Assembly (NCBI GenBank): GCA_019057865.1
Contig: JAHLWP010000001.1
Location: 96,001 to 160,000, forward strand
Length of the DNA stretch: 64,000 nt
Direction: 5' to 3'
Source of the DNA: Promethearchaeota archaeon
Lineage (GTDB): Archaea > Asgardarchaeota > Lokiarchaeia > Sigyniarchaeales > SOKP01
Shown: positions 1 through 64,000 of the stretch, piece by piece
Layout: every line of letters begins with the position of its first letter
How positions within the stretch are numbered: the stretch's first letter is position 1
Made by a program: the position numbers and the translations under genes
Notes under the pieces: model-generated
The model's input: only the letters and a program-made list of their open reading frames with translations
Databases searched by the model: none
What the model was told of the DNA's origin: nothing

Positions 1-556
1 CGAGACGATGATGATAAACATTGGAGATATTGAAATGGGAAAATTCTTGAATATGCCTACTCATGCATATATGGGTTTAAGTGATTCAAAAGTTCCTGAT
101 AGCCAAGCAGGTTTTGAAGCAGGAATGGGAGCCCTTTTAGCAGCACTTGCTGGAAATAATATGGTTTCTGGTCCTGGGATGTTAGATTTTGAATCTACGC
201 AAAGTATAGAAAAATTAATAATTGACAATGAAATTGTAGGAATGGTAAAACGTTTTATCCAAGGTATAGAGGATTATGGTTCTCCTTTTGCAGCCGAAAT
301 TATAAAAGATTATGAAGAAACACAAGAATTATTATCTCATCCAACGACTTTAAAATATTTTAGAAAAGAACTCTTCTTACCAAGTCCTATTATAGATAGA
401 ACAACTCGTGATACGTGGAAAGCATTAGGATCTAAATCTGCAAGAAAAAGAGCAAGAGAAGAAGCAGCTAAATTAGTAAAGAAAACACCAATAAAACCTA
501 TTGATGATTCTCTTATTAAAGATTTAGATAAAATAGTAAAGAATGCATTAAAATAA
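1..556 (+). CDS. Trimethylamine/quaternary-amine methyltransferase (MttB family), 3' part; gene begins before the window
   Basis: C-terminal MttB-like motifs GLSDSKVPDSQAGFE, GPGMLDFESTQSIEKLIIDNEI and HPTTLKYFRKELFLP. Confidence 0.85.
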   Translation, partial: ETMMINIGDIEMGKFLNMPTHAYMGLSDSKVPDSQAGFEAGMGALLAALAGNNMVSGPGMLDFESTQSIEKLIIDNEIVGMVKRFIQGIEDYGSPFAAEIIKDYEETQELLSHPTTLKYFRKELFLPSPIIDRTTRDTWKALGSKSARKRAREEAAKLVKKTPIKPIDDSLIKDLDKIVKNALK

Positions 557-600
557 CCTAATCTCGCTCATTTTTTACCGGAAACTTTAAAAGATGAGTG

Positions 601-1320
601 TTATTTAGAAATTCGAGCTAAATAATTTCCATTTTCTCCTTTATAGAGTATTTCACAGGACCAACCTGTATCCTGAGCACAATCTTTAAGAGTCTGAGGA
701 TCAATATGTAGAAGTCTGAATTTTTCTCCTAAAACTCCTTTATATTCCATTTGAAGTCCAATTTCACCAAAATAACGCCCTAATTGACGGTTTCTCTCAT
801 GATAAGCTAGGTGATCAGGATTAGTGGTCATTCGGACATCTAATGAATCTAATAAGACATGACCATCAGGATTTAGCAAAATCTTACAATAATTTAAAAA
901 ATTTTTTAAACCTGATGGATCCTCAACAAACCCAATAGCTCGTCCCATTAGAAGGATGGTATCAAAAAATTTTTCATCCAGATCATAAACTGAGGTGCAT
1001 TTAACATTTTTGACCCCTCTCTTTTTCATAATTTCACAGGCATGAGGGGATATATCAATTGCTAATACTTTCAATCCTAAAGTTTGGAGTTCAAGGCTAT
1101 CTGGTCCTACTCCTGCACCTATATCTAATACTTTACCATTACATAACTCTAATGCATGGTGTTCAAGGGGGGAGAACTCTTTTCCGTTTCTAAAACAATG
1201 AGATACAAAATAATCATGTTTTAATCCATCATCTCGGTGGAATATTATTTTTGCATCTATTTTTCCTTCAAAATAATCTTTTAAAGCTAAACCAAAAGGT
1301 TCCATTGATTTGTTAGACAT
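601..1320 (-). CDS. Class I SAM-dependent methyltransferase
   Basis: Motif I VLDIGAGVG, post-I AIDISP, FDTILLM. Confidence 0.9.
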   Translation of the reverse strand: MSNKSMEPFGLALKDYFEGKIDAKIIFHRDDGLKHDYFVSHCFRNGKEFSPLEHHALELCNGKVLDIGAGVGPDSLELQTLGLKVLAIDISPHACEIMKKRGVKNVKCTSVYDLDEKFFDTILLMGRAIGFVEDPSGLKNFLNYCKILLNPDGHVLLDSLDVRMTTNPDHLAYHERNRQLGRYFGEIGLQMEYKGVLGEKFRLLHIDPQTLKDCAQDTGWSCEILYKGENGNYLARISK

Positions 1321-1478
1321 AATATCATTTTTACCTCTAATAAATTAAAACATTCTAATTGCTATAATTTATTTTTTTTATCGGGAAAATTTTAGAAACA
1401 CTTAAAATAATTTAAATTGAAATTTATAACTATTAATATATTAGTTTATATAAATTAATTAATCGGTAAAATGAAAAA

Positions 1479-1751
1479 ATGCCAAAATTAATAGAGAATA
1501 AAGAGAAAAAGTTCACTCTTTTCTTAAATAAAGATAGATGTGGTGGTTGTAGAGCATGCATAGCTATATGTCCCACAGGCATTTTAGAACTTAGCGATGA
1601 ATTGAACTACAGGATTGCTTACGTTCCAAAAGTTAAAGAAGGCAAAGCAAAGTATTGTACAGGATGCAGAAGGTGTGAATATTGTTGTCCTGATTGGTGT
1701 ATCTATGTTTTAGAAGAAGAGGAAATTCTAGCTGAAAGAGCTAAGACTTAA
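1479..1751 (+). CDS. korD: 2x[4Fe-4S] ferredoxin, delta subunit of 2-oxoacid:ferredoxin oxidoreductase
   Basis: Two CxxCxxCxxxCP motifs; first gene of a delta-alpha-beta-gamma operon. Confidence 0.85.
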   Translation: MPKLIENKEKKFTLFLNKDRCGGCRACIAICPTGILELSDELNYRIAYVPKVKEGKAKYCTGCRRCEYCCPDWCIYVLEEEEILAERAKT

Positions 1752-1755
1752 AGAG

Positions 1756-2937
1756 GTGAATAAAACGAATATAAGAAATAATAAAAGATATTTACCAGAA
1801 GGTAAATATGTAATGATGGGAAATGTTGCAATGGCAGAAGGCGCATTAGCTGCTGGGCTGAGTTTTTTTGGAGGTTATCCTATAACTCCTTCAACTGAGG
1901 TCATAGAACATCTTTCCAAGCGGTTGTTAGAGGTTGGAGGAAGTTGTATGCAAATGGAAGATGAATTGGGATCAATAAACGCTGTCATCGGGGCTTCTTT
2001 AGTAGGAGCAAAAGCAATGACTGCTACTTCTGGACCAGGTCTTTCTTTGATGGTTGAAACAATTTCTATGGCAGCAAATCTTGAAATTCCATTTGTTTTA
2101 TGTGATGTTCAGCGAATTGGTCCCGGTAGTCACGGACCCGTAACTGCTCCACATCACAATGATTTAGGACTGATACGCTTTGCTGGTCATGGGGAATTTC
2201 AAGTTATTGCATTAGCACCAATGAACTGCCAAGAACTCTTTGATTTAACAATAGAAGCTTTTAATTTGGCTGAAACTTATCGATGTCCTGTTTTTATTCT
2301 CTCTGATGCCTATTTAGGACATCTTCATGAACCTATTTATATTCCACCAAAAGAAGAAATAATAACAAGAGTTATTAATCGTGAATTACCTCAAGATTAT
2401 ACTAAAAAGTTCTCTTACAAGGATGATAGTACTGGGGAATATATTATCCCAAAACCTCCAATAATCGGTACAGATTATTTTCCACTAATGACTCTTCATC
2501 TACCTCATAATTCTGAAGGTCTTCCAGGAGTTAGTGCATTACAATTCATGGAAATGCTCATTGAAAAGATTAAAACTAATATAGATAAGATTTCTATAAC
2601 CGATGAATATAAATTAGACGATGTAGATATAGTTATCATTGCATATGGTCTACCAGTAAGAGCATGTTATCATGCAGTTGATATAGCCCGGAAGGAAGGA
2701 ATAAAAGTTGGAATATTTAGATTAGTAACAGTATGGCCATTTCCAGATGAAAAAGTAAAGAATGTAGTCAAAAATGCCAGAGCAGTTATTGTGCCAGAGT
2801 TAAATTACACAGGATTCATTGCTGAACAAGTAGAAAGAGTAACTAAACTTGAAACTCCAATAATAAAAATTCCCAAAGTAGGTGTATTACACCATCCAGA
2901 TGATATATTGAAAGTTATAAGAGAGGTGTCAAAATAA
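1756..2937 (+). CDS. korA: 2-oxoacid:ferredoxin oxidoreductase alpha subunit (substrate not assignable)
   Basis: GYPITPSTE, QMEDELGS, TATSGPGLSLMVE; GTG start. Confidence 0.9.
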   Translation: MNKTNIRNNKRYLPEGKYVMMGNVAMAEGALAAGLSFFGGYPITPSTEVIEHLSKRLLEVGGSCMQMEDELGSINAVIGASLVGAKAMTATSGPGLSLMVETISMAANLEIPFVLCDVQRIGPGSHGPVTAPHHNDLGLIRFAGHGEFQVIALAPMNCQELFDLTIEAFNLAETYRCPVFILSDAYLGHLHEPIYIPPKEEIITRVINRELPQDYTKKFSYKDDSTGEYIIPKPPIIGTDYFPLMTLHLPHNSEGLPGVSALQFMEMLIEKIKTNIDKISITDEYKLDDVDIVIIAYGLPVRACYHAVDIARKEGIKVGIFRLVTVWPFPDEKVKNVVKNARAVIVPELNYTGFIAEQVERVTKLETPIIKIPKVGVLHHPDDILKVIREVSK

Positions 2938-3854
2938 TGTCAGGTATGGGTCCAATGTATCCAAAAGAAAAACCTGATCATCCTTATGTCCAATTCTCCA
3001 CGGGAGGATATCTTTTTGGTAATTATAACTCTCTTTTTTGTGCAGGATGTGGTTATGGTATTATAGGGCATATTTTTACTCGTGTATTTGAAGATGAAAA
3101 AATAGAACCAAAATTATTCCCATTAATTATTGGAATTGGTTGTTATACTCAATTAGTAACATTAGTACATCATACTTCTCAAAAATTTTTTGCACTTCAT
3201 GGTCGAGCACCAGCAGTAGCTACAGGGATGAAAATGGCGAATCCTAAATTAAAACCTATTATATTTTCTGGTGATGGAGATTGTTTCGGAATTGGTGGAA
3301 ACCATTTTATCCATATTTGTCGTAGAAATCTTGATTGTGTTATATTTATTTTTAATAATAGTATTTATGGTATGACTGGAGGTCAAGCTGCTCCAACAAC
3401 CTTGTATGGTGCAGAAAGCACAACTACACCATATAAGATGTTTGAAAACAGAACTGATGGTGTAAAACTAGCTTTAGCTGCTGGTGCAACATATATTGCA
3501 AGAACAACGGTAGCACATCCACGAACACTTATGAAATATTTTAGAAAAGCCTTAAAACATAAAGGTACTTCTGTAATTGAAGTAATAACTCCGTGTGTTA
3601 CTTACTTTGGAAGGAAAAATTTAGATCGTTTAGGAGTTGAATATTTAGATATAATAGGTGAAAAAATGGATAATACAGGAAGAATGCTAGATTGGATAAA
3701 AAGGATCAGTGTACGTATCAATCAAGCAAAATTCATGACAGAAGAAGAATTATTCAATAATTATATTATTGGAGAATTCAGATATGACCCTAATAAACCA
3801 GAATATTCTGAAGAATATGCTAAAATTCAAAAAATCGCAATGGAGGAAAAGTAA
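2937..3854 (+). CDS. korB: 2-oxoacid:ferredoxin oxidoreductase beta (TPP-binding) subunit
   Basis: CAGCG, GIGC, HGRAPAVATG, GDGD...NNSIYGMTGGQ. Confidence 0.9.
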   Translation: MSGMGPMYPKEKPDHPYVQFSTGGYLFGNYNSLFCAGCGYGIIGHIFTRVFEDEKIEPKLFPLIIGIGCYTQLVTLVHHTSQKFFALHGRAPAVATGMKMANPKLKPIIFSGDGDCFGIGGNHFIHICRRNLDCVIFIFNNSIYGMTGGQAAPTTLYGAESTTTPYKMFENRTDGVKLALAAGATYIARTTVAHPRTLMKYFRKALKHKGTSVIEVITPCVTYFGRKNLDRLGVEYLDIIGEKMDNTGRMLDWIKRISVRINQAKFMTEEELFNNYIIGEFRYDPNKPEYSEEYAKIQKIAMEEK

Positions 3855-3857
3855 AAA

Positions 3858-4457
3858 GTGACTCGATATGAAGTCCGAATTTCTGGTTTTGGAGGTCAAG
3901 GTGTCATCACTCTTAGTAAGATGATAATTACAGCAAGTTCTTTATATGAAAATCTAGCAGCAACTCAAACAGAGGCTTATTCTTCTTCAGCTCGAGGAGG
4001 AAGATGCTGGGCAGAGGTAGTAATTGATTTAGATAAAGAAGTTAAAATAATTAATTACCCTAAAGCCTTAAAACCATATGATTTTCTAATAATTCTCTCT
4101 GAAGAATCCGCTAATCTCATTAAACCAGAACATATTAAAAAAGACGAAAGTACAGGATTTTTAATATGGGACCCATCAACAATCAAAAAATTTAGAGCTG
4201 TAAGAAGGATCGATAAAGCATTAAGTATTCCAGCTCAGAAGATAGCGGTTGAGAATTTTGGAAATATCGTTTTTGGAAATTCTATTCTTTTTGGGGCATT
4301 TACTATCCTTTCTGGATTTATTTCTGAAGAATCTGCTATTGAAACTATTAAAAATTTCGTGCCAAGTTCTACATTAGATAAAAATTTGGAAGCATTTGAA
4401 TTGGGGAAAAAAGAAGCTCAAGATTTTTTAAAACAATTAAAAGAGGGTAATGATTAA
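3858..4457 (+). CDS. korC: 2-oxoacid:ferredoxin oxidoreductase gamma subunit
   Basis: EVRISGFGGQGVIT, YSSSARGG, NLEAFELG. Confidence 0.9.
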   Translation: MTRYEVRISGFGGQGVITLSKMIITASSLYENLAATQTEAYSSSARGGRCWAEVVIDLDKEVKIINYPKALKPYDFLIILSEESANLIKPEHIKKDESTGFLIWDPSTIKKFRAVRRIDKALSIPAQKIAVENFGNIVFGNSILFGAFTILSGFISEESAIETIKNFVPSSTLDKNLEAFELGKKEAQDFLKQLKEGND

Positions 4458-6276
4458 AATGTTCATTGAGAAATTCCAAAAAGGGTGGCAAGAATTAGAT
4501 TCTGAAATTATAAAATCAGGTAAATGCCTATATTGTGGGGCTTGTGGAGCATTTTGTAGTAATATAAAATTTGATAGTGAAAAAGAAATACCTGTTGAAG
4601 ATGGTTCTTGTAAAGATGTAAGTACCTGTCGGGATGGTTTTGGACTATGTTATAATATATGTCCTAAAACTGGAACTGATCAGATTCCATTATCATTATT
4701 AGATAAATGGGTATTTGCAAAAGAACAAGAGAAAATTCTAGGGCACTATATTGAAATTTTTTCTTCAAGAATAACAGATTCAGCGCGCGAGAAAATGCCT
4801 ATGGAAGCTGGACCATTAACAGCATTATTATGGATTGCAATGGAGAATAAACTAATAGATTCAGCAATTATTACTGATAAGGATGAAAATTTTAACCCTT
4901 TTCCTATTATTGCTTCGAATCAAAATGAGTTATTTAAGGGAATTGGGTATAAACCAAGCCAGAATCCAATACTTTCATTAATAGGCGAAGCGATAAATAA
5001 AGAATTTATAGATATTGCTGTTGTAGGAACTCCATGTCAGATTCAAGGTTTAAAAAAATTACAAAATCATCCAAGATTTGATTATGAAGCATATGATTTG
5101 ATTTCATTAGCAATTGGAACTTTTTGTTTTGGCACATTTCATAATCAAAAATTATTAGAATATTATAAGGAGTTTAATATAAATTCAAGTGAAATCCAAA
5201 GGATTTTTACTGATAGAAATAATTTCAAATTGAAGATTAGGACAAATTCAAAAACCTATGAAATTCCTTATAATCATTTATATGATAAAGCTATAAGAAA
5301 TGCTTGTTTTGCTTGTTCTGATTATACTGCCTCATTTGCAGATATTTCTGTAGGTGAAATAGGTAGTGAAAGTGAATGGAAAACCGTTATAATTAGAACC
5401 CCAAGGGGAAAAGAAATTTTTGATCTTGCTGTTAACCATGGAATTCTTGAAGTAAAACCTCTGGAAAAAGATAATGAAGAATTGATAATAGATTTAACTA
5501 GGAATAAAACAGAAATTGTAACTATTGAATCAATAATAGAGCACTCTTCTGAGATTAAGAGTTTTTATTTTAGGAATCCTAGAATTGCTACAGCTTATAG
5601 ACCAGGAAATTTTGTTATTCTCTGGTTACCTGATGTCGACTTTTTGCCAATGTCAATCTCTAATGTTGATGGTAACTTAATTGAAATAACCGTACAAAAA
5701 ATTGGAGAAGGAACATCTAAATTATTTGAAAAAAATATAGGTGATAAGATTGGTATAAGAGGTCCATTTGGCAATTCATGGAATTATGAAGATGCTTCGA
5801 ATATACTTATAGTTGGTGGAGGTATGGGAATTGCTGCTCTTACTTCATTGATTGAACCATTAAAACAAAATAAGAAAAATATTTTTGTGGCAATTGGAGC
5901 GAAAGATGAACCTTCCTTAATTCTTGTTGATAGGTTAATTGATCTAATTCCTAATACTTTATGCAGTACTGATGATGGATCAGTAGGAAGAAAATGTTTT
6001 GTCACTGATACAATCGAAGAGATCATTAAGAAAGAAAAGATCGATTTAATTTTAACATGTGGTCCAGAAGTTATGATGAAACGAGTACTTGAGATTGCAG
6101 AATCTTATAATGTTGAGATTCAAGCATCATTAGAGAGAAAAATGAAATGTGGAATTGGTTTATGCGGTTCATGTTGTCTTGGCACAGATAATAATATTTC
6201 TGTTTGTAAAGACGGTCCAATATTTAATTCAAAACAATTGAAAGAATTTTTTAGGTTTGGAACGTATATTAAGTGA
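4450..6276 (+). CDS. Fusion of FrhB/FdhB-type F420-binding domain and PyrK-type (FAD/NAD/[2Fe-2S]) electron-transfer domain; true start may be ATG 4459
   Basis: CxxCGAC, VVGTPCQI, GTFC, ACFACSDYTASFADISVG (FrhB); RGPFG, VGGGMGIAAL, TDDGS, CGPEVMM, ERKMKCGIGLCGSC..CKDGPIF (PyrK). Confidence 0.85.
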   Translation: MIKMFIEKFQKGWQELDSEIIKSGKCLYCGACGAFCSNIKFDSEKEIPVEDGSCKDVSTCRDGFGLCYNICPKTGTDQIPLSLLDKWVFAKEQEKILGHYIEIFSSRITDSAREKMPMEAGPLTALLWIAMENKLIDSAIITDKDENFNPFPIIASNQNELFKGIGYKPSQNPILSLIGEAINKEFIDIAVVGTPCQIQGLKKLQNHPRFDYEAYDLISLAIGTFCFGTFHNQKLLEYYKEFNINSSEIQRIFTDRNNFKLKIRTNSKTYEIPYNHLYDKAIRNACFACSDYTASFADISVGEIGSESEWKTVIIRTPRGKEIFDLAVNHGILEVKPLEKDNEELIIDLTRNKTEIVTIESIIEHSSEIKSFYFRNPRIATAYRPGNFVILWLPDVDFLPMSISNVDGNLIEITVQKIGEGTSKLFEKNIGDKIGIRGPFGNSWNYEDASNILIVGGGMGIAALTSLIEPLKQNKKNIFVAIGAKDEPSLILVDRLIDLIPNTLCSTDDGSVGRKCFVTDTIEEIIKKEKIDLILTCGPEVMMKRVLEIAESYNVEIQASLERKMKCGIGLCGSCCLGTDNNISVCKDGPIFNSKQLKEFFRFGTYIK

Positions 6277-6318
6277 CTAAAAATAAGATAAATCGAACTT
6301 ATTTGGAAATTCTTTTTT

Positions 6319-7914
6319 TTATTCAATCTTACTTATTTTTTTAATCCCAAAAAACAATAAGGGAACAGCAATTCCAGCCGAAAGTAATAACATTGGACTT
6401 AGAAAGTAAAATTTTACTAATTCTGGAGATGATGGTGGAGTAAACATGATTATTAGAAACATAAAAAGAAATTGGAAGGGAACCATTTGAAGAACCATTA
6501 AAATAAGATTATTAGTTGTCATTGTACGACCTTTCTCCTCAAATGAAGGAGAAAAACACTGAATACCAACTGCTTGAGATATAACTACTTGACAATAAAT
6601 TAGATAAAAACAAAAGAAAAAGATAATCGTAAAAACATCAAATTCAAAAAAGATAGTGAAAAAAATTGTTAGACCAATAGTCATAAATACATTAAAAATT
6701 AACATTGCTAACATATAAGAATAAACTAGTGAATGAATGTTTCGAGGGCTTCTTTTATAGACCCAAATAAGATCTTTTGAACCAACAAAAATGTAACTAC
6801 CGAAAAGTAAGCCATACATCATACCGCCACTATAAATTAACATTACAACTATTAATGATTCACCAATTATTTCTGTACCCATAGTAAAAGAAAAAACAAC
6901 TCCCAATACACCTACTAGTCCAGATGCATAAGCAATTTTCATAATAGTTTCTCTTCTTCTTAAAAATTCTTTTAACTGAGTAATTATTAATCCTTCCCAT
7001 TTATGTCCTGTGAATTTCCTGATTAATAAATAAAATTTATTTTCTCTTTCAATTATGGTAGTCATTTTTTCTATACCTCCCTCTACAGTAAAGAATTTAT
7101 TAGCCCTTTTATATGATAGGTATAGAATAATGAGGGGAACAAATATAGCAAGAGCGCTACTATACCATATATTCAAAAAGTATCTATTTGTCAAATTATA
7201 GTCTATAAAGTATAGTATAATATTAGAAAACCATAAAGAAGGATAAAGAATTAGCCAATTTCTTAATTGTGGGTTATTAATAAGGTAATTAAACAAAAAT
7301 TGTAAAGAATAGATTATAGCCACCATTGCTATTGAAAGGAGAAATATTAAAACCTTTCCTAAATCTCTTGCACGCTCACTTTTCGCAATCTTATGTTCAA
7401 GCCAGGACGAAACAATTGAACCTAGAAGAGCAGCAAATATTACCATCCCAAAAATACATATGTAGATTATAATATATTGAATAGGAGTAAGGGCTATAAT
7501 TGGATTTAACATTCCTATTATTATTGGGCCTATCAATAAAATAATAGCTGAATAGATAGGAAATTTTCCAATAAATTCTCCTAAAAAAATATCTCCAGAT
7601 GTAGCAGGAGACGCTAATAAAATCTCTTTAAAGCCAATTTCAGTCCTTCTATAAACAGTATTTAATGGATATATAAAAATAAAGAGAAAGAAAGTCATCA
7701 TACCATACTCAATAATAAGAGCAACAGCTAATAGAATTTCAGGAATTTGATCAATTAAAGTTGGCATAAAGAGATTAAAAATGGCTGGACATAAAAAGAA
7801 TGCCCATATTGCTAACAAAGAGTATAATGTTATGAAAAATAGCACTCTATGCTTTCGAAAAAGGCTTGTTCTCAGCCTAAGTTCATTTTTAGCTATTACT
7901 TTCCAGAGGACCAT
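6319..7914 (-). CDS. ABC exporter permease (about 12-14 TM)
   Basis: Highly hydrophobic; directly downstream of an ABC ATPase. Confidence 0.8.
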   Translation of the reverse strand: MVLWKVIAKNELRLRTSLFRKHRVLFFITLYSLLAIWAFFLCPAIFNLFMPTLIDQIPEILLAVALIIEYGMMTFFLFIFIYPLNTVYRRTEIGFKEILLASPATSGDIFLGEFIGKFPIYSAIILLIGPIIIGMLNPIIALTPIQYIIIYICIFGMVIFAALLGSIVSSWLEHKIAKSERARDLGKVLIFLLSIAMVAIIYSLQFLFNYLINNPQLRNWLILYPSLWFSNIILYFIDYNLTNRYFLNIWYSSALAIFVPLIILYLSYKRANKFFTVEGGIEKMTTIIERENKFYLLIRKFTGHKWEGLIITQLKEFLRRRETIMKIAYASGLVGVLGVVFSFTMGTEIIGESLIVVMLIYSGGMMYGLLFGSYIFVGSKDLIWVYKRSPRNIHSLVYSYMLAMLIFNVFMTIGLTIFFTIFFEFDVFTIIFFFCFYLIYCQVVISQAVGIQCFSPSFEEKGRTMTTNNLILMVLQMVPFQFLFMFLIIMFTPPSSPELVKFYFLSPMLLLSAGIAVPLLFFGIKKISKIE

Positions 7915-7923
7915 TATTATCTT

Positions 7924-8745
7924 CTATCTTCTTTTCTTCCTTTTCTTTTTTATATCTTTTTCGCTATTATTTGGAGCTTTCTCCCTCCAAGCTAATAAAT
8001 CTTCGATACGAGTGGCACCCATAATTTTTAAATATGCATCTTCTAAATCTTCTGCGTTTGCAGAATCAATAATTTCTTTTGGACTTCCCTCAACTTTTAA
8101 AACTCCTTTATCAATAATCCCTATTAGGTCACATAATTCTTCAGCAGCATCAAGAAGATGAGTACAGATGAAAATAGTCTTATCAGCTTTTTTAGCAAGA
8201 TCAGATATAAGATCTTTTACCATTCTAGTTGCTGCGGGATCTAAGTTTGAAGTGGGTTCATCCAAAAATATTATTTTAGGATCTTGAATCAAGGCAGCAC
8301 ATAAACATACCTTTTGTTTCATACCTCTTGAATAACCTTCTAAAAGATCATTTTCACGCCCTTCTAAATCAAAGAGATCTAAAAATTCTTCAATACGGGA
8401 GGAGATAACTTCCTTAGGTAAATAATATAATTCTCCAACAAATTCTAAGAATTCTTTAGCTGTTAATTTTTGATATAAACCAGGAGATTCTGGTAAAAAA
8501 CCACAATTTATTTTAACTTGTTGGCTTTCAGTTATAATATCATAACCTACAACTTTAGCCGTCCCTGAAGTAGGAGAAATTATTGAATTTAACATTCGGA
8601 CGGTAGTAGTTTTCCCAGCTCCATTAGGACCTAATAATCCATAGGTTATACCATAGCGTATTTTCAAATTAAGATCTTTTACAGCAACTACACTCCCAAA
8701 ATCCTTTGTAAGGTTTTGAGTTGTGATTGCATAATCATCTGAAAT
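7924..8745 (-). CDS. ABC transporter ATP-binding protein; N-terminus extends beyond the ORF-track start
   Basis: GPNGAGKTT, YSRGMKQ, IFLDEP. The frame stays open upstream of 8667 as ISDDYAITTQNLTKDFGSVVAVKDLNL, with no ATG/GTG/TTG before the TGA at 8766-8764. Confidence 0.85.
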   Translation of the reverse strand: MSDDYAITTQNLTKDFGSVVAVKDLNLKIRYGITYGLLGPNGAGKTTTVRMLNSIISPTSGTAKVVGYDIITESQQVKINCGFLPESPGLYQKLTAKEFLEFVGELYYLPKEVISSRIEEFLDLFDLEGRENDLLEGYSRGMKQKVCLCAALIQDPKIIFLDEPTSNLDPAATRMVKDLISDLAKKADKTIFICTHLLDAAEELCDLIGIIDKGVLKVEGSPKEIIDSANAEDLEDAYLKIMGATRIEDLLAWREKAPNNSEKDIKKKRKKRR

Positions 8746-8915
8746 ATATATCGCCTTTTCAATTCATTTATTAATTTTATATTTCAAAATCTTCTTTTAC
8801 AAATAAATCTTATTTGAGGGATTTAGAAAGAATTATTTCCATCCATTTCAATTTCTTTTAATGAAAAGATTCAATTCAATTAATTTTAATATTTCTCGAC
8901 TTTTACATATTTATC

Positions 8916-9875
8916 TTGCAGAGTGAAAATTTAAAAAAAGGCTTAATTTTTGGAACCATTGGAGTTGTTTTTGTTGGTTTACAACCAATTGTCGCAATAT
9001 TAAGACCTTCTGCCATGGATGCATTTCTATTTGCAGCTATGACCTGTTTAGTTGAAACAGCTATATTTTTCCCTTTAATGTTAATAGAGATTAAAAAAAG
9101 AAATTCAAATAAAAAAAATGAAGTTGATGATATAGAATTGGGGATCTCTATTTTAAAGGGTTGGAAAAATAATCTTTGGCTTTTAGTTTTTATAGGGATT
9201 ATCTTTGGAATTAACCAAGTTTTGTTTTTTATAGGGTACGAACTAGCAGGAGCTATAAATGGATCACTAACCCAAAAAACTACCGTCTTTTTTTCATTAA
9301 TTTTTGGATATATAATCTTGAGTGAAAGAATCACAAAATTACAAATAATATTCTCATTTGTCTTATTTTTAGGATTGAGTATAGGCATAACACAATTTTT
9401 TACTCTTTTTGAAATTAATATTACTATATTATATGGTGTGTTAATCTTATTGTTAATAAGTTGTTTATGGATGTTTGGGCATACTATGACTAAACCAATC
9501 TTTAACAGGAATGAAGTTACTCCTATTCAAATGGTTTTCCTTAGAAATAGTCTCTCAGGTCTAATTTTAATTCTTACTTATCTATTAATCTTTCCAATAG
9601 AAAACTTTAAAGTATTATCAGATTTCGACAATCAGGTTTCCTTTATTCTCATGGGAGCAGTCTATGGATCAGGACTTTTTTGTTGGTATAAAACGCTCTC
9701 GTATCTTGATGTGTCTAAAGCGAGTATAGTTTTTGCTCCTACTCCTGTTACCTCTGCTATATTTGCAACAATTATTCTGGGAGAAGTTTTTACGATACCT
9801 CACTTATTTGGGACTATCCTTGTTATAGTATCTATTATAATAATCGTAAGACAAAAAAGAAGTCAAGAAGCCTAA
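8916..9875 (+). CDS. DMT/EamA family transporter
   Basis: About 10 TM in two repeats; FSLIFGYIILSERI and FATIILGEVF EamA-type ends. Confidence 0.85.
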   Translation: MQSENLKKGLIFGTIGVVFVGLQPIVAILRPSAMDAFLFAAMTCLVETAIFFPLMLIEIKKRNSNKKNEVDDIELGISILKGWKNNLWLLVFIGIIFGINQVLFFIGYELAGAINGSLTQKTTVFFSLIFGYIILSERITKLQIIFSFVLFLGLSIGITQFFTLFEINITILYGVLILLLISCLWMFGHTMTKPIFNRNEVTPIQMVFLRNSLSGLILILTYLLIFPIENFKVLSDFDNQVSFILMGAVYGSGLFCWYKTLSYLDVSKASIVFAPTPVTSAIFATIILGEVFTIPHLFGTILVIVSIIIIVRQKRSQEA

Positions 9876-10074
9876 ATATATGAGATAATTCTTAAATTTA
9901 TATAATAAAAATAATATATATATTTTTATATATAGATTAAATTAGATTTCAACTTGAAAATTGAATATTTTTTCATATTCAAAAAGTAATCATAATATTT
10001 AAATATAGAATTATATAGAATTATATGAAGAAATATATTCCTTAATAACATATAGAATAAAATATTCTTTTATT

Positions 10075-10878
10075 ATGATTAGGATGTTAAATAATGAAGT
10101 AGTTGTTGTTAAGAATTTAAAAAAGTTTTTTGGTGAAACTAAGGCTGTAAATGGAATTTCCTTTAATGTTCATCAAGGAGAGATTTTTGGTCTCTTAGGT
10201 CCTAATGGTGCTGGTAAGACTACCACTATCAAATTATTATTAGGTTTACTAGAACCTAATGAGGGAGAAATGAGCATTTTTGGATTAAATCCTGAAAGAG
10301 AAGAAGTCCAAATTAAACGTAGAATTGGATATGTTTCAGAAGAACCCCTTATTTTCAAATCACTCACACCAAAAGATCTATTTAACTTTATAGCATCCAT
10401 CCGTGGATTAGAAGAAGAAGCAACCACTGAACGTGCCAGAGAGTATTTAGAAAGTCTAGATGCCATTGAATATTATGATCAATTAATTGCTACTTTATCA
10501 CACGGGAATAAGCAAAAATTGCAAATTGTTGCTGCAATATTACATGAGCCTGATTTACTTATTTTAGATGAGCCCATCGCTGGTCTTGACGCTAAATCTG
10601 TTAGAGTAGTCAAAGAGGTACTGGATCTACATGTTGAAAATGGTGGTTCGGTTCTATTTTCAACTCATATAATGGAAATCGCTCAAAATCTATGTGATCG
10701 AATAGCTATCATAAATAAGGGTAAAATTGTAGGAATTGGTACTTTTGAAGAACTGCGTCATCAAGCTAATAAAGTTGGAGCGAGTTTAGAAGATGTATTT
10801 TTACGTCTTACTGAACAAGATACTTCAGTAAATGAGATTGTTAAAAAATTACGGGCATCGGCTAAGAAGAAAAAATAG
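10075..10878 (+). CDS. ABC transporter ATP-binding protein
   Basis: GPNGAGKTT, LSHGNKQK, LILDEP, STH. Confidence 0.92.
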   Translation: MIRMLNNEVVVVKNLKKFFGETKAVNGISFNVHQGEIFGLLGPNGAGKTTTIKLLLGLLEPNEGEMSIFGLNPEREEVQIKRRIGYVSEEPLIFKSLTPKDLFNFIASIRGLEEEATTERAREYLESLDAIEYYDQLIATLSHGNKQKLQIVAAILHEPDLLILDEPIAGLDAKSVRVVKEVLDLHVENGGSVLFSTHIMEIAQNLCDRIAIINKGKIVGIGTFEELRHQANKVGASLEDVFLRLTEQDTSVNEIVKKLRASAKKKK

Positions 10879-10892
10879 CAGGGAAACTAAAG

Positions 10893-13463
10893 ATGGAAGA
10901 GAAAAAGTTGAAATATTATCGTTTAGCAAAATATCCCACTTATGAAATTTTAATGGATGGACAACTAGCAAGTGCAGGCGCTCATCAAGCAAGACTTATT
11001 GAGAAATTTAAGAAAAATAAAAAGTATATTAAAAATCAATTTTTAGCTCTTAAATTTATTTTTGCATTTCTCCTTTTATTTATACCTATTTTGCCATTAG
11101 CCACATATTTAGAGATCTTAGGTCATATTGGAGATGGTACATATACAATAAATACGATCTTATTTATGTCCAGTTTTATTTTTGGAATATATTTTGCCAT
11201 GACATTCTTATACATGATATTGTTCGGTATGATTTCAACAAGCTCATTCATGTCAGGCAACTCATTCAAATGGTTACAGACTCTTCCCTTTTCTAAAAAG
11301 GATTTGAAAAAAATAGGATTGATGACCCTTTTTCGCAATTTTGATGTTCCACTTATAATATTAGTCTTAGGATTTCCAATAATAATGTTAATTGGAACTC
11401 AAAACTTCTTAATTTTCATTTCATCGCTATTAGTTTCTTTTCTAAATGTTGTTTTTAGCTTTAGCTTACTTATTATTTTGGGAGAAAAATTAAGTTATCT
11501 TTTCTCAGAATCAAAGGATAAATCAAAAAAAGTGAATATAGTTAGAATTGTAACTATGCTTGGTTATTTCATTATTGCTTTTGGATCTGGATTAGTTATG
11601 AGCTGGGGATTTAGTTCTATTGATACGTTTTTAGAGATTTTCGCCACTAACGAGCCTTCTATAACAATAAACATAATTTTAAGCTTAATTTTGTTCCCAT
11701 TTACTCTTGGATATTTCCTATCATTAAGTATCAAGCCAAATCAGGTTCCTTTAGGGATATTATTAAGCACACTCATTGGTTTTGCTTTATTCATATTAGT
11801 AACATGGGCTTTATTTCGAACTGCAAGACGAGCTCTACGGAGCACAATTTCTACTGAAATAAAAGTTGAAAAAGTAGAGAAGAAAGAGGTTCAAGTCGAA
11901 ATAAAACCTTTATCTGCTATTCGTGCATATGTACGGAAAGATTTAGTATCAAGTACACGTGATATGCAATCTTTTATGTTTATCTTTTTCCCCATTTTCT
12001 ATCCTATAATATTAGTTTTAACACTACAAGGGCCAATTATTAATGAGATTGCAACTATAGAAGGTCTATTAATCTTATGGTCAATGGTGCTTATGGTTTA
12101 TCTTTTTATTCCACCAATGTTAATTGCAGGTTTTCTAAACCTTGAAGAATCAGGTTCATCAACAATATCATCATTACCAATTATCCCTCGCGATCAAGCA
12201 AAGGCTAAAATTATTTTGATGTTTTCTATCCAGGGTATATCGCTCATATTTATATCTATTATGCTCACAATACTAACTAATTCAATACTGGTATTACTCT
12301 TATTCTTAGTTACATTACCTTTTGCTTGGATTTTATTGTTATTCGTGTTTGAAATGAAGATTAAGCTGTTTGGTCGAATGAAATATAAGTATATTTTAGA
12401 AGAATTACAAAGAGAGCATAAGATAACAAAATGGATCAGTATGATACTTTCTGAATTTGCTATTTATTTTGTGATTTTAACAACAGGAACAATTCTGTTT
12501 ATTAGTTTTGATATAATTCCCACACTCATCACACTATTTATTATTGGCGTTAGTGGATTATCAATTTTAGTATTTATTTTTACAAGGATGTTTCCAAAAG
12601 CAGAAAAAATGGCAGAATACAAAACAGGAGGATTATTAAGAGAACATATAAATGTTGGAACTCTTGTATTATTGATATTATATTTTATTTTCCTTTTTCT
12701 TCCAGGTTTTGTAATACTACCCCTATCACCATTCTTACTTGATATACCCACGGTATCTGCTCTATTTATTGAATTTTTCATAATAGTTGGATTTTTAATT
12801 CTATTATGGCAGATAATAGTTCCATACGGGTTAAAGCTTCCAAATGGAGAAATGACTTTTATAGAACATGCTCGATCGATCGGTTTAAGTAGAATGAGAC
12901 CATTATGGAGAAATTTGGTGATTGGATTAGGTAGTATTGCATTATTTGGATTATCAACAGTGCTTTTAGGAGAATTATTAGGCACATATTATTTTATTCC
13001 TGAAGTGTTATTTTTTGGATTTAATTGGTTTTTATTTGTAATCATGTTAATACCTGGAATTTGGGAAGAAGTAGCCTTTAGAGGAGTAATTTTAAACTTA
13101 CAACTGCGTAAATACAGTAAATTAACAGTTGTCTTTCTTAACGGGATAATATTTGGATTATTCCATTTTGTTAATTTACTTGGGCAAAATCTCTTTTTAA
13201 CGGTTTTACAAGTGATATATGCTTCTTGTTTAGGTATTTCATTTGCCTATATGTTCATTAAGACAAATAGTTTATTACCAAGTATATTAGTTCATTATTT
13301 AATCAATTCTGTTGGTCAATTTTTCTTAACAATCGAGATACAAAATAAAGTAAATTTAGCTTTATTTGCTGTATTCGGAGTTGGAGTTATTCCCATGATA
13401 CTAATCATGATTTTAGTTAAATTAGTGGTTAAAAGCGATACTCGGCAGATAAGTCCAATATAA
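10893..13463 (+). CDS. ABC permease fused to a C-terminal CPBP (Abi/CAAX/Rce1-like) intramembrane glutamic protease
   Basis: Multi-TM N-terminal region after the ATPase; C-terminal WEEVAFRG, FGLFH and HYLIN motifs. Confidence 0.8.
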   Translation: MEEKKLKYYRLAKYPTYEILMDGQLASAGAHQARLIEKFKKNKKYIKNQFLALKFIFAFLLLFIPILPLATYLEILGHIGDGTYTINTILFMSSFIFGIYFAMTFLYMILFGMISTSSFMSGNSFKWLQTLPFSKKDLKKIGLMTLFRNFDVPLIILVLGFPIIMLIGTQNFLIFISSLLVSFLNVVFSFSLLIILGEKLSYLFSESKDKSKKVNIVRIVTMLGYFIIAFGSGLVMSWGFSSIDTFLEIFATNEPSITINIILSLILFPFTLGYFLSLSIKPNQVPLGILLSTLIGFALFILVTWALFRTARRALRSTISTEIKVEKVEKKEVQVEIKPLSAIRAYVRKDLVSSTRDMQSFMFIFFPIFYPIILVLTLQGPIINEIATIEGLLILWSMVLMVYLFIPPMLIAGFLNLEESGSSTISSLPIIPRDQAKAKIILMFSIQGISLIFISIMLTILTNSILVLLLFLVTLPFAWILLLFVFEMKIKLFGRMKYKYILEELQREHKITKWISMILSEFAIYFVILTTGTILFISFDIIPTLITLFIIGVSGLSILVFIFTRMFPKAEKMAEYKTGGLLREHINVGTLVLLILYFIFLFLPGFVILPLSPFLLDIPTVSALFIEFFIIVGFLILLWQIIVPYGLKLPNGEMTFIEHARSIGLSRMRPLWRNLVIGLGSIALFGLSTVLLGELLGTYYFIPEVLFFGFNWFLFVIMLIPGIWEEVAFRGVILNLQLRKYSKLTVVFLNGIIFGLFHFVNLLGQNLFLTVLQVIYASCLGISFAYMFIKTNSLLPSILVHYLINSVGQFFLTIEIQNKVNLALFAVFGVGVIPMILIMILVKLVVKSDTRQISPI

Positions 13464-13541
13464 ATAATTTTATTTATTTTTTATTATTCCATTATTCTCT
13501 TTATTGAAATTCGTTAATTTTTATGATTATAAACATAAGGT

Positions 13542-13583
13542 AACAGATTCGAGAATTTAATATCTGTTGAAAAACTTTATATA
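13542..13583 (+). promoter_or_regulatory. Inverted repeat next to a BRE/TATA-like box upstream of the aminoacylase
   Basis: AACAGAT-N13-ATCTGTT (13542-13568) followed by AAAAACTTTATATA. Confidence 0.35.
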
Positions 13584-13608
13584 TCAAAAGAAATTAGGGA
13601 CTTTTATT

Positions 13609-15243
13609 TTGAAGGAAAAAAAATTAATTTTAAAAAGTACTTTAATCAAGAATGGAAGAATAATTGATGGAACAGGAAATCCTTGGTTTAAAGCCGATTT
13701 ATTAATCGAGAATGGAAGAATTAAAGAAATTGCTCGAAAAATTAAAGCCAAAGATGGTAATGAAGTAATTGATGCATCAAGACTAATAGTTTCACCAGGT
13801 TTAATTGACATTCATACTCATTCAGATCAGACAATTTTTTCAAGCCTAGGTGAGAATGTATTAACTCAAGGTGTGACTACTCACGTAGTTGGTAACTGTG
13901 GATTTTCTATAACTCCTATAGATCCTGAATCAATTAATGATGAAATCTATGATATGGTTAAATCTATGCTTGAATTCGGGAAGGATTATAGACTATACCG
14001 ACATCTGAATAAATATTTAGAAGATTTAGAAAAAAATAGGATCCCAATTAATATTGTTCCATTAATAGGTCATTCTATGATAAGAATCATGGTCTTGGGA
14101 GTAGAAAAAAGAGAACCTAATCCTGAAGAATTACAAAAAATGAAAGACATTCTAAGAGAAGAAATGGAATTAGGAGCATTCGGCTTGTCTACAGGGTTAG
14201 ATTATCCTCCGGGTTCTTTTGCTAAAACAGATGAAATTATTGAGCTTTGTAAAGTTGTTTCTGAATTCGATGGAATTTTTACTACTCATTTTCGGGGATT
14301 TGGAAGCGGATTGGTTAGAGCTACGAAAGAAGCAGTCAAAATTGCAAGATCAGGAATACCAGTAGAAATTTCTCATTTTAAACCGTTTGGATTTTGGCCG
14401 GGAGATATAAGAAAAGCATGCAAGATAGTCGAAAAAGCTCGTGAAGAAGGTTTAGATGTCACTTTTGACGTTTTTCCTCACGCATCAAATTATACCTTCT
14501 TATTTGCAATAGTACCACCATGGGTTTATCTTTCAAAAGATAGATTAGACATTCCCCGTGCGATTGATATACTAAAAAAAAGCAGAACTGATAATAATTT
14601 AAAAAATAAGATACTTCAAGAAATGAGCACGATAGTGGGTAGTTTTTTGAATATTAAAGACGATAAAGATTGGGTGAAGGTATACATAAATGCTCCAAAA
14701 AGCAAAGAATATAATGGTAAACACGTTTACCAAATTTCATTAGAGAAAAATATCGATCCAAGAGAAGCTATTATTGATATTTTAATTAATCAGAATGGGA
14801 CTGTAAATGCATCATATCTTTCAATTACTGCTGAAGATAATATTGTAACAATTGTACATCCACTCTCTATGATAGCCTCTGATGGGCTCATTATACCAGA
14901 AAAGTCTGATGTTTTTCCAAATCCTTATTGTAATGGTACATTTACTCAAGTGTTAGGAAAATATGTCCGTAAAGAAAAACTTCTTACTTTACATGATGCA
15001 ATTAGAAAGATGACTTCATTTCCAGCCCAAAAATTGGGTTTAAAAAATCGAGGTTTACTTAAAGAAGGATATTGGGCAGATGTAACCATATTTGATGCAG
15101 ATAAAATAATTGATAAGGCAACTTACGAAAATCCGCGATTATATTCCGAAGGAGTTGTATATGTTTTTGTAAATGGAGTGCTTGCTTATAATAAGGGAGT
15201 CTTTACAGAGAGTTTGTCTGGAATGCCTTTAAGAAGAAGTTAA
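13609..15243 (+). CDS. N-acyl-D-amino-acid deacylase / D-aminoacylase (amidohydrolase family); start uncertain (13567 or 13609)
   Basis: IIDGTGNP, PGLIDIHTHSD, GVTTHVVGNCG, GLSTGLDYPPG, AIRKMTSFPA, ADVTIFD. Confidence 0.88.
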   Translation: MKEKKLILKSTLIKNGRIIDGTGNPWFKADLLIENGRIKEIARKIKAKDGNEVIDASRLIVSPGLIDIHTHSDQTIFSSLGENVLTQGVTTHVVGNCGFSITPIDPESINDEIYDMVKSMLEFGKDYRLYRHLNKYLEDLEKNRIPINIVPLIGHSMIRIMVLGVEKREPNPEELQKMKDILREEMELGAFGLSTGLDYPPGSFAKTDEIIELCKVVSEFDGIFTTHFRGFGSGLVRATKEAVKIARSGIPVEISHFKPFGFWPGDIRKACKIVEKAREEGLDVTFDVFPHASNYTFLFAIVPPWVYLSKDRLDIPRAIDILKKSRTDNNLKNKILQEMSTIVGSFLNIKDDKDWVKVYINAPKSKEYNGKHVYQISLEKNIDPREAIIDILINQNGTVNASYLSITAEDNIVTIVHPLSMIASDGLIIPEKSDVFPNPYCNGTFTQVLGKYVRKEKLLTLHDAIRKMTSFPAQKLGLKNRGLLKEGYWADVTIFDADKIIDKATYENPRLYSEGVVYVFVNGVLAYNKGVFTESLSGMPLRRS

Positions 15244-15249
15244 TTGTAT

Positions 15250-16539
15250 TTATTTATTAAAAACATGTTTTTCATTCAATAGAAAAGCAATACAAATTCG
15301 TAAGGCAACTTCTAAGGTTTCAGGCTTAATTTTATCTATTGTGTCTGTAGATTGATGGTAATATCGTGAACGAGTTTTCCAATCCGCAGAATTCAGAAAT
15401 CCTGCTTTAATACCTGCTTTTGAAAATGCAGCTGCATCAGAACCCCCACTTAGGCGTCCTAAGGTTTTTTCTAATTTTCCTGCTCCAAATCGTTTAGCTT
15501 CAACACCCACATTTTCAGCTGCTTTTAAAAGTTTTTGAATCACCTCTTCTGAGTGCCAAGTTCTTGTTGTAGGTTCGAATTCTATTATATAAAATCCATC
15601 TGGGGTTTCAAGACCATCCATATTCACTATATAGGCGTCATACTTCTGTAATTCTTCTAAATGGGTTGCTGCATATCTAAATGCACCCCGTAAACCACTT
15701 TCTTCACAACCAAAACTTATAAGTCTTATTTCTGTATTATCTGGTATTATATCTCTATGATTTTTTAAATATCGCCCTAGTCCTTGGACAACTGAACAGC
15801 TACTTAGGTTATCTACAGCTCCTGGAACAACATTTCCCTTATCCCCTAAAGGTACAAAGAAAAAAAGCCCAATAAAACATGGACTTCCGATTATTAGCGT
15901 CCAAACCACCACGTTAAAAAATAAGGATTTAAGCTTAATCAATCCAACTATTATAAATATTAAATTCAAGCAGGAAAGGACTAGCCACATCAACATTATT
16001 AATATTGCTCCAAAAGCAAGTGGTATAAAACCCCAACCCAAAAGTTTCAATAATTTAAATTCAATTGCTGAATCCATGTGACTTGAAAAAATGATGATTT
16101 TTTTAAGTTCTTCTTTTGTTTTAAAGCTTCCTATTACATTTTGAGAAGTTTTTTTACGAAAAATGGGATCAATAAACTCTTTATAATTAAAGAATTCTTC
16201 CCACATTATTAAAAATGGTAATAATATCGATAAAAATGAACATATCGATAAAATCAAAAACCAGATATATTCAGTAAACAATTGAATCAAAAAGTAAAGA
16301 AAAAATGACACAACCACTAATACCATATCAAGTTTAATCCAACCCAAAAAAGCTTTAGGATGGCATGTAAACGACTCTATAACGGCTTTATCACAGGATT
16401 TTTCAAATTCTCTTTTAATTATTTCTGCAGCTTTAGCTTCTTGCGGACTGCATGGCATTCTTGGTCCAACTTCCTCGATAATCCCCTGAACAAAACCATA
16501 CATATATTTTGAATCTTCTTCTGTAATATCAATATTCAT
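15250..16539 (-). CDS. M28 family metallopeptidase with inserted TM segments
   Basis: SSHMDS, GAVDNLSS, GCEESGLRGA, SDAAAF, YHQSTDT. Confidence 0.85.
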   Translation of the reverse strand: MNIDITEEDSKYMYGFVQGIIEEVGPRMPCSPQEAKAAEIIKREFEKSCDKAVIESFTCHPKAFLGWIKLDMVLVVVSFFLYFLIQLFTEYIWFLILSICSFLSILLPFLIMWEEFFNYKEFIDPIFRKKTSQNVIGSFKTKEELKKIIIFSSHMDSAIEFKLLKLLGWGFIPLAFGAILIMLMWLVLSCLNLIFIIVGLIKLKSLFFNVVVWTLIIGSPCFIGLFFFVPLGDKGNVVPGAVDNLSSCSVVQGLGRYLKNHRDIIPDNTEIRLISFGCEESGLRGAFRYAATHLEELQKYDAYIVNMDGLETPDGFYIIEFEPTTRTWHSEEVIQKLLKAAENVGVEAKRFGAGKLEKTLGRLSGGSDAAAFSKAGIKAGFLNSADWKTRSRYYHQSTDTIDKIKPETLEVALRICIAFLLNEKHVFNK

Positions 16540-16706
16540 AGAGCTGCCCTAAATCCTTTTTTTATAGAATTATACTTAATAACAATTAAGATATAGTATG
16601 AAAAACTTAAGGATTAATCTAAATTAAAATTATTCACTCAAAACAGAAAGAGAATTTAACAATCCTTTTATAGATTCAGACCATTGATATAATTAAGTGC
16701 AAAGCT

Positions 16707-17432
16707 ATGGTCGATATGGCAGAGCAATATGTATGTAAGGTATGTGGTTTCAATATAATAGGGTACTATCCAGAATTCTGTCCATTTTGTGGAGCTTCAA
16801 ATGATCATTTTATTACCGCAGAAGAATGTTCTCAAAGATATAAGATTATTACCACTAAAGTAAATAATGAAGTGACACGGTTAAATTCCTTACCACCTTT
16901 AGGACTTGAACATGCTGCTTACAGTATTGAAATAAATGGAAAATTTATTTGGATTGATTGCCCTTCTACATTTAGTAAGGACCTTGAATCGATGGATAAA
17001 ATATTATTTACGCATCACCATTTTCTTGGTGCATCAAATCTTTTTAGAGATTATTATACAACATTTATTTGGATTCATAAGAAAGATTCAGAGCATGCAC
17101 TTGCTAAAAGACACCCCTTCGACAAAAAATTTAAACAAAATTTCGAGTTAACCGGAATTAAAGCATTTCATATAGATGGACACACACCAGGGTTCACTTT
17201 TTATGTATTCGAAGATGTTCTTTTTATTTGTGATTATTTTTTTCTTAAGAATAAAGAAATAATATATAATCCTTACGGTCCTTCAAAAGCCACTAGAGCA
17301 GGTGCCACCAAACTAAAGAATTTTCTTAGAACACATGAAATAAATATAGTTTGTGGTTATAATTATGTATTAGATTTTAAAGACTGGAAAATGAGATTTG
17401 ATAACCTTTTAAATTCAGAAAAAGGAAAGTAA
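16707..17432 (+). CDS. Rubredoxin-like Zn/Fe ribbon plus metallo-beta-lactamase-fold protein
   Basis: CKVCG..CPFCGA; ILFTHHHF, GHTPG, FICD. Confidence 0.75.
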   Translation: MVDMAEQYVCKVCGFNIIGYYPEFCPFCGASNDHFITAEECSQRYKIITTKVNNEVTRLNSLPPLGLEHAAYSIEINGKFIWIDCPSTFSKDLESMDKILFTHHHFLGASNLFRDYYTTFIWIHKKDSEHALAKRHPFDKKFKQNFELTGIKAFHIDGHTPGFTFYVFEDVLFICDYFFLKNKEIIYNPYGPSKATRAGATKLKNFLRTHEINIVCGYNYVLDFKDWKMRFDNLLNSEKGK

Positions 17433-17446
17433 TGTCACTTTGTTTA

Positions 17447-17647
17447 TCATTTTACTAATATTGCATTCGTTGGACAAATTTCTATACAGCATTCGCATTC
17501 ACTGCAATTTCCATTTGGATCCTCAAAAATTACTTGTCTATGATCCCCCACCTTGGTAGGGGGCTTATAAAATAAGTCGAGTGGGCATATTTCGACGCAT
17601 TCTACACATTTAATACATTTATCGTTATCTATTCCTATTACTCTCAA
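17447..17647 (-). CDS. 2x[4Fe-4S] ferredoxin
   Basis: CIKCVECVEICP and CSECECCIEICP. Confidence 0.88.
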   Translation of the reverse strand: MRVIGIDNDKCIKCVECVEICPLDLFYKPPTKVGDHRQVIFEDPNGNCSECECCIEICPTNAILVK

Positions 17648-17746
17648 GATTCGGCACTTAAGGAATTTAATTATAAAAAGAGGAAAAATAATTTAAAATA
17701 AGAGGTAATGTAATATAATTAGTAGAAAAAACTTTTTATTATTAAC

Positions 17747-18598
17747 ATGCTGGAATCTTTCAAGGAAATTGAAGTAGTTTGTCCAACATGTGGAGAAACT
17801 AAGAGTATTAACATACCAGAATCATTATTCTCCCAAAAAAAGTTTGGTACAATTAAAATACAAGTACCCGTTAATGCTGTATGCCCAAAACACCAATTTA
17901 TAGTATTTCTAGATACTAAAGGTATGGTGAGGGGTTATGAGAAAATAGATATCGCAATGTTAGTGACTCCTGCTGAAACTAAAAAGGAAGCAGCAGGAAT
18001 ATTAACCCTTCGAAAATTAATCCAGCTTTTTGGAACATATGGAATTCTTAGTTTGATGCATGCTAAAATTTTTAATTATCCGTCATATATCATAAAAGAT
18101 GAGGCTTTTGAACCCACTGAAGAACTATTGAATTTAATTAGTAATAGAATATTACCAGAAAAATACAGAGGACATAATAGCATTTATTTGCTAGAAGAAA
18201 GTAATTATAGCAAAATAAAACTTAAAGAAAAAAAAGCTCTTTTAATAGATTCTCTCACAAAAAACATCTTACAGACTCCATGGAAAGAAAAATTAAAATT
18301 TGAAGAAGAAATCGTAAAAAGAGCGTTAGAAATCATAAATGAAGAAGATCAATTACTCCTTCTACAACAGAGAATTGCTATATTTATAAAAGAAGCTGAA
18401 CAGGCTAAAGATATTCTTGAAAATGTTAATGAGATTTATGAGGAGGACCTAATTGAACAAGTTTCTAGAGAAGTTTTAATGCCAAGAATGAATCAAAATC
18501 GATTAATTTTAATTAAAGAATTTATTAAGCATAACTTTTCTCAAAAATTGGTATCAAGAATAAAAAGTAGAGTTGACGAATTTTTGTCTTCTCTTTAA
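17747..18598 (+). CDS. Hypothetical protein with N-terminal Zn-binding domain (Lokiarchaeal-type family)
   Basis: CPTCG...CPKHQFIVFLD...VRGYE (C3H ligand set); helical C-terminus. Confidence 0.7.
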   Translation: MLESFKEIEVVCPTCGETKSINIPESLFSQKKFGTIKIQVPVNAVCPKHQFIVFLDTKGMVRGYEKIDIAMLVTPAETKKEAAGILTLRKLIQLFGTYGILSLMHAKIFNYPSYIIKDEAFEPTEELLNLISNRILPEKYRGHNSIYLLEESNYSKIKLKEKKALLIDSLTKNILQTPWKEKLKFEEEIVKRALEIINEEDQLLLLQQRIAIFIKEAEQAKDILENVNEIYEEDLIEQVSREVLMPRMNQNRLILIKEFIKHNFSQKLVSRIKSRVDEFLSSL

Positions 18599-18700
18599 TT
18601 CTTCAAACACTCTTTCTAAGAATTATTTTTATATCGAAAAAGTAAAATAAAGATCATTAATTAATAAAATTAATTTGAAACCTAAAGAAAAGCATAAAAA

Positions 18701-19492
18701 GTGAATAAAATGGATTGGGGAATGCAAAACAGATTATCAAGAATAATAAAACCGAAAAGTGGACACTGTGTAATGTTAGCGGTGGATCATGGATATTTTG
18801 GGAATGTACCAGGATCATTAAAATGTTTTGGTGATTTAGATCCCTTATTTCAATATGCAGATGCTCTAATGCTTACTCGTGGTATGTTAAGAAGCTGTGT
18901 TTCACCAAATTTTGATATTCCTATTGTTTTACGAGTTTCAGCAGGAGCAAGCATGTTAAAAGAGCTCTCCAATGAAGATATTAATGTAACAATTGAAGAT
19001 GCTATTAGATTAAATGTATCAGCCATAACTTGCTCGATTTTTGTCGGTGGAGAATTTGAAAAGCAAACTATCATGAATTTATCTAAACTTGTTAATTGGG
19101 GTCAAGAATTTGGGATACCCGTATTAGCAGTTACTGCAGTAGGACGAGAGATGGTTAGAGATGCACGCTATTTAGGAATGGCAAGTAGATTAGCCGCTGA
19201 AATGGGAGCTACCTTTGTAAAAACATATTATTGTGAAAATTTTGAGGAAGTAACTAGTATTTGTCCTGTTCCAGTAGTAATTGCAGGAGGTAAAAAAATA
19301 CCAGAAAGAGATGCTTTACAAATGGCTAAAAACTCAATTGACGCAGGAGCCGTTGGAGTAGATATGGGGAGGAATATCTTTCAATCTGATAAACCTATTG
19401 GAATGATCCAGGCTGTTCGTGCAATTGTTCATGAGAATGCTTCTGTTGATGAGGCATTTGAAATCTATAAAAATGGTCCAGTTGGTTTATAA
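18701..19492 (+). CDS. lsrF: LsrF-type class I aldolase/thiolase; start may be ATG 18710
   Basis: DWGMQNRL, MLAVDHGYF, FVKTYY (Schiff-base Lys), VIAGGKK, GVDMGRNIFQ. Confidence 0.85.
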   Translation: MNKMDWGMQNRLSRIIKPKSGHCVMLAVDHGYFGNVPGSLKCFGDLDPLFQYADALMLTRGMLRSCVSPNFDIPIVLRVSAGASMLKELSNEDINVTIEDAIRLNVSAITCSIFVGGEFEKQTIMNLSKLVNWGQEFGIPVLAVTAVGREMVRDARYLGMASRLAAEMGATFVKTYYCENFEEVTSICPVPVVIAGGKKIPERDALQMAKNSIDAGAVGVDMGRNIFQSDKPIGMIQAVRAIVHENASVDEAFEIYKNGPVGL

Positions 19493-19641
19493 ATTTTTAT
19501 TTTCTTTTTTACTCTTAAGGATTAAATATATATAATGAGTTATTTCTCGAAGTTTTATAAAAATTAAAAAAAAAAAATAAAATTCATATCTAATATATTC
19601 AAAATCATTCTGAAAAATTTCTTAATAAGGGTGAGATTAAA

Positions 19642-20718
19642 ATGTTGACTATTTTAGGGTGGCTAAATGGTTTCACTGCATTTTGTGTTGTTTTCTGTGG
19701 TTGTCTATTCGGAATTTTTTTTATTTATAAAGGAATTAAAATAAAAGCGAAACTGCTTTCTTATGCAGGTTTAATGATAATTTTGACAGGATTATTATAT
19801 TTGGGTCCCTGCGTAGATTATTTTACAATTCTATCTATAAATCACAATTTGGATAATTCGTATGGATTATATGGAATATTAAGTTATATTTGGATAACTC
19901 CTGGAATTGTTGTTATGATGTATATTGGTTTTGAACTTGTTTTACCTAAGATTAGAAATATAGTGATAATTATATATTCATTTTTAGGGCTTATTTTTCT
20001 ATACCATATTCTTTTTAATACGATGGATACATTTGATTTTAAATATCCTGGAAATTCTGGAAGTGATATTATTGATTCTAATTTTGCTCAAGGATCCATA
20101 GCTTACATTTTAATAATATCTTTTGTAATTTCCATCATTGGTTTTAATGTTATAGGATCCTTAATTCGGAGTTTCCAATCATCTGGAATAATACAAAGAA
20201 AATTTATATATTTGTCGCTTGGATTTTTAATATTTGCGATTATGGGAACATTTGATACTCTCTTTTCTCCTGGTTTTGTATTATTTATTGTTCGAATTAT
20301 AATGTTAAGTAGCTGGTGGTTTTATTTTTTTGGTTTAAAAGAAGCTCCAACTAAAAAAGAAAGAAGACTTCATGAAAGAATAAAAAATTTAGAAAAAATT
20401 GAATTTTCATTATTAGAAATGCTTTTAAAAGATAATCCTCCAGAAATTGTGAAAGAACAGATTGTATATCATATTGAAAATAGAATTTGTCTAATCTGTA
20501 AAAGTAATGTTGGTGGATTTAATACTTATCTTTGTGTTAAATGTGGTGTTTTATATTGTATAAAATGTGCTCGTGCTTTATCTGAATTAGAAAATTTATG
20601 TTGGGTTTGTAAAAATCCAATTGATATATCTAAACCAACACGAAAAATAGCTATTGAAGAGATTGAAGCACTGGAAAAATCACTAATACAAAAAAGAAAA
20701 TCAAAAATTAAAAGATGA
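19642..20718 (+). CDS. 7-TM membrane protein with C-terminal C4C4 RING-like Zn finger
   Basis: Seven hydrophobic segments followed by C-x2-C-x11-C-x2-C-x4-C-x2-C-x10-C-x2-C. Confidence 0.75.
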   Translation: MLTILGWLNGFTAFCVVFCGCLFGIFFIYKGIKIKAKLLSYAGLMIILTGLLYLGPCVDYFTILSINHNLDNSYGLYGILSYIWITPGIVVMMYIGFELVLPKIRNIVIIIYSFLGLIFLYHILFNTMDTFDFKYPGNSGSDIIDSNFAQGSIAYILIISFVISIIGFNVIGSLIRSFQSSGIIQRKFIYLSLGFLIFAIMGTFDTLFSPGFVLFIVRIIMLSSWWFYFFGLKEAPTKKERRLHERIKNLEKIEFSLLEMLLKDNPPEIVKEQIVYHIENRICLICKSNVGGFNTYLCVKCGVLYCIKCARALSELENLCWVCKNPIDISKPTRKIAIEEIEALEKSLIQKRKSKIKR

Positions 20719-20856
20719 AAACAAAAATACAATTATTAGAATTATACTTCCTTTTATTTTACAATTTATTATTAAGTTAATTAAATAAGAATAAATTGAT
20801 AAAATTATAATTTTCATTTTCTTTTTTTATTCTTACAAGATTAGAAAAGAAACTTC

Positions 20857-21825
20857 ATGGTTATGAGTGCCCCGCTAATTAATAATCTGGAAATTAAAAA
20901 TGTAACCAATGATATTTTACTAGTTCATCAGATAAAAGCAAAAGGCAATTTTTCCACTTGTGATGGTTTGATTATTCTACCAAAGGGTGGTAGAAATTCT
21001 AAAACAATAGTTCTCGATGTTAATATTGAACCTAAATATATAAACGAACTAAATAATATTTATGGTCCTATTTCAAATTATGTTTGTACTCATGGACACA
21101 TAGATCATTCCTCTCATGTTTATGAATGGGAACAACTTGGAGCTATTGTGTATGCTCCAAATCCTGAAGCATCATTTTTATTAGATCTTCATAATTTTTT
21201 TGAAGGTTTTGGATTTAATGAAGCAATGGATTATTCAGATGTAGAGAAATTTGGTGAATTAAATGGTTTTCATGAATGTAATAATGTAAATCCTTTTGAA
21301 CCAGGGGATTCATTAAAATTTGAAAATTTTATTATTGAGACAATCTCATTTCCATGTCATTCAAAAGCACATGTAGGGTTATTTTTACCCAATGAAAAAA
21401 TATTACATGTAAGTTGCCTAGGATTTGATCAACCAAAACCGGATGTAGATGGTTTTGGACCTTGGTATGGTTTTAAGGAATGCTCTATTGAACAATACCT
21501 GAGTGATATTAATTATGCGGAAGAACTCTACATTAAAAAAGTAGAATTTTTAACTTCTAGCCATTCTTATATTGCTAAGAATCCAGATAGAAGTCCATTT
21601 AATTATATGAGAAAAAAGATTAATGATAATCAGAATAAAGTTGATGAGGCTCTAAAATCTTTGGATTTTCAATTGAATTTTGAAGAAAAACTCAAAAAGA
21701 TGCTAGAGTTAGATATTTTCTTTCCAAAAAAGAAAATGGAAGGTTTTTTATTAAACATTTATACCTTATGGGAATCTTGGATAATAAGAAAACATCTTGA
21801 AAGAAGCAAAATTATAAATAAATAA
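20857..21825 (+). CDS. Metallo-beta-lactamase fold hydrolase
   Basis: THGHIDH, PCHSKAH, LTSSH. Confidence 0.8.
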   Translation: MVMSAPLINNLEIKNVTNDILLVHQIKAKGNFSTCDGLIILPKGGRNSKTIVLDVNIEPKYINELNNIYGPISNYVCTHGHIDHSSHVYEWEQLGAIVYAPNPEASFLLDLHNFFEGFGFNEAMDYSDVEKFGELNGFHECNNVNPFEPGDSLKFENFIIETISFPCHSKAHVGLFLPNEKILHVSCLGFDQPKPDVDGFGPWYGFKECSIEQYLSDINYAEELYIKKVEFLTSSHSYIAKNPDRSPFNYMRKKINDNQNKVDEALKSLDFQLNFEEKLKKMLELDIFFPKKKMEGFLLNIYTLWESWIIRKHLERSKIINK

Positions 21826-21835
21826 TTTTTTCTGT

Positions 21836-22885
21836 TTAGTTATTATCTAGTTCTAAAATCACCTTTAAAGATTCGCCAGCTTCACATACTACTTTAAATG
21901 CTTCTCCAACTTTGCTTAGTGGGAATCGATGTGTGATAATATCAATGACATTAATTTTTTTTGAAAGTATCCAATTATATGCTTCATCGAGGTCTTCAGG
22001 TGCAGCACCATAGGAGGTCATAATTGTTATTTCATTTCTCCAGTATTCATTTATTGGAACTTCAAGCTTTATTCTTGGTTTTGGAACCGCAAAGAAAATG
22101 ATTTTACTTCCTGGAGCTGCGCATTCTAAAGCTTGTTTTGCCGCCGATAAAGCACCAGCACAAACAATTACTATATCCGCTAACCTACCTTCATTAACTC
22201 TTTTTAATTCAGTTGCGATATCCTCTTTTGCATGAAATACAACATCTGCTCCAAACTTTTTCGCCATCTGTAATCTGAATTCATTTATATCAGTTGCAAT
22301 TATTTTTTTTGCACCTCTTAATTTTGCCAATTGAATATGTAATATACCAGATACACCACTTCCCAATATCAGAACAGTAAAACCTTTTTTAACATTAGCT
22401 AATCTTTGAGCACGACACACACATCCAAGAGGTTCAATAAATACAGCTTCTTCATATGACACGCTTTTATCTAAAATATACACGCCTTTTTTTTCTATGT
22501 TAACTTTTGGGACTCGAACATATTCTGCAAAGCCGCCAGGATCAAAATTTGTGTTATGTAGTAAATCACAAGCAGTATGATGTCCTTGTTTACAATAATG
22601 ACATTCAAAGCATGGGACATGATGAGACACAAAAACACGATCTCCCACTTTAAGGTGTTTTATAGTATTGCTTATCTCAACAATATCTCCTGCAATTTCA
22701 TGACCCAATACCAAAGAATTTACACTTAATTTTTTCATTTTAGCAAAGCGATAATATTCGAGGATATCAGAACCACAAATTCCAGACTTTTTCACCTTAA
22801 CTAAGAATTCTCCTGTTCCAATAATTGGTTTTAACATTTCATCTACTCGAACATCATCATTGCTATAATATCTTGCGATCTTCAT
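21836..22885 (-). CDS. Zn-dependent medium-chain alcohol/sugar dehydrogenase
   Basis: GICGSD, LGHE, CFECHYCKQGHHTAC, ILGSGVSG. Confidence 0.9.
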   Translation of the reverse strand: MKIARYYSNDDVRVDEMLKPIIGTGEFLVKVKKSGICGSDILEYYRFAKMKKLSVNSLVLGHEIAGDIVEISNTIKHLKVGDRVFVSHHVPCFECHYCKQGHHTACDLLHNTNFDPGGFAEYVRVPKVNIEKKGVYILDKSVSYEEAVFIEPLGCVCRAQRLANVKKGFTVLILGSGVSGILHIQLAKLRGAKKIIATDINEFRLQMAKKFGADVVFHAKEDIATELKRVNEGRLADIVIVCAGALSAAKQALECAAPGSKIIFFAVPKPRIKLEVPINEYWRNEITIMTSYGAAPEDLDEAYNWILSKKINVIDIITHRFPLSKVGEAFKVVCEAGESLKVILELDNN

Positions 22886-22904
22886 TTTTTACTCATAAAA
22901 TTCT

Positions 22905-23843
22905 TTATTTTAATGATAAAATCTTATTCAAATCTTCTTTTTTTAACTTTAATAGCTCTACTTCAGGCAATCTTTCTGTGAGTAACCGCCAATTATTATC
23001 TTTCTTAAATACGTCTTTAAATATTTGTAATGCAGCATCAAGTTTTTGACTATTAGCCAAAGATACTGCAGTCCAATATTTCATTTCAAGATTGTCTGGA
23101 AACATTTGCATGGCAGTTTTATATTCTTTAAGAGCTTCATTAACATCACCTTTATCAAATGCTTGGTCTCCATAATCCATATGCTCATAAGCTCTATATA
23201 ATTTTAACAATCTGCTAAGCTCCTCTAATGGTTCTTTATGATCTTCTACCCTGAGATCGATAAGGGGATCTTCCCATTTATCTTCTATTAGCTCACCTCT
23301 GACTATCAATAGAGCAGCAGATTGCATTCCCCTAATATCACCACCAACTGACTCTGCTGCTTCTAAAGTTTTGATTATACGCTCAGGTAGAGGGAGATCC
23401 TTATTACTTTCATAAGTTTCTGCCATTTTAGGCCAGACCTTATCTGATAACATCAAATTTGCCTGAACTGAAAAATTATCTCCTTTTATATGACCTGCAT
23501 GTTTTATACACTTTGAACCCGTATGAGTTGCAACACTATCTTGAACATTTAAAATAGCAACTTGCCTTACATCCTTATCATCATCATCAGAAAGCAAAAT
23601 GCTTAATGTTTCTTCTGGAGATTTTCCCTGTTTTAATAATTCAAGACCTCGTAGCCCAAAAGATTTGTTCAAAAAAGATTGTGTTGCTACAACTCCTACG
23701 CCTGATTCTCCCCATGCTACAACAGAAACATTGAAATAATGACTTTGTACTCCCACACCCATTTCTCTAGTTTCAGGATCTCTTGCCACAATAGAATAAG
23801 TATGAGCAATTGGATGGATTCTATTATATCTTGTATTTCTCAT
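22905..23843 (-). CDS. DUF1028 (Ntn-hydrolase-like) protein with C-terminal TPR
   Basis: HTYSIVARD, GVVATQ, GGDIRGMQSAAL, DLRVEDH; TPR-like helices. Confidence 0.85.
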   Translation of the reverse strand: MRNTRYNRIHPIAHTYSIVARDPETREMGVGVQSHYFNVSVVAWGESGVGVVATQSFLNKSFGLRGLELLKQGKSPEETLSILLSDDDDKDVRQVAILNVQDSVATHTGSKCIKHAGHIKGDNFSVQANLMLSDKVWPKMAETYESNKDLPLPERIIKTLEAAESVGGDIRGMQSAALLIVRGELIEDKWEDPLIDLRVEDHKEPLEELSRLLKLYRAYEHMDYGDQAFDKGDVNEALKEYKTAMQMFPDNLEMKYWTAVSLANSQKLDAALQIFKDVFKKDNNWRLLTERLPEVELLKLKKEDLNKILSLK

Positions 23844-23974
23844 AAACCTTTTTCCTAAAAATAGTGATTAGAATAGAATTTATTTATGAGTATTTATCTT
23901 TAGATAAATTTTTATCCATTTAATAAAAAAATTGAGATTTAAAAATAAAAAAAAACGAATAAAAATTGGATTCG

Positions 23975-24613
23975 TTATCTTGTTTTCCTACGGGTTAATA
24001 GTTTAAATGCTATATCTGTTCCCATCCCTTGTTTGTAAGCTAATTCAATCCAAAGCATAGCAAGAGGTTCTATAAGTCTAGCATTTATTAATGGTCCTGC
24101 ATCTATAACATCAAACCCAAGATCGATTCCTAATTGCTTCACTTTTGATTTTGCTTCTAAATTATCTCCACAAATAAATATATTTGCTTGTTGGGAGCCA
24201 AATTGTAATTTATTTAAACTTTCTACTCCAACAGTATGAACTGCCTTTATCACTTTAGCCCCTACTGCCCACTTTGCGATTTTTTCTGCTGCAGAGGTAG
24301 TAGGTCCTATTGATACACCTCCCAAATGGGGTGCTGCTGTAGTAGTAGAATCTACAAGAATCTTTCCATCTAAAACTCCTGCTGTCTTGATTGATTCTTT
24401 TGCTCCTGACCATGGAACGGCAAGAACGATAATATCAGCAAATTTTGCAGCTTCTTCATATGTTCCACCACTTGCACCACTTCCAATTGAATTGGCTAGC
24501 TTTTTTGCTTTCTGAGGATCGCGAGAACCAAACATAATCGTATGATCCTTTTCTGCCCACATTTTTCCTAGAGTACTCCCCAACCTTCCTGTCCCTATAA
24601 TTGCAATTTTCAT
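23975..24613 (-). CDS. F420-dependent NADP oxidoreductase family (Fno/NpdG-like)
   Basis: IAIIGTGRLG, GSRDP, IVLAVPW, ICGD, DAGPLINARLIEP. Confidence 0.85.
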   Translation of the reverse strand: MKIAIIGTGRLGSTLGKMWAEKDHTIMFGSRDPQKAKKLANSIGSGASGGTYEEAAKFADIIVLAVPWSGAKESIKTAGVLDGKILVDSTTTAAPHLGGVSIGPTTSAAEKIAKWAVGAKVIKAVHTVGVESLNKLQFGSQQANIFICGDNLEAKSKVKQLGIDLGFDVIDAGPLINARLIEPLAMLWIELAYKQGMGTDIAFKLLTRRKTR

Positions 24614-24743
24614 TAATTTTACCTTTGGATTAATTTTTGTTAGATGAATATAATTTCTGAACTGCTTTTTTTCTAATTGAAAATAAATCAGTTGACTATT
24701 TATATCTTGAGTTATGTATCAGATATATTAAAAATTAAGAGAT

Positions 24744-25328
24744 TTATTCAACTAAAGTATTGAGTATTTGAACCGCTCTTGAGAGATTGAAAATTCCACA
24801 AACACATGGTCTTGTTAATTTCTTTACTGCTTCTTTCACTGAAATTTTTCCATTTTTAATTAATTGAACATAGTACTCAACAGATTGGCTGGAGATACAA
24901 TGATGCCCACACATAGTTGTAATTTCTAAAATTTTTTCAGAAGGTAATAACTCTTTTTTCCCAAATGTACCTAAGGAAAGATGAACAGTATGTATGCTTA
25001 ATCCAACATCTTCAGTAGTTTTTTTAATATCAGAAAGTAATCCACTTATGACTATAGAAACTCCTAAATTTTCTTTTTTAAGAACTTTTAGAACTTTTTT
25101 CACTGATTTAATATTGGAGAATGTAGCAGTTATAATAGGAGAAATCCTCCAAAGCTTTTTTGGCATAATATTTATAGGGTTATGTTCATTTAGAATTTCA
25201 CCAATCCTTATTAATTTTTTACGTGAATCGGGATATTTATCATTTATCCCTGCTGCAAGCATAGCTAAAATAACATAATCTCTCTTAAGATCTTCTATAT
25301 TTCCTTTTCGATGTAAAGAGTGAGTCAT
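24744..25328 (-). CDS. Uncharacterised Cys/His-motif protein, partner of the upstream 4Fe-4S gene
   Basis: MTHSLHR, ITTMCGHHCIS, CVCGIFN; SD GGAGGT upstream. Confidence 0.75.
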   Translation of the reverse strand: MTHSLHRKGNIEDLKRDYVILAMLAAGINDKYPDSRKKLIRIGEILNEHNPINIMPKKLWRISPIITATFSNIKSVKKVLKVLKKENLGVSIVISGLLSDIKKTTEDVGLSIHTVHLSLGTFGKKELLPSEKILEITTMCGHHCISSQSVEYYVQLIKNGKISVKEAVKKLTRPCVCGIFNLSRAVQILNTLVE

Positions 25329-25349
25329 TAACTTATATACCTCCCATGC

Positions 25350-26051
25350 TTAAGCTCTACCTAATCCCACATTGGCTTTAATATTTTTCCTAACCTTAAA
25401 ACCTTCTTCGGATAATAAATTTATAATTGGTATATCACCGTTTTCCATTATTCTAGTAATTATACCGACCGAAAATACAGTATCAATTTTCTTTTCAACT
25501 TCTCTTATAACGTTTAACACATCAGTGATTTTGCTATTATGAACCTTAAATTCAATTGTTGCCGAGAGAACTTTTTCATTTTTTATATCTTCTTTAATAT
25601 GTCCTTTATCATCAATTATAATTGCTGTAACAGGACTCTCTTTTTCATATTCTACTCCAATTTTTGATAGTTTTGTGGTGAATAATTCGATATTTCTGAG
25701 GTATGAGCCTACTCCAGGACGTCCTATTTCTATAGAGATTCCAATTTCACCGAGACTATAGCGATTAGTTACATCATTAGTTTTCATTTCTTCAGTCCCT
25801 CTCCCAGGTATTCCTGTTACTTTATGTGTAGTAATTACATTACTAAATGGACTACGTATAATACGAGGCCATTTTAGTCGTTTAGATCTTATTGCTTTGA
25901 CGGGACACTCAGCATCTCGATAACAAACAGCACATTCAACGCATTGATCTTGATTTATTACAGCTTTATTATCTATTAATTCTATAGCATGAACAGGACA
26001 AACAATAATACATTGTCCGCAACCTGTACAAACCTCTGTTTTTATCTCCAT
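25350..26051 (-). CDS. 4Fe-4S dicluster protein with uncharacterised C-terminal domain
   Basis: CTGCGQCIIVCP, CVECAVCYRDAECP; PGRGTEEMKTNDVT, EIGRPGVG. Confidence 0.8.
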   Translation of the reverse strand: MEIKTEVCTGCGQCIIVCPVHAIELIDNKAVINQDQCVECAVCYRDAECPVKAIRSKRLKWPRIIRSPFSNVITTHKVTGIPGRGTEEMKTNDVTNRYSLGEIGISIEIGRPGVGSYLRNIELFTTKLSKIGVEYEKESPVTAIIIDDKGHIKEDIKNEKVLSATIEFKVHNSKITDVLNVIREVEKKIDTVFSVGIITRIMENGDIPIINLLSEEGFKVRKNIKANVGLGRA

Positions 26052-26078
26052 AACTGTATCCTACAATAAGCCAATTTT

Positions 26079-27347
26079 TTAAGATTTCATAGATTTAATA
26101 TTTTCTATATCACGTGGAAGAAATTTTAAAATTGGAATTAGTAATAAAATACATGATAAAGCCATTATAGATAAAATAAAATATCCTGGACTATAATGAT
26201 TATTAAAAATTAAAAAGAATTGTCCAAGCAATAATAAACTTATACTTCGCCCAAATGTAATGGTTGCTAAGTAATTCAAAGAATAAATCGTTGATCTAAT
26301 TTGAGGAGGATTAATTTCTCCTAATGTTGCCTGAGTGAGAGGGTCAATTCCACCGAATAAGAATGCACCTACAAATGAAAGGGCTAAAAAAACAATAGCA
26401 ATCGATATTTCGTTTGATATAAAGTATAATGAATAGGCTATTATATAGAAAACGGATCCGCCTATGAGACAATATAAAACGATCTTTATCCTTCCATTTT
26501 TGTCTATTTCATATTTCTTATCTCCAAGTTTGCCAAATAATGGACCAGAAGGAACTTGACTTCCAAATACTAAAATCATGAAGAAGGTTGCTAATGTAGA
26601 GCTAAGATCATAATCTTTCTTAAGCATTGATATAAAGAATGAAGAAATTGCTCCAATAGATATGAACATGGCAAAATTAAATACCAATATCCAAAATGTT
26701 GTTTTAATTTTCCAAATTTGTTTGAAATCTTTTAATTTGACTTTATATCCTAATCCTAAAGCACTCTCATCAATTGTTTTATAAAGCTTATCCTTTGCTC
26801 CTCTTACTGGTTCTTTAACTAAAAATAATAAACCTGTGCATACAAAACCAAATATAGAAACAATTAATAGAGGCGTTTGCCATGTATAGTAATCAATCAA
26901 AAATCCTGAGAGCATTTGACCTAAACCATTGCCTAAAACATAAACAGCGCTTAAAACTCCAAATTTTTTACCCCGACTTTCAGCATCAACTAAATCAACA
27001 ATTAAAGAAAACACTAAAGGTAAAGCAGCACCAAATCCGATTGCTGCGATTATTTGAAATATTAATAATGAAAGAAAATCAGTTGATAATATTGTTAATA
27101 AGGTAAGAATTGACCATTCTAAGGTGCTTATAATAAGTAAATTCTTTCGTGAAAATTTATCCCCCAATAAAGCCCAAAAAAGTGAACTAATTGCCCCAAC
27201 CATTAAAAATATTGAATTTATAAAAACTACTTGGTTTTCCTCGAAATGTAGAGCACTTGAAATTTCTTCTGCCATTGGAGTTATAATGCTAAAAAGAGCA
27301 CTACTAAACAGCGTTAATAAAATTAAAATTTGAGTATTTTTCGGCAT
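26079..27347 (-). CDS. MFS transporter
   Basis: 12 TM; motif A-like LLGDKFSRK and GKLGDKK. Confidence 0.88.
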   Translation of the reverse strand: MPKNTQILILLTLFSSALFSIITPMAEEISSALHFEENQVVFINSIFLMVGAISSLFWALLGDKFSRKNLLIISTLEWSILTLLTILSTDFLSLLIFQIIAAIGFGAALPLVFSLIVDLVDAESRGKKFGVLSAVYVLGNGLGQMLSGFLIDYYTWQTPLLIVSIFGFVCTGLLFLVKEPVRGAKDKLYKTIDESALGLGYKVKLKDFKQIWKIKTTFWILVFNFAMFISIGAISSFFISMLKKDYDLSSTLATFFMILVFGSQVPSGPLFGKLGDKKYEIDKNGRIKIVLYCLIGGSVFYIIAYSLYFISNEISIAIVFLALSFVGAFLFGGIDPLTQATLGEINPPQIRSTIYSLNYLATITFGRSISLLLLGQFFLIFNNHYSPGYFILSIMALSCILLLIPILKFLPRDIENIKSMKS

Positions 27348-27500
27348 TTTTATAAAATAACTTATTTATTAAATTGTAATTTTAATTATGTGATTTCTAT
27401 ATTTAATATTTTAATTAATTTAGATTGAAAACTTTATTTTCTTGAACAAAATAACCATAATTACTAAACAATGGTTATAAAAATAAATAAAAAAAGTAAT

Positions 27501-27713
27501 TTATGTTCTTTTATTTGATTTGCTTCTCATTAGCATTTTAAAGCTACTTTCATCGAGATCTTTATACATCTTCAACTCATTTGCTAAAAAATTATGGAGA
27601 GCAATTCTTATCGCTTCACTCCTCGAAGGATATACGCCAAGATCATTGAGAATCTGAATAGCATCAAGATATTTTTCTGGTAAATTTATAGTTATGATCT
27701 TCATTTCTAACAA
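27501..27713 (-). CDS. CopG/ribbon-helix-helix transcriptional regulator
   Basis: KIITINLPEKYLDAIQIL..GVYPSRSEAIR. Confidence 0.88.
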   Translation of the reverse strand: MLEMKIITINLPEKYLDAIQILNDLGVYPSRSEAIRIALHNFLANELKMYKDLDESSFKMLMRSKSNKRT

Positions 27714-27955
27714 CCCTTAATATCAAATTAATAAAAAATTGGAATTATAAATAATTAGTTAATAATTAATTTTGTCGAATTATTTATAAATCAAGAGTAT
27801 TAATCCTTTAATGTATTAATTGTTTAATGGCTAACGAATATAATTATATCTTTCCTTTAATAAATGCTGTCAATTATTAACGTATTAATATTAGAAGCTT
27901 TTTAACTCTAATGTTAAAAAAAGATTAAAACAAGAAAAAAGTAACTTAAAATCGA

Positions 27956-28714
27956 TTAAGGTTCATTTAGCGATTTAACATGTAAGATTAATGAGAATGA
28001 GGATTTATACAACTCTGCATGACCAACTTCTTTAATATCCTGCAAATAATTTATTGTATAATCCTCTTCCCGTTTTAAATATGTTTTGTCTTTAGTTTTG
28101 TGATCCTTATCCAAGAATACATCGATTTTTAAAACTTTTTGATCCAAACGGCTTGGCATCTCCGGCATCAAATTAAAAGTAAAAATTAAGTCAGGATCAG
28201 AAATATTTTTTGCATCGATAACAAAAAGTAAGTTTGGCTCAGATACAGCAAGGAAACTCTCTAATGAATGAAATAAGTCATCAATTTTTATATTTATCTT
28301 ATTTTTTCTATCATCATTAAAAGCACTACAATCACTAATCTTAGGAAGGAGAAATTTTTCTTTACCGCGAAATGCAAGGCTAACCTCATTAGGATTCAAA
28401 TAATTCTTAATAATTGAATCATCTTTTTCCAAAATAAAATTATTTGAAATTGGATCAGTTTTAACATAAATTATTAATGACCCTGCTGAGATTAAATTAA
28501 TTTTTTGATAATAAATTTTAAAAATTGGATTGTAAGGTAAATTAATTATTTCTTTAGTACCACCAAGACCAATTTGGGCTAAAATATTTGATGGTACTTG
28601 GCTTGTTAATGTGAATAACAAAAAGGGTCTGAAATTTTCTAATTCTATGAAATTTGTAAAATCTTTTAAATACTCGCTTACTAAATTGATTTTATCTAAA
28701 AGTTCTTCACTCAT
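27956..28714 (-). CDS. Hypothetical protein
   Basis: 252-aa ORF with coding-like composition; no motif recognised. Confidence 0.65.
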   Translation of the reverse strand: MSEELLDKINLVSEYLKDFTNFIELENFRPFLLFTLTSQVPSNILAQIGLGGTKEIINLPYNPIFKIYYQKINLISAGSLIIYVKTDPISNNFILEKDDSIIKNYLNPNEVSLAFRGKEKFLLPKISDCSAFNDDRKNKINIKIDDLFHSLESFLAVSEPNLLFVIDAKNISDPDLIFTFNLMPEMPSRLDQKVLKIDVFLDKDHKTKDKTYLKREEDYTINYLQDIKEVGHAELYKSSFSLILHVKSLNEP

Positions 28715-28778
28715 ATTTACTCAATTGAAAAATCCATTTAAAGTTGATAAATCAAAGAATTAAGAATTACAATTAAAT

Positions 28779-29195
28779 TTATCCCAAATAGTTTGATAAA
28801 AATTTCTTTAAAGAATTTTTAACATCTGTAGAAATATGATGTTCAATTTCACACGAGATTTTTTCAACTAAATCCATATCATCAATCTTTAAAACTTTTT
28901 CAAAAAAGGCATATAGTAGATCATGAGTTTCATTCAACTGGATAGCTATTCTTTTTCCTTTTTCAGTTAATCTGATAGCTCTTCTAGGTTTCCATAAAAT
29001 TAAACCTGCTCGTTGAAGTTTCTCAAGCATGCCAGTAACACTTGCCGGTTTTACATTTAAATTTTCAGCGAGCTCTTTATTAGAAACCCAACCACCTCGT
29101 TTTTTATGTGATATAATGTATATCTCATCTAGATATCGTTGATAGCTTTCAGGGATATCTGATATATTTATATCATCTTTGCTATTGTTCGCCAT
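28779..29195 (-). CDS. DtxR/MntR family metal-dependent regulator
   Basis: YLDEIY, LAENLNVKPASVTGML, LTEKG, SCEIEHHIS. Confidence 0.9.
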   Translation of the reverse strand: MANNSKDDINISDIPESYQRYLDEIYIISHKKRGGWVSNKELAENLNVKPASVTGMLEKLQRAGLILWKPRRAIRLTEKGKRIAIQLNETHDLLYAFFEKVLKIDDMDLVEKISCEIEHHISTDVKNSLKKFLSNYLG

Positions 29196-29349
29196 ATTAT
29201 TTTAAAATTACTAAATGATTGTAATTATGCAAGAATGATAACATAAAATATTCATAAAAATCTTTTCAATATTACATCTAAAGAATTTTATAAATATAAT
29301 TATATATATTAGTTTTAATAGTACTAAAACGAATTATTTTTAAATAAAA

Positions 29350-29925
29350 ATGGTAAAAAATTTTCCAGGTACATTAATTTTAGTCGTTGGAAATTCTGGA
29401 TCTGGGAAAGATTCAATTATTAATGGAGTATCAGAAAAATATCCTTTAGATTTAAAGAAAATTTATATTGTAAAAAGGTACATTACTAGACCACCCTCTG
29501 AAACTGAGAATAATTACTTGATAGGTTCAGAAGAATTTAATGAGATGAGTAAACAAGGAGAATTTGCTTTACAGTGGCATATTTATGGATTAGATTATGG
29601 TGTCCCTATAGAAATAGAAGAATGGCTTAAAAAGGGACATATAGTAATAGTCAATGTTAGCAGAACAATCATTAATGACGCAAGAAAAAAATATAAGAAC
29701 CTCAAGGTTGTATTTATAGAAGTTCCTTTTGAAACTACTCTCCAACGTTTAAAAAGTAGAGAAAGAGAAAGCGAACAAGGATTGAAGGAAAGAATAGAAA
29801 GAGCCAGAAACAATCAAAAATTTCTTGAAGCAGACTTTGAAATTGATAATTCTGGGGATCTTGATGAAGCCATCAATCAATTTTTAAATTATGTTATAAG
29901 TATAGTAAAAGACAATAAACATTAA
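29350..29925 (+). CDS. phnN: Ribose 1,5-bisphosphokinase PhnN / guanylate-kinase-like
   Basis: VVGNSGSGKDS, RYITRP, FALQW..YGLDYG, VNVSR, IDNSGDL. Confidence 0.8.
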   Translation: MVKNFPGTLILVVGNSGSGKDSIINGVSEKYPLDLKKIYIVKRYITRPPSETENNYLIGSEEFNEMSKQGEFALQWHIYGLDYGVPIEIEEWLKKGHIVIVNVSRTIINDARKKYKNLKVVFIEVPFETTLQRLKSRERESEQGLKERIERARNNQKFLEADFEIDNSGDLDEAINQFLNYVISIVKDNKH

Positions 29926-29992
29926 ATAATGAATAAAATTTTTTTAGAAGGAAATACTATCAATATTACTTTTTTATCCTCTTTTAAACATT

Positions 29993-30095
29993 GGCCGGGT
30001 TCGTCTAGTGGTAAGGATTGGGGACTGTGAATCCCTAGAGGTTTAAGATCTATTCTATTACCGGGGAAAGACGGGTTCAATTCCCGTACCCGGCC
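29993..30095 (+). tRNA. tRNA-His(GTG) with encoded G-1 and a 30-nt intron in the variable region; CCA not encoded
   Basis: Acceptor GCCGGGT/ACCCGGC, D-arm GTCT-AGTGGTAA-GGAT, anticodon arm GGGGA-CTGTGAA-TCCCT (GTG 30027-30029), T-arm ACGGG-TTCAATT-CCCGT, G-1 (29993) and C73. Confidence 0.92.
30039..30068 (+). other. tRNA-His intron at position about 45/46 (relaxed BHB)
   Basis: Central helix CCCU/GGGG, bulges AG^A and AA^A, inner helix GGU/ACC; excision leaves a 4-nt variable region. Confidence 0.82.
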
Positions 30096-30247
30096 CTCCT
30101 TAATTTTTATTAAGACTCTATTTAATACATCATATTTATATGTACTTTTTATAATCAAGGTTTGAAAAATTGGAAAATTAAAATCAAAGCACTCATTTTA
30201 TTTAATCGCTAATTTGCAGTTACACAAAAGTTGAGTTATTTTAAATA

Positions 30248-30700
30248 ATGCTTTTAGAAGAAGATAAGCTTCGAGACATACCAGGTTGGAAAAAAGACGC
30301 TCCTATTCCAATTTGCATGGGCGGAGATTATCGTGCTTTAACTTTTTGTTGTAAAACAGGATATTCTTTAACTTTCAGTTTTAAGTGTAAAAGAGACAAA
30401 GTTTTAAATGAATTAAATCTTTCAGCAAAAGAGTTTATAAAAATTAAGGAGGATTTTTCTAAAAAAAACGGTTGGGATTCGGAAATTGTGTGTTTTGGCT
30501 CAATATCGTATTGTTGTATGAGACGTGGAGGTTGTCCTAGGCGTGATGTCGCTTTAAGCATTAGATATCCTAAAAAATCCAAAGAAGAATTTATGAGAAT
30601 TTACTTTCAAAAGAAGAAAGAGTTATCAAAAAGGATTTTAGAGAGTATTAAGAATTATAAAGGAAAGGAGAAAGTAAAACCTTACTTGGACTTGTTTTGA
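30248..30700 (+). CDS. Stand-alone methanogenesis marker 9-like Cys-rich domain protein
   Basis: WKKDAPIPICMGGDYRALTFCCK...C.RD...CFGSISYCC...CPRRD. Confidence 0.7.
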   Translation: MLLEEDKLRDIPGWKKDAPIPICMGGDYRALTFCCKTGYSLTFSFKCKRDKVLNELNLSAKEFIKIKEDFSKKNGWDSEIVCFGSISYCCMRRGGCPRRDVALSIRYPKKSKEEFMRIYFQKKKELSKRILESIKNYKGKEKVKPYLDLF

Positions 30701-30713
30701 AAAATCTATGCTT

Positions 30714-30995
30714 TTAGGATATAAACTCAGATTTTAATGATTTAAAAAGTACTTTATGCTCTTTCTTAGTTAAATCCTTAATCTTTTTCCCCCTTTTATG
30801 TAAATGATCAGGATTATCTATCATAAGTAAGTTCAATAGGAAAAGTAAACAATTTTTAGCTTTAAAATTATTATGATTGATTGAGAAATCATTCATTAAT
30901 TTAATCATATATGTTACTGTCCAAAGCTCTGAGAAACTTTTCGACCTATTAATATTATGATTATAAAAATCTAATATCTCGTCAAAGCAATCCAC
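30714..30995 (-). CDS. Hypothetical protein
   Basis: 93-aa ORF with GTG start; no motif. Confidence 0.5.
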   Translation of the reverse strand: MDCFDEILDFYNHNINRSKSFSELWTVTYMIKLMNDFSINHNNFKAKNCLLFLLNLLMIDNPDHLHKRGKKIKDLTKKEHKVLFKSLKSEFIS

Positions 30996-31180
30996 TTTTT
31001 ATCACTTATATATATTCCATTAGCAAATCTTAAAAGTTTTGTGGTTTTACTTCAAAGTTAAACTACTAAATTATACAGAGATTAATGAACATATTAATAA
31101 CTAATTAAATATGAAATTCCTTTTTGTCTGGAGAATTATAGGAAATTTTAAATAGTTGTTTTAATAAATATTTTCTTAAG

Positions 31181-31339
31181 ATGATTTTAGAGGAAGTTCC
31201 TTCACACCCATTCAGAGATGATATTTATATAAACTCAGTTATTACTCCTTATGATGAGGTTAAAAATAGCGATAAAATGATGGTTAAAAGGATCTTATTG
31301 AAAGAAATCGCTACAAAGGAGTTAAAAGTAATTGCATAA
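31181..31339 (+). CDS. Possible small ORF (52 aa) or remnant of a degraded gene
   Basis: MILEEVPSHPFRDDIYINSVITPYDEVKNSDKMMVKRILLKEIATKELKVIA fills an otherwise empty gap; below the ORF-track cutoff. Confidence 0.3.
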   Translation: MILEEVPSHPFRDDIYINSVITPYDEVKNSDKMMVKRILLKEIATKELKVIA

Positions 31340-31389
31340 TAATTAACTCCTTCTAAATTTTAAACCTATAAAAATAAAAAAAAAGAAAA

Positions 31390-32418
31390 TTATTTCTTAT
31401 TAATTCTTATAAAGATTAGAGGAAGTATATAAGTTAACACAAAAGCTATGAAAGCATAACGACCGAATCTATAAAAAACACTATTAATTTCTAGTAGATA
31501 CTCAAGTGGTATGAATATAGCCATTAGAATTACTAATCCAATAACTACATTAAGCAGTTTTTGTTTATTCCTCAACTCTTTTGGTTCATATTTAATGTAT
31601 TCATTTTCTAACAGATAGCCAACACCTAATCCTAATATTACTCCTCCTACTTGAGCAAATGCTCCAGCATCTGGGAAATGATCAACTTGATCTTTAGGTA
31701 CTAAACCTAATCCAGCTCTCGGAAATAATAAGGTTGGAATCACAAATAGTAAAATCGAAATAGTTATTGTTAATATTAGTTTTATTTGAAAACTAAGCTT
31801 ATTAAATTGTATAGTAAAGATTGGTTCTAAGTATATAAATAAGAGTAAGAATCCAATACCTATTAAGAGCCCTCCAATCACATCTTGAAGATCATGTACA
31901 CCATAGAACATTCTTGATATGGCCACAAGAAATATAATTACTGAGAGAATAACTGGTACGACAGGGATACCTAAAGGTTTAGGTTTATCTTTAAATTCAT
32001 TAGCCATATATCCCCAATAACATGTTGCATTTTGTGCATGACCTGATGGGAATCCATATGATGGTTCAATAAAGCCATAGTCTTCAGCAGGATCAATATT
32101 TGTATCTGGTCTTGTGTCTTTGGGTATTTCTTTTACCAAATGGTTAAAATAATATGAGAATAATATAGGTAAGATAGTCCTTTTAGCTAATTTCTTATCA
32201 TAACCTATAAATATGATTGCAGTTAAAATTACAAAAGTAATGGCCTCACCAAGATAGGTAATAGCTCCGAATATTGTCTGGATAGTAGAACTTTCACTAT
32301 AAAATTCTTCATTAAATCCTAAAGCATAAAGTACTAATCCTACAAGGAGAATAATTAGAGCTATAGCTCCAATGATGATTAATCCATTTCTAGATAAATA
32401 TTTTTCTTTTTCAGACAT
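31390..32418 (-). CDS. PAP2 family membrane phosphatase
   Basis: KxxxxxxRP, FPSGHAQ, SRMFYGVHDLQDV. Confidence 0.9.
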   Translation of the reverse strand: MSEKEKYLSRNGLIIIGAIALIILLVGLVLYALGFNEEFYSESSTIQTIFGAITYLGEAITFVILTAIIFIGYDKKLAKRTILPILFSYYFNHLVKEIPKDTRPDTNIDPAEDYGFIEPSYGFPSGHAQNATCYWGYMANEFKDKPKPLGIPVVPVILSVIIFLVAISRMFYGVHDLQDVIGGLLIGIGFLLLFIYLEPIFTIQFNKLSFQIKLILTITISILLFVIPTLLFPRAGLGLVPKDQVDHFPDAGAFAQVGGVILGLGVGYLLENEYIKYEPKELRNKQKLLNVVIGLVILMAIFIPLEYLLEINSVFYRFGRYAFIAFVLTYILPLIFIRINKK

Positions 32419-32570
32419 CTTAAAGATCCAAATTTTAATTAAATTAGATTATATTTGATAAAGATGATAATATAGTTAATAAAGATTAATATCTAATTTT
32501 TTCAAGTTCAATTGAACTTTATTAAAATTAAGTTCTTTCCTTAGTGTATTTTCTATTAATTATTAACTAA

Positions 32571-33206
32571 TTAATCAATCTTAATTTTTTTATGTTTTTC
32601 ATCAACTTTTTTGAGTTCAATTTCGAGGATACCATTGCTATACCTTGCTTTGGCATAATCTGAATTAATTGTTGATGGTAATTCAACTTCTTTATAATAA
32701 TGTCTATTAGCATTTTCTTTAGTAGAAATTGTTATACTATGAATTGTTGCTTTAAGTTCAATATCTTCTCGATCAACTCCTGGCATTTCAGCTATTACGA
32801 TAATAATGTCTTCTTCTTCATTGACTTCTACTAAAGGCTCTCTTTTTGATTTTACAACTGGTTTCCCAGAAGATGAGGTTGGTTCAAGATTTCCAAAAGA
32901 ATCAATCGTTGGTTTGCCATCAGGACCGATATTTATGTTAAAACCGTACATTATTGGAAAACCAAATTTTGATTTATTTTTCATAAATTCTTTTACAATA
33001 TCTTCTGGAGATAGATTCTGAAACTCTGGTGGGAAGCTTTTTGAAATTTTATTATAAATATCTCGAATTATATTTTTGAAATCCTTATGCTTAAACAATT
33101 TATTTGGGTCAATCATGAATCTACTTGGATCTTCAAAAAATTTGAAAAAATCAAAGGGTTCTTCTTCTTCTTCATTTTCGTCATCATCTTCATTTTTTTT
33201 AGGCAC
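32571..33206 (-). CDS. hsp20: Archaeal small heat-shock protein Hsp20
   Basis: YGFNINIGPDGKP.I..FGN, REPLVEV, AEMPGV, ARYSNGILEI; SD GGAGATGA. Confidence 0.92.
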   Translation of the reverse strand: MPKKNEDDDENEEEEEPFDFFKFFEDPSRFMIDPNKLFKHKDFKNIIRDIYNKISKSFPPEFQNLSPEDIVKEFMKNKSKFGFPIMYGFNINIGPDGKPTIDSFGNLEPTSSSGKPVVKSKREPLVEVNEEEDIIIVIAEMPGVDREDIELKATIHSITISTKENANRHYYKEVELPSTINSDYAKARYSNGILEIELKKVDEKHKKIKID

Positions 33207-33400
33207 TCTTTATCATCTCCTTAGTATTTTTGATTATCTTATTATCAAATAAATTTAATAGGTAAAATTATTAATTAAATATTATAATAGCTAGAAACTA
33301 AATAGATTATATGCTATTAAAAATTGTTTATGTTAATAAATTTAATTTATATCAAATAAAAATTAGATAATATCATAAAATCAAGAGGAAATCGAAACCT

Positions 33401-35233
33401 ATGTATAGTGAGCTGTCAGATGACGATAAAAATATGTATCTCGACGTCCTCCGAGAAGCACCAATCCTTCCCTTCTCAAATTTCGTCAGTAGGGGCAATA
33501 TCCCAGACCGTATTGATATAGCTAGACCTAGGAGCTATATAGACAGAGAAGTATATAGATTAGTGCGCCAGACTTACCGAGATCGAAGTAGCAGGTTAAT
33601 CCCTATCCTAGGATCAGCTGGAACTGGAAAGACCCACGCATATCATTCTTTCAAGGACAAGGAAAGAGAAAACAAAAAAAAAATGGAAAGTGCTATAGAA
33701 TCACAAGAGATAGAAGTAGGTCAATTAGAACCTGTAAATTGGACTATTGTTTATGTTCCAAGTCCTCCAGCAAGTATACGTGTCCTCCTTCATGTTTATA
33801 CTTGTATAATTGAAGAATGCGGACCTGAACTCTTAGACATTGTTTCTGAAAAATTAATTGAAAAATGGGGGGGTAAAAAAGCTGGATTGTTCCAAAAACC
33901 TAAAATTGATGAAGTAATACAAAAAGGAATTAGAGAATTTCCAGGTGTTTTTGCTGATTGTGTAAAAACATTAGTTACATATCAACTCGATAAGAACAAA
34001 AAAGCATTAGCAGAGAGATGGCTTCTTGGAGAAGATTTGCAAGATGAGGATTTAAGCGAACTTGGTATTAATTCTGTACTAGAGGAGGATGACACCTGTT
34101 TATCGATGATTAAAATTATCACGGAGAATTTAGATAGGGTTCTTATTCTCTATTTTGATGAAATTGAATCCCCATATAGAATGCTCGGAGAAGTAGCAGA
34201 GCGCAAATTCCTAGAAATATTAAAGAGATTATATAATGAAGTTAAAGGTCTTGTAATTACAATTGCAGTATTAAAAGAGATTTGGCCAAGAATTATTGAA
34301 ATTGCTGATGCTCCACTAAGATCACGAATGGAACCTGAACAAGATTTAAAACCATTTAGTTTAAACGATTTAAAAATATTTTTCTCAAAATCCATGGAAG
34401 CATTTTGGGAGGAAAATAACTTGAATCCTCCTTTATATCCATTATTTCCATTAAACGAGAAATTATTAGAAATGATATATGACAAAACGCAAGGTAATCC
34501 AAGAAATTCTATAAAACTATGTAGAAGATTTATAGATAAAGTGGTTATGGATGAAATGACTGTAGATGAACTTCTGAAGGTCGGTGCGGAAATTGTTGCA
34601 ACAGCTAGACCTCCAACTGAAGTTGAAGAAGAAGCAATAGACTTTTCAAAACCGAGAGAAATTATTAAAAAAACAATTGAAGACATTTTAGCTGAGGAGG
34701 AATATTCCATAGATGTAAATCCTCAATCTATTGCTGGTGCTACTTTAAAATGCATAAATATGATAGGAGAAGAAAAAGGAAAGAAATTCAAGACGCAAAT
34801 GGAATTTAAATTCAAGCTTGGAAAAAGAGCACAAACTTTAGCAGCTTTAATTCAAGCTGAAGGTAGAAAATGGGGTATAGAGATACCATCTATTAAAACC
34901 TTCGATCGAAGTGCGGGAGTAGCGGGATATTATGCAGCAAAACGATTAAAAGATGCAATTGATCAAAAAGCAATTGATGAAGCTTTATTAATTGTACCAA
35001 CTGGCAGTAGTGGAGTAAAATTTGAAAGTATTTTACAAAACAACCCCGCTATTCATAAAATTGAGTTAAACAATGAACTTGGGGAGAGGTTAATAGAAAA
35101 TGCATTGAAGTTCCCTACAGAAGAAGGTTGGAATATCGTAAAAATAATTTTTCCAGATATTGGTGAATATTCACCTCCCGCAGTTGAAGAATCATCCACA
35201 GAGGAGAATTCTTCTGACTCGGGAAATGACTAA
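33401..35233 (+). CDS. AAA+ P-loop ATPase with C-terminal alpha/beta domain
   Basis: Walker A GSAGTGKT, Walker B LILYFDEIE, Arg finger LRSRM, sensor II GNPR. Confidence 0.8.
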   Translation: MYSELSDDDKNMYLDVLREAPILPFSNFVSRGNIPDRIDIARPRSYIDREVYRLVRQTYRDRSSRLIPILGSAGTGKTHAYHSFKDKERENKKKMESAIESQEIEVGQLEPVNWTIVYVPSPPASIRVLLHVYTCIIEECGPELLDIVSEKLIEKWGGKKAGLFQKPKIDEVIQKGIREFPGVFADCVKTLVTYQLDKNKKALAERWLLGEDLQDEDLSELGINSVLEEDDTCLSMIKIITENLDRVLILYFDEIESPYRMLGEVAERKFLEILKRLYNEVKGLVITIAVLKEIWPRIIEIADAPLRSRMEPEQDLKPFSLNDLKIFFSKSMEAFWEENNLNPPLYPLFPLNEKLLEMIYDKTQGNPRNSIKLCRRFIDKVVMDEMTVDELLKVGAEIVATARPPTEVEEEAIDFSKPREIIKKTIEDILAEEEYSIDVNPQSIAGATLKCINMIGEEKGKKFKTQMEFKFKLGKRAQTLAALIQAEGRKWGIEIPSIKTFDRSAGVAGYYAAKRLKDAIDQKAIDEALLIVPTGSSGVKFESILQNNPAIHKIELNNELGERLIENALKFPTEEGWNIVKIIFPDIGEYSPPAVEESSTEENSSDSGND

Positions 35234-36153
35234 ACTTTATTAAAGAGTTCTTTTATTTTTTTATCTAATCTATATAATTCTTTTGCTAATTGAGTTGCAT
35301 TATGAGTACTTTTTTTTAATTCTGTTAAAGTTTTGATTAATTCATCTTCTTCAAAAGTATTAGAAAGATATAGTAATCTATCAATTGGTTCTGCTAAATC
35401 ACCATAAAGGTACAATCGATTACTTTCTAAATCGTTAAATACTTGTTCTAAAACTTTATAGAGATCCTCACGTTCTTTTATTAAATCAGGAAAATTGCCA
35501 ACTTGTTCTGCTTTATTTTTTAAAAATGAAACGATTTCCTCTTCTTGAATCTTTGCGGCAAGTTCAGCTGCTTTAAGGAAACTCCTTTTAGCCTTCTTAT
35601 AAAACTTTTCTGTTAGGAATCGTTCTCCAAGTCTTACTTCAGCAGATAATCTTTCAGGAATTTCTTCCCCCAAATCGATTAATTCTCTAGCTTCTTGAAG
35701 TTTTTCCTCATCTAATAATTGTTTAGTTTTCTCATTAATAGTTTCTTTCACGATTGTTGGTTCTTTTAATTTCTCCATTAGACTCAAAGCAGAATTTAAT
35801 GTTTTTTTAAGTACCTCGCTCATATTTTTTTTATCACTAGTGTAATTTTGAATAACTGATTCTTCGATTTTTTGAAATAAACTTTTTAATGAAATTAGGT
35901 CTTCTCCTTCTCTTAAAATAAAGCCTAAATAAATGTTGTCCTTTTGTAGAGATTCTGCATTTACCTTGCGGAAATAATAACGAATGTTTTCTTTTCTAGC
36001 AGTAGCATCCAAAAACTCTTTAACTTTATGCTTTTCAGAGAATTCCTTTAAAATATTGGGAGGGACTTTATCGTCTATGTCTAAGTAGTATTCAGCTAAT
36101 ATATTAGGACCAAAAGATGGGTCAATTTCATATAAAAAAATTGCACTTGGCAT
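35230..36153 (-). CDS. uDENN/longin-like N-terminal domain plus TPR-like helical region
   Basis: AIFLYEIDPSFGPNILAEYY resembles the hhhhxFDxxxGPxhxxxY start of uDENN/longin domains; YKKAKRSFLKAAELA is TPR-like. Confidence 0.55.
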   Translation of the reverse strand: MPSAIFLYEIDPSFGPNILAEYYLDIDDKVPPNILKEFSEKHKVKEFLDATARKENIRYYFRKVNAESLQKDNIYLGFILREGEDLISLKSLFQKIEESVIQNYTSDKKNMSEVLKKTLNSALSLMEKLKEPTIVKETINEKTKQLLDEEKLQEARELIDLGEEIPERLSAEVRLGERFLTEKFYKKAKRSFLKAAELAAKIQEEEIVSFLKNKAEQVGNFPDLIKEREDLYKVLEQVFNDLESNRLYLYGDLAEPIDRLLYLSNTFEEDELIKTLTELKKSTHNATQLAKELYRLDKKIKELFNKV

Positions 36154-36284
36154 TTTTCTTATTCTTCCTTCATTTTGTTTTCGTAATTAATTTAATATTA
36201 TAGAGTTAATATGCTTTTGATTTTAAATTTTTATTTGATCTAAATAATTTAGGTAATATCTAAAATAAACATAGGTGGTAAATA

Positions 36285-37202
36285 ATGGCAACTGTTGAAG
36301 ATATTTATTGTGAAGCTTTTGAAGGCTTAGTAGTACAATTACAAATCACAGCTCAAGATCGAGAATTTTTAAACAGAGCAGCAAATGCATTTACTGCTCT
36401 TCCTTCCACGGTTTTTGGAGATGCTGAAGGTGGAATAGTTAGATGGCTTACAGAAAAAGAAACTATTGATGGTAGACCAGGAGCAATTGTACAATTATGG
36501 GTTACTGGTACTGGCAAAAGATCTCATGCAAAATTTTATGATCAATTAGGAAGAAGGATAAGGCAAGGTATTCTTGTTGTTCCTACCACCGCAGTTTTCG
36601 ATTACTTTCCTAAGGATGTTGATACTAAATTCAATATGATGAGTAATGTAGGACACTGTGGTGATGGATATGAATGGATTGTAGAAGAGTATAATCGTAA
36701 ACTAATTAATGTCCCTATTATGATGGGATATGACTTTCTAATTGAAGAGGAACTTTCATATGCGAAGGGTGTTATGGGAGGCAATTTGTGGCTCTTCTGT
36801 GATTCTGTAGATTCTAGTGTAAAAGTAGGACGAGAAGCAGTAAAAATTATTACAGAAATTGACGATGTTTGCACTACATTTGATATATGTTCTGCTGGTT
36901 CTAAACCTGAAACAAATTTCCCCGAAATTGGACCATCAACAAATCATCCTTATTGTCCAACTTTAAGAAATAAATTACGATCAGAAGAATTTAAAGTTCC
37001 TAAGGGAGTAGAATCAATTCCAGAAATAGTCTTCAATGCTCTTAATATTGATATTGTGAAGGAAACAATGTTAAAAGTAATTCAAGGGATAATAGATATG
37101 GATGGTTTAATAAAAATCTCATCTGGAAATTATGGAGGTAAGTTAGGTAAATATAAAATCCATTTACGAGAATTAGAATTAAATAATAAATATTTCTATT
37201 AA
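36285..37202 (+). CDS. ftr: Formylmethanofuran:tetrahydromethanopterin formyltransferase
   Basis: VEDIYCEAF, DGRPG, VPTTAVFD, CGDG, GVMGGN, SAGSK, STNHPYCPTL, GNYGGKLG. Confidence 0.92.
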   Translation: MATVEDIYCEAFEGLVVQLQITAQDREFLNRAANAFTALPSTVFGDAEGGIVRWLTEKETIDGRPGAIVQLWVTGTGKRSHAKFYDQLGRRIRQGILVVPTTAVFDYFPKDVDTKFNMMSNVGHCGDGYEWIVEEYNRKLINVPIMMGYDFLIEEELSYAKGVMGGNLWLFCDSVDSSVKVGREAVKIITEIDDVCTTFDICSAGSKPETNFPEIGPSTNHPYCPTLRNKLRSEEFKVPKGVESIPEIVFNALNIDIVKETMLKVIQGIIDMDGLIKISSGNYGGKLGKYKIHLRELELNNKYFY

Positions 37203-37210
37203 AGAGATCT

Positions 37211-37879
37211 TTATATTAAATCTTTATAATTTTCTACTTTTTGAAAGCCTGCGAGATGTTTCCTATACATTTCATATTTTTCTTCGAATACTTTATCAAT
37301 ATCATTAAGTGGTAGATCAGCATGAGTCCCTCTATCTCCGACATATTCTCCAAATTTGTTTCCATTGGCATCATAGGGAGGAAAAACAGCATCATTCTCA
37401 CCATCAAATTCAACCATTGGAAGAAATCCTCCTCTTATAGCAGTTTGTTGATCAAATGAAGGTGTTAATTTTACCCACTTATTGTCTAAATAAAATTCAC
37501 TATATCCATGGTAGTACATGACGTTGTGGCCCATATAATCAATAACTTTTTGGGAAACAAGGTGATTGATAAGGTCACATAAATGAATCCGTGCAGGTAT
37601 CCCGACTGCTCTAGCCAATGTTGATAATAATATAGATTTTGAAACACAAAAACCTTCTCGTCGGTGTATTGTCTTGCTAGCCATAAAATAATTTTTCACT
37701 TTCGGGACAAACAATGCCATGTTATATTTTATTTCATCTCTTACCCAATAGAATAAAGCAATGGCTTTTTCCTTTTGACTCTCTAAACCATTAGTAATTT
37801 CAATTGCTTTATTCATGACAGATTTTTTATTAAAATCAAAAAATTCACTAGGCAGTAGATAAATACTTAAATCCTCCAT
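37211..37879 (-). CDS. Transglutaminase-like cysteine protease family protein (copy B)
   Basis: LFYWVRDEIKY, GFCVSKS, ARAVGIPAR, HGYSEFY. Confidence 0.88.
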   Translation of the reverse strand: MEDLSIYLLPSEFFDFNKKSVMNKAIEITNGLESQKEKAIALFYWVRDEIKYNMALFVPKVKNYFMASKTIHRREGFCVSKSILLSTLARAVGIPARIHLCDLINHLVSQKVIDYMGHNVMYYHGYSEFYLDNKWVKLTPSFDQQTAIRGGFLPMVEFDGENDAVFPPYDANGNKFGEYVGDRGTHADLPLNDIDKVFEEKYEMYRKHLAGFQKVENYKDLI

Positions 37880-37937
37880 ATATAGTAAAAAAAAGGGTGG
37901 TTCTTAAAGATTTTTTTAATTAAAAATAATGTATTTT

Positions 37938-38588
37938 TTACTTTCTATTAAGAGTTTTAATCCCTTTTTCAAATACATATTTGTAATATTTCTTTCTTAT
38001 AACTCGATCCATCTCATCATAAGGAAGTTCAGCATATACTCCTCTATCTTTGATGTATTCAATGAAGAGTTTCCCTTCAGGAGTGTATTTAGAGAGAATT
38101 CCATCATGCACCCCATCAAATTCTACAAGTGGTAAGAAACCTGCTCTTTGGGCGGTATTTTTATCAAATACAGGGGTTGCTTTTACCCATTTATTATTAA
38201 TATATATCTCACTATATCCATGATATAAAAGAATGTTCGTTCCTAAAAGATCGATTGTTTGTTGAGGTACTTTATTATTCCTAATATCTGCTAAATGAAC
38301 TTTTGCGGGAATTCCAACTGCTCTTGCAAATGAAGATAATAAAACTGCTTTTGAAACACAGAATCCATAACCTCTGCGTAAAGTTACACTTGCTTTGAAA
38401 TTTGATTTAATCATATAAAATGCACTCATCATATACCTAATTTCGTCTCTTACCCAGTAAAATAACGCTATAGCCTTTTCTTTATCGGTTTTTAAACCTT
38501 CAATAATCTCAAAGGCTTTATCACTTACTCTCTTTTTATCAAAATCGAGAAATTCAGTAGGTTGTAAATAGTTAGTTAGATCTTCCAT
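37938..38588 (-). CDS. Transglutaminase-like cysteine protease family protein (copy A, tandem paralog)
   Basis: Same motifs as its neighbour: GFCVSKA, ARAVGIPA, HGYSEIY. Confidence 0.88.
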   Translation of the reverse strand: MEDLTNYLQPTEFLDFDKKRVSDKAFEIIEGLKTDKEKAIALFYWVRDEIRYMMSAFYMIKSNFKASVTLRRGYGFCVSKAVLLSSFARAVGIPAKVHLADIRNNKVPQQTIDLLGTNILLYHGYSEIYINNKWVKATPVFDKNTAQRAGFLPLVEFDGVHDGILSKYTPEGKLFIEYIKDRGVYAELPYDEMDRVIRKKYYKYVFEKGIKTLNRK

Positions 38589-38640
38589 GATTATTAAAAA
38601 TTAAGATCATTTTAGAAAGTTTTTAAATATAAGTAAAAAC

Positions 38641-39789
38641 CTATTTCCTCCCGTTACCCCAAAAATTATATTTACCACGGCTTAAGATATGTTTCGGATC
38701 AATTGTATCTTTAATCTTTTTCATTAGTTCATAATAACCTTTCTGATAGCCTTGAATATTTACCATATGTCTACTCAGAATATCGCCAAACATATAGAAC
38801 ATTGCTCCATGCTTAATTAGTCTTTCTAAAAGGGATTTCCAAAGCTTAAGATTAATTTCTTTAATATTTTCATGCTTTTCACCATTATAATAGCTTGGAA
38901 AACTAGTAAATCCACAAGTTAACTCAATATTGCTACCTTCAGTTAATATAATTGGACCTGTGCCTGTAATTGGTCGCATTCCAGTTATCTCTAAAATTTT
39001 TTGCATGTCTTCAGAGTGTTCAATATCCCATTGATCTAAATCTTTCATGATCTTAGGATATGCATTAATAGGTACATGACATTCTGCATCTACAGGATCA
39101 AATCCAGGTATTAATCCCCATAAGTTGTGCGCTATTAACCAGTGTCCCTGTTCTTCATAATGCCATTTAGCTATATTTCCATCCGAGATTTCTGGGCCAA
39201 ATTCTTCTGCTTTTTTACCTAATATTATTTTATCTAGTTGTGTAACTTTTGCTTTTAGTTCTGTTTCCGAGTTTGCTTCAACTGTATAAAAAATTACAAC
39301 CCTTTTTCTTTTTAAATGTTCCCACATAGGAAACATTCCATATTGAATCCCAATAGATACAATTAAATCCATGAAATACATAGTATCATAAACATCAATT
39401 CCATTTTGCCTAATTTCAGTCATAATTTGAGCTGCTGTTTCAGCAGGTTTACAAGGCATTAAGAATGTTTTGTACTCTGCAAATTCTGGTTTAGGAAATA
39501 CTTGTAGAGAAACTTTTGTTTTTACGCCAAAGATTCCATTATCCCCACAAAAAAAACCTGCTAAATCAGGACCATTTCCAAATCTATTGAATGGTAATTT
39601 TGAATATTTATTAGCCTGAGAACCAGTTTCAATTATTTCTCCTGTTGGTAAAACTACTTCTAAAGAAACTAATTGGTTAGTACAAGGTCCATACTTGGCG
39701 CATCCACCACCTCCTACAGAATGATGAGAGAGTCCTCCTCCTACTGATGAAGTTAATCCAGATCCTGGACCCATGCATCCTATATAGAG
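38641..39789 (-). pseudogene. FAD-binding (GlcD/Dld-like) oxidoreductase copy 3, 5'-truncated
   Basis: Homology to copies 1 and 2 starts abruptly at LYIGCMGPGSG (39789); the roughly 125 N-terminal residues containing PRGGG are absent. Confidence 0.8.
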
Positions 39790-40034
39790 TAATGTAATAA
39801 TGGTTTTATATCTTCAATAATATGATGTGGTAGTACCTCTGGTTTGTGTTCTGCGATCACACTAATAATATAAGAGCTGGGAATGATGAATTCTTGATCA
39901 CTAAGTAATATCATTAAATTATCTAATAGCCTAGATGCATTTAGAAAACGATCTTTAGAAGAAAGTAACTTATTACATTTTGAAACAAGCGGCAACAAGG
40001 AAGGGTAATTTTTGAAATGATCAGTATTTAACAT
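39780..40034 (-). pseudogene. N-terminal fragment of a helical-repeat (HEAT/ARM-like) protein, cut at the junction with FAD copy 3
   Basis: Amphipathic helices SYIISVIAEHKPEVL; its stop lies inside sequence homologous to FAD copy 3. Confidence 0.45.
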
Positions 40035-40407
40035 CTTAATTACAATGAATGTGAATTCATTATAAAAAGCGCTATAAATAATATAAGTGCTAAACCATTC
40101 TCGATTTTTTGTGGCAGTGAATTAGAAATTCATTTCTTTCAGGCTGAGTATCTGAGAGACGTTTGGTTTTAAGCGCGTCTTGTAATTTTGCTTGACATGA
40201 TAATTCTTTAACTGCATTTTCTTTACTAGTAGCGTTACCTACAAATCGTAATATTTAAAAGATATGAGGGCGAACATTTATATTATAAAGCAACAATTAT
40301 ATCAGTATACCTTAATTTTTTTAAGTAGCGTATAACAATTAATTCTATATAAATTATTATTCTAACTGTATCTAATGGAATCATAGATCACTCACATAAG
40401 GTGACAT

Positions 40408-42093
40408 ATGAATAAAAGAAATGTTGTAGTATGGATTCTTGTAGCGGCATTGGTTATATCTGGAATCAGTAATATTATTCTAGTTATAAACTATCCTCAA
40501 CCTTCCACTTCACGGGATCCTGACACACTTGTAGTGGGAATTGCATATAATCCATACACACTAGAAATTGTAAATACAAGATTCGGTCGGGATCACGTAT
40601 CAAATAATATACTTGGACAAATAGTGGAAACTCTATTTACAAATGATTTAACGGATCCGAAATTACCACGAATTAATCTATTAGCTGAATCTCATTGTTG
40701 GGAAAACACCACCACGCTTCACATCAAGCTACGTGAGGGTATTTTGTTCCAAGATGGGACTCCTTTCAATGCTACTGCGGTAAAATGGAATTTCGACCGG
40801 CTTCAATATCTTATCAATGCCACAGGAACAAATGCTGGAGAAGTTGCAGATACTCGTTCTTTATGGATGCGCCCCAATGAGAAAACTCCTATAATAAACA
40901 ACACGGCTATTACAGGTAACTATAATATCACACTCACCCTAAATGGCGCCTATGGTCCTTTTCTAAGTATGTTAACGAATATTAACACTGGAATGATTTC
41001 CCCAACCACACATATGAATGATACTTCCAGATTTATCAGTTTAAATACAGAAAATCTGGTGGGGACGGGTCCGTTTATCTATGGACATTACATTCCAAAT
41101 GTGGAAGTCGTCTTATCGAGATGGGAAGGGTATTGGAGTCATATAGCATACTTTAACAGACTACAATTCGCTATTTTTAGACCTGTTTCGGTGCTAAGAG
41201 ATGCAATGCTTCATCATCAAATCGACTACCTTATGCATTTTGAAGATGAATTCATCCCTGCTTTTGAAGCGGATGAGAGTATAATTCTAAAGAGATTTAC
41301 TGATGATACAGGCTTGCCCGGCTTAAATTACGGTTTATTGGAGTTTAATACCATTCATCTCAACGAAACATGGAGAAAAGCATTGAGCTATGCGATTAAT
41401 TATAGTTATATATTTAATGAAATGAAAGAGGGATGGGATCGAGGCACATCTCCAATTTCTCCATCGTTTGGAGCTTTATACAACACTTCCGTGAAAACTC
41501 CAGAATACAATATTACAAAAGCACGGGAAGTCATGGTATCAATGGGGTTTGGTGATATGGGATGGTCTGATGAACAATGGATCACTTCTATATTTGCTGA
41601 ACTTGGATACTATCCTTATTATTATAGCTATTTTGAGCATGAACTCAAAGAAAAGTTATTAGAATGGTATAGATTAATAGGCGTTTCTTTCTGTGGTTGG
41701 TGGGCTGTTTATCCTTTTGAAGCGTTTGAAGCATTAGATTTTTACTGGATGGGAGACGCACCAGATTTTTTTGACCCCTTTTCTATGTTATATCGGTTGA
41801 ATAACTATGAATATCTAATTTTCAGTTTTGATTGTGTGACTTATTATGTTCCTCCATTAAATGATACTTGGATTAATATCAAATTGGAACTCGTCTTAGA
41901 AACCATTGATGATGAAGCAAGAGATGAGATATATAAGGATGTTCAATGGTATTTTGCTGAGAAGCTATATCCTCATGCATTTGCATGGCATCCAAAAATA
42001 TTCTTTGTGCATTCTGCCGACCTTAGAGGTGTTCCATATAATGCAATGGAAAAATTTCAAGGAAATGTTCTATGGAGAGCAGATAATCTATAG
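40408..42093 (+). CDS. Peptide/nickel ABC transporter solute-binding protein (family 5), orphan
   Basis: N-terminal TM anchor; LREGILFQDGTPFNATAVKWNFDR, VGTGPF, WRKALSYAIN; many NxS/T sequons. Confidence 0.9.
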   Translation: MNKRNVVVWILVAALVISGISNIILVINYPQPSTSRDPDTLVVGIAYNPYTLEIVNTRFGRDHVSNNILGQIVETLFTNDLTDPKLPRINLLAESHCWENTTTLHIKLREGILFQDGTPFNATAVKWNFDRLQYLINATGTNAGEVADTRSLWMRPNEKTPIINNTAITGNYNITLTLNGAYGPFLSMLTNINTGMISPTTHMNDTSRFISLNTENLVGTGPFIYGHYIPNVEVVLSRWEGYWSHIAYFNRLQFAIFRPVSVLRDAMLHHQIDYLMHFEDEFIPAFEADESIILKRFTDDTGLPGLNYGLLEFNTIHLNETWRKALSYAINYSYIFNEMKEGWDRGTSPISPSFGALYNTSVKTPEYNITKAREVMVSMGFGDMGWSDEQWITSIFAELGYYPYYYSYFEHELKEKLLEWYRLIGVSFCGWWAVYPFEAFEALDFYWMGDAPDFFDPFSMLYRLNNYEYLIFSFDCVTYYVPPLNDTWINIKLELVLETIDDEARDEIYKDVQWYFAEKLYPHAFAWHPKIFFVHSADLRGVPYNAMEKFQGNVLWRADNL

Positions 42094-42256
42094 AAATCTT
42101 TTTCAAATGTTATAAGAACTCTCCTTTTAGTATAGTTTGGTACTTTGGATCTCGTTTATGAAAAGATATTTTCGTTATATAACTTAACTTTTTTTTTATT
42201 CATTTTTCCATATTGATCGATGAGTCATAATAATATATATCATAATATGATTATCA

Positions 42257-42349
42257 TCATAAATCTTTCTGCAGTTATGGATAATTTCCAAAACCTATAC
42301 AGGAGAATATGGCTTGCCATTCTTTTTTTAAATGTTTCAATTCAGTCAT
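42257..42349 (-). pseudogene. Remnant of Fe-S oxidoreductase copy 2: exon 1 plus BHB intron, exon 2 lost
   Basis: MTELKHLKKEWQAIFSC is 13/17 identical to copy 1; starts 1 nt after the FAD copy 2 stop, as in unit 1. Confidence 0.85.
42267..42296 (-). other. 30-nt BHB intron in protein-coding remnant (intron B)
   Basis: UC|CUGU|AU^A|GGUUUUGGA-AAUUA-UCCAUAACU|GCAG|AA^A|GA. Confidence 0.78.
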
Positions 42350-42350
42350 T

Positions 42351-43868
42351 TTATTTTTCACCCCAAAAATTAAATTTTCCTCTACTTAATATCATTTTTG
42401 GATCTAAAGTTTTTTTATTTGATTTCATTACATTATAATACTCTTCTGAATATGCTCCGATATCAACCATAACACGAGACATATAATCTCCCATCATGTA
42501 CCATTGTACACCATGCTCAGTAACTCTTTTCAACAGAGATTTCCATAGTTTTATATTTATTTCATCGATAATTTTATGGGCTTCTCCATTATAGAAACTC
42601 CAGAAACTAGTAAACCCACAAGTAATTTCTACATTAGTTCCATCTATTAATAGAATTGGACCACTTCCTGCAATACATCTTATTTTAGTAATTTCAAAGA
42701 TTTTTTGCATATCTTCTTGATGCTCAAAATCCCATTGATCAATATCATCTAAGATACTAGGATATTGTATTATAGGACTAAAACATTCGGCTGTGAGAGG
42801 TTGTATAGTAGGAAAGATTCCCCATAAATTATGATAGAATTGCCAATGTCCTTGTTCAGTATAATGCCATTTAGCGATATTCCCATCTGATATTTCAGGT
42901 CCTAGTTCTTCACTTTTATTTTCCACCATAATCTTATCTAATTGCCTTATCTTTTCGTCTAGCTCTTTTTCAGAATTTGCTTCTATGGTATAAAAGATCA
43001 TACCTCTCTTTTTTTTTAGATCATCCCATAATGGCAAAAATTTTTCTTGCGTCCCAAATCTCACAAGCAGATCCATAATATACATTAAATCATAAACATC
43101 AATTCCTTTTTGTCTAATCTCACTCATCATCTGAGCAGAAATTTCAAGTGAGTTTCGAGGCATTAAAAATGTTTTATAACCAGCATATTCAGGTTTAGGA
43201 AAAACTTGCAGTGAAACTTTTGTTTTTACTCCAAAAATTCCATTATCACCACAAAAAAGTGCAGCTAAATCAGGACCATTTCCAAATCTATTAAATGGGA
43301 ATTTTGAATGTATATTTGCTTGAGATCCTGTTTCAATGATTTCACCAGTTGGCAAAACAACTTCCAATGAAACTAGTTGATTAGTACAGGCACCATACTT
43401 AGCACATCCACCACCACCTACTGAATGATGAGAAGGTCCTCCTCCTATTGATGATGTCAATCCAGATCCTGGACCCATACACCCTGTGTAAAGCCCAAAA
43501 TGACATAAATATTCATTTAGTTTACTTCAAGAGATACCAGCTTCCACAGTAACTATTAAATTATCTATATCCAAATTCAATACTTTATCCATACTTTTTA
43601 GATCTAAGACAATTCCAGTATCTCCAATAGGTTTACTCCCTCCAAACTCACAGTCTCCACCACCTCGAGGGATAACTGGTACATTCTTTTCATTGGCAAT
43701 TTTGAGAATATATGAAATTTCTTCTGTAGTTTTAGGACGTATAACAATATCAGGAACACCTTGAAGATTGGAAGTAACATTCCGGGAATAAGCGTGTCGA
43801 ACATATAAGTCATTAGATATCCTATTTTTGGACACTATTCTTTCTAATTTCTGGTACAATCCTGACAT
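42351..43868 (-). pseudogene. FAD-binding (GlcD/Dld-like) oxidoreductase copy 2 with a single in-frame TGA at a conserved Trp (43527-43529)
   Basis: ORFs 43527-43868 and 42351-43478 share a frame: EAGIS*SKLNEYL versus EAGISWGKLNEYL in copy 1; 1518 nt. Confidence 0.85.
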
Positions 43869-43887
43869 TTTAAATCTCTAAAATAAT

Positions 43888-45150
43888 TTATAGTTTAGAT
43901 GCAATTAGGTCAATTATATCAATAACTTTAATTTTTTCTTTGATTTCTGGCTCCATTTCTTCATAAGCATTGCTTAGATTTCCGATGCAAAAAGGACAGC
44001 TAGTAGTTAAGATTTGTGCGCCTGATTCAACAGCTTCTTTTATCCTTTCTTGTGAGATTTTAAGAGCTAATTCAGAGAATTGACTCTTCATACCTCCCCC
44101 CGCTCCACAACACCAAGCATTATTTTTATTTCTTTTCATTTCGACTAATTCAATTCCAGGTATTTTAGAAAGAACTTCTCGAGGGATTTCATAAAGATTC
44201 ATATGACGTCCTAAATGGCAGGGATCATGATAAGTGACTTTAACTCTTTCCATCTCTTCTTTAAAAGATATTTTATTGTTATTGATTAATTCCACCAATA
44301 TTTCTGTTATGTGTTTCACTTCAAATGGTAATTCATAGCCTAGTAATTCAGGATAATCTTTTTTCCAAGTTCTATAACATCCTGCGCAAGCTGTAAATAA
44401 GGTTTTAGCACTTTTATTTTTGAATTCATCAATATTGTGCTTAATCATTTCAGTTATAGATTTTTCATCACCAATCCTTATAGCAATAGAACCACAGCAC
44501 CACTCATCTTTAGACATTGCAATTTCTATTCCTGCTGCTTTCAATATTTTCATCATGCTTTTTAGCGTTTCTACTTGTCTTAAGGGCATGGTACACCCTC
44601 CAAAAAACATTAAGTCTCCCTTTTCCTTAATCTCAGGAAATTCCTTTATCCAATCAAATTTTTTATCTTTATCTTCTCCATAAGGATTCTTCATATTATC
44701 ATCGTTCATATACTCGATTAGATCACCATGTCCATCCAGAGGAGCAAAACCAGCCTCAACTAGATCCTTTCTTAATGCTTCCCATACTTTTACATGATCG
44801 ATCCAATTGCTTGTGGGAAGAACAATATATGGATTCTGAGACATATGGCAAACCTCAGTACAATTCCCACATTCGCTGCATTGGTAAACCCATTCAGCAA
44901 GTTCTCTACTCAAAGGAATTTGACCTTCTAAAATGCTCTTGAGAACATTCATTCTTCCCCTTGCAAAATATATTTCAAAACCTTCCTCTTCCTTAGCTTC
45001 CAATACAGGACATGTTAAATATCTACCAACAACAGGTCGAATGGCATACCCACAATCTCCGCAGCCCAAATATAGATTCCAGGAGCTCTAGAACCTTATA
45101 CACGACATGACCGCTTTCCATTCTTTCTTTAAATGTTTCAATTCACTCAT
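43888..45150 (-). CDS. HdrD/GlcF-like Fe-S oxidoreductase (4Fe-4S dicluster plus two CCG domains), split by a 30-nt BHB intron; 410 aa after splicing
   Basis: Exon 1 45150-45098, exon 2 45067-43888; spliced SCMGCGDC...CP, CSECGNCTEVC, WCCGS, TACAGC, YHDPCHLGR, CCGAGGG, TSCPFC. Confidence 0.85.
45068..45097 (-). other. 30-nt BHB mRNA intron (intron A) containing an in-frame UAG
   Basis: GUC|GUGU|AU^A|AGGUUCUAG-AGCUC-CUGGAAUCU|AUAU|UU^G|GGC; ligation gives UGU AUG GGC UGC. Confidence 0.82.
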
Positions 45151-45151
45151 T

Positions 45152-46669
45152 TTATTTTTCACCCCAAAAATTAAATTTACCTCTACTTAAAATCATATTT
45201 GGGTCAACAGTTTTTTTGATTGATTTCATTAAATTATAAAATTCTTCTGAATAAGCTCCAATATCTACCATGAAGCGAGACAAAAAATCACCCATCATAT
45301 ACCATTGTACTCCATGTTTTATTACCCTTTCTAAGAGAGATTTCCATAATTTTATATTTATTTCTTTGATGATTTCATGGATTTCTTCATTATAATATCT
45401 CCAAAAGCTGACAAAACCAGTTGTTATCTCAACATTATTACCGTCTACTAGAGGAACGGGACCACTACCTGATATAGGACGAGTTTTCGTAATATCAAAT
45501 ATTTTTCGCATATCTGCTTCATTTTCTATATCCCATTGATCAACATCTTGCAAAATTTTGGGGAATGCACTAATTGGGCAAAAACATTCAGCTGATAAAG
45601 CTTGCATTGAAGGAAACATTCCCCATAGATTATGATACAATTGCCAATGTCCTTTTTCAACATAATGTCATTTAGCAATATTTCCATCAGATATTTCTGG
45701 ACCTAAATTTTCAGATTTTTTATTCAAAATCATATCATCTAATTTCTTAACATTTTCATTTAATTCAACTTCAGAATTTGCTTCTATAGTATAGAAAAAC
45801 ATTCCTCGCCTACGTTTTAAATGTTCCCATAACGGAAAGAATCCTTGGTCTGATCCTATAGCAACCACAACATCTGGAATAAACATCGCATCATAAACAT
45901 CAATTCCCTTTTGTCTAATTTCATTCATAATCTGTGCTGCTGTTACAGCAGATTTACGAGGCATTAAAAAAGTTTTATATTCTGCAAATTCCGGTTTAGG
46001 AAATACTTGTAAAGAAATTTTTGTTTTTACACCAAAGATTCCATTATCCCCACAAAAAAGACCTGCTAAATCAGGCCCATTTCCAAATCTATTGAATGGT
46101 AATTTCGAATATTTATTGGCCTGAGAACCGGTTTCTATTATTTCTCCTGTTGGTAAAACTACTTCCAGAGAAATTAATTGGTTAGTGCAAGCACCATATT
46201 TAGCACATCCTCCTCCACCAACAGAATGATGAGAAATACCCCCACCTACTGATGCACTCATCCCAGAACCAGGTCCCATACACCCTGTATAGAGTCCAAA
46301 ACGGCACAAATATTCATTTAGTTTTCCCCAAGAAATTCCTGCTTCAACTGTTGTTATGAGATTATCTTCATCTAAATTAATAATGTTATTCATTCTTTTC
46401 ATATCTAAAACTATACCCCCATCTCCAATAGGTTTGCTTCCACCAAATTCGCAAATACCAGCTCCACGAGGGATAACAGCTATATTCTCTTCATTGGCAA
46501 TTTTAAGGATTTCTGAGATTTCTTTTGCATCTATTGGTCTTATAATAATATCAGGTACTCCTTGTAAAACAAGATCAACATTTCTGGAATAAGCATGGCG
46601 CACATAAATATCATTTGAGAGAAACTCTTTTGATACTACTTTTTCTAACTTTTTGTAGACTTCTGACAT
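45152..46669 (-). pseudogene. FAD-binding (GlcD/Dld-like) oxidoreductase copy 1 with a single in-frame TGA at a conserved Trp (45668-45670)
   Basis: GNIAK*HYVEKGHW versus GNIAKWHY in copies 2 and 3; 1518 nt, the same length as copy 2. Confidence 0.85.
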
Positions 46670-46893
46670 TTTTGTATTTCCTCAATTATTTTTAATTAAA
46701 ACAATTTATGATAGAAACGATAGATTACTTAAATATAATCCAAATTAAAATAAGTTGATTTTTTATGTTTGTTCATTTTCTGCATTTGGTTTTCAAGTTT
46801 AAAAACAAATAAAACATTAAAAAACTAAAAAAATTAATACTAAGTTAGGAAGTTAAGTCAAATATAAAACTGTAAAAATTAATTTAATAATAA

Positions 46894-47199
46894 TTGAAAA
46901 ATGTTGGTGAGTTTGAAATTTACTATAGAGGTTATATATTAATTCGATTAAAAACTATTGGAACCGAATGGAAAGTTGTTGAAAAACTAATTGGTTTAGA
47001 ATCAAGTGAACCAAATGAAGAATGGAAAATAACGTATGCTACGCCTGTATATGGTGGATGGGATGTAATTGTAGAATGCTCATTCAGTAAGCTTAAGGAT
47101 TTAGACAAAATAGTAACCTTCTGCAGGGTAGATAAGGATTTATCGCAGTGGATTGAGGAAACAACTACGCTCATGGGGTCCCGAAATGATCATCCTTAA
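46894..47199 (+). CDS. Stand-alone Lrp/AsnC ligand-binding (RAM)-like domain protein
   Basis: GYILIRL...GTEWKVVEKL...PVYGGWDVIVE...IEETTTL. Confidence 0.65.
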   Translation: MKNVGEFEIYYRGYILIRLKTIGTEWKVVEKLIGLESSEPNEEWKITYATPVYGGWDVIVECSFSKLKDLDKIVTFCRVDKDLSQWIEETTTLMGSRNDHP

Positions 47200-47252
47200 G
47201 ATTTTTCATTTAAATAAATTGGTTATAAACAAATAGTTGGATAAGAAAAACA

Positions 47253-47846
47253 TTGGATAAAATAAGGAAATATACTCTTATAATAATTATTTTTATCATA
47301 CTAATTATTCCAACGTTTTTAGGATATTATTGGGAATATTTTTTCATAAGAGAATTTGATGTGTATGTTGTTTTAATTTTAATTTTTGGCTTTATCATTT
47401 TCTTCATTATGGGTAAATTGATAGAAATTTATGTTTATAATGATAATAGAATTGAAGTGTTAAAAAAAAATGATATTATAAATGCCTTCATCTCAAAAAA
47501 GAATCGAATTGTTATATGGATTTTTTTTCCGATAATCATGATAATTGAAGAACTTATTTTCAGGTTCTACACCCTTACCTTTCTTGTTAACCAAATAGAG
47601 TTAAAAGCTTTAGTAGCTGTATTTATCTCAAGTTTGGTTTTTTCACTATTTCACATACATACTTGGTTTTCATATAGAAGTTTGAGGATATTGCTAGTAA
47701 ATCTTATATTTCCTTTTTTATTGGGATTATACAATGGCTATATCTTTTTAACAATAGGCATTATCCCCTGTTTTATAATCCATTACATAATAGTTCTAAA
47801 TTTATATTACAATCTCTATAAGAGATATTTCAAAAACGACACATAA
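47253..47846 (+). CDS. CPBP (Abi/CAAX) family intramembrane protease
   Basis: IEELIFR, FSLFH, IIHYIIV. Confidence 0.8.
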   Translation: MDKIRKYTLIIIIFIILIIPTFLGYYWEYFFIREFDVYVVLILIFGFIIFFIMGKLIEIYVYNDNRIEVLKKNDIINAFISKKNRIVIWIFFPIIMIIEELIFRFYTLTFLVNQIELKALVAVFISSLVFSLFHIHTWFSYRSLRILLVNLIFPFLLGLYNGYIFLTIGIIPCFIIHYIIVLNLYYNLYKRYFKNDT

Positions 47847-47867
47847 AAAATTAATTAAAAAAAGTTA

Positions 47868-49601
47868 TTACTTCTTCCTTAATACCTTCTTATCCACTTT
47901 CCCAACAGATGTTAATGGCATCTCTTCAAGAATTTCGATCATTCTAGGAACTTTGTATTTTGCTAAATTATCTTGGGCGAACTTTAAAATATCCTCTTTA
48001 ATTTCTTCTGAAGATTCATATCCCTTTTTTAATAAAACATATAGTTTTACTATTTCAGAACCAGGACGATCAGGATCAGAAATTCCGACACATGAACAAA
48101 GCTCAATTGCAGGGTGTTTATTCATTTTATCATCGACTTCCACACTGAAAACTTTAAAACCACTAACATTTATCATATCTTTTGTGCGGTCGACGATAGT
48201 AATATACCCTTCCTCATCCATAATACCAACATCACCGGAGTAAAACCAACCCTTTTTGAGAGCATATTCAGTTTCTTCTGGTTTATTCCAATAACCCTTA
48301 AAGATCTGGGGACCTTTTATTACAATCTCACCCGGTTCACCAATAGGAACCTCTGTTTCCCGATCAACTACATCTACAATTTTAACTTCAGTTGATGAAA
48401 CTGGAATTCCAACGGTTCCAATCTTTTTAGTGCCTAGATAAGGGTTCATTGTAACTATCGGTGATGCTTCAGTCATTCCATAAACTTCTAATACTTTATC
48501 CTTTCCCACAACTTCTTCAAACTCATTTATACTTTCTGAAGGAAAAGGAGCTGCTCCCGAAATAAATATATCAATAGAACTAAAATCTAATTTTTTAAAT
48601 TTTCGATTACTTAAAAGTAATAAATAGAGTGTTGGAACGTTTACCATTAATCTAATTTTTCCTTGATAGTCTTTTGCTTTATTAGTCAAATATGTAGTAT
48701 CTCTTGGATTGGGAATAAGAATTTGTCCTGCGGCACTATGTACTGATGAGAGATTAAATGCCATTCCAGCAAGATGGAAAAAGGGAAATCCAGAAATATA
48801 AACCTCTTTGCCTGGATTTGCGCCTGGTTCCAACCAATGATAAATTTGTTTAATATTATATATTAAATTCTCATGAGTTAATATAGCCCCCTTTGGAGGA
48901 CCTGTAGTACCACCTGTATATTGTAGAAAAGCAATATCTTTTTTTGGGTCTATATCCACTTTCGGGGCTTTATCACTGGAGTAATTTTCTAATATCTCGT
49001 TATAAGTAAAGTATTTAATACCTTCCACAGGTATGACTTCACCATATGGCAATTTACCTATTTTTATTAACTGTTCTTTCATCTGTGGATCTAAATCTAA
49101 AACGTCCGCCACATTAGTAGTTATAACAGTTTTAACATTGGTCTCTCCTGATTGTAATGCATTTTGAACCTTTTCCTCGTAAAATGAATCAAGTGTAAAC
49201 AAAACCACTGCTCCACTATCTTTTAATTGATAGATAATCTCTGGTGTTTGCATCAGAAAATTCATACCTGTTGAAGTACAACCGGTATAAAAAGTAGCCC
49301 AAACAGCTACAAAATACTGGGGAGTATTAGGTAACATAATAGCTACTCTATCACCTTTTTGCACTCCCATTTCTATAAAAAAATTAGCTAAGCTGATAAT
49401 ATCTCTTTCTACTTCTTGGTATGTAGCACAATTCCCTTGAAAATCATAACAAAGACTATCAGGGAATTCCTCTACAGTCGTTTTCATCATTTCAGCTAAT
49501 GATATAACTTTAACATCTATTTCAGGCTTCACATGGTTAACATATGATTTTAACCATATTTTTTCTGAATATGGACTTCCGTCGATTTGCTTTTTAGTCA
49601 T
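47868..49601 (-). CDS. Long-chain fatty-acid--CoA ligase (AMP-binding)
   Basis: LQYTGGTTGPPKGA, YGMTEASP, GWFYSGD, DRTKDMI, GKVDKK. Confidence 0.92.
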   Translation of the reverse strand: MTKKQIDGSPYSEKIWLKSYVNHVKPEIDVKVISLAEMMKTTVEEFPDSLCYDFQGNCATYQEVERDIISLANFFIEMGVQKGDRVAIMLPNTPQYFVAVWATFYTGCTSTGMNFLMQTPEIIYQLKDSGAVVLFTLDSFYEEKVQNALQSGETNVKTVITTNVADVLDLDPQMKEQLIKIGKLPYGEVIPVEGIKYFTYNEILENYSSDKAPKVDIDPKKDIAFLQYTGGTTGPPKGAILTHENLIYNIKQIYHWLEPGANPGKEVYISGFPFFHLAGMAFNLSSVHSAAGQILIPNPRDTTYLTNKAKDYQGKIRLMVNVPTLYLLLLSNRKFKKLDFSSIDIFISGAAPFPSESINEFEEVVGKDKVLEVYGMTEASPIVTMNPYLGTKKIGTVGIPVSSTEVKIVDVVDRETEVPIGEPGEIVIKGPQIFKGYWNKPEETEYALKKGWFYSGDVGIMDEEGYITIVDRTKDMINVSGFKVFSVEVDDKMNKHPAIELCSCVGISDPDRPGSEIVKLYVLLKKGYESSEEIKEDILKFAQDNLAKYKVPRMIEILEEMPLTSVGKVDKKVLRKK

Positions 49602-49769
49602 ATTATTATCACTTCAGGCAAATTTTTTGTAAAATATGATAAAATTTAGTAAATATCATTTATGATAATTTGATATTTAATATTATCCTTTAAATATCAT
49701 CTATTTGAGAATTGAATCTAAATATACGATAGAGTTGTCAAATTCAACAATTTTTCAAAGAGGAATTTT

Positions 49770-50639
49770 ATGAAAGTTTATTTTAGAAAACTAATACATG
49801 ATGATATTCCTGCTATAAGAGAAATATGTAAAGACATATGGGAAGGATATGATTATGTGCCGCATGTTATAGAAGAATGGTTAAATGATAAAGTTTCTTT
49901 AAATTTTGGTGTTTTTAAAAATGAAACCAAAGAAATGGTAGGATTTAGCCGCATAAAATTATATAATAATGAATTAGCATGGTTGGAAGGAGGAAGGGTT
50001 AAGATACCATATCAAAAGCAAGGTATTGGTAAAGCAATTACGAATTATAGTATTGATTATGCATATAAAGCAAATATAAAAGTTGCACAATATGCTACGT
50101 CCTCAAAAAATTTAGGATCAATTTCAATTGCTAAGTATTTTGGATTTAAAAACAAGAAGAGTATGAATGTTCTTGATGCAGAAAGAAATGATATTAGATT
50201 AAGGGGAGATTCATATCTTAAAGTTGAAAAAATATCTGCTAAAGAAGCTAGGAAACAATATAATAACTTTAATATTGGGCTTGGAGATGAAGTATGTATG
50301 GGGTGGTCATTTGTCCCATTAAACTACATTTCTGATGAGGATGGTGAATGGTATGTATATAATTCAGCTGCTATTCTTCAAAAAGTAAAATTTAAAAGAA
50401 TCCAGATTAAGGAAGGCCCTGGAGAATATGAAATTTGGTTGATAGTCTATGGAAAACCAAAAATAGCAGTTAGGTTGATTCAATATATCCTTAACGAAGA
50501 GTTAAATTCAATAAAGAGTAAATATTTTGAAATTTTTTGTCACCCTCATATTGCTAAAAAAGTTGAAAAGATGGGATTTTCATATTATGAGGGTGAGCCA
50601 TTTGGAGTTGTATTATTTGAAAAAATCTTAAGTGAATAG
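49770..50639 (+). CDS. GNAT family acetyltransferase
   Basis: WEGYDYVP, AWLEGGRV, YQKQGIG, NLGSISIA. Confidence 0.85.
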   Translation: MKVYFRKLIHDDIPAIREICKDIWEGYDYVPHVIEEWLNDKVSLNFGVFKNETKEMVGFSRIKLYNNELAWLEGGRVKIPYQKQGIGKAITNYSIDYAYKANIKVAQYATSSKNLGSISIAKYFGFKNKKSMNVLDAERNDIRLRGDSYLKVEKISAKEARKQYNNFNIGLGDEVCMGWSFVPLNYISDEDGEWYVYNSAAILQKVKFKRIQIKEGPGEYEIWLIVYGKPKIAVRLIQYILNEELNSIKSKYFEIFCHPHIAKKVEKMGFSYYEGEPFGVVLFEKILSE

Positions 50640-50653
50640 AGAAAGTAGAGTGT

Positions 50654-51029
50654 CTATTTTCTGCATCTTATGATTAAAAACCATGCTATTACACGTGTAG
50701 CTGCTAAACGTGGATAATTTTTGATGGTTTCATCATTGGCAAATGGTTCACTAAAATATTCTAAGGTGAAACCTGAATTTATTAAGGTATTTAACCAATA
50801 ACTTAAGGTACGTCTAAACCTTGGAACACGAAATTTTTTCATATTTTTTGTTAATTCTTTGGGAGCTGCACTAAAAATCCATTCTTCAAATTCTCCATCA
50901 AAATTTTTGAAATAATCCCGACATATTAAACCCGTTCTTCTACCTTTATCATCATATATCCATTCGAGCTAGTTTAGTCCAGTTTTCAGCATTTTCATCC
51001 CAGAATTTCCCTACGTCTTTATCATCCAT
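50654..51029 (-). pseudogene. Class I SAM methyltransferase with internal deletion and frameshift
   Basis: N-terminus MDDKDVGKFWDENAENWTKLARM joins out of frame, at about 50960, to a C-terminus EWIYDDKG...FRRTLSYWLNTLINSGF..EP; no SAM-binding core. Confidence 0.7.
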
Positions 51030-51051
51030 TGATATTCTCCATTTTCATATT

Positions 51052-51933
51052 TTATTTCATTATCTTTTGTTGATATTCTTTTAATAAGTCATTGGGATGG
51101 ATATATCCATTAATAGTTTTAGGTCCCTTAAAGTATTTCGCTTTTGGTAATAATTTGAAATAGAGGGCATTATTAGGACAATTTCTTAAACATCGAAAAC
51201 ACAAAATACATTTTTCATGATTAATTACAGGTTTATTATCAAATTTGATTGCGTCTGTGGGACAATTTTCACATGCTTTACAACTAATACACTCCTTATG
51301 ATTATATCCAATTAATTTGCTAGTATATTTATAGAATGGCTTTTTGAGAACACGAAAGTATGCTCTAATTATTGATCCAAATAATGTTGGATTAGACCAA
51401 TCCAAGACACCTTTTCCAGTTTTAATTACCTTCCCGAGATTTATACCAAATTGAAATACTTTTTCAATTTTTTTTCTTGACCATTTAACATGTGTAAAAA
51501 ATTTTGAGTCAAATACAGAATCTCTGGTTGGAGTAACAATTTCAATTGCCCCGATAAATTCAAAATTTTTCTTTTCAAGTATTTTTCTCACATGCTTAAT
51601 TGAGGAGCCTGGTAATCCAGCATTTGTATCAAATAAAAAAAATTTAACCTTTTTTTTTACTTTAGGTAGATTCTGAACCCATTCTAAAATATTTGGAGTA
51701 AAAGCTAGAGCATAAATGGGAGCACCGATACCAAAAACCTGTATTTCTTCAAAATTTAAATTTCTCTTTTTTATGGTGTTATATGGAATTAATTCCGTTT
51801 CAAGTTTAGCTAAAATCAATCCGTTTCTAATTAATTTTGCTATATATTTCGTATTTCCTGAGGATGAAAAGTAAATTATAGGGATTTTCAACTCAATCAA
51901 ATTCAATAAATTGATGTAAATATGTATTAGCAT
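51052..51933 (-). CDS. EFR1-type flavodoxin-ferredoxin fusion; true start probably slightly downstream
   Basis: IYFSSSGNT, GAPIY; CISCKACENCP, CILCFRCLRNCP. Confidence 0.85.
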   Translation of the reverse strand: MLIHIYINLLNLIELKIPIIYFSSSGNTKYIAKLIRNGLILAKLETELIPYNTIKKRNLNFEEIQVFGIGAPIYALAFTPNILEWVQNLPKVKKKVKFFLFDTNAGLPGSSIKHVRKILEKKNFEFIGAIEIVTPTRDSVFDSKFFTHVKWSRKKIEKVFQFGINLGKVIKTGKGVLDWSNPTLFGSIIRAYFRVLKKPFYKYTSKLIGYNHKECISCKACENCPTDAIKFDNKPVINHEKCILCFRCLRNCPNNALYFKLLPKAKYFKGPKTINGYIHPNDLLKEYQQKIMK

Positions 51934-52128
51934 ATAATATTAATTTCCTCTAAAATCTTAGCTTTTATCAGTTGTTTTAATTAATTAAGAAAAAGTTAGA
52001 TTTAGAAATTAAAAATTCAATAGCATCTTTTTTATTATGATATTTTAAAAAGCTCAAATAATAGTAGGCGGGACTTATATGGGGAAAGATTTTAAAAGGA
52101 TTAAATGGTTCAAGTATAATTAGAAATC

Positions 52129-53472
52129 ATGCTAGTTAAAAAAAATAACTCAAAGATAATAAGCCCAATGATATCAAGGCTTCAAGGTGAAATTAAAGTT
52201 AATAAGAAAGAAGCAGTATTAAAATTCTGGAAAGAGATTGAAAAAATAGGGACACCTATCTTTGAAGAAATTGAAGGAGATGATAAGGATAACCTCATCA
52301 CTCTTCTGGTTAGGGAAGATGAAGAGGTAGAAAATATTATTTGTTATGATATATTTGTAAATGAAGATATAAAAGAGGGGTTACTTGAAAGAATTGAAGA
52401 TACAAACGTATATTTCAAATCATATAAAATTCTCAAAGGTGTGCGAGAAACATATAGTTTAAGCAAAAACGTTCCGCTTGAACCAAAAGATCCTATCGAA
52501 AATTTAGTTAAGTATAAAGATTTGGTTTTTTCAGACCCTTTTAACTCCAAAGAAACCTTATGGTTCTCCTTACCATACCCGTTCTCCACAAAAGGAGAGA
52601 AAATTCGTATCCCATGTAATGTACTTGAATCTCCTGATGCTCTTCCCCAACCTTGGTATGGTGAAAGAACCAATATTGATCATGGTAAAGTAGAAGAATT
52701 TACATCTTACAGTGAAATATTAAATGATAAACGCAATATTTTAGTTTATTCTCCTCCAAATTACAATAAGAATCATTCTCCTTATCATTTTCTTTTATTA
52801 TTTGATGGAATTATCTTTGAAGAATTAGCTAAAGTATCCTCTACTCTTGACAATCTCATTGCGGATGAAAAAATTCCACCTATTATTGCTATTATGGTAC
52901 AAAATTTTATGAATATAGATCTTACTCATAGAGCTAGGGAATTACCTCCTAACCCAAAATTTGTGAAATATATCATTAAAGAATTGTTGCCATGGGGTCA
53001 TGAAAATTTTAATATCACTACAAATCCAATTCAATCTGTTGTTGCTGGAGCTAGTTATGGAGGGATTGCATCTGCATTTATCGCATTTAAACATCCAGAG
53101 ATCTTTGGTAATGTTTTATCCATGTCAGGAGGGTATTTTTGGTATCCAGGATCTGAAATTTGGCTAAAAAGGATTAAAGATTTTAAAAATTTCGAGCACT
53201 GGTGGTCAAAAGAGGATGAAAAAGAGGGAGAATGGCTCGCCCGTCAATTTGCTCAAAGCGAAAGATTACCCTTAAAATTTTATCTTGATGTAGGCATACT
53301 TGAGGAAACCGATCCTACACAATTGTTTATTTCAAACCGTCATTTTCGTACTGTTTTACAAGCTAAAGAATATCCCATTCATTATGTGGAATTTCTAGGC
53401 GGTCATGATTTTGTTTGTTGGCGAGGTTCAATCGCGGATGGGCTCATTTACCTTATAGGAAAAAAGAAATAA
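52129..53472 (+). CDS. Enterochelin esterase (Fes)-like alpha/beta hydrolase
   Basis: DPFN, LLFDG, GASYGG nucleophile elbow, DVGILE, GGHDFVCWR. Confidence 0.85.
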   Translation: MLVKKNNSKIISPMISRLQGEIKVNKKEAVLKFWKEIEKIGTPIFEEIEGDDKDNLITLLVREDEEVENIICYDIFVNEDIKEGLLERIEDTNVYFKSYKILKGVRETYSLSKNVPLEPKDPIENLVKYKDLVFSDPFNSKETLWFSLPYPFSTKGEKIRIPCNVLESPDALPQPWYGERTNIDHGKVEEFTSYSEILNDKRNILVYSPPNYNKNHSPYHFLLLFDGIIFEELAKVSSTLDNLIADEKIPPIIAIMVQNFMNIDLTHRARELPPNPKFVKYIIKELLPWGHENFNITTNPIQSVVAGASYGGIASAFIAFKHPEIFGNVLSMSGGYFWYPGSEIWLKRIKDFKNFEHWWSKEDEKEGEWLARQFAQSERLPLKFYLDVGILEETDPTQLFISNRHFRTVLQAKEYPIHYVEFLGGHDFVCWRGSIADGLIYLIGKKK

Positions 53473-53560
53473 TAAGAAAAAATTAATACTTTAAAACGAC
53501 TGCATAAATACACGAAGAGAAAAACTCTTATATAATTAAAAAAAAGGAAAAAGAAAAAAA

Positions 53561-54067
53561 TTATTGAACTTCAATTTGCATGAAGTTAGATTTAAATCCT
53601 TTACCACAGTTTATACAGTAAACAAATCCTTTCTCATGTAATTGTTGAGCCATTGCTTGTGAAAATTCATTTCCGCATTCAGTACAAAAAGCTGCGTCAT
53701 GATCGACAAATTGCACAACTTTTTGAGGTTGTAGTTGAGGTACCTGTTGAACTGGTTTCTGCATTACTTCAACTCCTTGTTGTTCCTGTATATTAGCATT
53801 AGGTTTTTCCTTTCCAGAAATGGCATAATATAATGCTTCACAGAGCTTATAAAAGAGAAGCCCTATACCTTTTAAGAGATAATAAATCCCTTTAAGGAGG
53901 TAATATATTAAATAGGCAACTCCTTTTATTACATAATAAGCTATGACTACAGCAAGTGCTAAAACAGCAATAACACCTATTAATACTAAGATTTGACCAT
54001 ATAATGGTTGTACTAAGAACCAATCGACAATCTCTTGCAAAGGGACACCAAAAATATTAACATCCAT
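53561..54067 (-). CDS. Membrane protein with YYLLKGI repeats, Gln/Pro linker and C-terminal Zn ribbon
   Basis: TM segment; IYYLLKGIYYLLKGI; CTECG...CINCG; SD GGAGTGA. Confidence 0.7.
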   Translation of the reverse strand: MDVNIFGVPLQEIVDWFLVQPLYGQILVLIGVIAVLALAVVIAYYVIKGVAYLIYYLLKGIYYLLKGIGLLFYKLCEALYYAISGKEKPNANIQEQQGVEVMQKPVQQVPQLQPQKVVQFVDHDAAFCTECGNEFSQAMAQQLHEKGFVYCINCGKGFKSNFMQIEVQ

Positions 54068-54224
54068 TCTTTATCACTCCATATTTTCAATTTATTTTTA
54101 CTTAATTAGAAAGTGTAAAAAATGAATTAAAAAAAATTCGGAGTCCAATTTTTAGAAATAGTAATCCCAATATCTTTCTAAAAATAAAGTTAAATTATTA
54201 AAAATCTTGATAAATAAGATTATT

Positions 54225-55625
54225 TTAACTAGTAAAATTAGAGGTTAAATGCTGATTAAATTCATACATCATTTTAAAAGCTTTAATTGCATGTTTTATA
54301 CGTGTCATAATTGGAATTTTTATTTCTGATTGGGGAGAAAGCGCTGTTTTTTTAAGAAATTCAAATGTCCATCGAGAACCAAAGCACACACAAATTATTG
54401 GTTTATTATACTCCTTAGAAAGTTGTTTCATGTGATCAAAAAATAGTGCTGCTGAAATATTGAACATTTGTAGTGGCCAACGAGGTACTGAAAATATGAA
54501 CAGAACACTATGTACGTTTTCATCTTTAAAAACAGCATTAAGTGAAGGTATCAAAGTCTGAAATAAAGAAGGTCCTAAATCAATTGTGGCATTTATCGAA
54601 ACCCAGTTTGGGATCACTTTTTTAATTTGATTAATAGTATCTTTACTTAAATTTGCTAAAGTTAAGCCCTGTTTTTCAATCTCATCACAGGCTAAAGCTC
54701 CCAGACTTCCTGAACCTGTGATTATAGCGACATTTTTTCCTTTCGGTAGTGGTTGTGTGGCAAAAACTTGAGCAATATTGAACATTTCATAAAAATTGCT
54801 AACTCGAAAAACTGTTGGAAATTGTTTAAAAATTCCATCATATATTTGATCATTTCCAGCCAAAGAACCAGTATGACTTTTAACGGCATTTGAGCCTATT
54901 TCACTTCTCCCATTTTTTAGAATTAAAATCGGTTTTTCTGACTTTTTAAGAGTATTCATTAGAGCTTTACCTCGTTTTGTGCCTTCAAGATAAAGTGTGA
55001 TGACTTTAGTTTCAGGGTCTTCATTTAGATATTCTAACATATCAACTTCATCAACATCAACTTTATTTCCAATCGTAATTGCTTTAGACAAACCAATTCC
55101 TTGATCAGTTGCCCAATCAATAAAAATGTTTCCTAATACTCCCGATTGTGCCACAATAGATACGCTACCTTTTATTGCTTGGTCAAATGCCATATCAGCA
55201 GTCGTAAATTCATTATAGAAATTTGTAACTCCTATACAATTTGGTCCTATAACTCTAATTTGTGATTCTTTTGCTAATTTTGTTATTTCATTTTGTATAG
55301 TAATATATTTTTCTATTCCTGTCTCAGCAAACCCTGCAGATTCTATAATTATCCCTTTAACTCCTTTTTCTATGCAATCTTTTACAGATTCTAAGACATA
55401 ATCATTTCCTATTAATATAATTGCTAGATCTATCTCATCAGGAATATCTTTAATATTCTTATAAGCTTTATGCCCGAGAATTTCATCTTTTTTTATATTG
55501 ACTGGATATGTCTTGAATTTTGAGTTTAATAAATAATTTGTAGTTGCATAGCCAAATCTAAATTGATCTGAAGCTCCAATTATCGCTACTGTTTTAGGTT
55601 CAAAAAAAACGTTAAGTTCTTTCAT
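54225..55625 (-). CDS. NDP-forming acyl-CoA synthetase alpha subunit
   Basis: FFEPKTVAIIGAS, ESAGFAE, IGPNCIG, AQSG, SHTGSLAG (phospho-His). Confidence 0.9.
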   Translation of the reverse strand: MKELNVFFEPKTVAIIGASDQFRFGYATTNYLLNSKFKTYPVNIKKDEILGHKAYKNIKDIPDEIDLAIILIGNDYVLESVKDCIEKGVKGIIIESAGFAETGIEKYITIQNEITKLAKESQIRVIGPNCIGVTNFYNEFTTADMAFDQAIKGSVSIVAQSGVLGNIFIDWATDQGIGLSKAITIGNKVDVDEVDMLEYLNEDPETKVITLYLEGTKRGKALMNTLKKSEKPILILKNGRSEIGSNAVKSHTGSLAGNDQIYDGIFKQFPTVFRVSNFYEMFNIAQVFATQPLPKGKNVAIITGSGSLGALACDEIEKQGLTLANLSKDTINQIKKVIPNWVSINATIDLGPSLFQTLIPSLNAVFKDENVHSVLFIFSVPRWPLQMFNISAALFFDHMKQLSKEYNKPIICVCFGSRWTFEFLKKTALSPQSEIKIPIMTRIKHAIKAFKMMYEFNQHLTSNFTS

Positions 55626-55912
55626 ATTAATGTTTGGTTGATGATATTAAATAAAAAAAAGATACATAATAACATTGTTCATTGAAATTAAAGATTAAGA
55701 TTATTTAATCAGAATAGAATAATAAATTCTAAAGAAATATGATAAGTAAAAGATTATGAAATTTTGTCAGTTTTGAGAATAAATTTTTAATATGAAGATC
55801 TTATTAATTTTTAATATAAATGAAAATTTTACTTTTAAAGGCAAATTCGTTATATTAATTTGATTTATTTAATCTAAACAATTATAGAACAAATCCTTAA
55901 AATCCTTATATA

Positions 55913-57067
55913 ATGTATTTAGGCGGATTAGTTAGAAAAGAATTTGGTAGAATTAGATCAGATAAAAGGACATTATTTTTGTTGTTTGTAATTCCTATAA
56001 TATTAATTGTTGTATTTGGTCTAACTACCGGAGTAGGCCTTACAAAATTTTTTACATCTGCTATTATAACCTGTGATGATATGCCAACATATGACGATTT
56101 TCCTAATAATTCCTCTAAATATGATGATACTTTTATATCGATAATGCAATATAATACCTCATCTTGGGACCTTTATAGATATTATAATGCAACCAATTCA
56201 GAAGAATATGATAATGCATATCATAATTGTTATAACTTCCTAAAAAATGGCGATATAGACATAATTATAATTCTACCAGCAAATTTTTCAGAATCAGTTG
56301 AAAATAAAATTAATCCAGTTCTAATTTATTATATTGATGGATCTGATCTCGCAGCAATAATTGCAATTGAAGTTGCCATTCAAGAACCTATTGCTTTATT
56401 TAGGGCAGAAACAGATATGATTGCCAACTTTACGATTATGGTGCCCTATCTAGAATTTGATGTTCCATTTTGGGAATCAGCAATTTTAAATTACGCAATC
56501 CCAATAATTTTACCCATTATAATTCTTGGAACTACCATGAACTTAACCTCGCTCTCAATTGTTGCTGAGGGTCCACTTCCACGAATGCTTGTAACTCCAA
56601 CAGCTAAGAGAGAGATAATCCTGAGTAAATTAATTGCGAATGCGGCTATTATGTTGCTTCAATCAACTGAGATTTTTATTATGATATCATTCTTTGGATT
56701 ATATAGTTTAGGTTCCTTATTTTATTTCTTTTTAGTTCTAATTATGATTGGTTTTTGCGGTATTTGTATTGGGTTATTTATTTCAACTTTAAGCCCAACA
56801 GAGCAAAGTGCAAATCAAATGTACATAATTATGTTTATAGTGATAATTCTTTTTTCTGGAAGTATCCTTCCTTTAAATGCTGATTTGCAAGGGGTACAAA
56901 TTTTTATAAATTTACTCCCGTTATCAAATGCTGTTCCACTGATAACCGATATAACATTAAAAGGATTATTTCCAAATTTAGAAAATCTTTTTTGGCTTAA
57001 TTTAAGTTCTTTGATTTACATTATATTAGCTTATATCATCTACATGTTTAAGAAATTAGAGGTGTAA
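55913..57067 (+). CDS. ABC-2 type permease 1
   Basis: TM1, glycosylatable loop, five further TMs; RMLVTP, FSG..P. Confidence 0.85.
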   Translation: MYLGGLVRKEFGRIRSDKRTLFLLFVIPIILIVVFGLTTGVGLTKFFTSAIITCDDMPTYDDFPNNSSKYDDTFISIMQYNTSSWDLYRYYNATNSEEYDNAYHNCYNFLKNGDIDIIIILPANFSESVENKINPVLIYYIDGSDLAAIIAIEVAIQEPIALFRAETDMIANFTIMVPYLEFDVPFWESAILNYAIPIILPIIILGTTMNLTSLSIVAEGPLPRMLVTPTAKREIILSKLIANAAIMLLQSTEIFIMISFFGLYSLGSLFYFFLVLIMIGFCGICIGLFISTLSPTEQSANQMYIIMFIVIILFSGSILPLNADLQGVQIFINLLPLSNAVPLITDITLKGLFPNLENLFWLNLSSLIYIILAYIIYMFKKLEV

Positions 57068-57068
57068 T

Positions 57069-58304
57069 ATGATGATGTTTAAGAAGAAATCTTTACGATT
57101 AAATTTCAAAAAATTCATTACTGAAATTACAAATTTAAAAATGAGTATTCTTAGAATCGTAAAACAAGTTAAAAAAGAATTTCAACTTTTGTGGGCTGAT
57201 AAATTCAATATAATATTAGCTATAGTGATGCCTCCTTTAATAATAGTTATGTTAGGTTTTACAATGACCGATGATTCAAATCAAATACAATCTATTCCCT
57301 GTATGGTAGTCTCATATGATTCTAATACATTTATTAATGAAAATGATCTTGTAGAGTCAAAATTAGATCACTATGCAATACCCTATTTAAATGCTGTGAA
57401 TAAATCAAATTTACTTGATTTAGTTCGGTTTTATAATGCAACAGAAGAAATTTATGCTATGGAACAAGCAAGAAATGCTTTAATATCTGGATCCATTAAA
57501 GTTATTTTATCATTACCTGTTGGTTTTTCTGAAATGTTAGAATGGGGCTTTCCCGGATTAATCGATTGTATTCTTGATGCCTCAAATATTCTATATATTC
57601 AACAGAGCCTAAATGCTGTTTATGATTCAATTAAAATATTTATAAATGATAATAATCTAACTCCTCAATTTGAGGTCCAGGGATTTGAAGAATTTACTAT
57701 TCCGGAGGGTTATAGCAGTTCATTCAATTCTAGTATAGTTATGGCTCTATCTTTTATGGTTTTTGGTATAGCATTTGTGTTATCTATTTTAGTAATCGTT
57801 CAAGAGAAACCAATCGCACGACTTTTACTTACTCCTCTAAAAAGATCAGAAATTCTAATATCAAAATATATAGCATATATGCTAGTATTATTACTTCAAG
57901 TCGCTTTATTGGTAACTACCAGTTTATCTATGGGCTTATATCTGGCTGGTAGCATATTAGATTTCTTTATAGCATTGTTCATCATTGGATTTTCTGGATT
58001 AGCACTGGGTGTTTTTATTAGCTCACAGAGTAAGACAAAAACACAGGCTAATCAATTATTTCTCGCTTTTTATCTTGTTATAATCTTATTAAGTGGTATA
58101 TTCATTCCTATTGAAAATATGCCTTCCTTTTTACAATTTTTTGCATATATTCTACCTTTATCTCATGGAGATCCTTTGATTAGGGGAATTATTACAAAAG
58201 GTCAGCATATATTTGGAATACATTTCTTTTGGTTATTTATAATTAGTCTAATATTAATAATAATTTCTTTTTTAATCTTCAGAAGAAGAAAATATGAGGT
58301 GTAA
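57069..58304 (+). CDS. ABC-2 type permease 2
   Basis: Paralogous layout; RLLLTP, LSGIFIPIENMP; SD GAGGTG. Confidence 0.85.
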   Translation: MMMFKKKSLRLNFKKFITEITNLKMSILRIVKQVKKEFQLLWADKFNIILAIVMPPLIIVMLGFTMTDDSNQIQSIPCMVVSYDSNTFINENDLVESKLDHYAIPYLNAVNKSNLLDLVRFYNATEEIYAMEQARNALISGSIKVILSLPVGFSEMLEWGFPGLIDCILDASNILYIQQSLNAVYDSIKIFINDNNLTPQFEVQGFEEFTIPEGYSSSFNSSIVMALSFMVFGIAFVLSILVIVQEKPIARLLLTPLKRSEILISKYIAYMLVLLLQVALLVTTSLSMGLYLAGSILDFFIALFIIGFSGLALGVFISSQSKTKTQANQLFLAFYLVIILLSGIFIPIENMPSFLQFFAYILPLSHGDPLIRGIITKGQHIFGIHFFWLFIISLILIIISFLIFRRRKYEV

Positions 58305-58316
58305 AAAATAAATTCA

Positions 58317-59327
58317 TTGAAATCAAAGAAAACAATGGTGAATGTCAACGATTTAAATGTAAAATTTGGTGAAAACCATGTTATTCATGATGTTAACTTT
58401 GATGTAAATCAGGGAGAGATCATTGGATTATTCGGAATCTCAGGAGCAGGAAAGACAACGATAGTTAGAGTATTAACATGTCAAATCGAAAAAAAGCATT
58501 GGACTGGTAATGTGAAGGTAACTGATTTATCTCCAGCAAAGAAAACTAATCATTCATTAATATTAACTAATATTGGTTATGTACCTCAATTAGAATTACT
58601 AAATTTATATTTTGATTTAAGTCCAATTGATAATGTTGAAGTTTTTACTTCTACTTATGGCAAGAATAAAAAAGAAGCAATAAAGATTGCCAAAAGTTTA
58701 TTTAAGATTCTTGATCTCCCTGAAGATACATGGAATAAGCGAGTTAAACACATGAGCGGAGGTGAAAAGAAACGTCTTTCAATGGCAATTGGACTAATTC
58801 ATAGGCCAAGTGTTTTATTCCTTGATGAACCAACTACAGGTGTAGATGCAAGTAAACGATACGATATTCTAACTTACTTAAAAAAATTAAACCAAACATT
58901 GAATACTACTATGTTTATTATAACTCATGATCTTGAAACAGCATTGATATGTGATAAAGCTGCGATTTTAAGGGAAGGAAAATTATTAGAGTTTGATACA
59001 CCTCAAAAGTTAATATCATCATTACCGAGTAAAGGATTAGTCGCAAGATTTACTGTTGAACATTTAAATGAAAAATTAATTGAATATGTAAAAAAATTTT
59101 CAGCAATTAAGACATTATTAAGGGTTGGAAATGAAGAAATTGAAGTTCTAATGGATGATTTTGAGGAAAATCTACCAAAATTAATTCAATATATGATTGA
59201 TAATAATATAAAAATTAATTCAATGAGTAAAGATATTGCTTCTTTTAGGAGATATTTTCAAATGAGGATTCAAGAGGAGGAAGAAAAAGAAAAAAATTTA
59301 AAGACAGTGAAGGTGATTAAAAAATAA
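58317..59327 (+). CDS. ABC transporter ATP-binding protein with C-terminal extension
   Basis: GISGAGKTT, MSGGEKKR, LFLDEP, ITH. Confidence 0.9.
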   Translation: MKSKKTMVNVNDLNVKFGENHVIHDVNFDVNQGEIIGLFGISGAGKTTIVRVLTCQIEKKHWTGNVKVTDLSPAKKTNHSLILTNIGYVPQLELLNLYFDLSPIDNVEVFTSTYGKNKKEAIKIAKSLFKILDLPEDTWNKRVKHMSGGEKKRLSMAIGLIHRPSVLFLDEPTTGVDASKRYDILTYLKKLNQTLNTTMFIITHDLETALICDKAAILREGKLLEFDTPQKLISSLPSKGLVARFTVEHLNEKLIEYVKKFSAIKTLLRVGNEEIEVLMDDFEENLPKLIQYMIDNNIKINSMSKDIASFRRYFQMRIQEEEEKEKNLKTVKVIKK

Positions 59328-59356
59328 TCAATTTAAGTCGTAAAAGCAAGCGAACG

Positions 59357-62300
59357 TTGAAAAATTTATTATTATTGAGCATTCTTGTTGTTGTTACTAG
59401 TATTTCTTTAGTTCTAGTGAATATTCGTTATATTTCATACATAGATGATGATGAGGTTCAATTCATTAAAGACAATGCTGTTTTTTTTACATGGACTCAT
59501 CAAAATGAGCAGGGTTTATTTATCGAACCTAATTTAGATTCAAATTACAGAGCAATTGATTCAATAAATTTTTCTTTTGCTAGTATATTTTCTTCCAATT
59601 TGATAAATCCAAATAATATTTCAAATATATACATAAAACTGTATAAACCTAATATATTTTTTGATTACATATTTGAAAAACAAAACATAGACGGGTCATA
59701 TTCAGATGTAGCTGGACTTGGTAATATGATTTCCACATATCACGCTATAAAAACTCTAGAGATTGCAAATAAATCTTATTTAACTCGTAAAATACAACAA
59801 GGGGAGACAGACAATATTATAAATTATTTAAATGTTTCATCGAAAGATAATGGAGAAGGATTCATGGCATTACCCTTTCTAAATGAATCTGATATAATTT
59901 CTACATCATGTGCTATTGATTTAGCAAATATGCTAAATGCTGATTTTATTATTGATAATGATAACATCTCAAAATTCATCAATTCAACTTGGCTTGCTGG
60001 TAGTTACAAATTAACAGATAGTGTTTTAAGTATAGCAACAGCAGAAACAACGTATTATGGAATCAATGCATTTTTAGGATTGAATATGACATATACTGCT
60101 ATTGACCAAACAGCTATATGGGGATACTTTAATTCACTCTATAACCTCATAGATGGAGGATTTGCAAACATTTTAGGTGGATTTTCCGATGTCCAATCGA
60201 CATATTATGCCCTCTCCTCATTAAAAACACTAGGACTACCAAAACCTACATTTTTTAACGAAACAAAGACTTTATATTATATACTTAATTGTACAAACTC
60301 AGATGGAGGTTTTGGCTTACGTCCAGAGGGTAATTATAATTCAGGCTTTAAATCTGGATGGGCTGCAATAAAAGCAATCAATATTCTCAAACAAGACAAT
60401 TTAACGAATATTTCTGGTATTAATGATGCAATTTTAAGATATTATGATTGGCTGCATTTTTTTCAAGGTAAAAATTCTTTATTTGGTCGCACTACAATTG
60501 AAGCTAATTATTTTGGAGTTTTAGCCCTTTATAGTTATAATCCTAAAATTTTTTATGAATTAATTAATGAAGAAATCATTAATGAGGATATACTAAATAA
60601 TATTATATTATTCGTTAATCAATGTTATAATCAATATAATGGAGGATTTGCATCTAATCCTGGGGAAAATGCGACTCTTTTTGCAACTTATTGCGGATTG
60701 AATATCTATAAAATGCTTTATCCTTTTACTAATGAATGGCTTGATACATCTAAAATTAGAAATATAAGAAGTTATTTAGTTAATCTCCAAAATCCTGATG
60801 GTGGTTTTAGTATAGGTGGAGATGTCGAAATAATTTTATCTATGTTTGGACCATTGTATAAAATTTTCTTGTATTTAATTAATCCAAATATATCAACCGT
60901 TGAAAGCACATATTGGGCTTTAATTTCACTAAATATACTTGGCGGATTAAATGATATCGATTATAATAATCTTACTCATTGGATGAGATCATGTCAAAAT
61001 CCTGATGGTGGATTTTCGCTATATGTTGGATTTTATAGTGATGTAATATCAACATACTATGGACTTGAAGTATTTACTGAATTATTACATTCCGAACCAA
61101 TGTCTAAAATATCCGCAATCGAATTTCTAAAAAATGCACAAACTCCTGATGGTTCTTTTTCAGTTCTACCTGCCCTAGAGAGTTATTTATCCTTCCCATC
61201 AACATTTTTAGTAACTTATATTGGAGCAAAAGCTCTTTATGATTATAGGTTTCAACCAGAAAATATTGAAAATACTTTAAATTGGTTTATTCAATGCATT
61301 AGTTTAAATACTGGAGGAATTGGAGATAATCCTGGATTTGGAGGAGATTTAAGAAATATAGCTTATGGTATTATTATTGTGGATGAATTACAGTATGACC
61401 AGAGTTTTGATTCTAAACCTTGGAGTCAATTATTAACATATATTTTAATAGCAGAAATTGCTGGAATTGGTTTATTCATTTTGTTAAAATTATATCAAAG
61501 ACTTTCAATACCGCAAAGGATAAAATTAACATTGGGAATTGGAGGAAAACTTAACGTATCTTATTTACAAAAGTTTCCAGCCATTAATTGTGAAAACTTA
61601 AGTATTTATGCAGGAGGAAAATTAATTGTTGATTCTGTTTCTATGAATGTAAAACATGGTAAAATATTAGGAATTCTAGGAGAGAGTGGTGCTGGTAAAT
61701 CTACGTTCGTTAAAGGTTTACTTGGTATGAGAAAAATTACAGGATTTTGTCAAATTTATGGAATGGATATGAATAAAAGATCGTCAAGAAGAATTAGACC
61801 TATATATGGTTATGTGCCACAAGATTTAGGAAAAATTTATCATAATTTTACAACTTTGGAGAATTTATTATATTTTGGAAATCGTTATGGTCTTTCAGAA
61901 AAAGAAATCATTAGTAAATCTAAGAGAATTTTGCGTAGCCTAGAAATAGAAGATAAGATGAATGAATTAGTCAAAAACCTTTCTGGTGGGCAAAAAAGAC
62001 GTGTTAGCATTGCAATTGGGCTAATACATTCACCAACGTTTCTTATATTAGATGAGCCTACATCAGGTTTAGACCCAGTAATTAGAGAGAACATATGGTT
62101 AGTTTTAACCAAAATCAATGAGCAATTCAAAACTACATTAGTGGTGATTACTCACTATCCTGAAGAATCCCGATTTTGTAATCTTGTTGCAATATTTGGT
62201 AGAAAACGTGGAATGATAGATTTTGGACAACCAAAAAACCTTTTAGCTAGTTTACCTGGAAAAGGTAGATCAATTGAAATTACTTTTAGGGAGTCAAAAG

Positions 62301-62530
62301 AGAATGTAATTGCTAGACTTGAACTGATTGAAGGTATAGAAAAAGTTTTAGAAAATAAAGCAAACATCAAGTTTTCAATATTTTCTAATCTAAATATAGA
62401 TAAACTGATTGAAAAAATTGAAGTAGAAATGGGTAAGGATTCAATTCAAGAATTAAAACAAAGGGATTCTAAAATGGAACAATATTTTCGTTATAAAGCA
62501 ATGGAGGTGCCTAAAGTTGAAGAACTCTAG
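59357..62530 (+). CDS. Prenyltransferase/squalene-cyclase-repeat ectodomain + TM + ABC ATPase fusion
   Basis: N-terminal hydrophobic segment; repeated QNPDGGF/DGSY...STYY; TM near 61430-61495; GESGAGKS, LSGGQ, LILDEP, ITH. Confidence 0.82.
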   Translation: MKNLLLLSILVVVTSISLVLVNIRYISYIDDDEVQFIKDNAVFFTWTHQNEQGLFIEPNLDSNYRAIDSINFSFASIFSSNLINPNNISNIYIKLYKPNIFFDYIFEKQNIDGSYSDVAGLGNMISTYHAIKTLEIANKSYLTRKIQQGETDNIINYLNVSSKDNGEGFMALPFLNESDIISTSCAIDLANMLNADFIIDNDNISKFINSTWLAGSYKLTDSVLSIATAETTYYGINAFLGLNMTYTAIDQTAIWGYFNSLYNLIDGGFANILGGFSDVQSTYYALSSLKTLGLPKPTFFNETKTLYYILNCTNSDGGFGLRPEGNYNSGFKSGWAAIKAINILKQDNLTNISGINDAILRYYDWLHFFQGKNSLFGRTTIEANYFGVLALYSYNPKIFYELINEEIINEDILNNIILFVNQCYNQYNGGFASNPGENATLFATYCGLNIYKMLYPFTNEWLDTSKIRNIRSYLVNLQNPDGGFSIGGDVEIILSMFGPLYKIFLYLINPNISTVESTYWALISLNILGGLNDIDYNNLTHWMRSCQNPDGGFSLYVGFYSDVISTYYGLEVFTELLHSEPMSKISAIEFLKNAQTPDGSFSVLPALESYLSFPSTFLVTYIGAKALYDYRFQPENIENTLNWFIQCISLNTGGIGDNPGFGGDLRNIAYGIIIVDELQYDQSFDSKPWSQLLTYILIAEIAGIGLFILLKLYQRLSIPQRIKLTLGIGGKLNVSYLQKFPAINCENLSIYAGGKLIVDSVSMNVKHGKILGILGESGAGKSTFVKGLLGMRKITGFCQIYGMDMNKRSSRRIRPIYGYVPQDLGKIYHNFTTLENLLYFGNRYGLSEKEIISKSKRILRSLEIEDKMNELVKNLSGGQKRRVSIAIGLIHSPTFLILDEPTSGLDPVIRENIWLVLTKINEQFKTTLVVITHYPEESRFCNLVAIFGRKRGMIDFGQPKNLLASLPGKGRSIEITFRESKENVIARLELIEGIEKVLENKANIKFSIFSNLNIDKLIEKIEVEMGKDSIQELKQRDSKMEQYFRYKAMEVPKVEEL

Positions 62531-64000
62531 AAATGTTGAATTAGAGCGTCTAAAATTAAAAATCTTAGAAGCAATTAGATATTCGAAGCGCTTTTGGATG
62601 ACATATAGAGAAAATACGTTTGGAATTGCATCAATTCTAAATTTAATTTATAAAAAGTCCTTTATCGAAGTATTATTTTTTACAAACAAAGACGTTATGG
62701 AAAAAGGAGTCCCTTTATTAAAAATCTATACGCCAATAGAAGAAGAAATTGATTTTAATGAAATTATTGTAGAACCCGATTTTGATGAGGATGGTCTTGT
62801 CAGTCCTAGGAAAATTATTGAACGTATGAGGAAACTTATTAGAAAAGAATTTCAAAAGCGTTTAACATTATTAGATATAGAAGTGGAATTAATAGATAAA
62901 AAGTTCGAAAATGATCCAGTCGAGAATAATCCTTACTTTAGAGAGATTAGAATTTTTTTCCCATATTTTATAATAGGGTTAAAGGTAAATTTTGAAAAAT
63001 ACCCTCTCTTACCATCATTTTTCTTTTCGAAAACACTTTTAAAAATTATAAATGAAAGAGAATTTAATGAAGAAAATATTATTAAAAACTGGAATGACGA
63101 AAAGCCCCCTCACATTTATCAACTAATCGAGAAAGTGTGTGAAATTGTTACAGACCGTCTAAAATTGGATCATTTAAATGAAAATTCTCAACATTTAATT
63201 CTTAATGATGTATCTATTAAGAATGGAATAAAAAATGTCTCATTCAATATTCATAGGGGAAAATCAATAGGGATACTCTATGAGGAACAACAACTCTATG
63301 ATAAAGATCATAAATATGATTTATTTTATTTATTTTGGGCTATTTCGGGAAATTATTCTGATTTTTCTGGGACAATTGAGATTTTTGGAAATCAGATTCA
63401 ACAATTAAATGAAACAGATTTAGAAAAAATAGTAATTCTACCCCAAGCGTATGATTCAAAAATAAAAAACATGAAAATTAAGAAAGCAATCAAATATGAT
63501 ATTAATCTTAATGAAATCCTTAAAAGTAGAAAAACTACATTGAACACAATATTGAAAGATGCTGGTTTTGTACCAAAGATTGATGAGATAATGGAAGAGA
63601 TTTTTTTTGCTGCTTCAAAGAGAATTCTTCTTAAAAATATATATATTAAAAATGCTTTAGAAGTCACTGGATTATTACATAAGAAAAAAAAAAGAATTTC
63701 TAAATTAAATCAATTAGAATACCTCTTATTTTCGATTGCAAGGGCTTTACTGCAATTTCCTTCAATAATTATGTTCTTTATTCCTTTTGAAATATTAGAC
63801 CGATTAGAATATGATAAATTTAATAATTACATGAAAAAAATTAAAGAAAAGTTTCATGTGATTTTAATCTTTTATGCTCCTGAAGGAATAATATCCAATT
63901 GTGATCAAATCATAACTATTAGCAATTTGGAATCTAAAACAGGGACATTCAGCAATTTAATTGAAGAATTACCTCAATCAGGTGAAATAATTATAATTGA
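62517..64000 (+). CDS. RWD/UBC-like domain(s) fused to a degenerate ABC ATPase; 3'-partial and absent from the ORF track
   Basis: TTG 62517 with SD GGAGGTG at 62503-62509; frame open to the window end; VNFEKYPLLPSFFF...IKNWNDEKPPHI, then an ABC fold with degenerate Walker A/B and signature. Confidence 0.8.
   Translation, partial: MKNSRNVELERLKLKILEAIRYSKRFWMTYRENTFGIASILNLIYKKSFIEVLFFTNKDVMEKGVPLLKIYTPIEEEIDFNEIIVEPDFDEDGLVSPRKIIERMRKLIRKEFQKRLTLLDIEVELIDKKFENDPVENNPYFREIRIFFPYFIIGLKVNFEKYPLLPSFFFSKTLLKIINEREFNEENIIKNWNDEKPPHIYQLIEKVCEIVTDRLKLDHLNENSQHLILNDVSIKNGIKNVSFNIHRGKSIGILYEEQQLYDKDHKYDLFYLFWAISGNYSDFSGTIEIFGNQIQQLNETDLEKIVILPQAYDSKIKNMKIKKAIKYDINLNEILKSRKTTLNTILKDAGFVPKIDEIMEEIFFAASKRILLKNIYIKNALEVTGLLHKKKKRISKLNQLEYLLFSIARALLQFPSIIMFFIPFEILDRLEYDKFNNYMKKIKEKFHVILIFYAPEGIISNCDQIITISNLESKTGTFSNLIEELPQSGEIIII

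Follow-up and report, generated by a model that had tools for sequence, protein, structure and literature searches.

Within the literature searched, a BHB intron in an archaeal coding sequence is described for cbf5 alone. The cbf5 pre-mRNA introns of Crenarchaeota (Watanabe 2002; Yokobori 2009, PMC2738675) are short (16-44 nt), too short for a nuclease, patchy in distribution, found with a heteromeric EndA and inserted in coding sequence at a conserved functional motif, all of which recurs at the hdrD-like gene described here. The two cases nevertheless differ: the cbf5 introns form a single family that goes back to a common origin and has undergone losses, whereas a single hdrD-like site hosts about 30 different inserts from several families; there, in an Asgard host, sisters differ, flanks move along and introns occur in stacked pairs. 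Splicing is proven for the cbf5 introns and predicted for those at the hdrD-like site.

Three other systems are relevant. Non-canonical BHB introns at position 45/46, as found here, are known from tRNAs of Thermoproteales, where likeness between sites has been read as movement (Fujishima 2010, as relayed in PMC4090602 and PMC4033280); 28% of those introns fall in families with identities of 80% or more that cross tRNA types, whereas the one cross-class pair considered here reaches 63% and has no further copies. The hairpin-only (<50 nt) 16S rRNA introns of Thermoproteales are also short BHB hairpins at fixed conserved sites, which spread at the same site between lineages together with flanking DNA, through co-conversion that starts from an adjacent intron with a homing endonuclease (Jay and Inskeep 2015, PMC4496867). 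Here, in contrast, the host is an mRNA, and the 96 alleles surveyed contain no endonuclease-bearing long intron at or beside the site, while a long version could escape searches; the genome has 14 LAGLIDADG_3 matches, all elsewhere and none tied to the hdrD-like site. Closest in organism group is a survey of Asgard tRNA intervening sequences (bioRxiv 10.64898/2026.10.13.758758), which reports many recent gains at BHB-forming sites with little copying between genes and calls the route by which introns arrive 'the central open problem'. That survey is a census of tRNA genes, and in the sections consulted introns in mRNA, stacked introns and the co-transfer of flanks do not come up.

The window analysed here is a 64,000-nt stretch of a Lokiarchaeial contig. 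The features under discussion are the following (window positions):

29994..30095, + strand: tRNA-His(GUG) gene (Rfam RF00005, 48 bits), with a perfect cloverleaf once 30 nt are removed
30039..30068, + strand: BHB intron at position 45/46 of the tRNA, belonging to a 30-nt family specific to that site
42246..42266, - strand: the initial 21 nt of a stacked second intron, whose full length is 31 nt; the gene breaks off at this point
42267..42296, - strand: intron B, a BHB intron of 30 nt that interrupts the Met codon of C-M-G-C-G-D-C and folds as a canonical BHB (z -2.3)
42297..42349, - strand: 5' exon (17 codons + 2 nt) of the second, truncated HdrD/GlpC-like Fe-S gene; it shares 87% identity with the region of copy A
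42351..43868, - strand: second copy of a GlcD-like FAD oxidase, interrupted by a single TGG>TGA change at 43527-43529
43888..45067, - strand: 3' exon of HdrD/GlpC-like copy A (CCG + 4Fe-4S), open frame
45068..45097, - strand: intron A, a BHB intron of 30 nt that contains an in-frame TAG; it shares B's site and belongs to a different family
45098..45150, - strand: 5' exon of HdrD/GlpC-like copy A
45152..46669, - strand: first copy of the GlcD-like FAD oxidase, interrupted by a single TGG>TGA change at 45668-45670

Removal of the 45/46 intron restores the tRNA-His cloverleaf; its central helix pairs at 4/4 positions with the 5' exon and its intron-side helix has 3 bp. It belongs to a genus-wide 30-nt family whose members all lie at 45/46, and intron-less tRNA alleles are also found, the intron being exactly absent from three genomes (G008, G021 and G049). 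Intron B has a 4/4 central helix and a 4-bp intron helix and lies in the CxxCxxC motif of the HdrD/GlpC-like gene, and intron A in the tandem paralogue is inserted at that very nucleotide; the tandem duplication pairs 46672-45092 with 43871-42292 (77%). Intron A is exactly absent from a sister with 96% amino acid identity (G012), and 34-nt introns related to it occur at four other loci (L245, L246, L248 and L250). Recoding of TGA as the cause of both glcD stops is unsupported, relatives having Trp at these positions; the remaining rows that set W against TGA look to us like antisense shadow frames.

The relatives of intron B all lie at the same hdrD-like site, and orthologues sharing 23-28 of its 30 positions interrupt intact genes in two genera (L093, L094, L228, L229, L234 and L354-L357). 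Among the 96 alleles of this site, 64 are intron-less and 32 carry inserts of 30-63 nt at one nucleotide, which break the frame in every case (32/32) and are followed by an open 3' exon in all 30 testable alleles. Single inserts form a 4/4 central helix in 20 of 21 cases, with compensating changes. The genome encodes EndA (two subunits) and one RtcB. Intron B is thus, on these comparisons, a genuine mRNA-type BHB intron that is predicted to be spliced. Its host copy in this genome is a truncated pseudogene in which splicing of B alone restores no protein, and what is left of the B copy has decayed and ends within the second intron.

An earlier note on this DNA had proposed that intron B and the tRNA-His intron belong to a mobile family shared by tRNA and mRNA genes. 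Its count is correct: 30039-30068 (+) and 42296-42267 (-), both BHB introns, match at 19 of 30 positions without gaps, and the 9/5/9 arm-loop-arm register that it described holds for both, each with a 4-bp central helix formed with its 5' exon. It had also grouped intron A with these two on length and a similar start; the length of 30 nt is common to all three, but the shared start does not indicate kinship, because intron A is identical to the tRNA-His intron at only 5/30 positions and to B at 10/30. As to the broader proposal, B is mobile and its likeness to the tRNA-His intron is above average, while a family common to both gene classes is not supported.

How much weight can 19/30 bear? In the shuffles that the earlier note had called for, composition-only models give P = 3e-5 (mononucleotide) and 0.001-0.002 (ends fixed), which is beyond chance, and structure-preserving nulls, under which the match is no more than mildly unusual, give 0.01-0.04 for the pair and 0.05 at family level. 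Among 351 cross-site pairs of 30-nt introns in the genus (mean 9.8, sd 2.9; the mRNA introns, from about 11 sites, are a sample obtained by comparison with a 0.8-Mb sample of G006, the tRNA introns were curated by index with doubtful ones dropped, and a small number of null-set boundaries could be wrong by 1-2 nt), 19/30 is the joint maximum. It is reached by two pairs, and unrelated introns do not commonly show the identity of about 60% that the note had said would count against its idea. On a genome-wide basis, the best of 126 mRNA x tRNA pairs reaches at least 19 with P = 0.14. Copies of B share 23-30 positions with one another, compared with 18-20 between B and this genome's tRNA-His intron and 15-18 as the family average. 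The His45-hdrB pair ranks 26th of 1378 family pairs, and 107th once exon-forced positions are dropped; other mRNA x tRNA pairs outscore it, the best family pair stands at 67% and none reaches 80%. The modal intron size in the genus is 30 nt (26 of 53 sites, counting 28-32 nt).

Descent of B and the tRNA-His 45/46 intron from one ancestor, by an old move between tRNA and mRNA after which the central-helix bases were re-fitted to the new exon, is conceivable and, in our view, unlikely. It would be consistent with the joint top rank and the pair and family P values given above, with 16 matches among the 24 positions outside the last six bases, with a distance of 12 kb between the two introns, and with single hdrD-site introns at three other loci (L011, L092 and L243) that likewise score 18-20 against the tRNA-His intron. 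There is also a mild surplus of similar mRNA x tRNA pairs (7 at 60% or more against about 2.7 expected, P 0.015-0.04), for which shuffles do not account, and movement between tRNA genes has been published for Thermoproteales (PMC4090602 and PMC4033280). Against it, 63% is far under the transposition criterion used for Thermoproteales (at least 80% identity between sites, and several loci per genome), and copies at several loci were not found here. The Asgard census indicates that matches of about 70% are commonly chance and that copying between tRNAs is rare (bioRxiv 10.64898/2026.10.13.758758). The tRNA-His family consensus is less B-like (16/30) than the local copy, and in two genomes that hold both families (G055 and G063) each intron is nearer to its own site's kin. 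The further 30-nt members that the earlier note had suggested looking for did not appear either: searches of the genome, the genus and viral contigs turned up no third copy, the exact B-core pattern occurs in the genus at the hdrD-like site only (the inexact matches inspected were unlike introns), and the best candidates from profile and identity scans for a BHB-framed copy (C28, C26, C71 and C42) were rejected as lying in uninterrupted ORFs. An intrinsic genome-wide scan for BHB folds with ORF joining was barely better than its decoys (77 candidates versus 74 and 74). We conclude that the 63% likeness is probably due to a design held in common and not to the transfer of an intron from tRNA to mRNA. 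We likewise regard as doubtful a wider scheme in which Lokiarchaeial 30-nt BHB hairpins would form one mobile pool for tRNA and protein genes, in which B and the tRNA-His intron would be anciently related, with endonuclease-free homing and flank co-conversion between species, and re-insertion at an intron's own splice junction giving ordered twin introns in mRNA.

What allele comparisons demonstrate for B is movement at the same site, between copies of the same gene and with flanks included. Intron state is patchy on the hdrD-like gene tree, sister alleles with 91-99% distal identity differ in it, and introns of B and A type occur in distant clades and in two genera. Hosts that agree at just 46-60% of third codon positions have B introns that are 80-100% identical. 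The flanks show a matching pattern: proximal divergence, BHB positions excluded, is 0.137 in pairs discordant for the intron versus 0.032 in concordant pairs (P = 0.001), and the adjacent Ser codon switches between AGY and TCN in 9 of 12 discordant sister pairs versus 0 of 11 concordant ones, although TCN also provides outer-helix pairs and selection could thereby enrich it among intron alleles. Because intron state is patchy and the Ser-codon switch occurs in discordant pairs only, the flanks seem to travel with the intron in a homing-like manner. The nearest alleles to the last 30 nt of the copy-B 5' exon are intron-bearing ones from other clades. Of the features of homing introns, the site thus shows same-site horizontal spread with flank co-conversion, and, among the 96 alleles surveyed, lacks an endonuclease in or adjacent to the intron. 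Discordant pairs by themselves fit either direction, gain or loss. A single ancient hdrD-site intron, inherited vertically and lost many times (e.g. by conversion from spliced RNA) without horizontal movement, is somewhat less likely again than common ancestry with the tRNA intron: while many introns at the site share a loose hairpin style, conversion-type loss has been proposed for cbf5 (PMC2738675) and strong structural selection could preserve the sequence of B, loss through the gene's own mRNA would leave the flanks unchanged, and they differ, the two-base AGY/TCN switch tracking intron state; in addition, near-identical hosts carry different introns (L228 and L247, 98% identical distally, share 21/30 intron positions). 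An early idea of our own, that B consists of decayed CxxCxxC codons of a pseudogene with no intron and a pure chance likeness to the tRNA, drew on its unspliced reading C-I-G-F-G-N-Y, which recalls the motif, and on the dead gene copy here, and is ruled out for practical purposes by the orthologues in intact genes, where relatives have the B sequence (26-28/30 identical) inserted before an intact G-C-G-D-C exon, and by contigs from two other studies that carry the same sequence on into the 3' exon.

In most B alleles a second intron is placed exactly at B's 3' splice site. Contigs of two runs (X3 and X8) extend 9 nt past the end of the B copy and then enter a normal 3' exon; the junction rebuilt in this way forms a 4/4 helix with the 3' end of B and splices in silico to CMGCGDC. 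Across 9 loci and these contigs, the helix of the second intron pairs at 3-4 of 4 positions with B's end versus 2-3 of 4 (0-1 Watson-Crick) with the exon. Because its central helix pairs with the last bases of B, the second intron would have to leave first. It is probably a local duplicate. The tRNA-Pro precursor of Thermofilum pendens reportedly also has several introns, one BHB being processed before the other becomes usable; unlike in that case, the introns here belong to an mRNA, abut without an exon between them and both need the same four bases.

The explanation that we favour, with a probability of roughly 70% for its parts taken together, is one of separate families built on one design, homing-like spread of B at its own site and a stacked second intron. 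B and the tRNA-His intron would be two separate, site-specific families of BHB mini-introns of about 30 nt, following the common design of the lineage, and 19/30 would be the upper tail of that design, given the 9/5/9 register, the bulge A's and the AT bias, with further matches from G's forced by pyrimidines in both exons and from helix arms that count twice. For both introns, the heteromeric EndA would make the cuts and RtcB would do the joining, as BHB geometry and the genes present suggest. B would be copied into intron-less alleles of the same site by homing-like gene conversion, with a presumed trigger, and some 30-60 bp of flank would be carried along, in keeping with the flank pattern observed. 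The second intron would arise at B's 3' splice site, probably by local duplication, and would be spliced before B.

Movement of an intron from a tRNA into an mRNA would, if true, be new, but the evidence for it here is weak. Instead, the hdrD-like site offers a handle on how introns arrive in Asgard genomes, through dozens of near-identical alleles that either have or lack a 30-nt intron, a codon marker of two bases that accompanies it and a stacked second intron. It points to conversion from allele to allele and local duplication rather than to jumps from tRNAs, and both splicing order and homing are directly testable there. Many apparent pseudogenes of Lokiarchaeia may thus be intact genes that are spliced.

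The source genome (4.26-Mb, 29% GC) encodes a two-subunit EndA and RtcB. Direct comparison confirmed that the two 30-mers which the earlier note had placed in tRNA-His and in intron B are present, match at 19/30 positions and share a bulge-helix-bulge (BHB) fold in 9/5/9 register. The resemblance did not extend to intron A, which the note had included: it matches the tRNA intron at only 5/30 positions and B at 10/30. The introns and the duplicated region are as follows:

30039-30068 (+), intron of tRNA-His(GUG), at position 45/46
45097-45068 (-), intron A
42296-42267 (-), intron B
46672-45092 and 43871-42292, tandem duplication, 77% identity

The tRNA-His intron is a member of a 30-nt family distributed genus-wide and is exactly missing from three genomes. 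In many relatives (L036-L053) the T-loop of tRNA-His holds a further 30-nt intron family, and in some the D-loop has an insert; the source gene has neither.

Because of the duplication, introns A and B interrupt two paralogues of an HdrD/GlpC-like Fe-S gene at the identical nucleotide, splitting the codon for Met in C-M-G-C-G-D-C. The 3' exon is missing from copy B, but a reading of B as decayed codons is ruled out by relatives in which B (23-28/30 identical) precedes an intact exon (G055, G063, L228, L229, L234 and four genomes of another genus). In contigs of two other studies the source-genome B-copy sequence runs on for nine further bases and then enters a normal 3' exon, and the junction rebuilt from them is predicted to splice to CMGCGDC; since other contigs agree in full with the truncated copy, the truncation is real. 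Inserts occur at this hdrD-like site point in 32 of 96 alleles (copies of the site): the frame is broken in 32/32, the 3' exon is open in every testable insert-bearing allele, and 20 of 21 single inserts preserve all 4/4 central-helix pairs, with compensating changes. B is thus, as the note had proposed, a genuine mRNA-type BHB intron, kept here inside a pseudogene, whose splicing is predicted from sequence, structure and conservation.

Both tandem copies of the glcD-like FAD oxidase gene beside the Fe-S gene carry a nonsense change, so the operon is decaying in the source genome. The neighbourhood contains:

45668-45670 and 43527-43529 (-), TGG>TGA in the glcD-like copies, one per copy, at a Trp conserved in relatives
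40408-42093 (opposite orientation), solute-binding-protein gene, between the third glcD-like paralogue and the tandem copies
38641-39790 (-), third glcD-like paralogue, 5'-truncated, about 74% identical to the other two
37211-38588 (-), two tandem paralogous ORFs (68% nucleotide identity across some 500 bp), apparently transglutaminase-like on visual inspection
77-176 (+), Rfam PYLIS_3 (mttB) match, 49.6 bits, which suggests an mttB-like gene for a trimethylamine methyltransferase where the window begins

In the genomes G063 and G041, too (L117:1690-1730, L115:2750-2810), the second copy of the Fe-S gene is truncated, with breaks at or just past the intron site, which may be a rearrangement hot spot; the intron at the broken copy of G063 is A-like.

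Intron state is distributed patchily over the 3' exon tree. Sister sequences that are 91-99% identical differ in it, introns of the A and B types reappear in clades far apart, and B is 80-100% conserved among hosts that share 46-60% of their third codon positions. Excess divergence of the flanks (-45..-10 and +6..+30 relative to the intron site) over the distal exon is 0.137 in 12 independent discordant pairs, each of which may reflect gain or loss, vs 0.032 in 11 concordant ones (P=0.001). All 32 intron alleles use TCN for the Ser that precedes the Cys, and an AGY/TCN switch, which needs two substitutions, separates 9/12 discordant vs 0/11 concordant pairs; outer-helix selection may add to this bias. 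The final 30 exon bases of copy B are nearest to intron-bearing alleles of other clades and the upstream glcD end of its locus to its own clade. The simplest reading of these patterns would be homing-like gene conversion between alleles of one site, in which the intron and some 30-60 bp of flank are copied together. Among the 96 alleles, no version coding for an endonuclease was seen; as a precedent, a hairpin-only intron of Pyrobaculum 16S rRNA has been described as undergoing passive co-conversion (PMC4496867). At two relatives' loci, L228 and L247, with exons 98% and 5' flanks 96% identical, the introns differ (21/30 identical), a replacement of one by another at the site.

A second intron (26-32 nt) lies directly 3' of B in nine loci and in the X3 and X8 contigs from other studies; at L237 the first of the pair is a more distant B-like intron. 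The central-helix strand of the second intron pairs at 3-4/4 positions with B's last bases, with which it covaries, but at only 2-3/4 with the exon; taken as a whole, the two-intron insert forms no BHB. Since the four bases of B can engage either the exon or the second intron at any one time, full splicing should require removal of the downstream intron before B. At its 5' end the second intron often resembles B (9-10 matches in the first 15 bases in L355-L357), which suggests a local duplicate. Like introns within one gene are also found in the source genome (G000) and in G006:

G000 C49:5259-6160, a gene with four BHB inserts, two neighbours 68% alike
G006 C1 about 2722520-2722670 (in L159), tRNA-Leu(GAG) interrupted by three introns, of which the first and second are 21/30 identical (best pair in the comparison), probably by local copying

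Coding genes of G000 (C13, C37, C4, C57, C65, C7) and of G006 (about 2599625) hold further 29-31-nt inserts, borne out by comparison with orthologues or a paralogue.

In G000, the D-loop insert of tRNA-Arg(UCU) (C80, near 4396-4510) consists of short tandem repeats of exon; in a Glu(UUC)-like tRNA (C77, near 25973-26115) position 33 is, by this parse, seemingly C, not U.

Is B kin to the tRNA-His intron? Among 53 intron sites of 28-32 nt in this genus (42 tRNA, 11 mRNA), 26 are exactly 30 nt, so this length is no family mark. The 351 cross-site pairs of 30-mers average 9.8 +/- 2.9 matches and two reach at least 19; identity near 60%, which the note would have taken as refuting its idea if common among unrelated introns, is thus uncommon. 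The 19/30 match exceeds composition-only chance (P 3e-5 to 0.002) and is only mildly unusual against register-keeping shuffles (12.5-13.6 matches expected, P 0.01-0.04); the family-level P for B vs the His family is 0.05 under a pairing-register null, and the top of 126 mRNA x tRNA pairs would reach 19 with P 0.14. A small excess of mRNA x tRNA pairs at 60% or more, seven vs about 2.7 expected, counts against separateness. In the whole-family comparison the pair ranks 26/1378, or 107 once exon-paired ends are removed, and is surpassed by other mRNA x tRNA pairs (maximum 67%). B members match one another at 23-30/30 and the His family at 15-18/30 on average. The His consensus, itself sampling-dependent, is farther from B (16/30) than the source-genome copy; common descent predicts the reverse. 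The further 30-nt members that the note had envisaged were not found in the source genome, genus and viral contigs searched. A 2026 preprint on Asgard tRNA introns (bioRxiv 10.64898/2026.10.13.758758) reports that chance matches are common at 70% and inter-tRNA copying is rare (1.5% vs 0.6% shuffled; 28% in Thermoproteales). We consider a common origin unlikely: the mobility suggested by the note holds within B's own site, and the tRNA-mRNA family that it proposed stays unproven and, in that form, probably does not exist.

BHB introns in coding sequences of Asgard archaea did not turn up in the literature searched, whose coverage is incomplete. B does not show the pattern of a Thermoproteales-type transposed family. 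It would work like the cbf5 mRNA intron (PMC2738675), as far as its sequence predicts splicing, and spread like a homing intron, but with no visible endonuclease. B is a real mRNA intron, mobile at its own site and stacked there with a second one.

Follow-up and report, generated by a model that had tools for sequence, protein, structure and literature searches.

Is the small element that interrupts a truncated gene copy in the 64,000-nt stretch of DNA analysed here (the window) a BHB intron, is it whole, and how did it come to lie in a gene fragment? The window belongs to a Promethearchaeota (Loki-type Asgard) MAG, called G000 below, with a 4.26-Mb assembly that is 99.7% complete. The original prediction described a 30-nt BHB intron in a truncated paralogue (relic B), at the same codon position as in an intact copy of the gene (gene A). 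We compared both copies with the genome of the closest relative (G012), with other genomes of the genus and with metagenome contigs (L followed by three digits). The FAD oxidases encoded upstream and downstream of the Fe-S gene are called oxidase-u and oxidase-d, and units 1 and 2 of composite inserts are called I1 and I2. The features of the locus are as follows.

38641..39790, minus strand: native oxidase-d, 5'-truncated (nt 375 to the end; nt 1-374 are missing), with 91% identity to the G012 orthologue
40408-42093, plus strand: family-5 solute-binding-protein gene, convergent with relic B
42094..42245, minus strand: AT-rich spacer past the putative breakpoint, abutting the 3' end of the convergent solute-binding-protein gene
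42246..42266, minus strand: putative first 21 nt of I2 (A, 5' stem strand GAUUUAUGA, loop and 5/9 nt of the 3' stem strand)
42267..42296, minus strand: intron unit 1 (I1), 30 nt (A, 9-bp stem, 5-nt loop, GCAG, AA), with a complete BHB core
42297..42349, minus strand: exon 1 of the relic, from a GlcF-like Fe-S/CCG gene (17 codons from the ATG on (MTELKHLKKEWQAIFSC), then the AU of a Met codon)
42351..43868, minus strand: chimeric FAD-linked oxidase gene ('copy 2'), a mosaic of the 5' part of oxidase-d and sequence of other origin
43888..45150, minus strand: gene A, intact, Fer4_8 and two CCG domains; exon 1 at 45150-45098, exon 2 at 45067-43888 (393-codon ORF)
45097-45068, minus strand: BHB intron of gene A, 30 nt, with an in-frame TAG inside
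45152..46669, minus strand: upstream FAD oxidase gene ('copy 1'), 91.5% identical to the G012 orthologue

The FAD-oxidase ORF at 43868-42351 ends with ...GKFNFWGEK and a stop codon, and the ATG of relic B (42349) follows two bases on. After codon 17 + 2 nt, a 30-nt element with the predicted layout 1+9+5+9+4+2 was found at 42296-42267 (-). Its stem, GGUUUUGGA/UCCAUAACU, has 8/9 bp and one U-U, and its CUGU/GCAG central helix with AUA and AAA bulges completes a BHB core. The exon takes part in this structure: the last 6 nt of relic exon 1 are CUGU, the 5' strand of the central helix, and two bulge bases. The predicted cuts fall after 42297 and after 42267. The same BHB fold, as originally drawn, came out as the minimum-free-energy structure of B. 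The folding energy is unremarkable on its own (z = -1.8 against shuffles), and values across the structures folded, -1.2 to -2.8, are only mildly better than those of shuffles; thermodynamic stability was dropped as stand-alone evidence because such z-scores are too weak. Layouts at least as good as that of B (helix 4/4, stem at least 8/9, loop 4-7) occur at 4.4e-4 of all positions when every position of the 4.26-Mb genome is scored. That B shares its codon position with gene A is thus not attributable to chance. The outer helix of B is only 2-3 bp long, as against longer exon1:exon2 helices in the intact homologues, because exon 2 has been lost. Directly after the 30-nt element, the sequence reads A GAU UUA UGA, and splicing of B at I1 would give ...SCIDL and a stop. 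B itself does not restore a functional frame; if the relic is transcribed, I1 might still be excised, with just a 21-codon frame as the product.

Our recounts gave the same identities between the two copies as the original prediction, namely 13/17 for the exon 1 proteins and 10/30 positions for the introns. All four central pairs are kept between A and B, as had been stated, but the claim that all of them are kept through changed bases goes too far: one pair changed on both sides (G-U to C-G), two changed on one side, and U-A is unchanged. The regions of A and B form a 1.58-kb duplication (76.7% identity) whose end falls shortly after the start of the inserts, by a few bases, and the homology of B to gene A is already gone inside the intron.

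For a broader comparison, metagenomes were scanned for exon 1 followed by ATA. This returned 34 contigs, of which 32 carried an insert and then exon 2. With the interrupted genes from genomes of the genus added, the set comprises 40 interrupted loci with 32 distinct inserts, all with intact exon 2. In this set, the homologues of the I1 of B are the first units of inserts of 59-63 nt, in L042, L043, L078, L090, L104 and L111. Relic exon 1 matches exon 1 of L078 at 49/53 nt and that of gene A at 44/53 nt. The I1 sequences of B and L078 differ at four positions, all of them on the 3' strand of the stem and all pair-preserving.

The similarity goes further than I1. Positions 42266-42246 match the start of I2 at 21/21 positions in L078 and at 18/21 in L090, after which the similarity to both contigs ends, following ...AAUCAUA. 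The original prediction held that homology stops at the 3' splice site and that the breakpoint coincides with the intron end. Because B is homologous to L078 and L090 through the first 21 nt of I2, we place the breakpoint instead inside I2, at 42246/42245, within its 3' stem strand and evidently ~10 nt short of the real 3' splice site. Missing from B are thus those ~10 nt of I2, including the 3' splice site, and all of exon 2. The spacer at 42094..42245, that is, the DNA to the right of the breakpoint, showed no similarity to exon 2 or to the corresponding loci of the five relatives searched. Judging from these comparisons, relic B is a non-functional fragment of an Fe-S (Fer4_8 + CCG) gene that comprises I1 and 21 nt of I2.

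B could instead be a 30-nt BHB intron that is complete in itself and lies in a truncated paralogue broken exactly at the 3' splice site, since the 30-nt unit alone is geometrically a complete BHB core and single 29-31-nt introns of similar sequence occupy the same site in other genomes (e.g. L093). We consider this very improbable. The 21 nt that follow in B are the start of I2, L078 and L090 continue for ~10 nt more before exon 2 begins, and the close relatives of the I1 of B (L042, L043, L078 and L090) are all double inserts. B is thus not the whole 30-nt intron that had been proposed; it corresponds to I1 and the first 21 nt of I2 of a 61-nt double intron.

At the junction itself (42241-42262, minus strand), the UAUGAU of the I2 5' stem strand is repeated past the breakpoint, which creates the palindrome AUCAUA-U-UAUGAU. 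Hairpin-mediated template switching may have taken place at the break.

Two close relatives of B, L078 and L090, have a composite insert of 61 nt in which one BHB unit is nested in another, and the same organization is seen in eight distinct inserts of 57-63 nt. Each can be split into I1 and I2, both with the layout 1+stem+loop+stem+4+2. I2 starts exactly at the expected end of I1, and the AA|A bond is common to both. The 5' strand of the I2 central helix is the 3' strand of the I1 central helix, GC(A/G)G. It faces CYGN just 5' of the final cut, and this GC(A/G)G/CYGN helix has 4/4 pairs in six of the eight inserts and 3/4 in two. Folded for minimum free energy, L078 directly forms hairpin 1, the CAG/CUG helix, an AAA bulge and hairpin 2. 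By our own reading, a direct pairing of the exon 1 YUGU with the last CUGN in double inserts was poorer than GCAG/CUGN and was discarded for that reason.

These pairings suggest an order of processing. The insert of intact relatives splits a Met codon between its second and third bases, in the Cys-Met-Gly-Cys with which the CxxCxxC cluster motif begins, and I2 sits exactly in the 3' cut site of I1. Since the I1 and I2 motifs are mutually exclusive, I2 should go first. GCAG would initially pair with the CUGN at the end of I2; removal of I2 would regenerate a canonical I1, with GCAG now paired to the exon 1 YUGU. At each step, the archaeal splicing endonuclease (EndA) is expected to cleave both 3-nt bulges behind their second base, and ligation by RtcB would then restore the reading frame. 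Two PF01974 genes (EndA; contigs C71 and C69) and one PF01139 gene (RtcB; C75) are present in G000.

Removal of the 30 nt of gene A creates UGU AU|G GGC UGC, which encodes the C-M-G-C of the CxxCxxC motif, and yields exactly the sequence of the intron-less orthologues. In 27 such orthologues the gene is contiguous, with TGY ATG GGN TGY coding within ...SC-M-(G/N)-CGDCG.... The Fer4_8 match of gene A starts at profile position 8, which fits the first cluster Cys being encoded in exon 1. Seven further genomes of the genus have an insert of 29-31 nt or 59-60 nt at the same bond. All 40 loci are interrupted at the identical phosphodiester bond, right after TGY AT, with an intact exon 2 behind, which is full length wherever the extent of the contig permits. 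The 32 distinct inserts measure 29, 30, 31, 34, 57, 59, 60, 61 or 63 nt. Twenty of them have a frame-shifting length, the other 12 contain an in-frame stop, and none (0/32) can be read through. If both bulges are cut behind their second base and the ends are joined, gene A and the 40 homologous loci alike read UGY AU|G GGN UGY, in agreement with the intron-less orthologues.

The base pairs are conserved in the face of this sequence diversity. All four central-helix pairs form in 24 of the 25 distinct single inserts scored, B being counted among the 25, and the 4-bp helix is paired in 99% of cells of the insert alignment. The pair that involves the Ser wobble base (columns 11-48) occurs as five types, UA, GU, UG, CG and GC. 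Both sides change in all four outer pairs of the intron stem, and the exon-exon outer pair covaries as well, the third base of Met/Phe with the Gly wobble base. The covariation score was 0.506, whereas shuffles gave 0.23 (0/500) and slid controls no more than 0.13. Thus, the compensatory pairing that the original prediction had asked to see in homologous introns was found, and its view that the fold rather than the sequence is under selection is supported by 32 distinct inserts at 40 loci, well beyond the strength that a comparison of two copies can have.

The inner half of the intron stem (helix 4) behaves differently. It is 66% paired in the MAFFT alignment and has no common register across length classes; the 31- and 34-nt classes cannot be fitted to a single consensus register along the entire inner stem. 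Our argument therefore relies on the central helix and on the outer portion of the stem. The 34-nt introns at the same site (L079, L083, L089, L091 and L099) carry an extra 4-nt internal bulge in the 3' stem strand (AGGUCCUAG ... CUAGAUUAGACCU). This bulge indicates that length variation is tolerated in the inner stem, with the central helix fixed.

Geometry, frame restoration and covariation together strongly support the identification of the inserts as BHB introns of the pre-mRNA, from which we infer their cutting and joining. They might conversely be no RNA introns at all, and represent DNA junk or MITE-like hairpins, linkers or translational bypass elements in host genes that are pseudogenes or recoded. 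Their turnover is fast and DNA-mediated in appearance, and two neighbouring oxidase genes in G000 carry nonsense codons, as such an explanation would have it. Nevertheless, it is very unlikely: every insert disrupts the frame and yet exon 2 has stayed full length at the 40 loci, target-site duplications and terminal inverted repeats are absent, and the insertion point is identical to the nucleotide. Moreover, the inserts covary with exon bases in pairs that are relevant in RNA only, and cuts by the BHB rule restore the exact codon of the orthologues. Blastn-short searches of G000 with the introns and exon 1 returned only self-hits and the A/B pair, and thus no high-copy repeat.

A tRNA gene of the window also has an intron of this kind. 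The tRNA-His(GUG) gene at 29994-30095 (+), missed by ARAGORN and found by Rfam, contains a 30-nt intron in its variable-arm region, with the layout 1+9+5+9+4+2 and a CCCU/GGGG helix. Since it matches the I1 of B at 19/30 positions, the tRNA and mRNA introns may belong to one family.

The surroundings of relic B bear on its origin. In relatives, the gene order is oxidase-u, Fe-S gene, oxidase-d, and no exon-1-like sequence follows oxidase-d in their loci. Sliding-window identities rule out that copy 2 arose from copy 1 by plain tandem duplication. The first ~780 nt of copy 2 (43868 to ~43089) are orthologous to oxidase-d, with 83-98% identity to G012; its last ~300 nt are 79-89% like oxidase-u, which normally precedes the Fe-S gene; and its middle part has 65-72% identity to everything sampled. 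The native 3' part of oxidase-d (39790-38641) is parted from relic B by the solute-binding-protein gene, which is absent from this place in relatives. This piece is the 3' part, now displaced, of the gene that contributed its 5' part to copy 2. The two oxidase-d pieces of G000 overlap by ~400 nt and are only ~83% alike there, which indicates that more than one allele was involved.

With copy 2 chimeric and the native oxidase-d displaced, relic B, the supposed paralogue, is best understood as part of a recombination scar, or mosaic, and not as a decayed tandem paralogue or a simple truncated copy. We propose that recombination moved the relic fragment into oxidase-d along with the 3' half of a gene of the oxidase-u type. 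The right-hand junction, inside I2 at 42246/42245, would have been illegitimate, with loss of the 3' splice site and exon 2. Taken together, it is highly probable that relic B is a dead GlcF-like relic that holds I1 and 21 nt of I2 from a nested 61-nt BHB intron and marks a recombination scar. That its exon 1 and half-intron belong to a split gene and are trans-spliced to a detached exon 2, in the way that split tRNAs are joined via BHB-like structures in some archaea, has next to no probability even with start codon, exon 1 and the 5' BHB half intact, given that the only exon-2-like sequence in the 99.7%-complete assembly is that of gene A, to which an assembly search also showed the exon-2 start motif to be unique, that the next best paralogue, with 40% identity, comes with an N-terminus of its own, that the I2 3' stem strand is cut short and a search of the assembly for a complementary partner found none, and that the surroundings are evidently a recombination scar.

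Both full-length oxidase genes of G000 have an in-frame TGA, at 45670-45668 (-) in copy 1 and at 43529-43527 (-) in copy 2, where all relatives have TGG. Recoding of TGA as Trp was ruled out, since the relatives have TGG at both sites and TGA terminates other genes of the window. The two codons are, by this comparison, G000-specific nonsense changes or consensus errors. With a TGA in both genes, the whole locus in G000 may be decaying or mis-assembled.

Placing intron presence on the Fe-S protein tree required a minimum of 7 changes with 36 rows and of 15 with 58 rows, and intron types are intermixed in tight clades. Gene A (30-nt intron), G012 (no intron) and L078 (61-nt intron of the B type) illustrate this turnover. 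Their exon 2 sequences are 95-98% identical overall and 96-99% identical past nt 200, as against only 84-90% in the first 100 nt, and in the last 23 nt of exon 1 only 15-17 positions match. Given the low identity next to the site and the 96-99% beyond it, the divergent flanks look like co-conversion with the intron state.

Free-standing genes for HNH_3 endonucleases of ~500 aa were found directly upstream of the Fe-S gene at 12 of the 31 intron-bearing loci with enough flank. The 27 intron-less loci have no such gene, and oxidase-u there runs right up to the Fe-S start codon. The following HNH_3 genes lie 93-370 nt upstream of the Fe-S gene.

L045:2-1501: HNH_3 gene
L046:3-1484: HNH_3 gene
L079, L082, L091, L099, L100, L101 and L111: further HNH_3 genes

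The association between HNH genes and introns has a Fisher p of 2e-4, a value that overstates it, since the loci compared are related to one another and were sampled differently. Together with the patch resembling co-conversion, it fits collaborative homing and does not prove it. Under this scheme, the HNH endonuclease would cut intron-less alleles at the CxxCxxC-coding site, and repair would copy the intron, the nuclease and flanking exon sequence of the donor. Relic B, with its junction 51 nt from the insertion site, would then be the scar of an aberrant repair. If true, homing would account for relic B and the divergent patch, and also for the occurrence of three intron states in genes that share 96-98% identity. 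A whole-genome search of G000 found no HNH homologue. We regard mobility of the BHB micro-introns at the DNA level through HNH-driven collaborative homing, with relic B as an aberrant-repair scar, as a tentative idea, somewhat more likely wrong than right.

Splicing of mRNA by the tRNA endonuclease and ligase concerns essentially one archaeal gene in the searchable literature, cbf5 (PMC2738675). The cbf5 pre-mRNA of Crenarchaeota contains a BHB intron whose splicing was demonstrated experimentally (Watanabe 2002; Yokobori 2009, PMC2738675) and which shows one ancient gain and some losses, few in number (PMC2738675). A 2026 preprint on Asgard introns deals with tRNA genes only. Like that of cbf5, the introns described here are small BHB introns of a protein gene, presumed substrates of the tRNA splicing endonuclease, and present or absent among related lineages. 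Unlike it, they are found in another phylum (Promethearchaeota/Asgard) and another gene (an Fe-S/CCG subunit), and they interrupt a codon of the CxxCxxC motif after the first 53 nt of the gene. They also come in many sequence types, in single and double forms, at one site, and their state differs between genes that are 96-98% identical; splicing, experimental in cbf5, is deduced here from comparison.

Nested or adjacent multiple introns reportedly occur in crenarchaeal (Thermoproteales) pre-tRNAs, as Sugahara in 2007/2008 and Tocchini-Valentini in 2011 are said to have described. The double inserts resemble them in that the BHBs share nucleotides and are mutually exclusive, that processing is ordered and that the units measure ~30 nt. 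They differ in that the host is an mRNA, that I2 lies exactly in the 3' cut site of I1, and that one cleavage bond and the GCAG strand are shared. Collaborative homing of a phage intron with a free-standing HNH endonuclease is said to have been reported by Bonocora and Shub in 2009 and by Zeng in 2009. The HNH gene just upstream of the Fe-S gene (12/31 vs 0/27) and the divergent patch at the site recall that system, whereas the element here is no group I ribozyme but a BHB micro-intron spliced by proteins, and G000 is without an HNH homologue.

By analogy, the mechanism is that of the cbf5 pre-mRNA intron and of the nested pre-tRNA introns. New are the host lineage and gene, the variety of alleles at one site, the nesting of introns within an mRNA, the speed of turnover and the association with a nuclease. 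At this locus, the fold is kept by compensatory change, presence flips between near-identical genes, and a homing-type nuclease often accompanies the intron, which would make the system a tractable test of the spread of protein-spliced introns, with a bearing on intron origins in the archaeal ancestors of eukaryotes. Relic B offers an independent, selection-free snapshot of one intron allele, and suggests that DNA fragments ending near the intron get moved between loci. On the practical side, gene callers will miss or truncate genes interrupted in this way.

The window holds one more RNA element. Rfam PYLIS_3, the pyrrolysine insertion element of mttB, matches positions 77-176 (+) with 49.6 bits, in the first ORF of the window, which suggests that this ORF is a Pyl-containing methyltransferase gene.

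What the first reader, a model, noticed from the sequence alone, without database searches (positions are those of the whole stretch)
45068..45097. BHB intron inside a protein-coding Fe-S oxidoreductase gene (candidate Asgard pre-mRNA splicing)
Seen: the likely real start is ATG 45150 (MSELKHLKKEWKAVMSC), in frame with the 393-aa ORF but separated from it by 30 nt containing TAG (45090-45088). The RNA folds as a full hBHBh' motif: outer helix GUC/GGC, central 4-bp helix GUGU/AUAU (two G-U), 3-nt bulges AUA and UUG, and a 9-bp inner stem with a 5-nt loop. Cutting after the 2nd nt of each bulge gives UGU-AUG-GGC-UGC-GGA-GAU-UGU, i.e. C-M-G-C-G-D-C, restoring the first [4Fe-4S] CxxCxxC motif. Established: the archaeal splicing endonuclease EndA cleaves BHB motifs this way and RtcB ligates; the classic mRNA case is cbf5 in crenarchaea. 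Inference: a metabolic gene in a probable Lokiarchaeon needs tRNA-type splicing for expression. Caveat: the operon shows signs of decay, so current activity is unproven.
Basis: partly seen in the sequence, partly recalled or inferred. Interest (0 to 1): 0.95.

Follow-up and report, generated by a model that had tools for sequence, protein, structure and literature searches.

The report
tRNA-type mini-intron in Asgard Fe-S gene
A 30-base insert shaped like a tRNA intron splits the first iron-sulfur motif of a metabolic gene in a Loki-type Asgard archaeon, and 39 different versions of it sit at the same nucleotide in related genomes, so the mRNA almost certainly has to be cut and re-joined, which papers report for only one archaeal protein-coding sequence (cbf5).

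Summary
Minus-strand bases 45097-45068 are a 30-nt insert with an in-frame TAG. It folds as hBHBh' (outer GUC/GGC, central GUGU/AUAU, bulges AUA and UUG, 9-bp inner stem). Cutting after the second bulge nucleotide gives ...AVMSC-M-GCGDCGYAIRP.

Intron-less orthologues read exactly that, including the closest relative (96% identical). Of 125 orthologous loci, 46 carry an insert at the same nucleotide. There are 39 distinct sequences of 29-34 nt (one BHB) or 56-63 nt (two nested BHBs), most not multiples of three. Pairing is 90%, against 39-51% in slid registers, and the central helix is 98% paired. Every carrier keeps a UCN Ser codon that builds the exon half of the motif.

The genome encodes an (alpha-beta)2-type EndA and RtcB. 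A second, 32-nt mRNA intron 17 kb away passed the same test.

The "decay" is one TGG>TGA in each flanking GlcD-like gene, unique to this genome. All three genes remain under purifying selection.

Intron presence is scattered on the gene tree, and some introns are far more conserved than their exons, which hints at mobility. This scan has already noted the same class many times on other Asgard DNA. In print I found only cbf5.

The parts
45098..45150 (-). Exon 1 of the Fe-S subunit gene: ATG 45150, 17 codons plus AU of the split Met codon (MSELKHLKKEWKAVMSC + AU). It holds Cys17, the first Cys of CxxCxxC.
   Evidence: Orthologues start the same way. Fer4_8 reaches residue 16 in the intron-less orthologue but only profile position 8 in the 393-aa ORF.
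45068..45097 (-). 30-nt BHB intron (A + 9-nt stem arm + loop AGCUC + 9-nt stem arm + AUAU + UU), with in-frame TAG at 45090-45088.
   Evidence: Absent from G012 and most orthologues. Replaced by 38 other sequences at the same site.
43888..45067 (-). Exon 2: G of the Met codon, then GCGDCGYAIRP..., the rest of the Fer4_8 domain and two CCG domains, and the stop at 43890-43888.
   Evidence: 96% identical to the G012 protein once spliced; dN/dS 0.12.
45100..45106 (-). Exon half of the motif, 5' strand: outer helix GUC (45106-45104) and central helix GUGU (45103-45100). This is the last base of an AUG codon, the UCG Ser codon and the UGU Cys codon.
   Evidence: All 39 carriers have UCN here; intron-less alleles are 26 UCN and 29 other.
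45097..45099 (-). 5' bulge AU|A; predicted cut between 45098 and 45097.
   Evidence: Bulge AUA in 28 of the 29 single-unit introns (AUU in L104).
45074..45096 (-). Inner helix h': 9-bp hairpin with a 5-nt loop, wholly inside the intron.
   Evidence: The first four inner pairs all show changes on both sides across carriers.
45070..45073 (-). Central helix 3' strand AUAU (intron).
   Evidence: Central helix 98.3% paired over 29 distinct introns, with UA/GU/UG/CG/GC at the first pair.
45064..45069 (-). 3' bulge UU|G (45069-45067; predicted cut between 45068 and 45067) and outer helix 3' strand GGC (the Gly codon, 45066-45064).
45152..46669 (-). Upstream GlcD-like FAD oxidase gene of the operon, with one in-frame TGA (45670-45668) at a Trp position.
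   Evidence: dN/dS 0.077 against G012, no indels.
42351..43868 (-). Downstream GlcD-like FAD oxidase gene, with one in-frame TGA (43529-43527) at a Trp position.
   Evidence: dN/dS 0.22.

Best explanation
The 30 nt are a true bulge-helix-bulge (tRNA-type) intron in the pre-mRNA of an HdrD/GlcF-type iron-sulfur subunit gene. In the transcript, the Ser-Cys-Met codons of exon 1 and the Gly codon of exon 2 pair with each other and with the 3' end of the intron. This forms a 3-bp outer helix and a 4-bp central helix flanked by two 3-nt bulges, and the rest of the intron forms a hairpin. The host's (alpha-beta)2 splicing endonuclease EndA cuts after the second nucleotide of each bulge. RtcB joins the exons and rebuilds the AUG codon, so the message encodes C-M-G-C-G-D-C, the first [4Fe-4S] motif. 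The intron is released, probably as a circle. Without splicing only a 20-residue peptide can be made, or an N-truncated protein lacking the first cluster cysteine. Shown here: the geometry, the exact restoration of the conserved protein, conservation of the structure with covariation across 39 divergent introns at one site, codon constraint in the exons, and presence of the enzymes. Inferred: the cleavage and ligation themselves. In relatives with 56-63-nt inserts, a second BHB unit sits exactly at the 3' splice site of the first and borrows its 3' central strand. I infer that it must be removed first, which regenerates the ordinary 29-31-nt intron.
For: Sequence and geometry. Intron-less orthologues read ...MSCMGCGDCGYAIRP or MSCMNCGDCG, including G012 at 96% identity, where the only indel in the gene is these 30 nt. 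46 of 125 fetched orthologous loci carry an insert at the identical nucleotide. There are 39 distinct sequences of 29, 30, 31, 34, 56, 57, 60, 61 and 63 nt, most of them frame-breaking. Structure counts on 29 distinct single-unit introns: 90% of cells paired against 39-51% in slid registers, central helix 98.3% paired, covariation score 0.51 against 0.06-0.14, 0 of 500 shuffles as high. All 39 carriers use UCN for the Ser codon that pairs in the motif, against 26 UCN and 29 other in intron-less alleles (not corrected for phylogeny). All 10 double introns fit the nested model; the second central helix is 4/4 paired in 7 and 3/4 in 3, and it co-varies (GCAG/CUGC, GCGG/CCGC, GCAG/CUGU). The spliced gene is intact with dN/dS 0.12 against G012. 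Machinery: two EndA genes, one catalytic-type and one with the catalytic His replaced by Ser, plus RtcB. PMC5829648 reports (alpha-beta)2 EndA with the broad-specificity L1 loop in Asgard. A second mRNA intron of 32 nt in the same genome passes the same orthologue test. A tRNA-His in the window carries a roughly 30-nt non-canonical intron.
Against: No RNA-level evidence was obtained. Thermodynamic folding does not favour the BHB conformer: it is 3.1 kcal/mol above the MFE here, a median of 4.4 across carriers, and never the MFE. The single-sequence fold z-score is only -1.9. The outer helix is only 3 bp and its third pair is unpaired in 12 of 29 introns. In this genome both partner GlcD-like genes carry a premature TGA, so the operon may not currently work. 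My de novo genome-wide scan for BHB motifs that join open frames showed no excess over wrong-geometry controls, so it gives no independent support for widespread mRNA splicing.
Confidence: 0.88

Rival explanations
1. Decay: the insert is a scar in a dying gene (a pseudogene) and is never removed.
For: Both flanking GlcD-like genes in this genome have an in-frame TGA, and a third copy is 5'-truncated.
Against: The exons are intact and under purifying selection (dN/dS 0.12). 39 different inserts occupy the same nucleotide in otherwise intact genes and keep one RNA structure with covariation. Exon codons are constrained to keep the motif. A scar would not be conserved in structure or position.
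Confidence: 0.03
2. The gene is expressed without splicing: a short leader peptide plus a 393-aa protein started at TTG 45069, or read-through of the TAG that gives a 10-residue insertion.
For: A TTG-started ORF of 393 aa exists, and gene callers annotate such truncated proteins of 393-397 aa in databases.
Against: The truncated protein lacks Cys17, the first cluster ligand; Fer4_8 then starts at profile position 8. Exon 1 is conserved in carriers. Read-through is impossible for the 29-, 31-, 34-, 56-, 57- and 61-nt inserts. No tRNA reading a stop codon was found, although ARAGORN sees few tRNAs in this genome.
Confidence: 0.04
3. Translational bypassing (ribosome hopping, as in phage T4 gene 60) over a structured gap.
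For: A stop codon soon after the take-off region and a hairpin in the gap give a superficial resemblance.
Against: There are no matching take-off and landing codons. Gap length varies from 29 to 63 nt. What is conserved is the two-bulge, 4-bp-helix geometry, including pairing between the two exons, which is specific to EndA substrates.
Confidence: 0.02
4. Assembly or sequencing artefact.
For: None beyond the fact that this is a MAG.
Against: Inserts at the same site occur in dozens of independently assembled genomes and metagenome contigs.
Confidence: 0.01

Closest known systems
BHB intron in the cbf5 (pseudouridine synthase) pre-mRNA of Crenarchaeota (Watanabe 2002; Yoshinari 2006; Yokobori 2009, PMC2738675)
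   Same: A short BHB intron inside a coding sequence. Predicted cuts lie between the 2nd and 3rd bulge nucleotides. The host has a hetero-oligomeric (alpha-beta)2 EndA. The intron has been gained and lost among related species. It splits a catalytically important motif.
   Different: A different gene (a metabolic Fe-S subunit rather than an RNA-modification enzyme) and a different phylum (Asgard/Promethearchaeota). Here the motif is a full hBHBh', whereas most cbf5 introns are described as unconventional BHB. Presence varies even between near-identical alleles. Nested double introns occur. cbf5 splicing has been shown experimentally; this one has not.
Non-canonical BHB introns of archaeal tRNA genes, including the heavily interrupted tRNA genes of Asgard archaea (bioRxiv 10.64898/2026.10.13.758758; Marck and Grosjean 2003)
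   Same: The same motif, the same size class (about 30 nt), the same enzymes, and repeated gains at sites where the exons can build half of the motif. The window's own tRNA-His has such an intron.
   Different: The host RNA is an mRNA. The exon half of the motif is made of codons (Ser-Cys-Met / Gly), so it is constrained by both protein and RNA structure.
BHB intron in the 5' UTR of Haloferax volcanii HVO_1309 (PMC7714728)
   Same: EndA-dependent excision from an mRNA, shown there by circRNA-seq and in vitro cleavage.
   Different: That intron is in the untranslated leader, so the reading frame does not depend on it. The Haloferax enzyme is, from my own knowledge, a different (homodimeric) EndA type.
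HAC1/XBP1 unconventional mRNA splicing (Ire1 plus tRNA ligase/RtcB) and 'SOS splicing' of transposons from animal mRNAs (PMC12779559)
   Same: Spliceosome-independent removal of a structured insert from a coding mRNA. For HAC1 the ends are joined by a tRNA-type ligase (RtcB can do this; Tanaka 2011, cited in PMC5829648). [quoted passage not shown]
   Different: Different nucleases and recognition rules. This is a functional analogy only, not shared ancestry of the intron.

Membership tests
Archaeal BHB (EndA/RtcB-type) intron | [quoted passage not shown] | tested here: met
   Central helix 98.3% paired over 29 distinct introns.
Archaeal BHB (EndA/RtcB-type) intron | Flanking helices h (exon-exon) and h' (intron), i.e. 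strict hBHBh' | tested here: met
   Outer helix 3 bp, inner helix 9 bp. Across carriers the outer helix is 84% and the inner 86% paired, with changes on both sides.
Archaeal BHB (EndA/RtcB-type) intron | Cutting after the 2nd nucleotide of each bulge yields the functional product | tested here: met
   The junction rebuilds AUG and reads SCMGCGDC, identical to intron-less orthologues.
Archaeal BHB (EndA/RtcB-type) intron | The host encodes splicing endonuclease and RtcB ligase | tested here: met
   PF01974 twice. One subunit is alpha-like and the other has Ser at the catalytic His. RtcB scores 561 bits.
Archaeal BHB (EndA/RtcB-type) intron | The intron is absent from mature RNA; an excised or circular intron is detectable | not testable with these tools
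cbf5-type pre-mRNA intron | Located in the cbf5 gene at the catalytic Asp codon | tested here: not met
   The host gene is a Fer4_8 + 2xCCG Fe-S subunit.
Group I / group II self-splicing intron | A ribozyme core of hundreds of nucleotides that matches curated models | tested here: not met
   The insert is 30 nt, and Rfam gives no match at E<=1 in 44500-45700.
Programmed translational bypass (T4 gene 60 type) | Matching take-off and landing codons and a fixed gap | tested here: not met
   There are no matching codons, and the gap varies from 29 to 63 nt.
Intein | An in-frame, stop-free insertion encoding a self-splicing protein domain | tested here: not met
   The insert is 10 codons with a TAG, and many homologous inserts break the frame.
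GlcF / HdrD / TfrB-type Fe-S subunit (host gene) | N-terminal ferredoxin-like dicluster domain plus two CCG domains | tested here: met
   Pfam Fer4_8 and CCG x2. All NCBIfam equivalogs score below their cut-offs, so the exact enzyme cannot be named.

The most novel reading that the evidence does not exclude
These roughly 30-nt BHB introns are not just relics but a mobile, self-propagating class that depends on the host tRNA-splicing enzymes. They move between alleles of the same gene and can land right at an existing splice site, giving nested twin introns. This would explain three observations: presence or absence is almost uncorrelated with the gene tree; near-identical introns sit in exons that are close to saturated at synonymous sites; and only alleles whose codons can build the exon half of the motif carry one. 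It would amount to ongoing intron gain in protein-coding genes of the closest archaeal relatives of eukaryotes.
Probability: 0.3. Interest if true: 0.9.

Novelty: new member of a known kind. Interest (0 to 1): 0.7.

Why it matters
In the papers I could search, endonuclease-type splicing of an archaeal coding sequence is documented for one gene, cbf5 in Crenarchaeota. PMC7714728 says so explicitly in 2020, and PMC2738675 calls other cases only 'predicted'. Here an ordinary metabolic gene of an Asgard archaeon needs the same reaction to encode its first Fe-S cluster motif, and the comparative evidence is unusually deep: 39 independent intron sequences at one site.

- **Annotation:** databases hold many N-truncated 393-397-aa versions of this protein, probably mis-called because of the intron.
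- **RNA biology:** mRNAs would be regular substrates of the tRNA-splicing machinery in this lineage.
- **Evolution:** this locus is a natural experiment with presence/absence polymorphism, nested double introns, and exon codons that co-evolve with the intron. It could show how such introns are gained and lost in the closest prokaryotic relatives of eukaryotes.

Tried and rejected

2. **De novo genome-wide scan of G000.** I looked for strict BHB motifs whose removal joins two open frames. The first version timed out. The later versions added codon-usage log-odds on both exons, an inner-stem length filter, and a filter requiring read-through to end soon. The known intron was recovered, but counts for the true 3/3 bulge geometry equalled those for the wrong geometries (1/1, 5/5, 2/4, 4/2, 4/4). 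The method is too noisy to count mRNA introns and says nothing either way.

3. **TGA read as Trp.** I considered this because both flanking genes have TGA exactly where paralogues have Trp. I rejected it as a conserved feature: about 66 other copies have TGG, and only G000 has TGA. No UGA-reading tRNA was found, although ARAGORN detects only 13-18 tRNAs in this genome.

4. **Dispersed repeat or MITE family.** blastn-short of all 39 introns against the genome gave only short chance hits.

The neighbours are an Rce1-like protease, an AMP-binding enzyme, a solute-binding protein, a transglutaminase-like protein and a GNAT acetyltransferase, with no nuclease among them.

6. **Thermodynamic support.** The BHB conformer is never the MFE, so free energy cannot be used as evidence.

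7. **Careful tree.** The careful IQ-TREE search did not finish. The tree statements rest on the quick tree.

Full report
**Observation.** On the minus strand the gene starts at ATG 45150 and reads MSELKHLKKEWKAVMSC. It then runs through 30 nt (45097-45068) that contain TAG 45090-45088, and it resumes in frame as GCGDCGYAIRP....

By direct reading and by script the RNA can form:
- an outer helix GUC/GGC;
- a central helix GUGU/AUAU;
- bulges AUA and UUG;
- a perfect 9-bp inner stem with a 5-nt loop.

The bulges lie on the sides expected for a canonical BHB: the 5' bulge between the central and inner helices, and the 3' bulge between the central and outer helices. That expectation is from my own knowledge. 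Cutting after the second nucleotide of each bulge rebuilds an AUG codon and gives C-M-G-C-G-D-C.

Taken alone this is not statistically strong. The fold z-score is -1.9, and the BHB conformer lies 3.1 kcal/mol above the MFE.

**Host gene and organism.** The protein has a Fer4_8 dicluster domain and two CCG domains, which makes it an HdrD/GlcF/TfrB-type Fe-S subunit. It scores below every NCBIfam equivalog cut-off. It sits between two GlcD-like FAD oxidase genes.

In the 393-aa ORF the Fer4_8 match starts at profile position 8. In an intron-less orthologue it reaches back to residue 16 and so includes Cys17 of exon 1.

The window is G000:C23:96001-160000 of a 4.26-Mb MAG that is about 99.7% complete. 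Close homologues come from records named Promethearchaeota or Lokiarchaeota.

**Comparative test.**
- Within the genus, most orthologous genes are 1230-1233 nt and read ...MSCMGCGDCGYAIRP or ...MSCMNCGDCG. They include G012 (96% protein identity), where the only indel in the gene is these 30 nt.
- I collected 125 orthologous loci from relatives, GTDB genomes and metagenomes; some genomes were fetched twice. 46 carry an insert at exactly the same nucleotide (UGY AU|...|G GGN).
- There are 39 distinct sequences: 29 of 29-34 nt and 10 of 56-63 nt. Most lengths are not multiples of three.

This excludes read-through, a tolerated peptide insertion and assembly error.

**Structure conservation.** I aligned the 29 distinct single-unit introns (A1), where the exon anchors fix the columns. 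The named structure was 3 outer, 4 central and 4 inner pairs.
- 90% of cells are paired, against 39-51% for every slid register.
- The covariation score is 0.51 against 0.06-0.14, and 0 of 500 shuffles reach the observed values.
- The central helix is 98.3% paired. Its first pair joins the wobble base of the Ser codon to the intron and appears as UA, GU, UG, CG and GC.
- All 39 carriers use UCN for that Ser, whereas intron-less alleles are 26 UCN and 29 other, mostly AGY (Fisher 2.5e-9, not corrected for phylogeny).

So the exons are constrained to keep their half of the motif.

**Double introns.** The ten 56-63-nt inserts all parse the same way.
- A 29-31-nt unit like the single introns is followed by a second unit of 26-32 nt, placed exactly at the first unit's 3' splice site.
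- The second unit uses the first unit's 3' central strand as its own 5' central strand (GCAG/CUGC, GCGG/CUGC, GCGG/CCGC, GCAG/CUGU). This helix is 4/4 paired in seven and 3/4 in three.
- It has its own hairpin and an outer helix to exon 2.
- The shared strand cannot pair both ways at once. I therefore infer ordered removal: unit 2 goes first, which regenerates a normal BHB for unit 1.

**Machinery.** The genome has two EndA genes.
- One is closest to the catalytic chain of the Aeropyrum enzyme.
- The other has Ser where M. jannaschii EndA has the catalytic His.

This indicates an (alpha-beta)2 enzyme. PMC5829648 reports that type for Asgard, with the L1 loop linked to broad substrate range, and it is also the type found in the Crenarchaeota that splice cbf5 mRNA. 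RtcB is present.

**Other introns in the same genome.**
- A tRNA-His in the window spans 102 nt for a 71-position model, so it carries a roughly 30-nt insert after the anticodon arm. ARAGORN missed it.
Six of the 25 loci fetched carry it; in the full list, eight orthologues have the short 453-455-aa open frame. All the others, including G012, read VMGLE|SQIPDIVV without interruption.

So this organism needs mRNA splicing for at least two genes.

**State of the operon.** Each flanking GlcD-like gene has one in-frame TGA, at 45670-45668 and at 43529-43527, exactly where paralogues and about 66 orthologues have TGG. A third copy at 38641-39774 lacks its 5' part.

Against G012 there are no frameshifts. 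dN/dS is 0.08 (upstream GlcD), 0.12 (spliced Fe-S gene) and 0.22 (downstream GlcD). The nonsense changes are therefore recent, or tolerated, or strain-level variants. They do not bear on whether the intron is real, but they leave the current function of this copy open.

**Evolution of the intron.**
- On a quick ML tree of exon 2 (97 sequences) the intron state needs about 24 changes, at least 11 of them forced by well-supported branches. That is barely fewer than for shuffled labels.
- G000 (30 nt), G012 (none) and a metagenome contig (61 nt) form one tight clade.
- Some introns are 93-97% identical, loops included, between alleles whose flanking exons are 71-87% identical, with differences directly next to both splice sites.
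- The intron is not a dispersed repeat in the genome, and no nuclease gene lies beside the operon.

Either the whole intron sequence is under strong selection or the intron moves between alleles. Recombination near the 5' end of the gene could also blur the tree. I could not separate these.

**Prior knowledge.** In the searchable literature the only coding-sequence BHB intron is cbf5. PMC2738675 says there is 'no confirmation ... for genes other than cbf5'. PMC7714728 says 'only one example' and adds a 5'-UTR intron in Haloferax. Four searches found nothing on Asgard mRNA introns. A 2026 preprint covers only Asgard tRNA introns.

This scan itself has noted the same class many times on other Asgard DNA and elsewhere in this genome, in some cases with RNA support according to those unchecked notes.

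[quoted passage not shown] It has exceptionally strong comparative support but no direct RNA evidence here. The family-level features (polymorphism, nested twin introns, exon-intron co-evolution, hints of mobility) are what make this locus worth an experiment.

Noticed in passing
window 45668-45670 and 43527-43529 (minus strand): Each of the two GlcD-like paralogues flanking the Fe-S gene has a single in-frame TGA exactly at a conserved Trp (TGG) codon. Only this genome has them, and the genes are otherwise intact with low dN/dS. This could be recent nonsense mutation, strain variation or tolerated read-through.
   Followed up: yes
window 38641-39774 (minus strand), and 40408-42093 (plus strand): A third GlcD-like copy lacks its first ~130 codons; the upstream sequence is full of stops. 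It is separated from the operon by a family-5 solute-binding protein gene. G012 lacks this duplication and insertion.
   Followed up: partly
window 29994-30095 (+): tRNA-His (anticodon GUG) with a roughly 30-nt insert after the anticodon arm, near position 45/46. It can be drawn with a CCCU/GGGG central helix and AGA/AAA bulges. Rfam finds the tRNA; ARAGORN does not.
   Followed up: partly
G000:C23:162109-162140 (+), about 2.1 kb beyond the window end (L147:510-541): A second mRNA BHB intron of 32 nt in a FAD-binding oxidase gene, between GAA and AGC. It is present in 6 of the 25 genus orthologues fetched (8 short open frames in the full list) and absent from the rest, including G012.
   Followed up: yes
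whole genome G000: ARAGORN finds only 13 tRNA genes (18 with intron search, 12 of them with introns) in a genome that is about 99.7% complete. This fits most tRNA genes being interrupted at non-canonical positions, as a 2026 preprint reports for some Asgard classes.
   Followed up: partly
window 77-176 (+): Rfam PYLIS_3 (the mttB pyrrolysine insertion element) scores above its gathering threshold inside the C-terminal part of an MttB-family ORF that runs off the window start. There is no in-frame TAG in the part visible here, so the match may only reflect coding similarity.
   Followed up: partly
loci L029/L112, L103/L104, L115/L134 (orthologues): Introns are 93-97% identical, loops included, while flanking exons are 71-87% identical, with differences immediately next to both splice sites.
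   Followed up: partly
protein database hits P0003, P0008, P0010-P0015, P0018, P0020 and others: Many deposited orthologues are 393-397 aa and cover only 93-94% of the query. They are probably gene calls truncated at the intron, i.e. systematic mis-annotation.
   Followed up: partly
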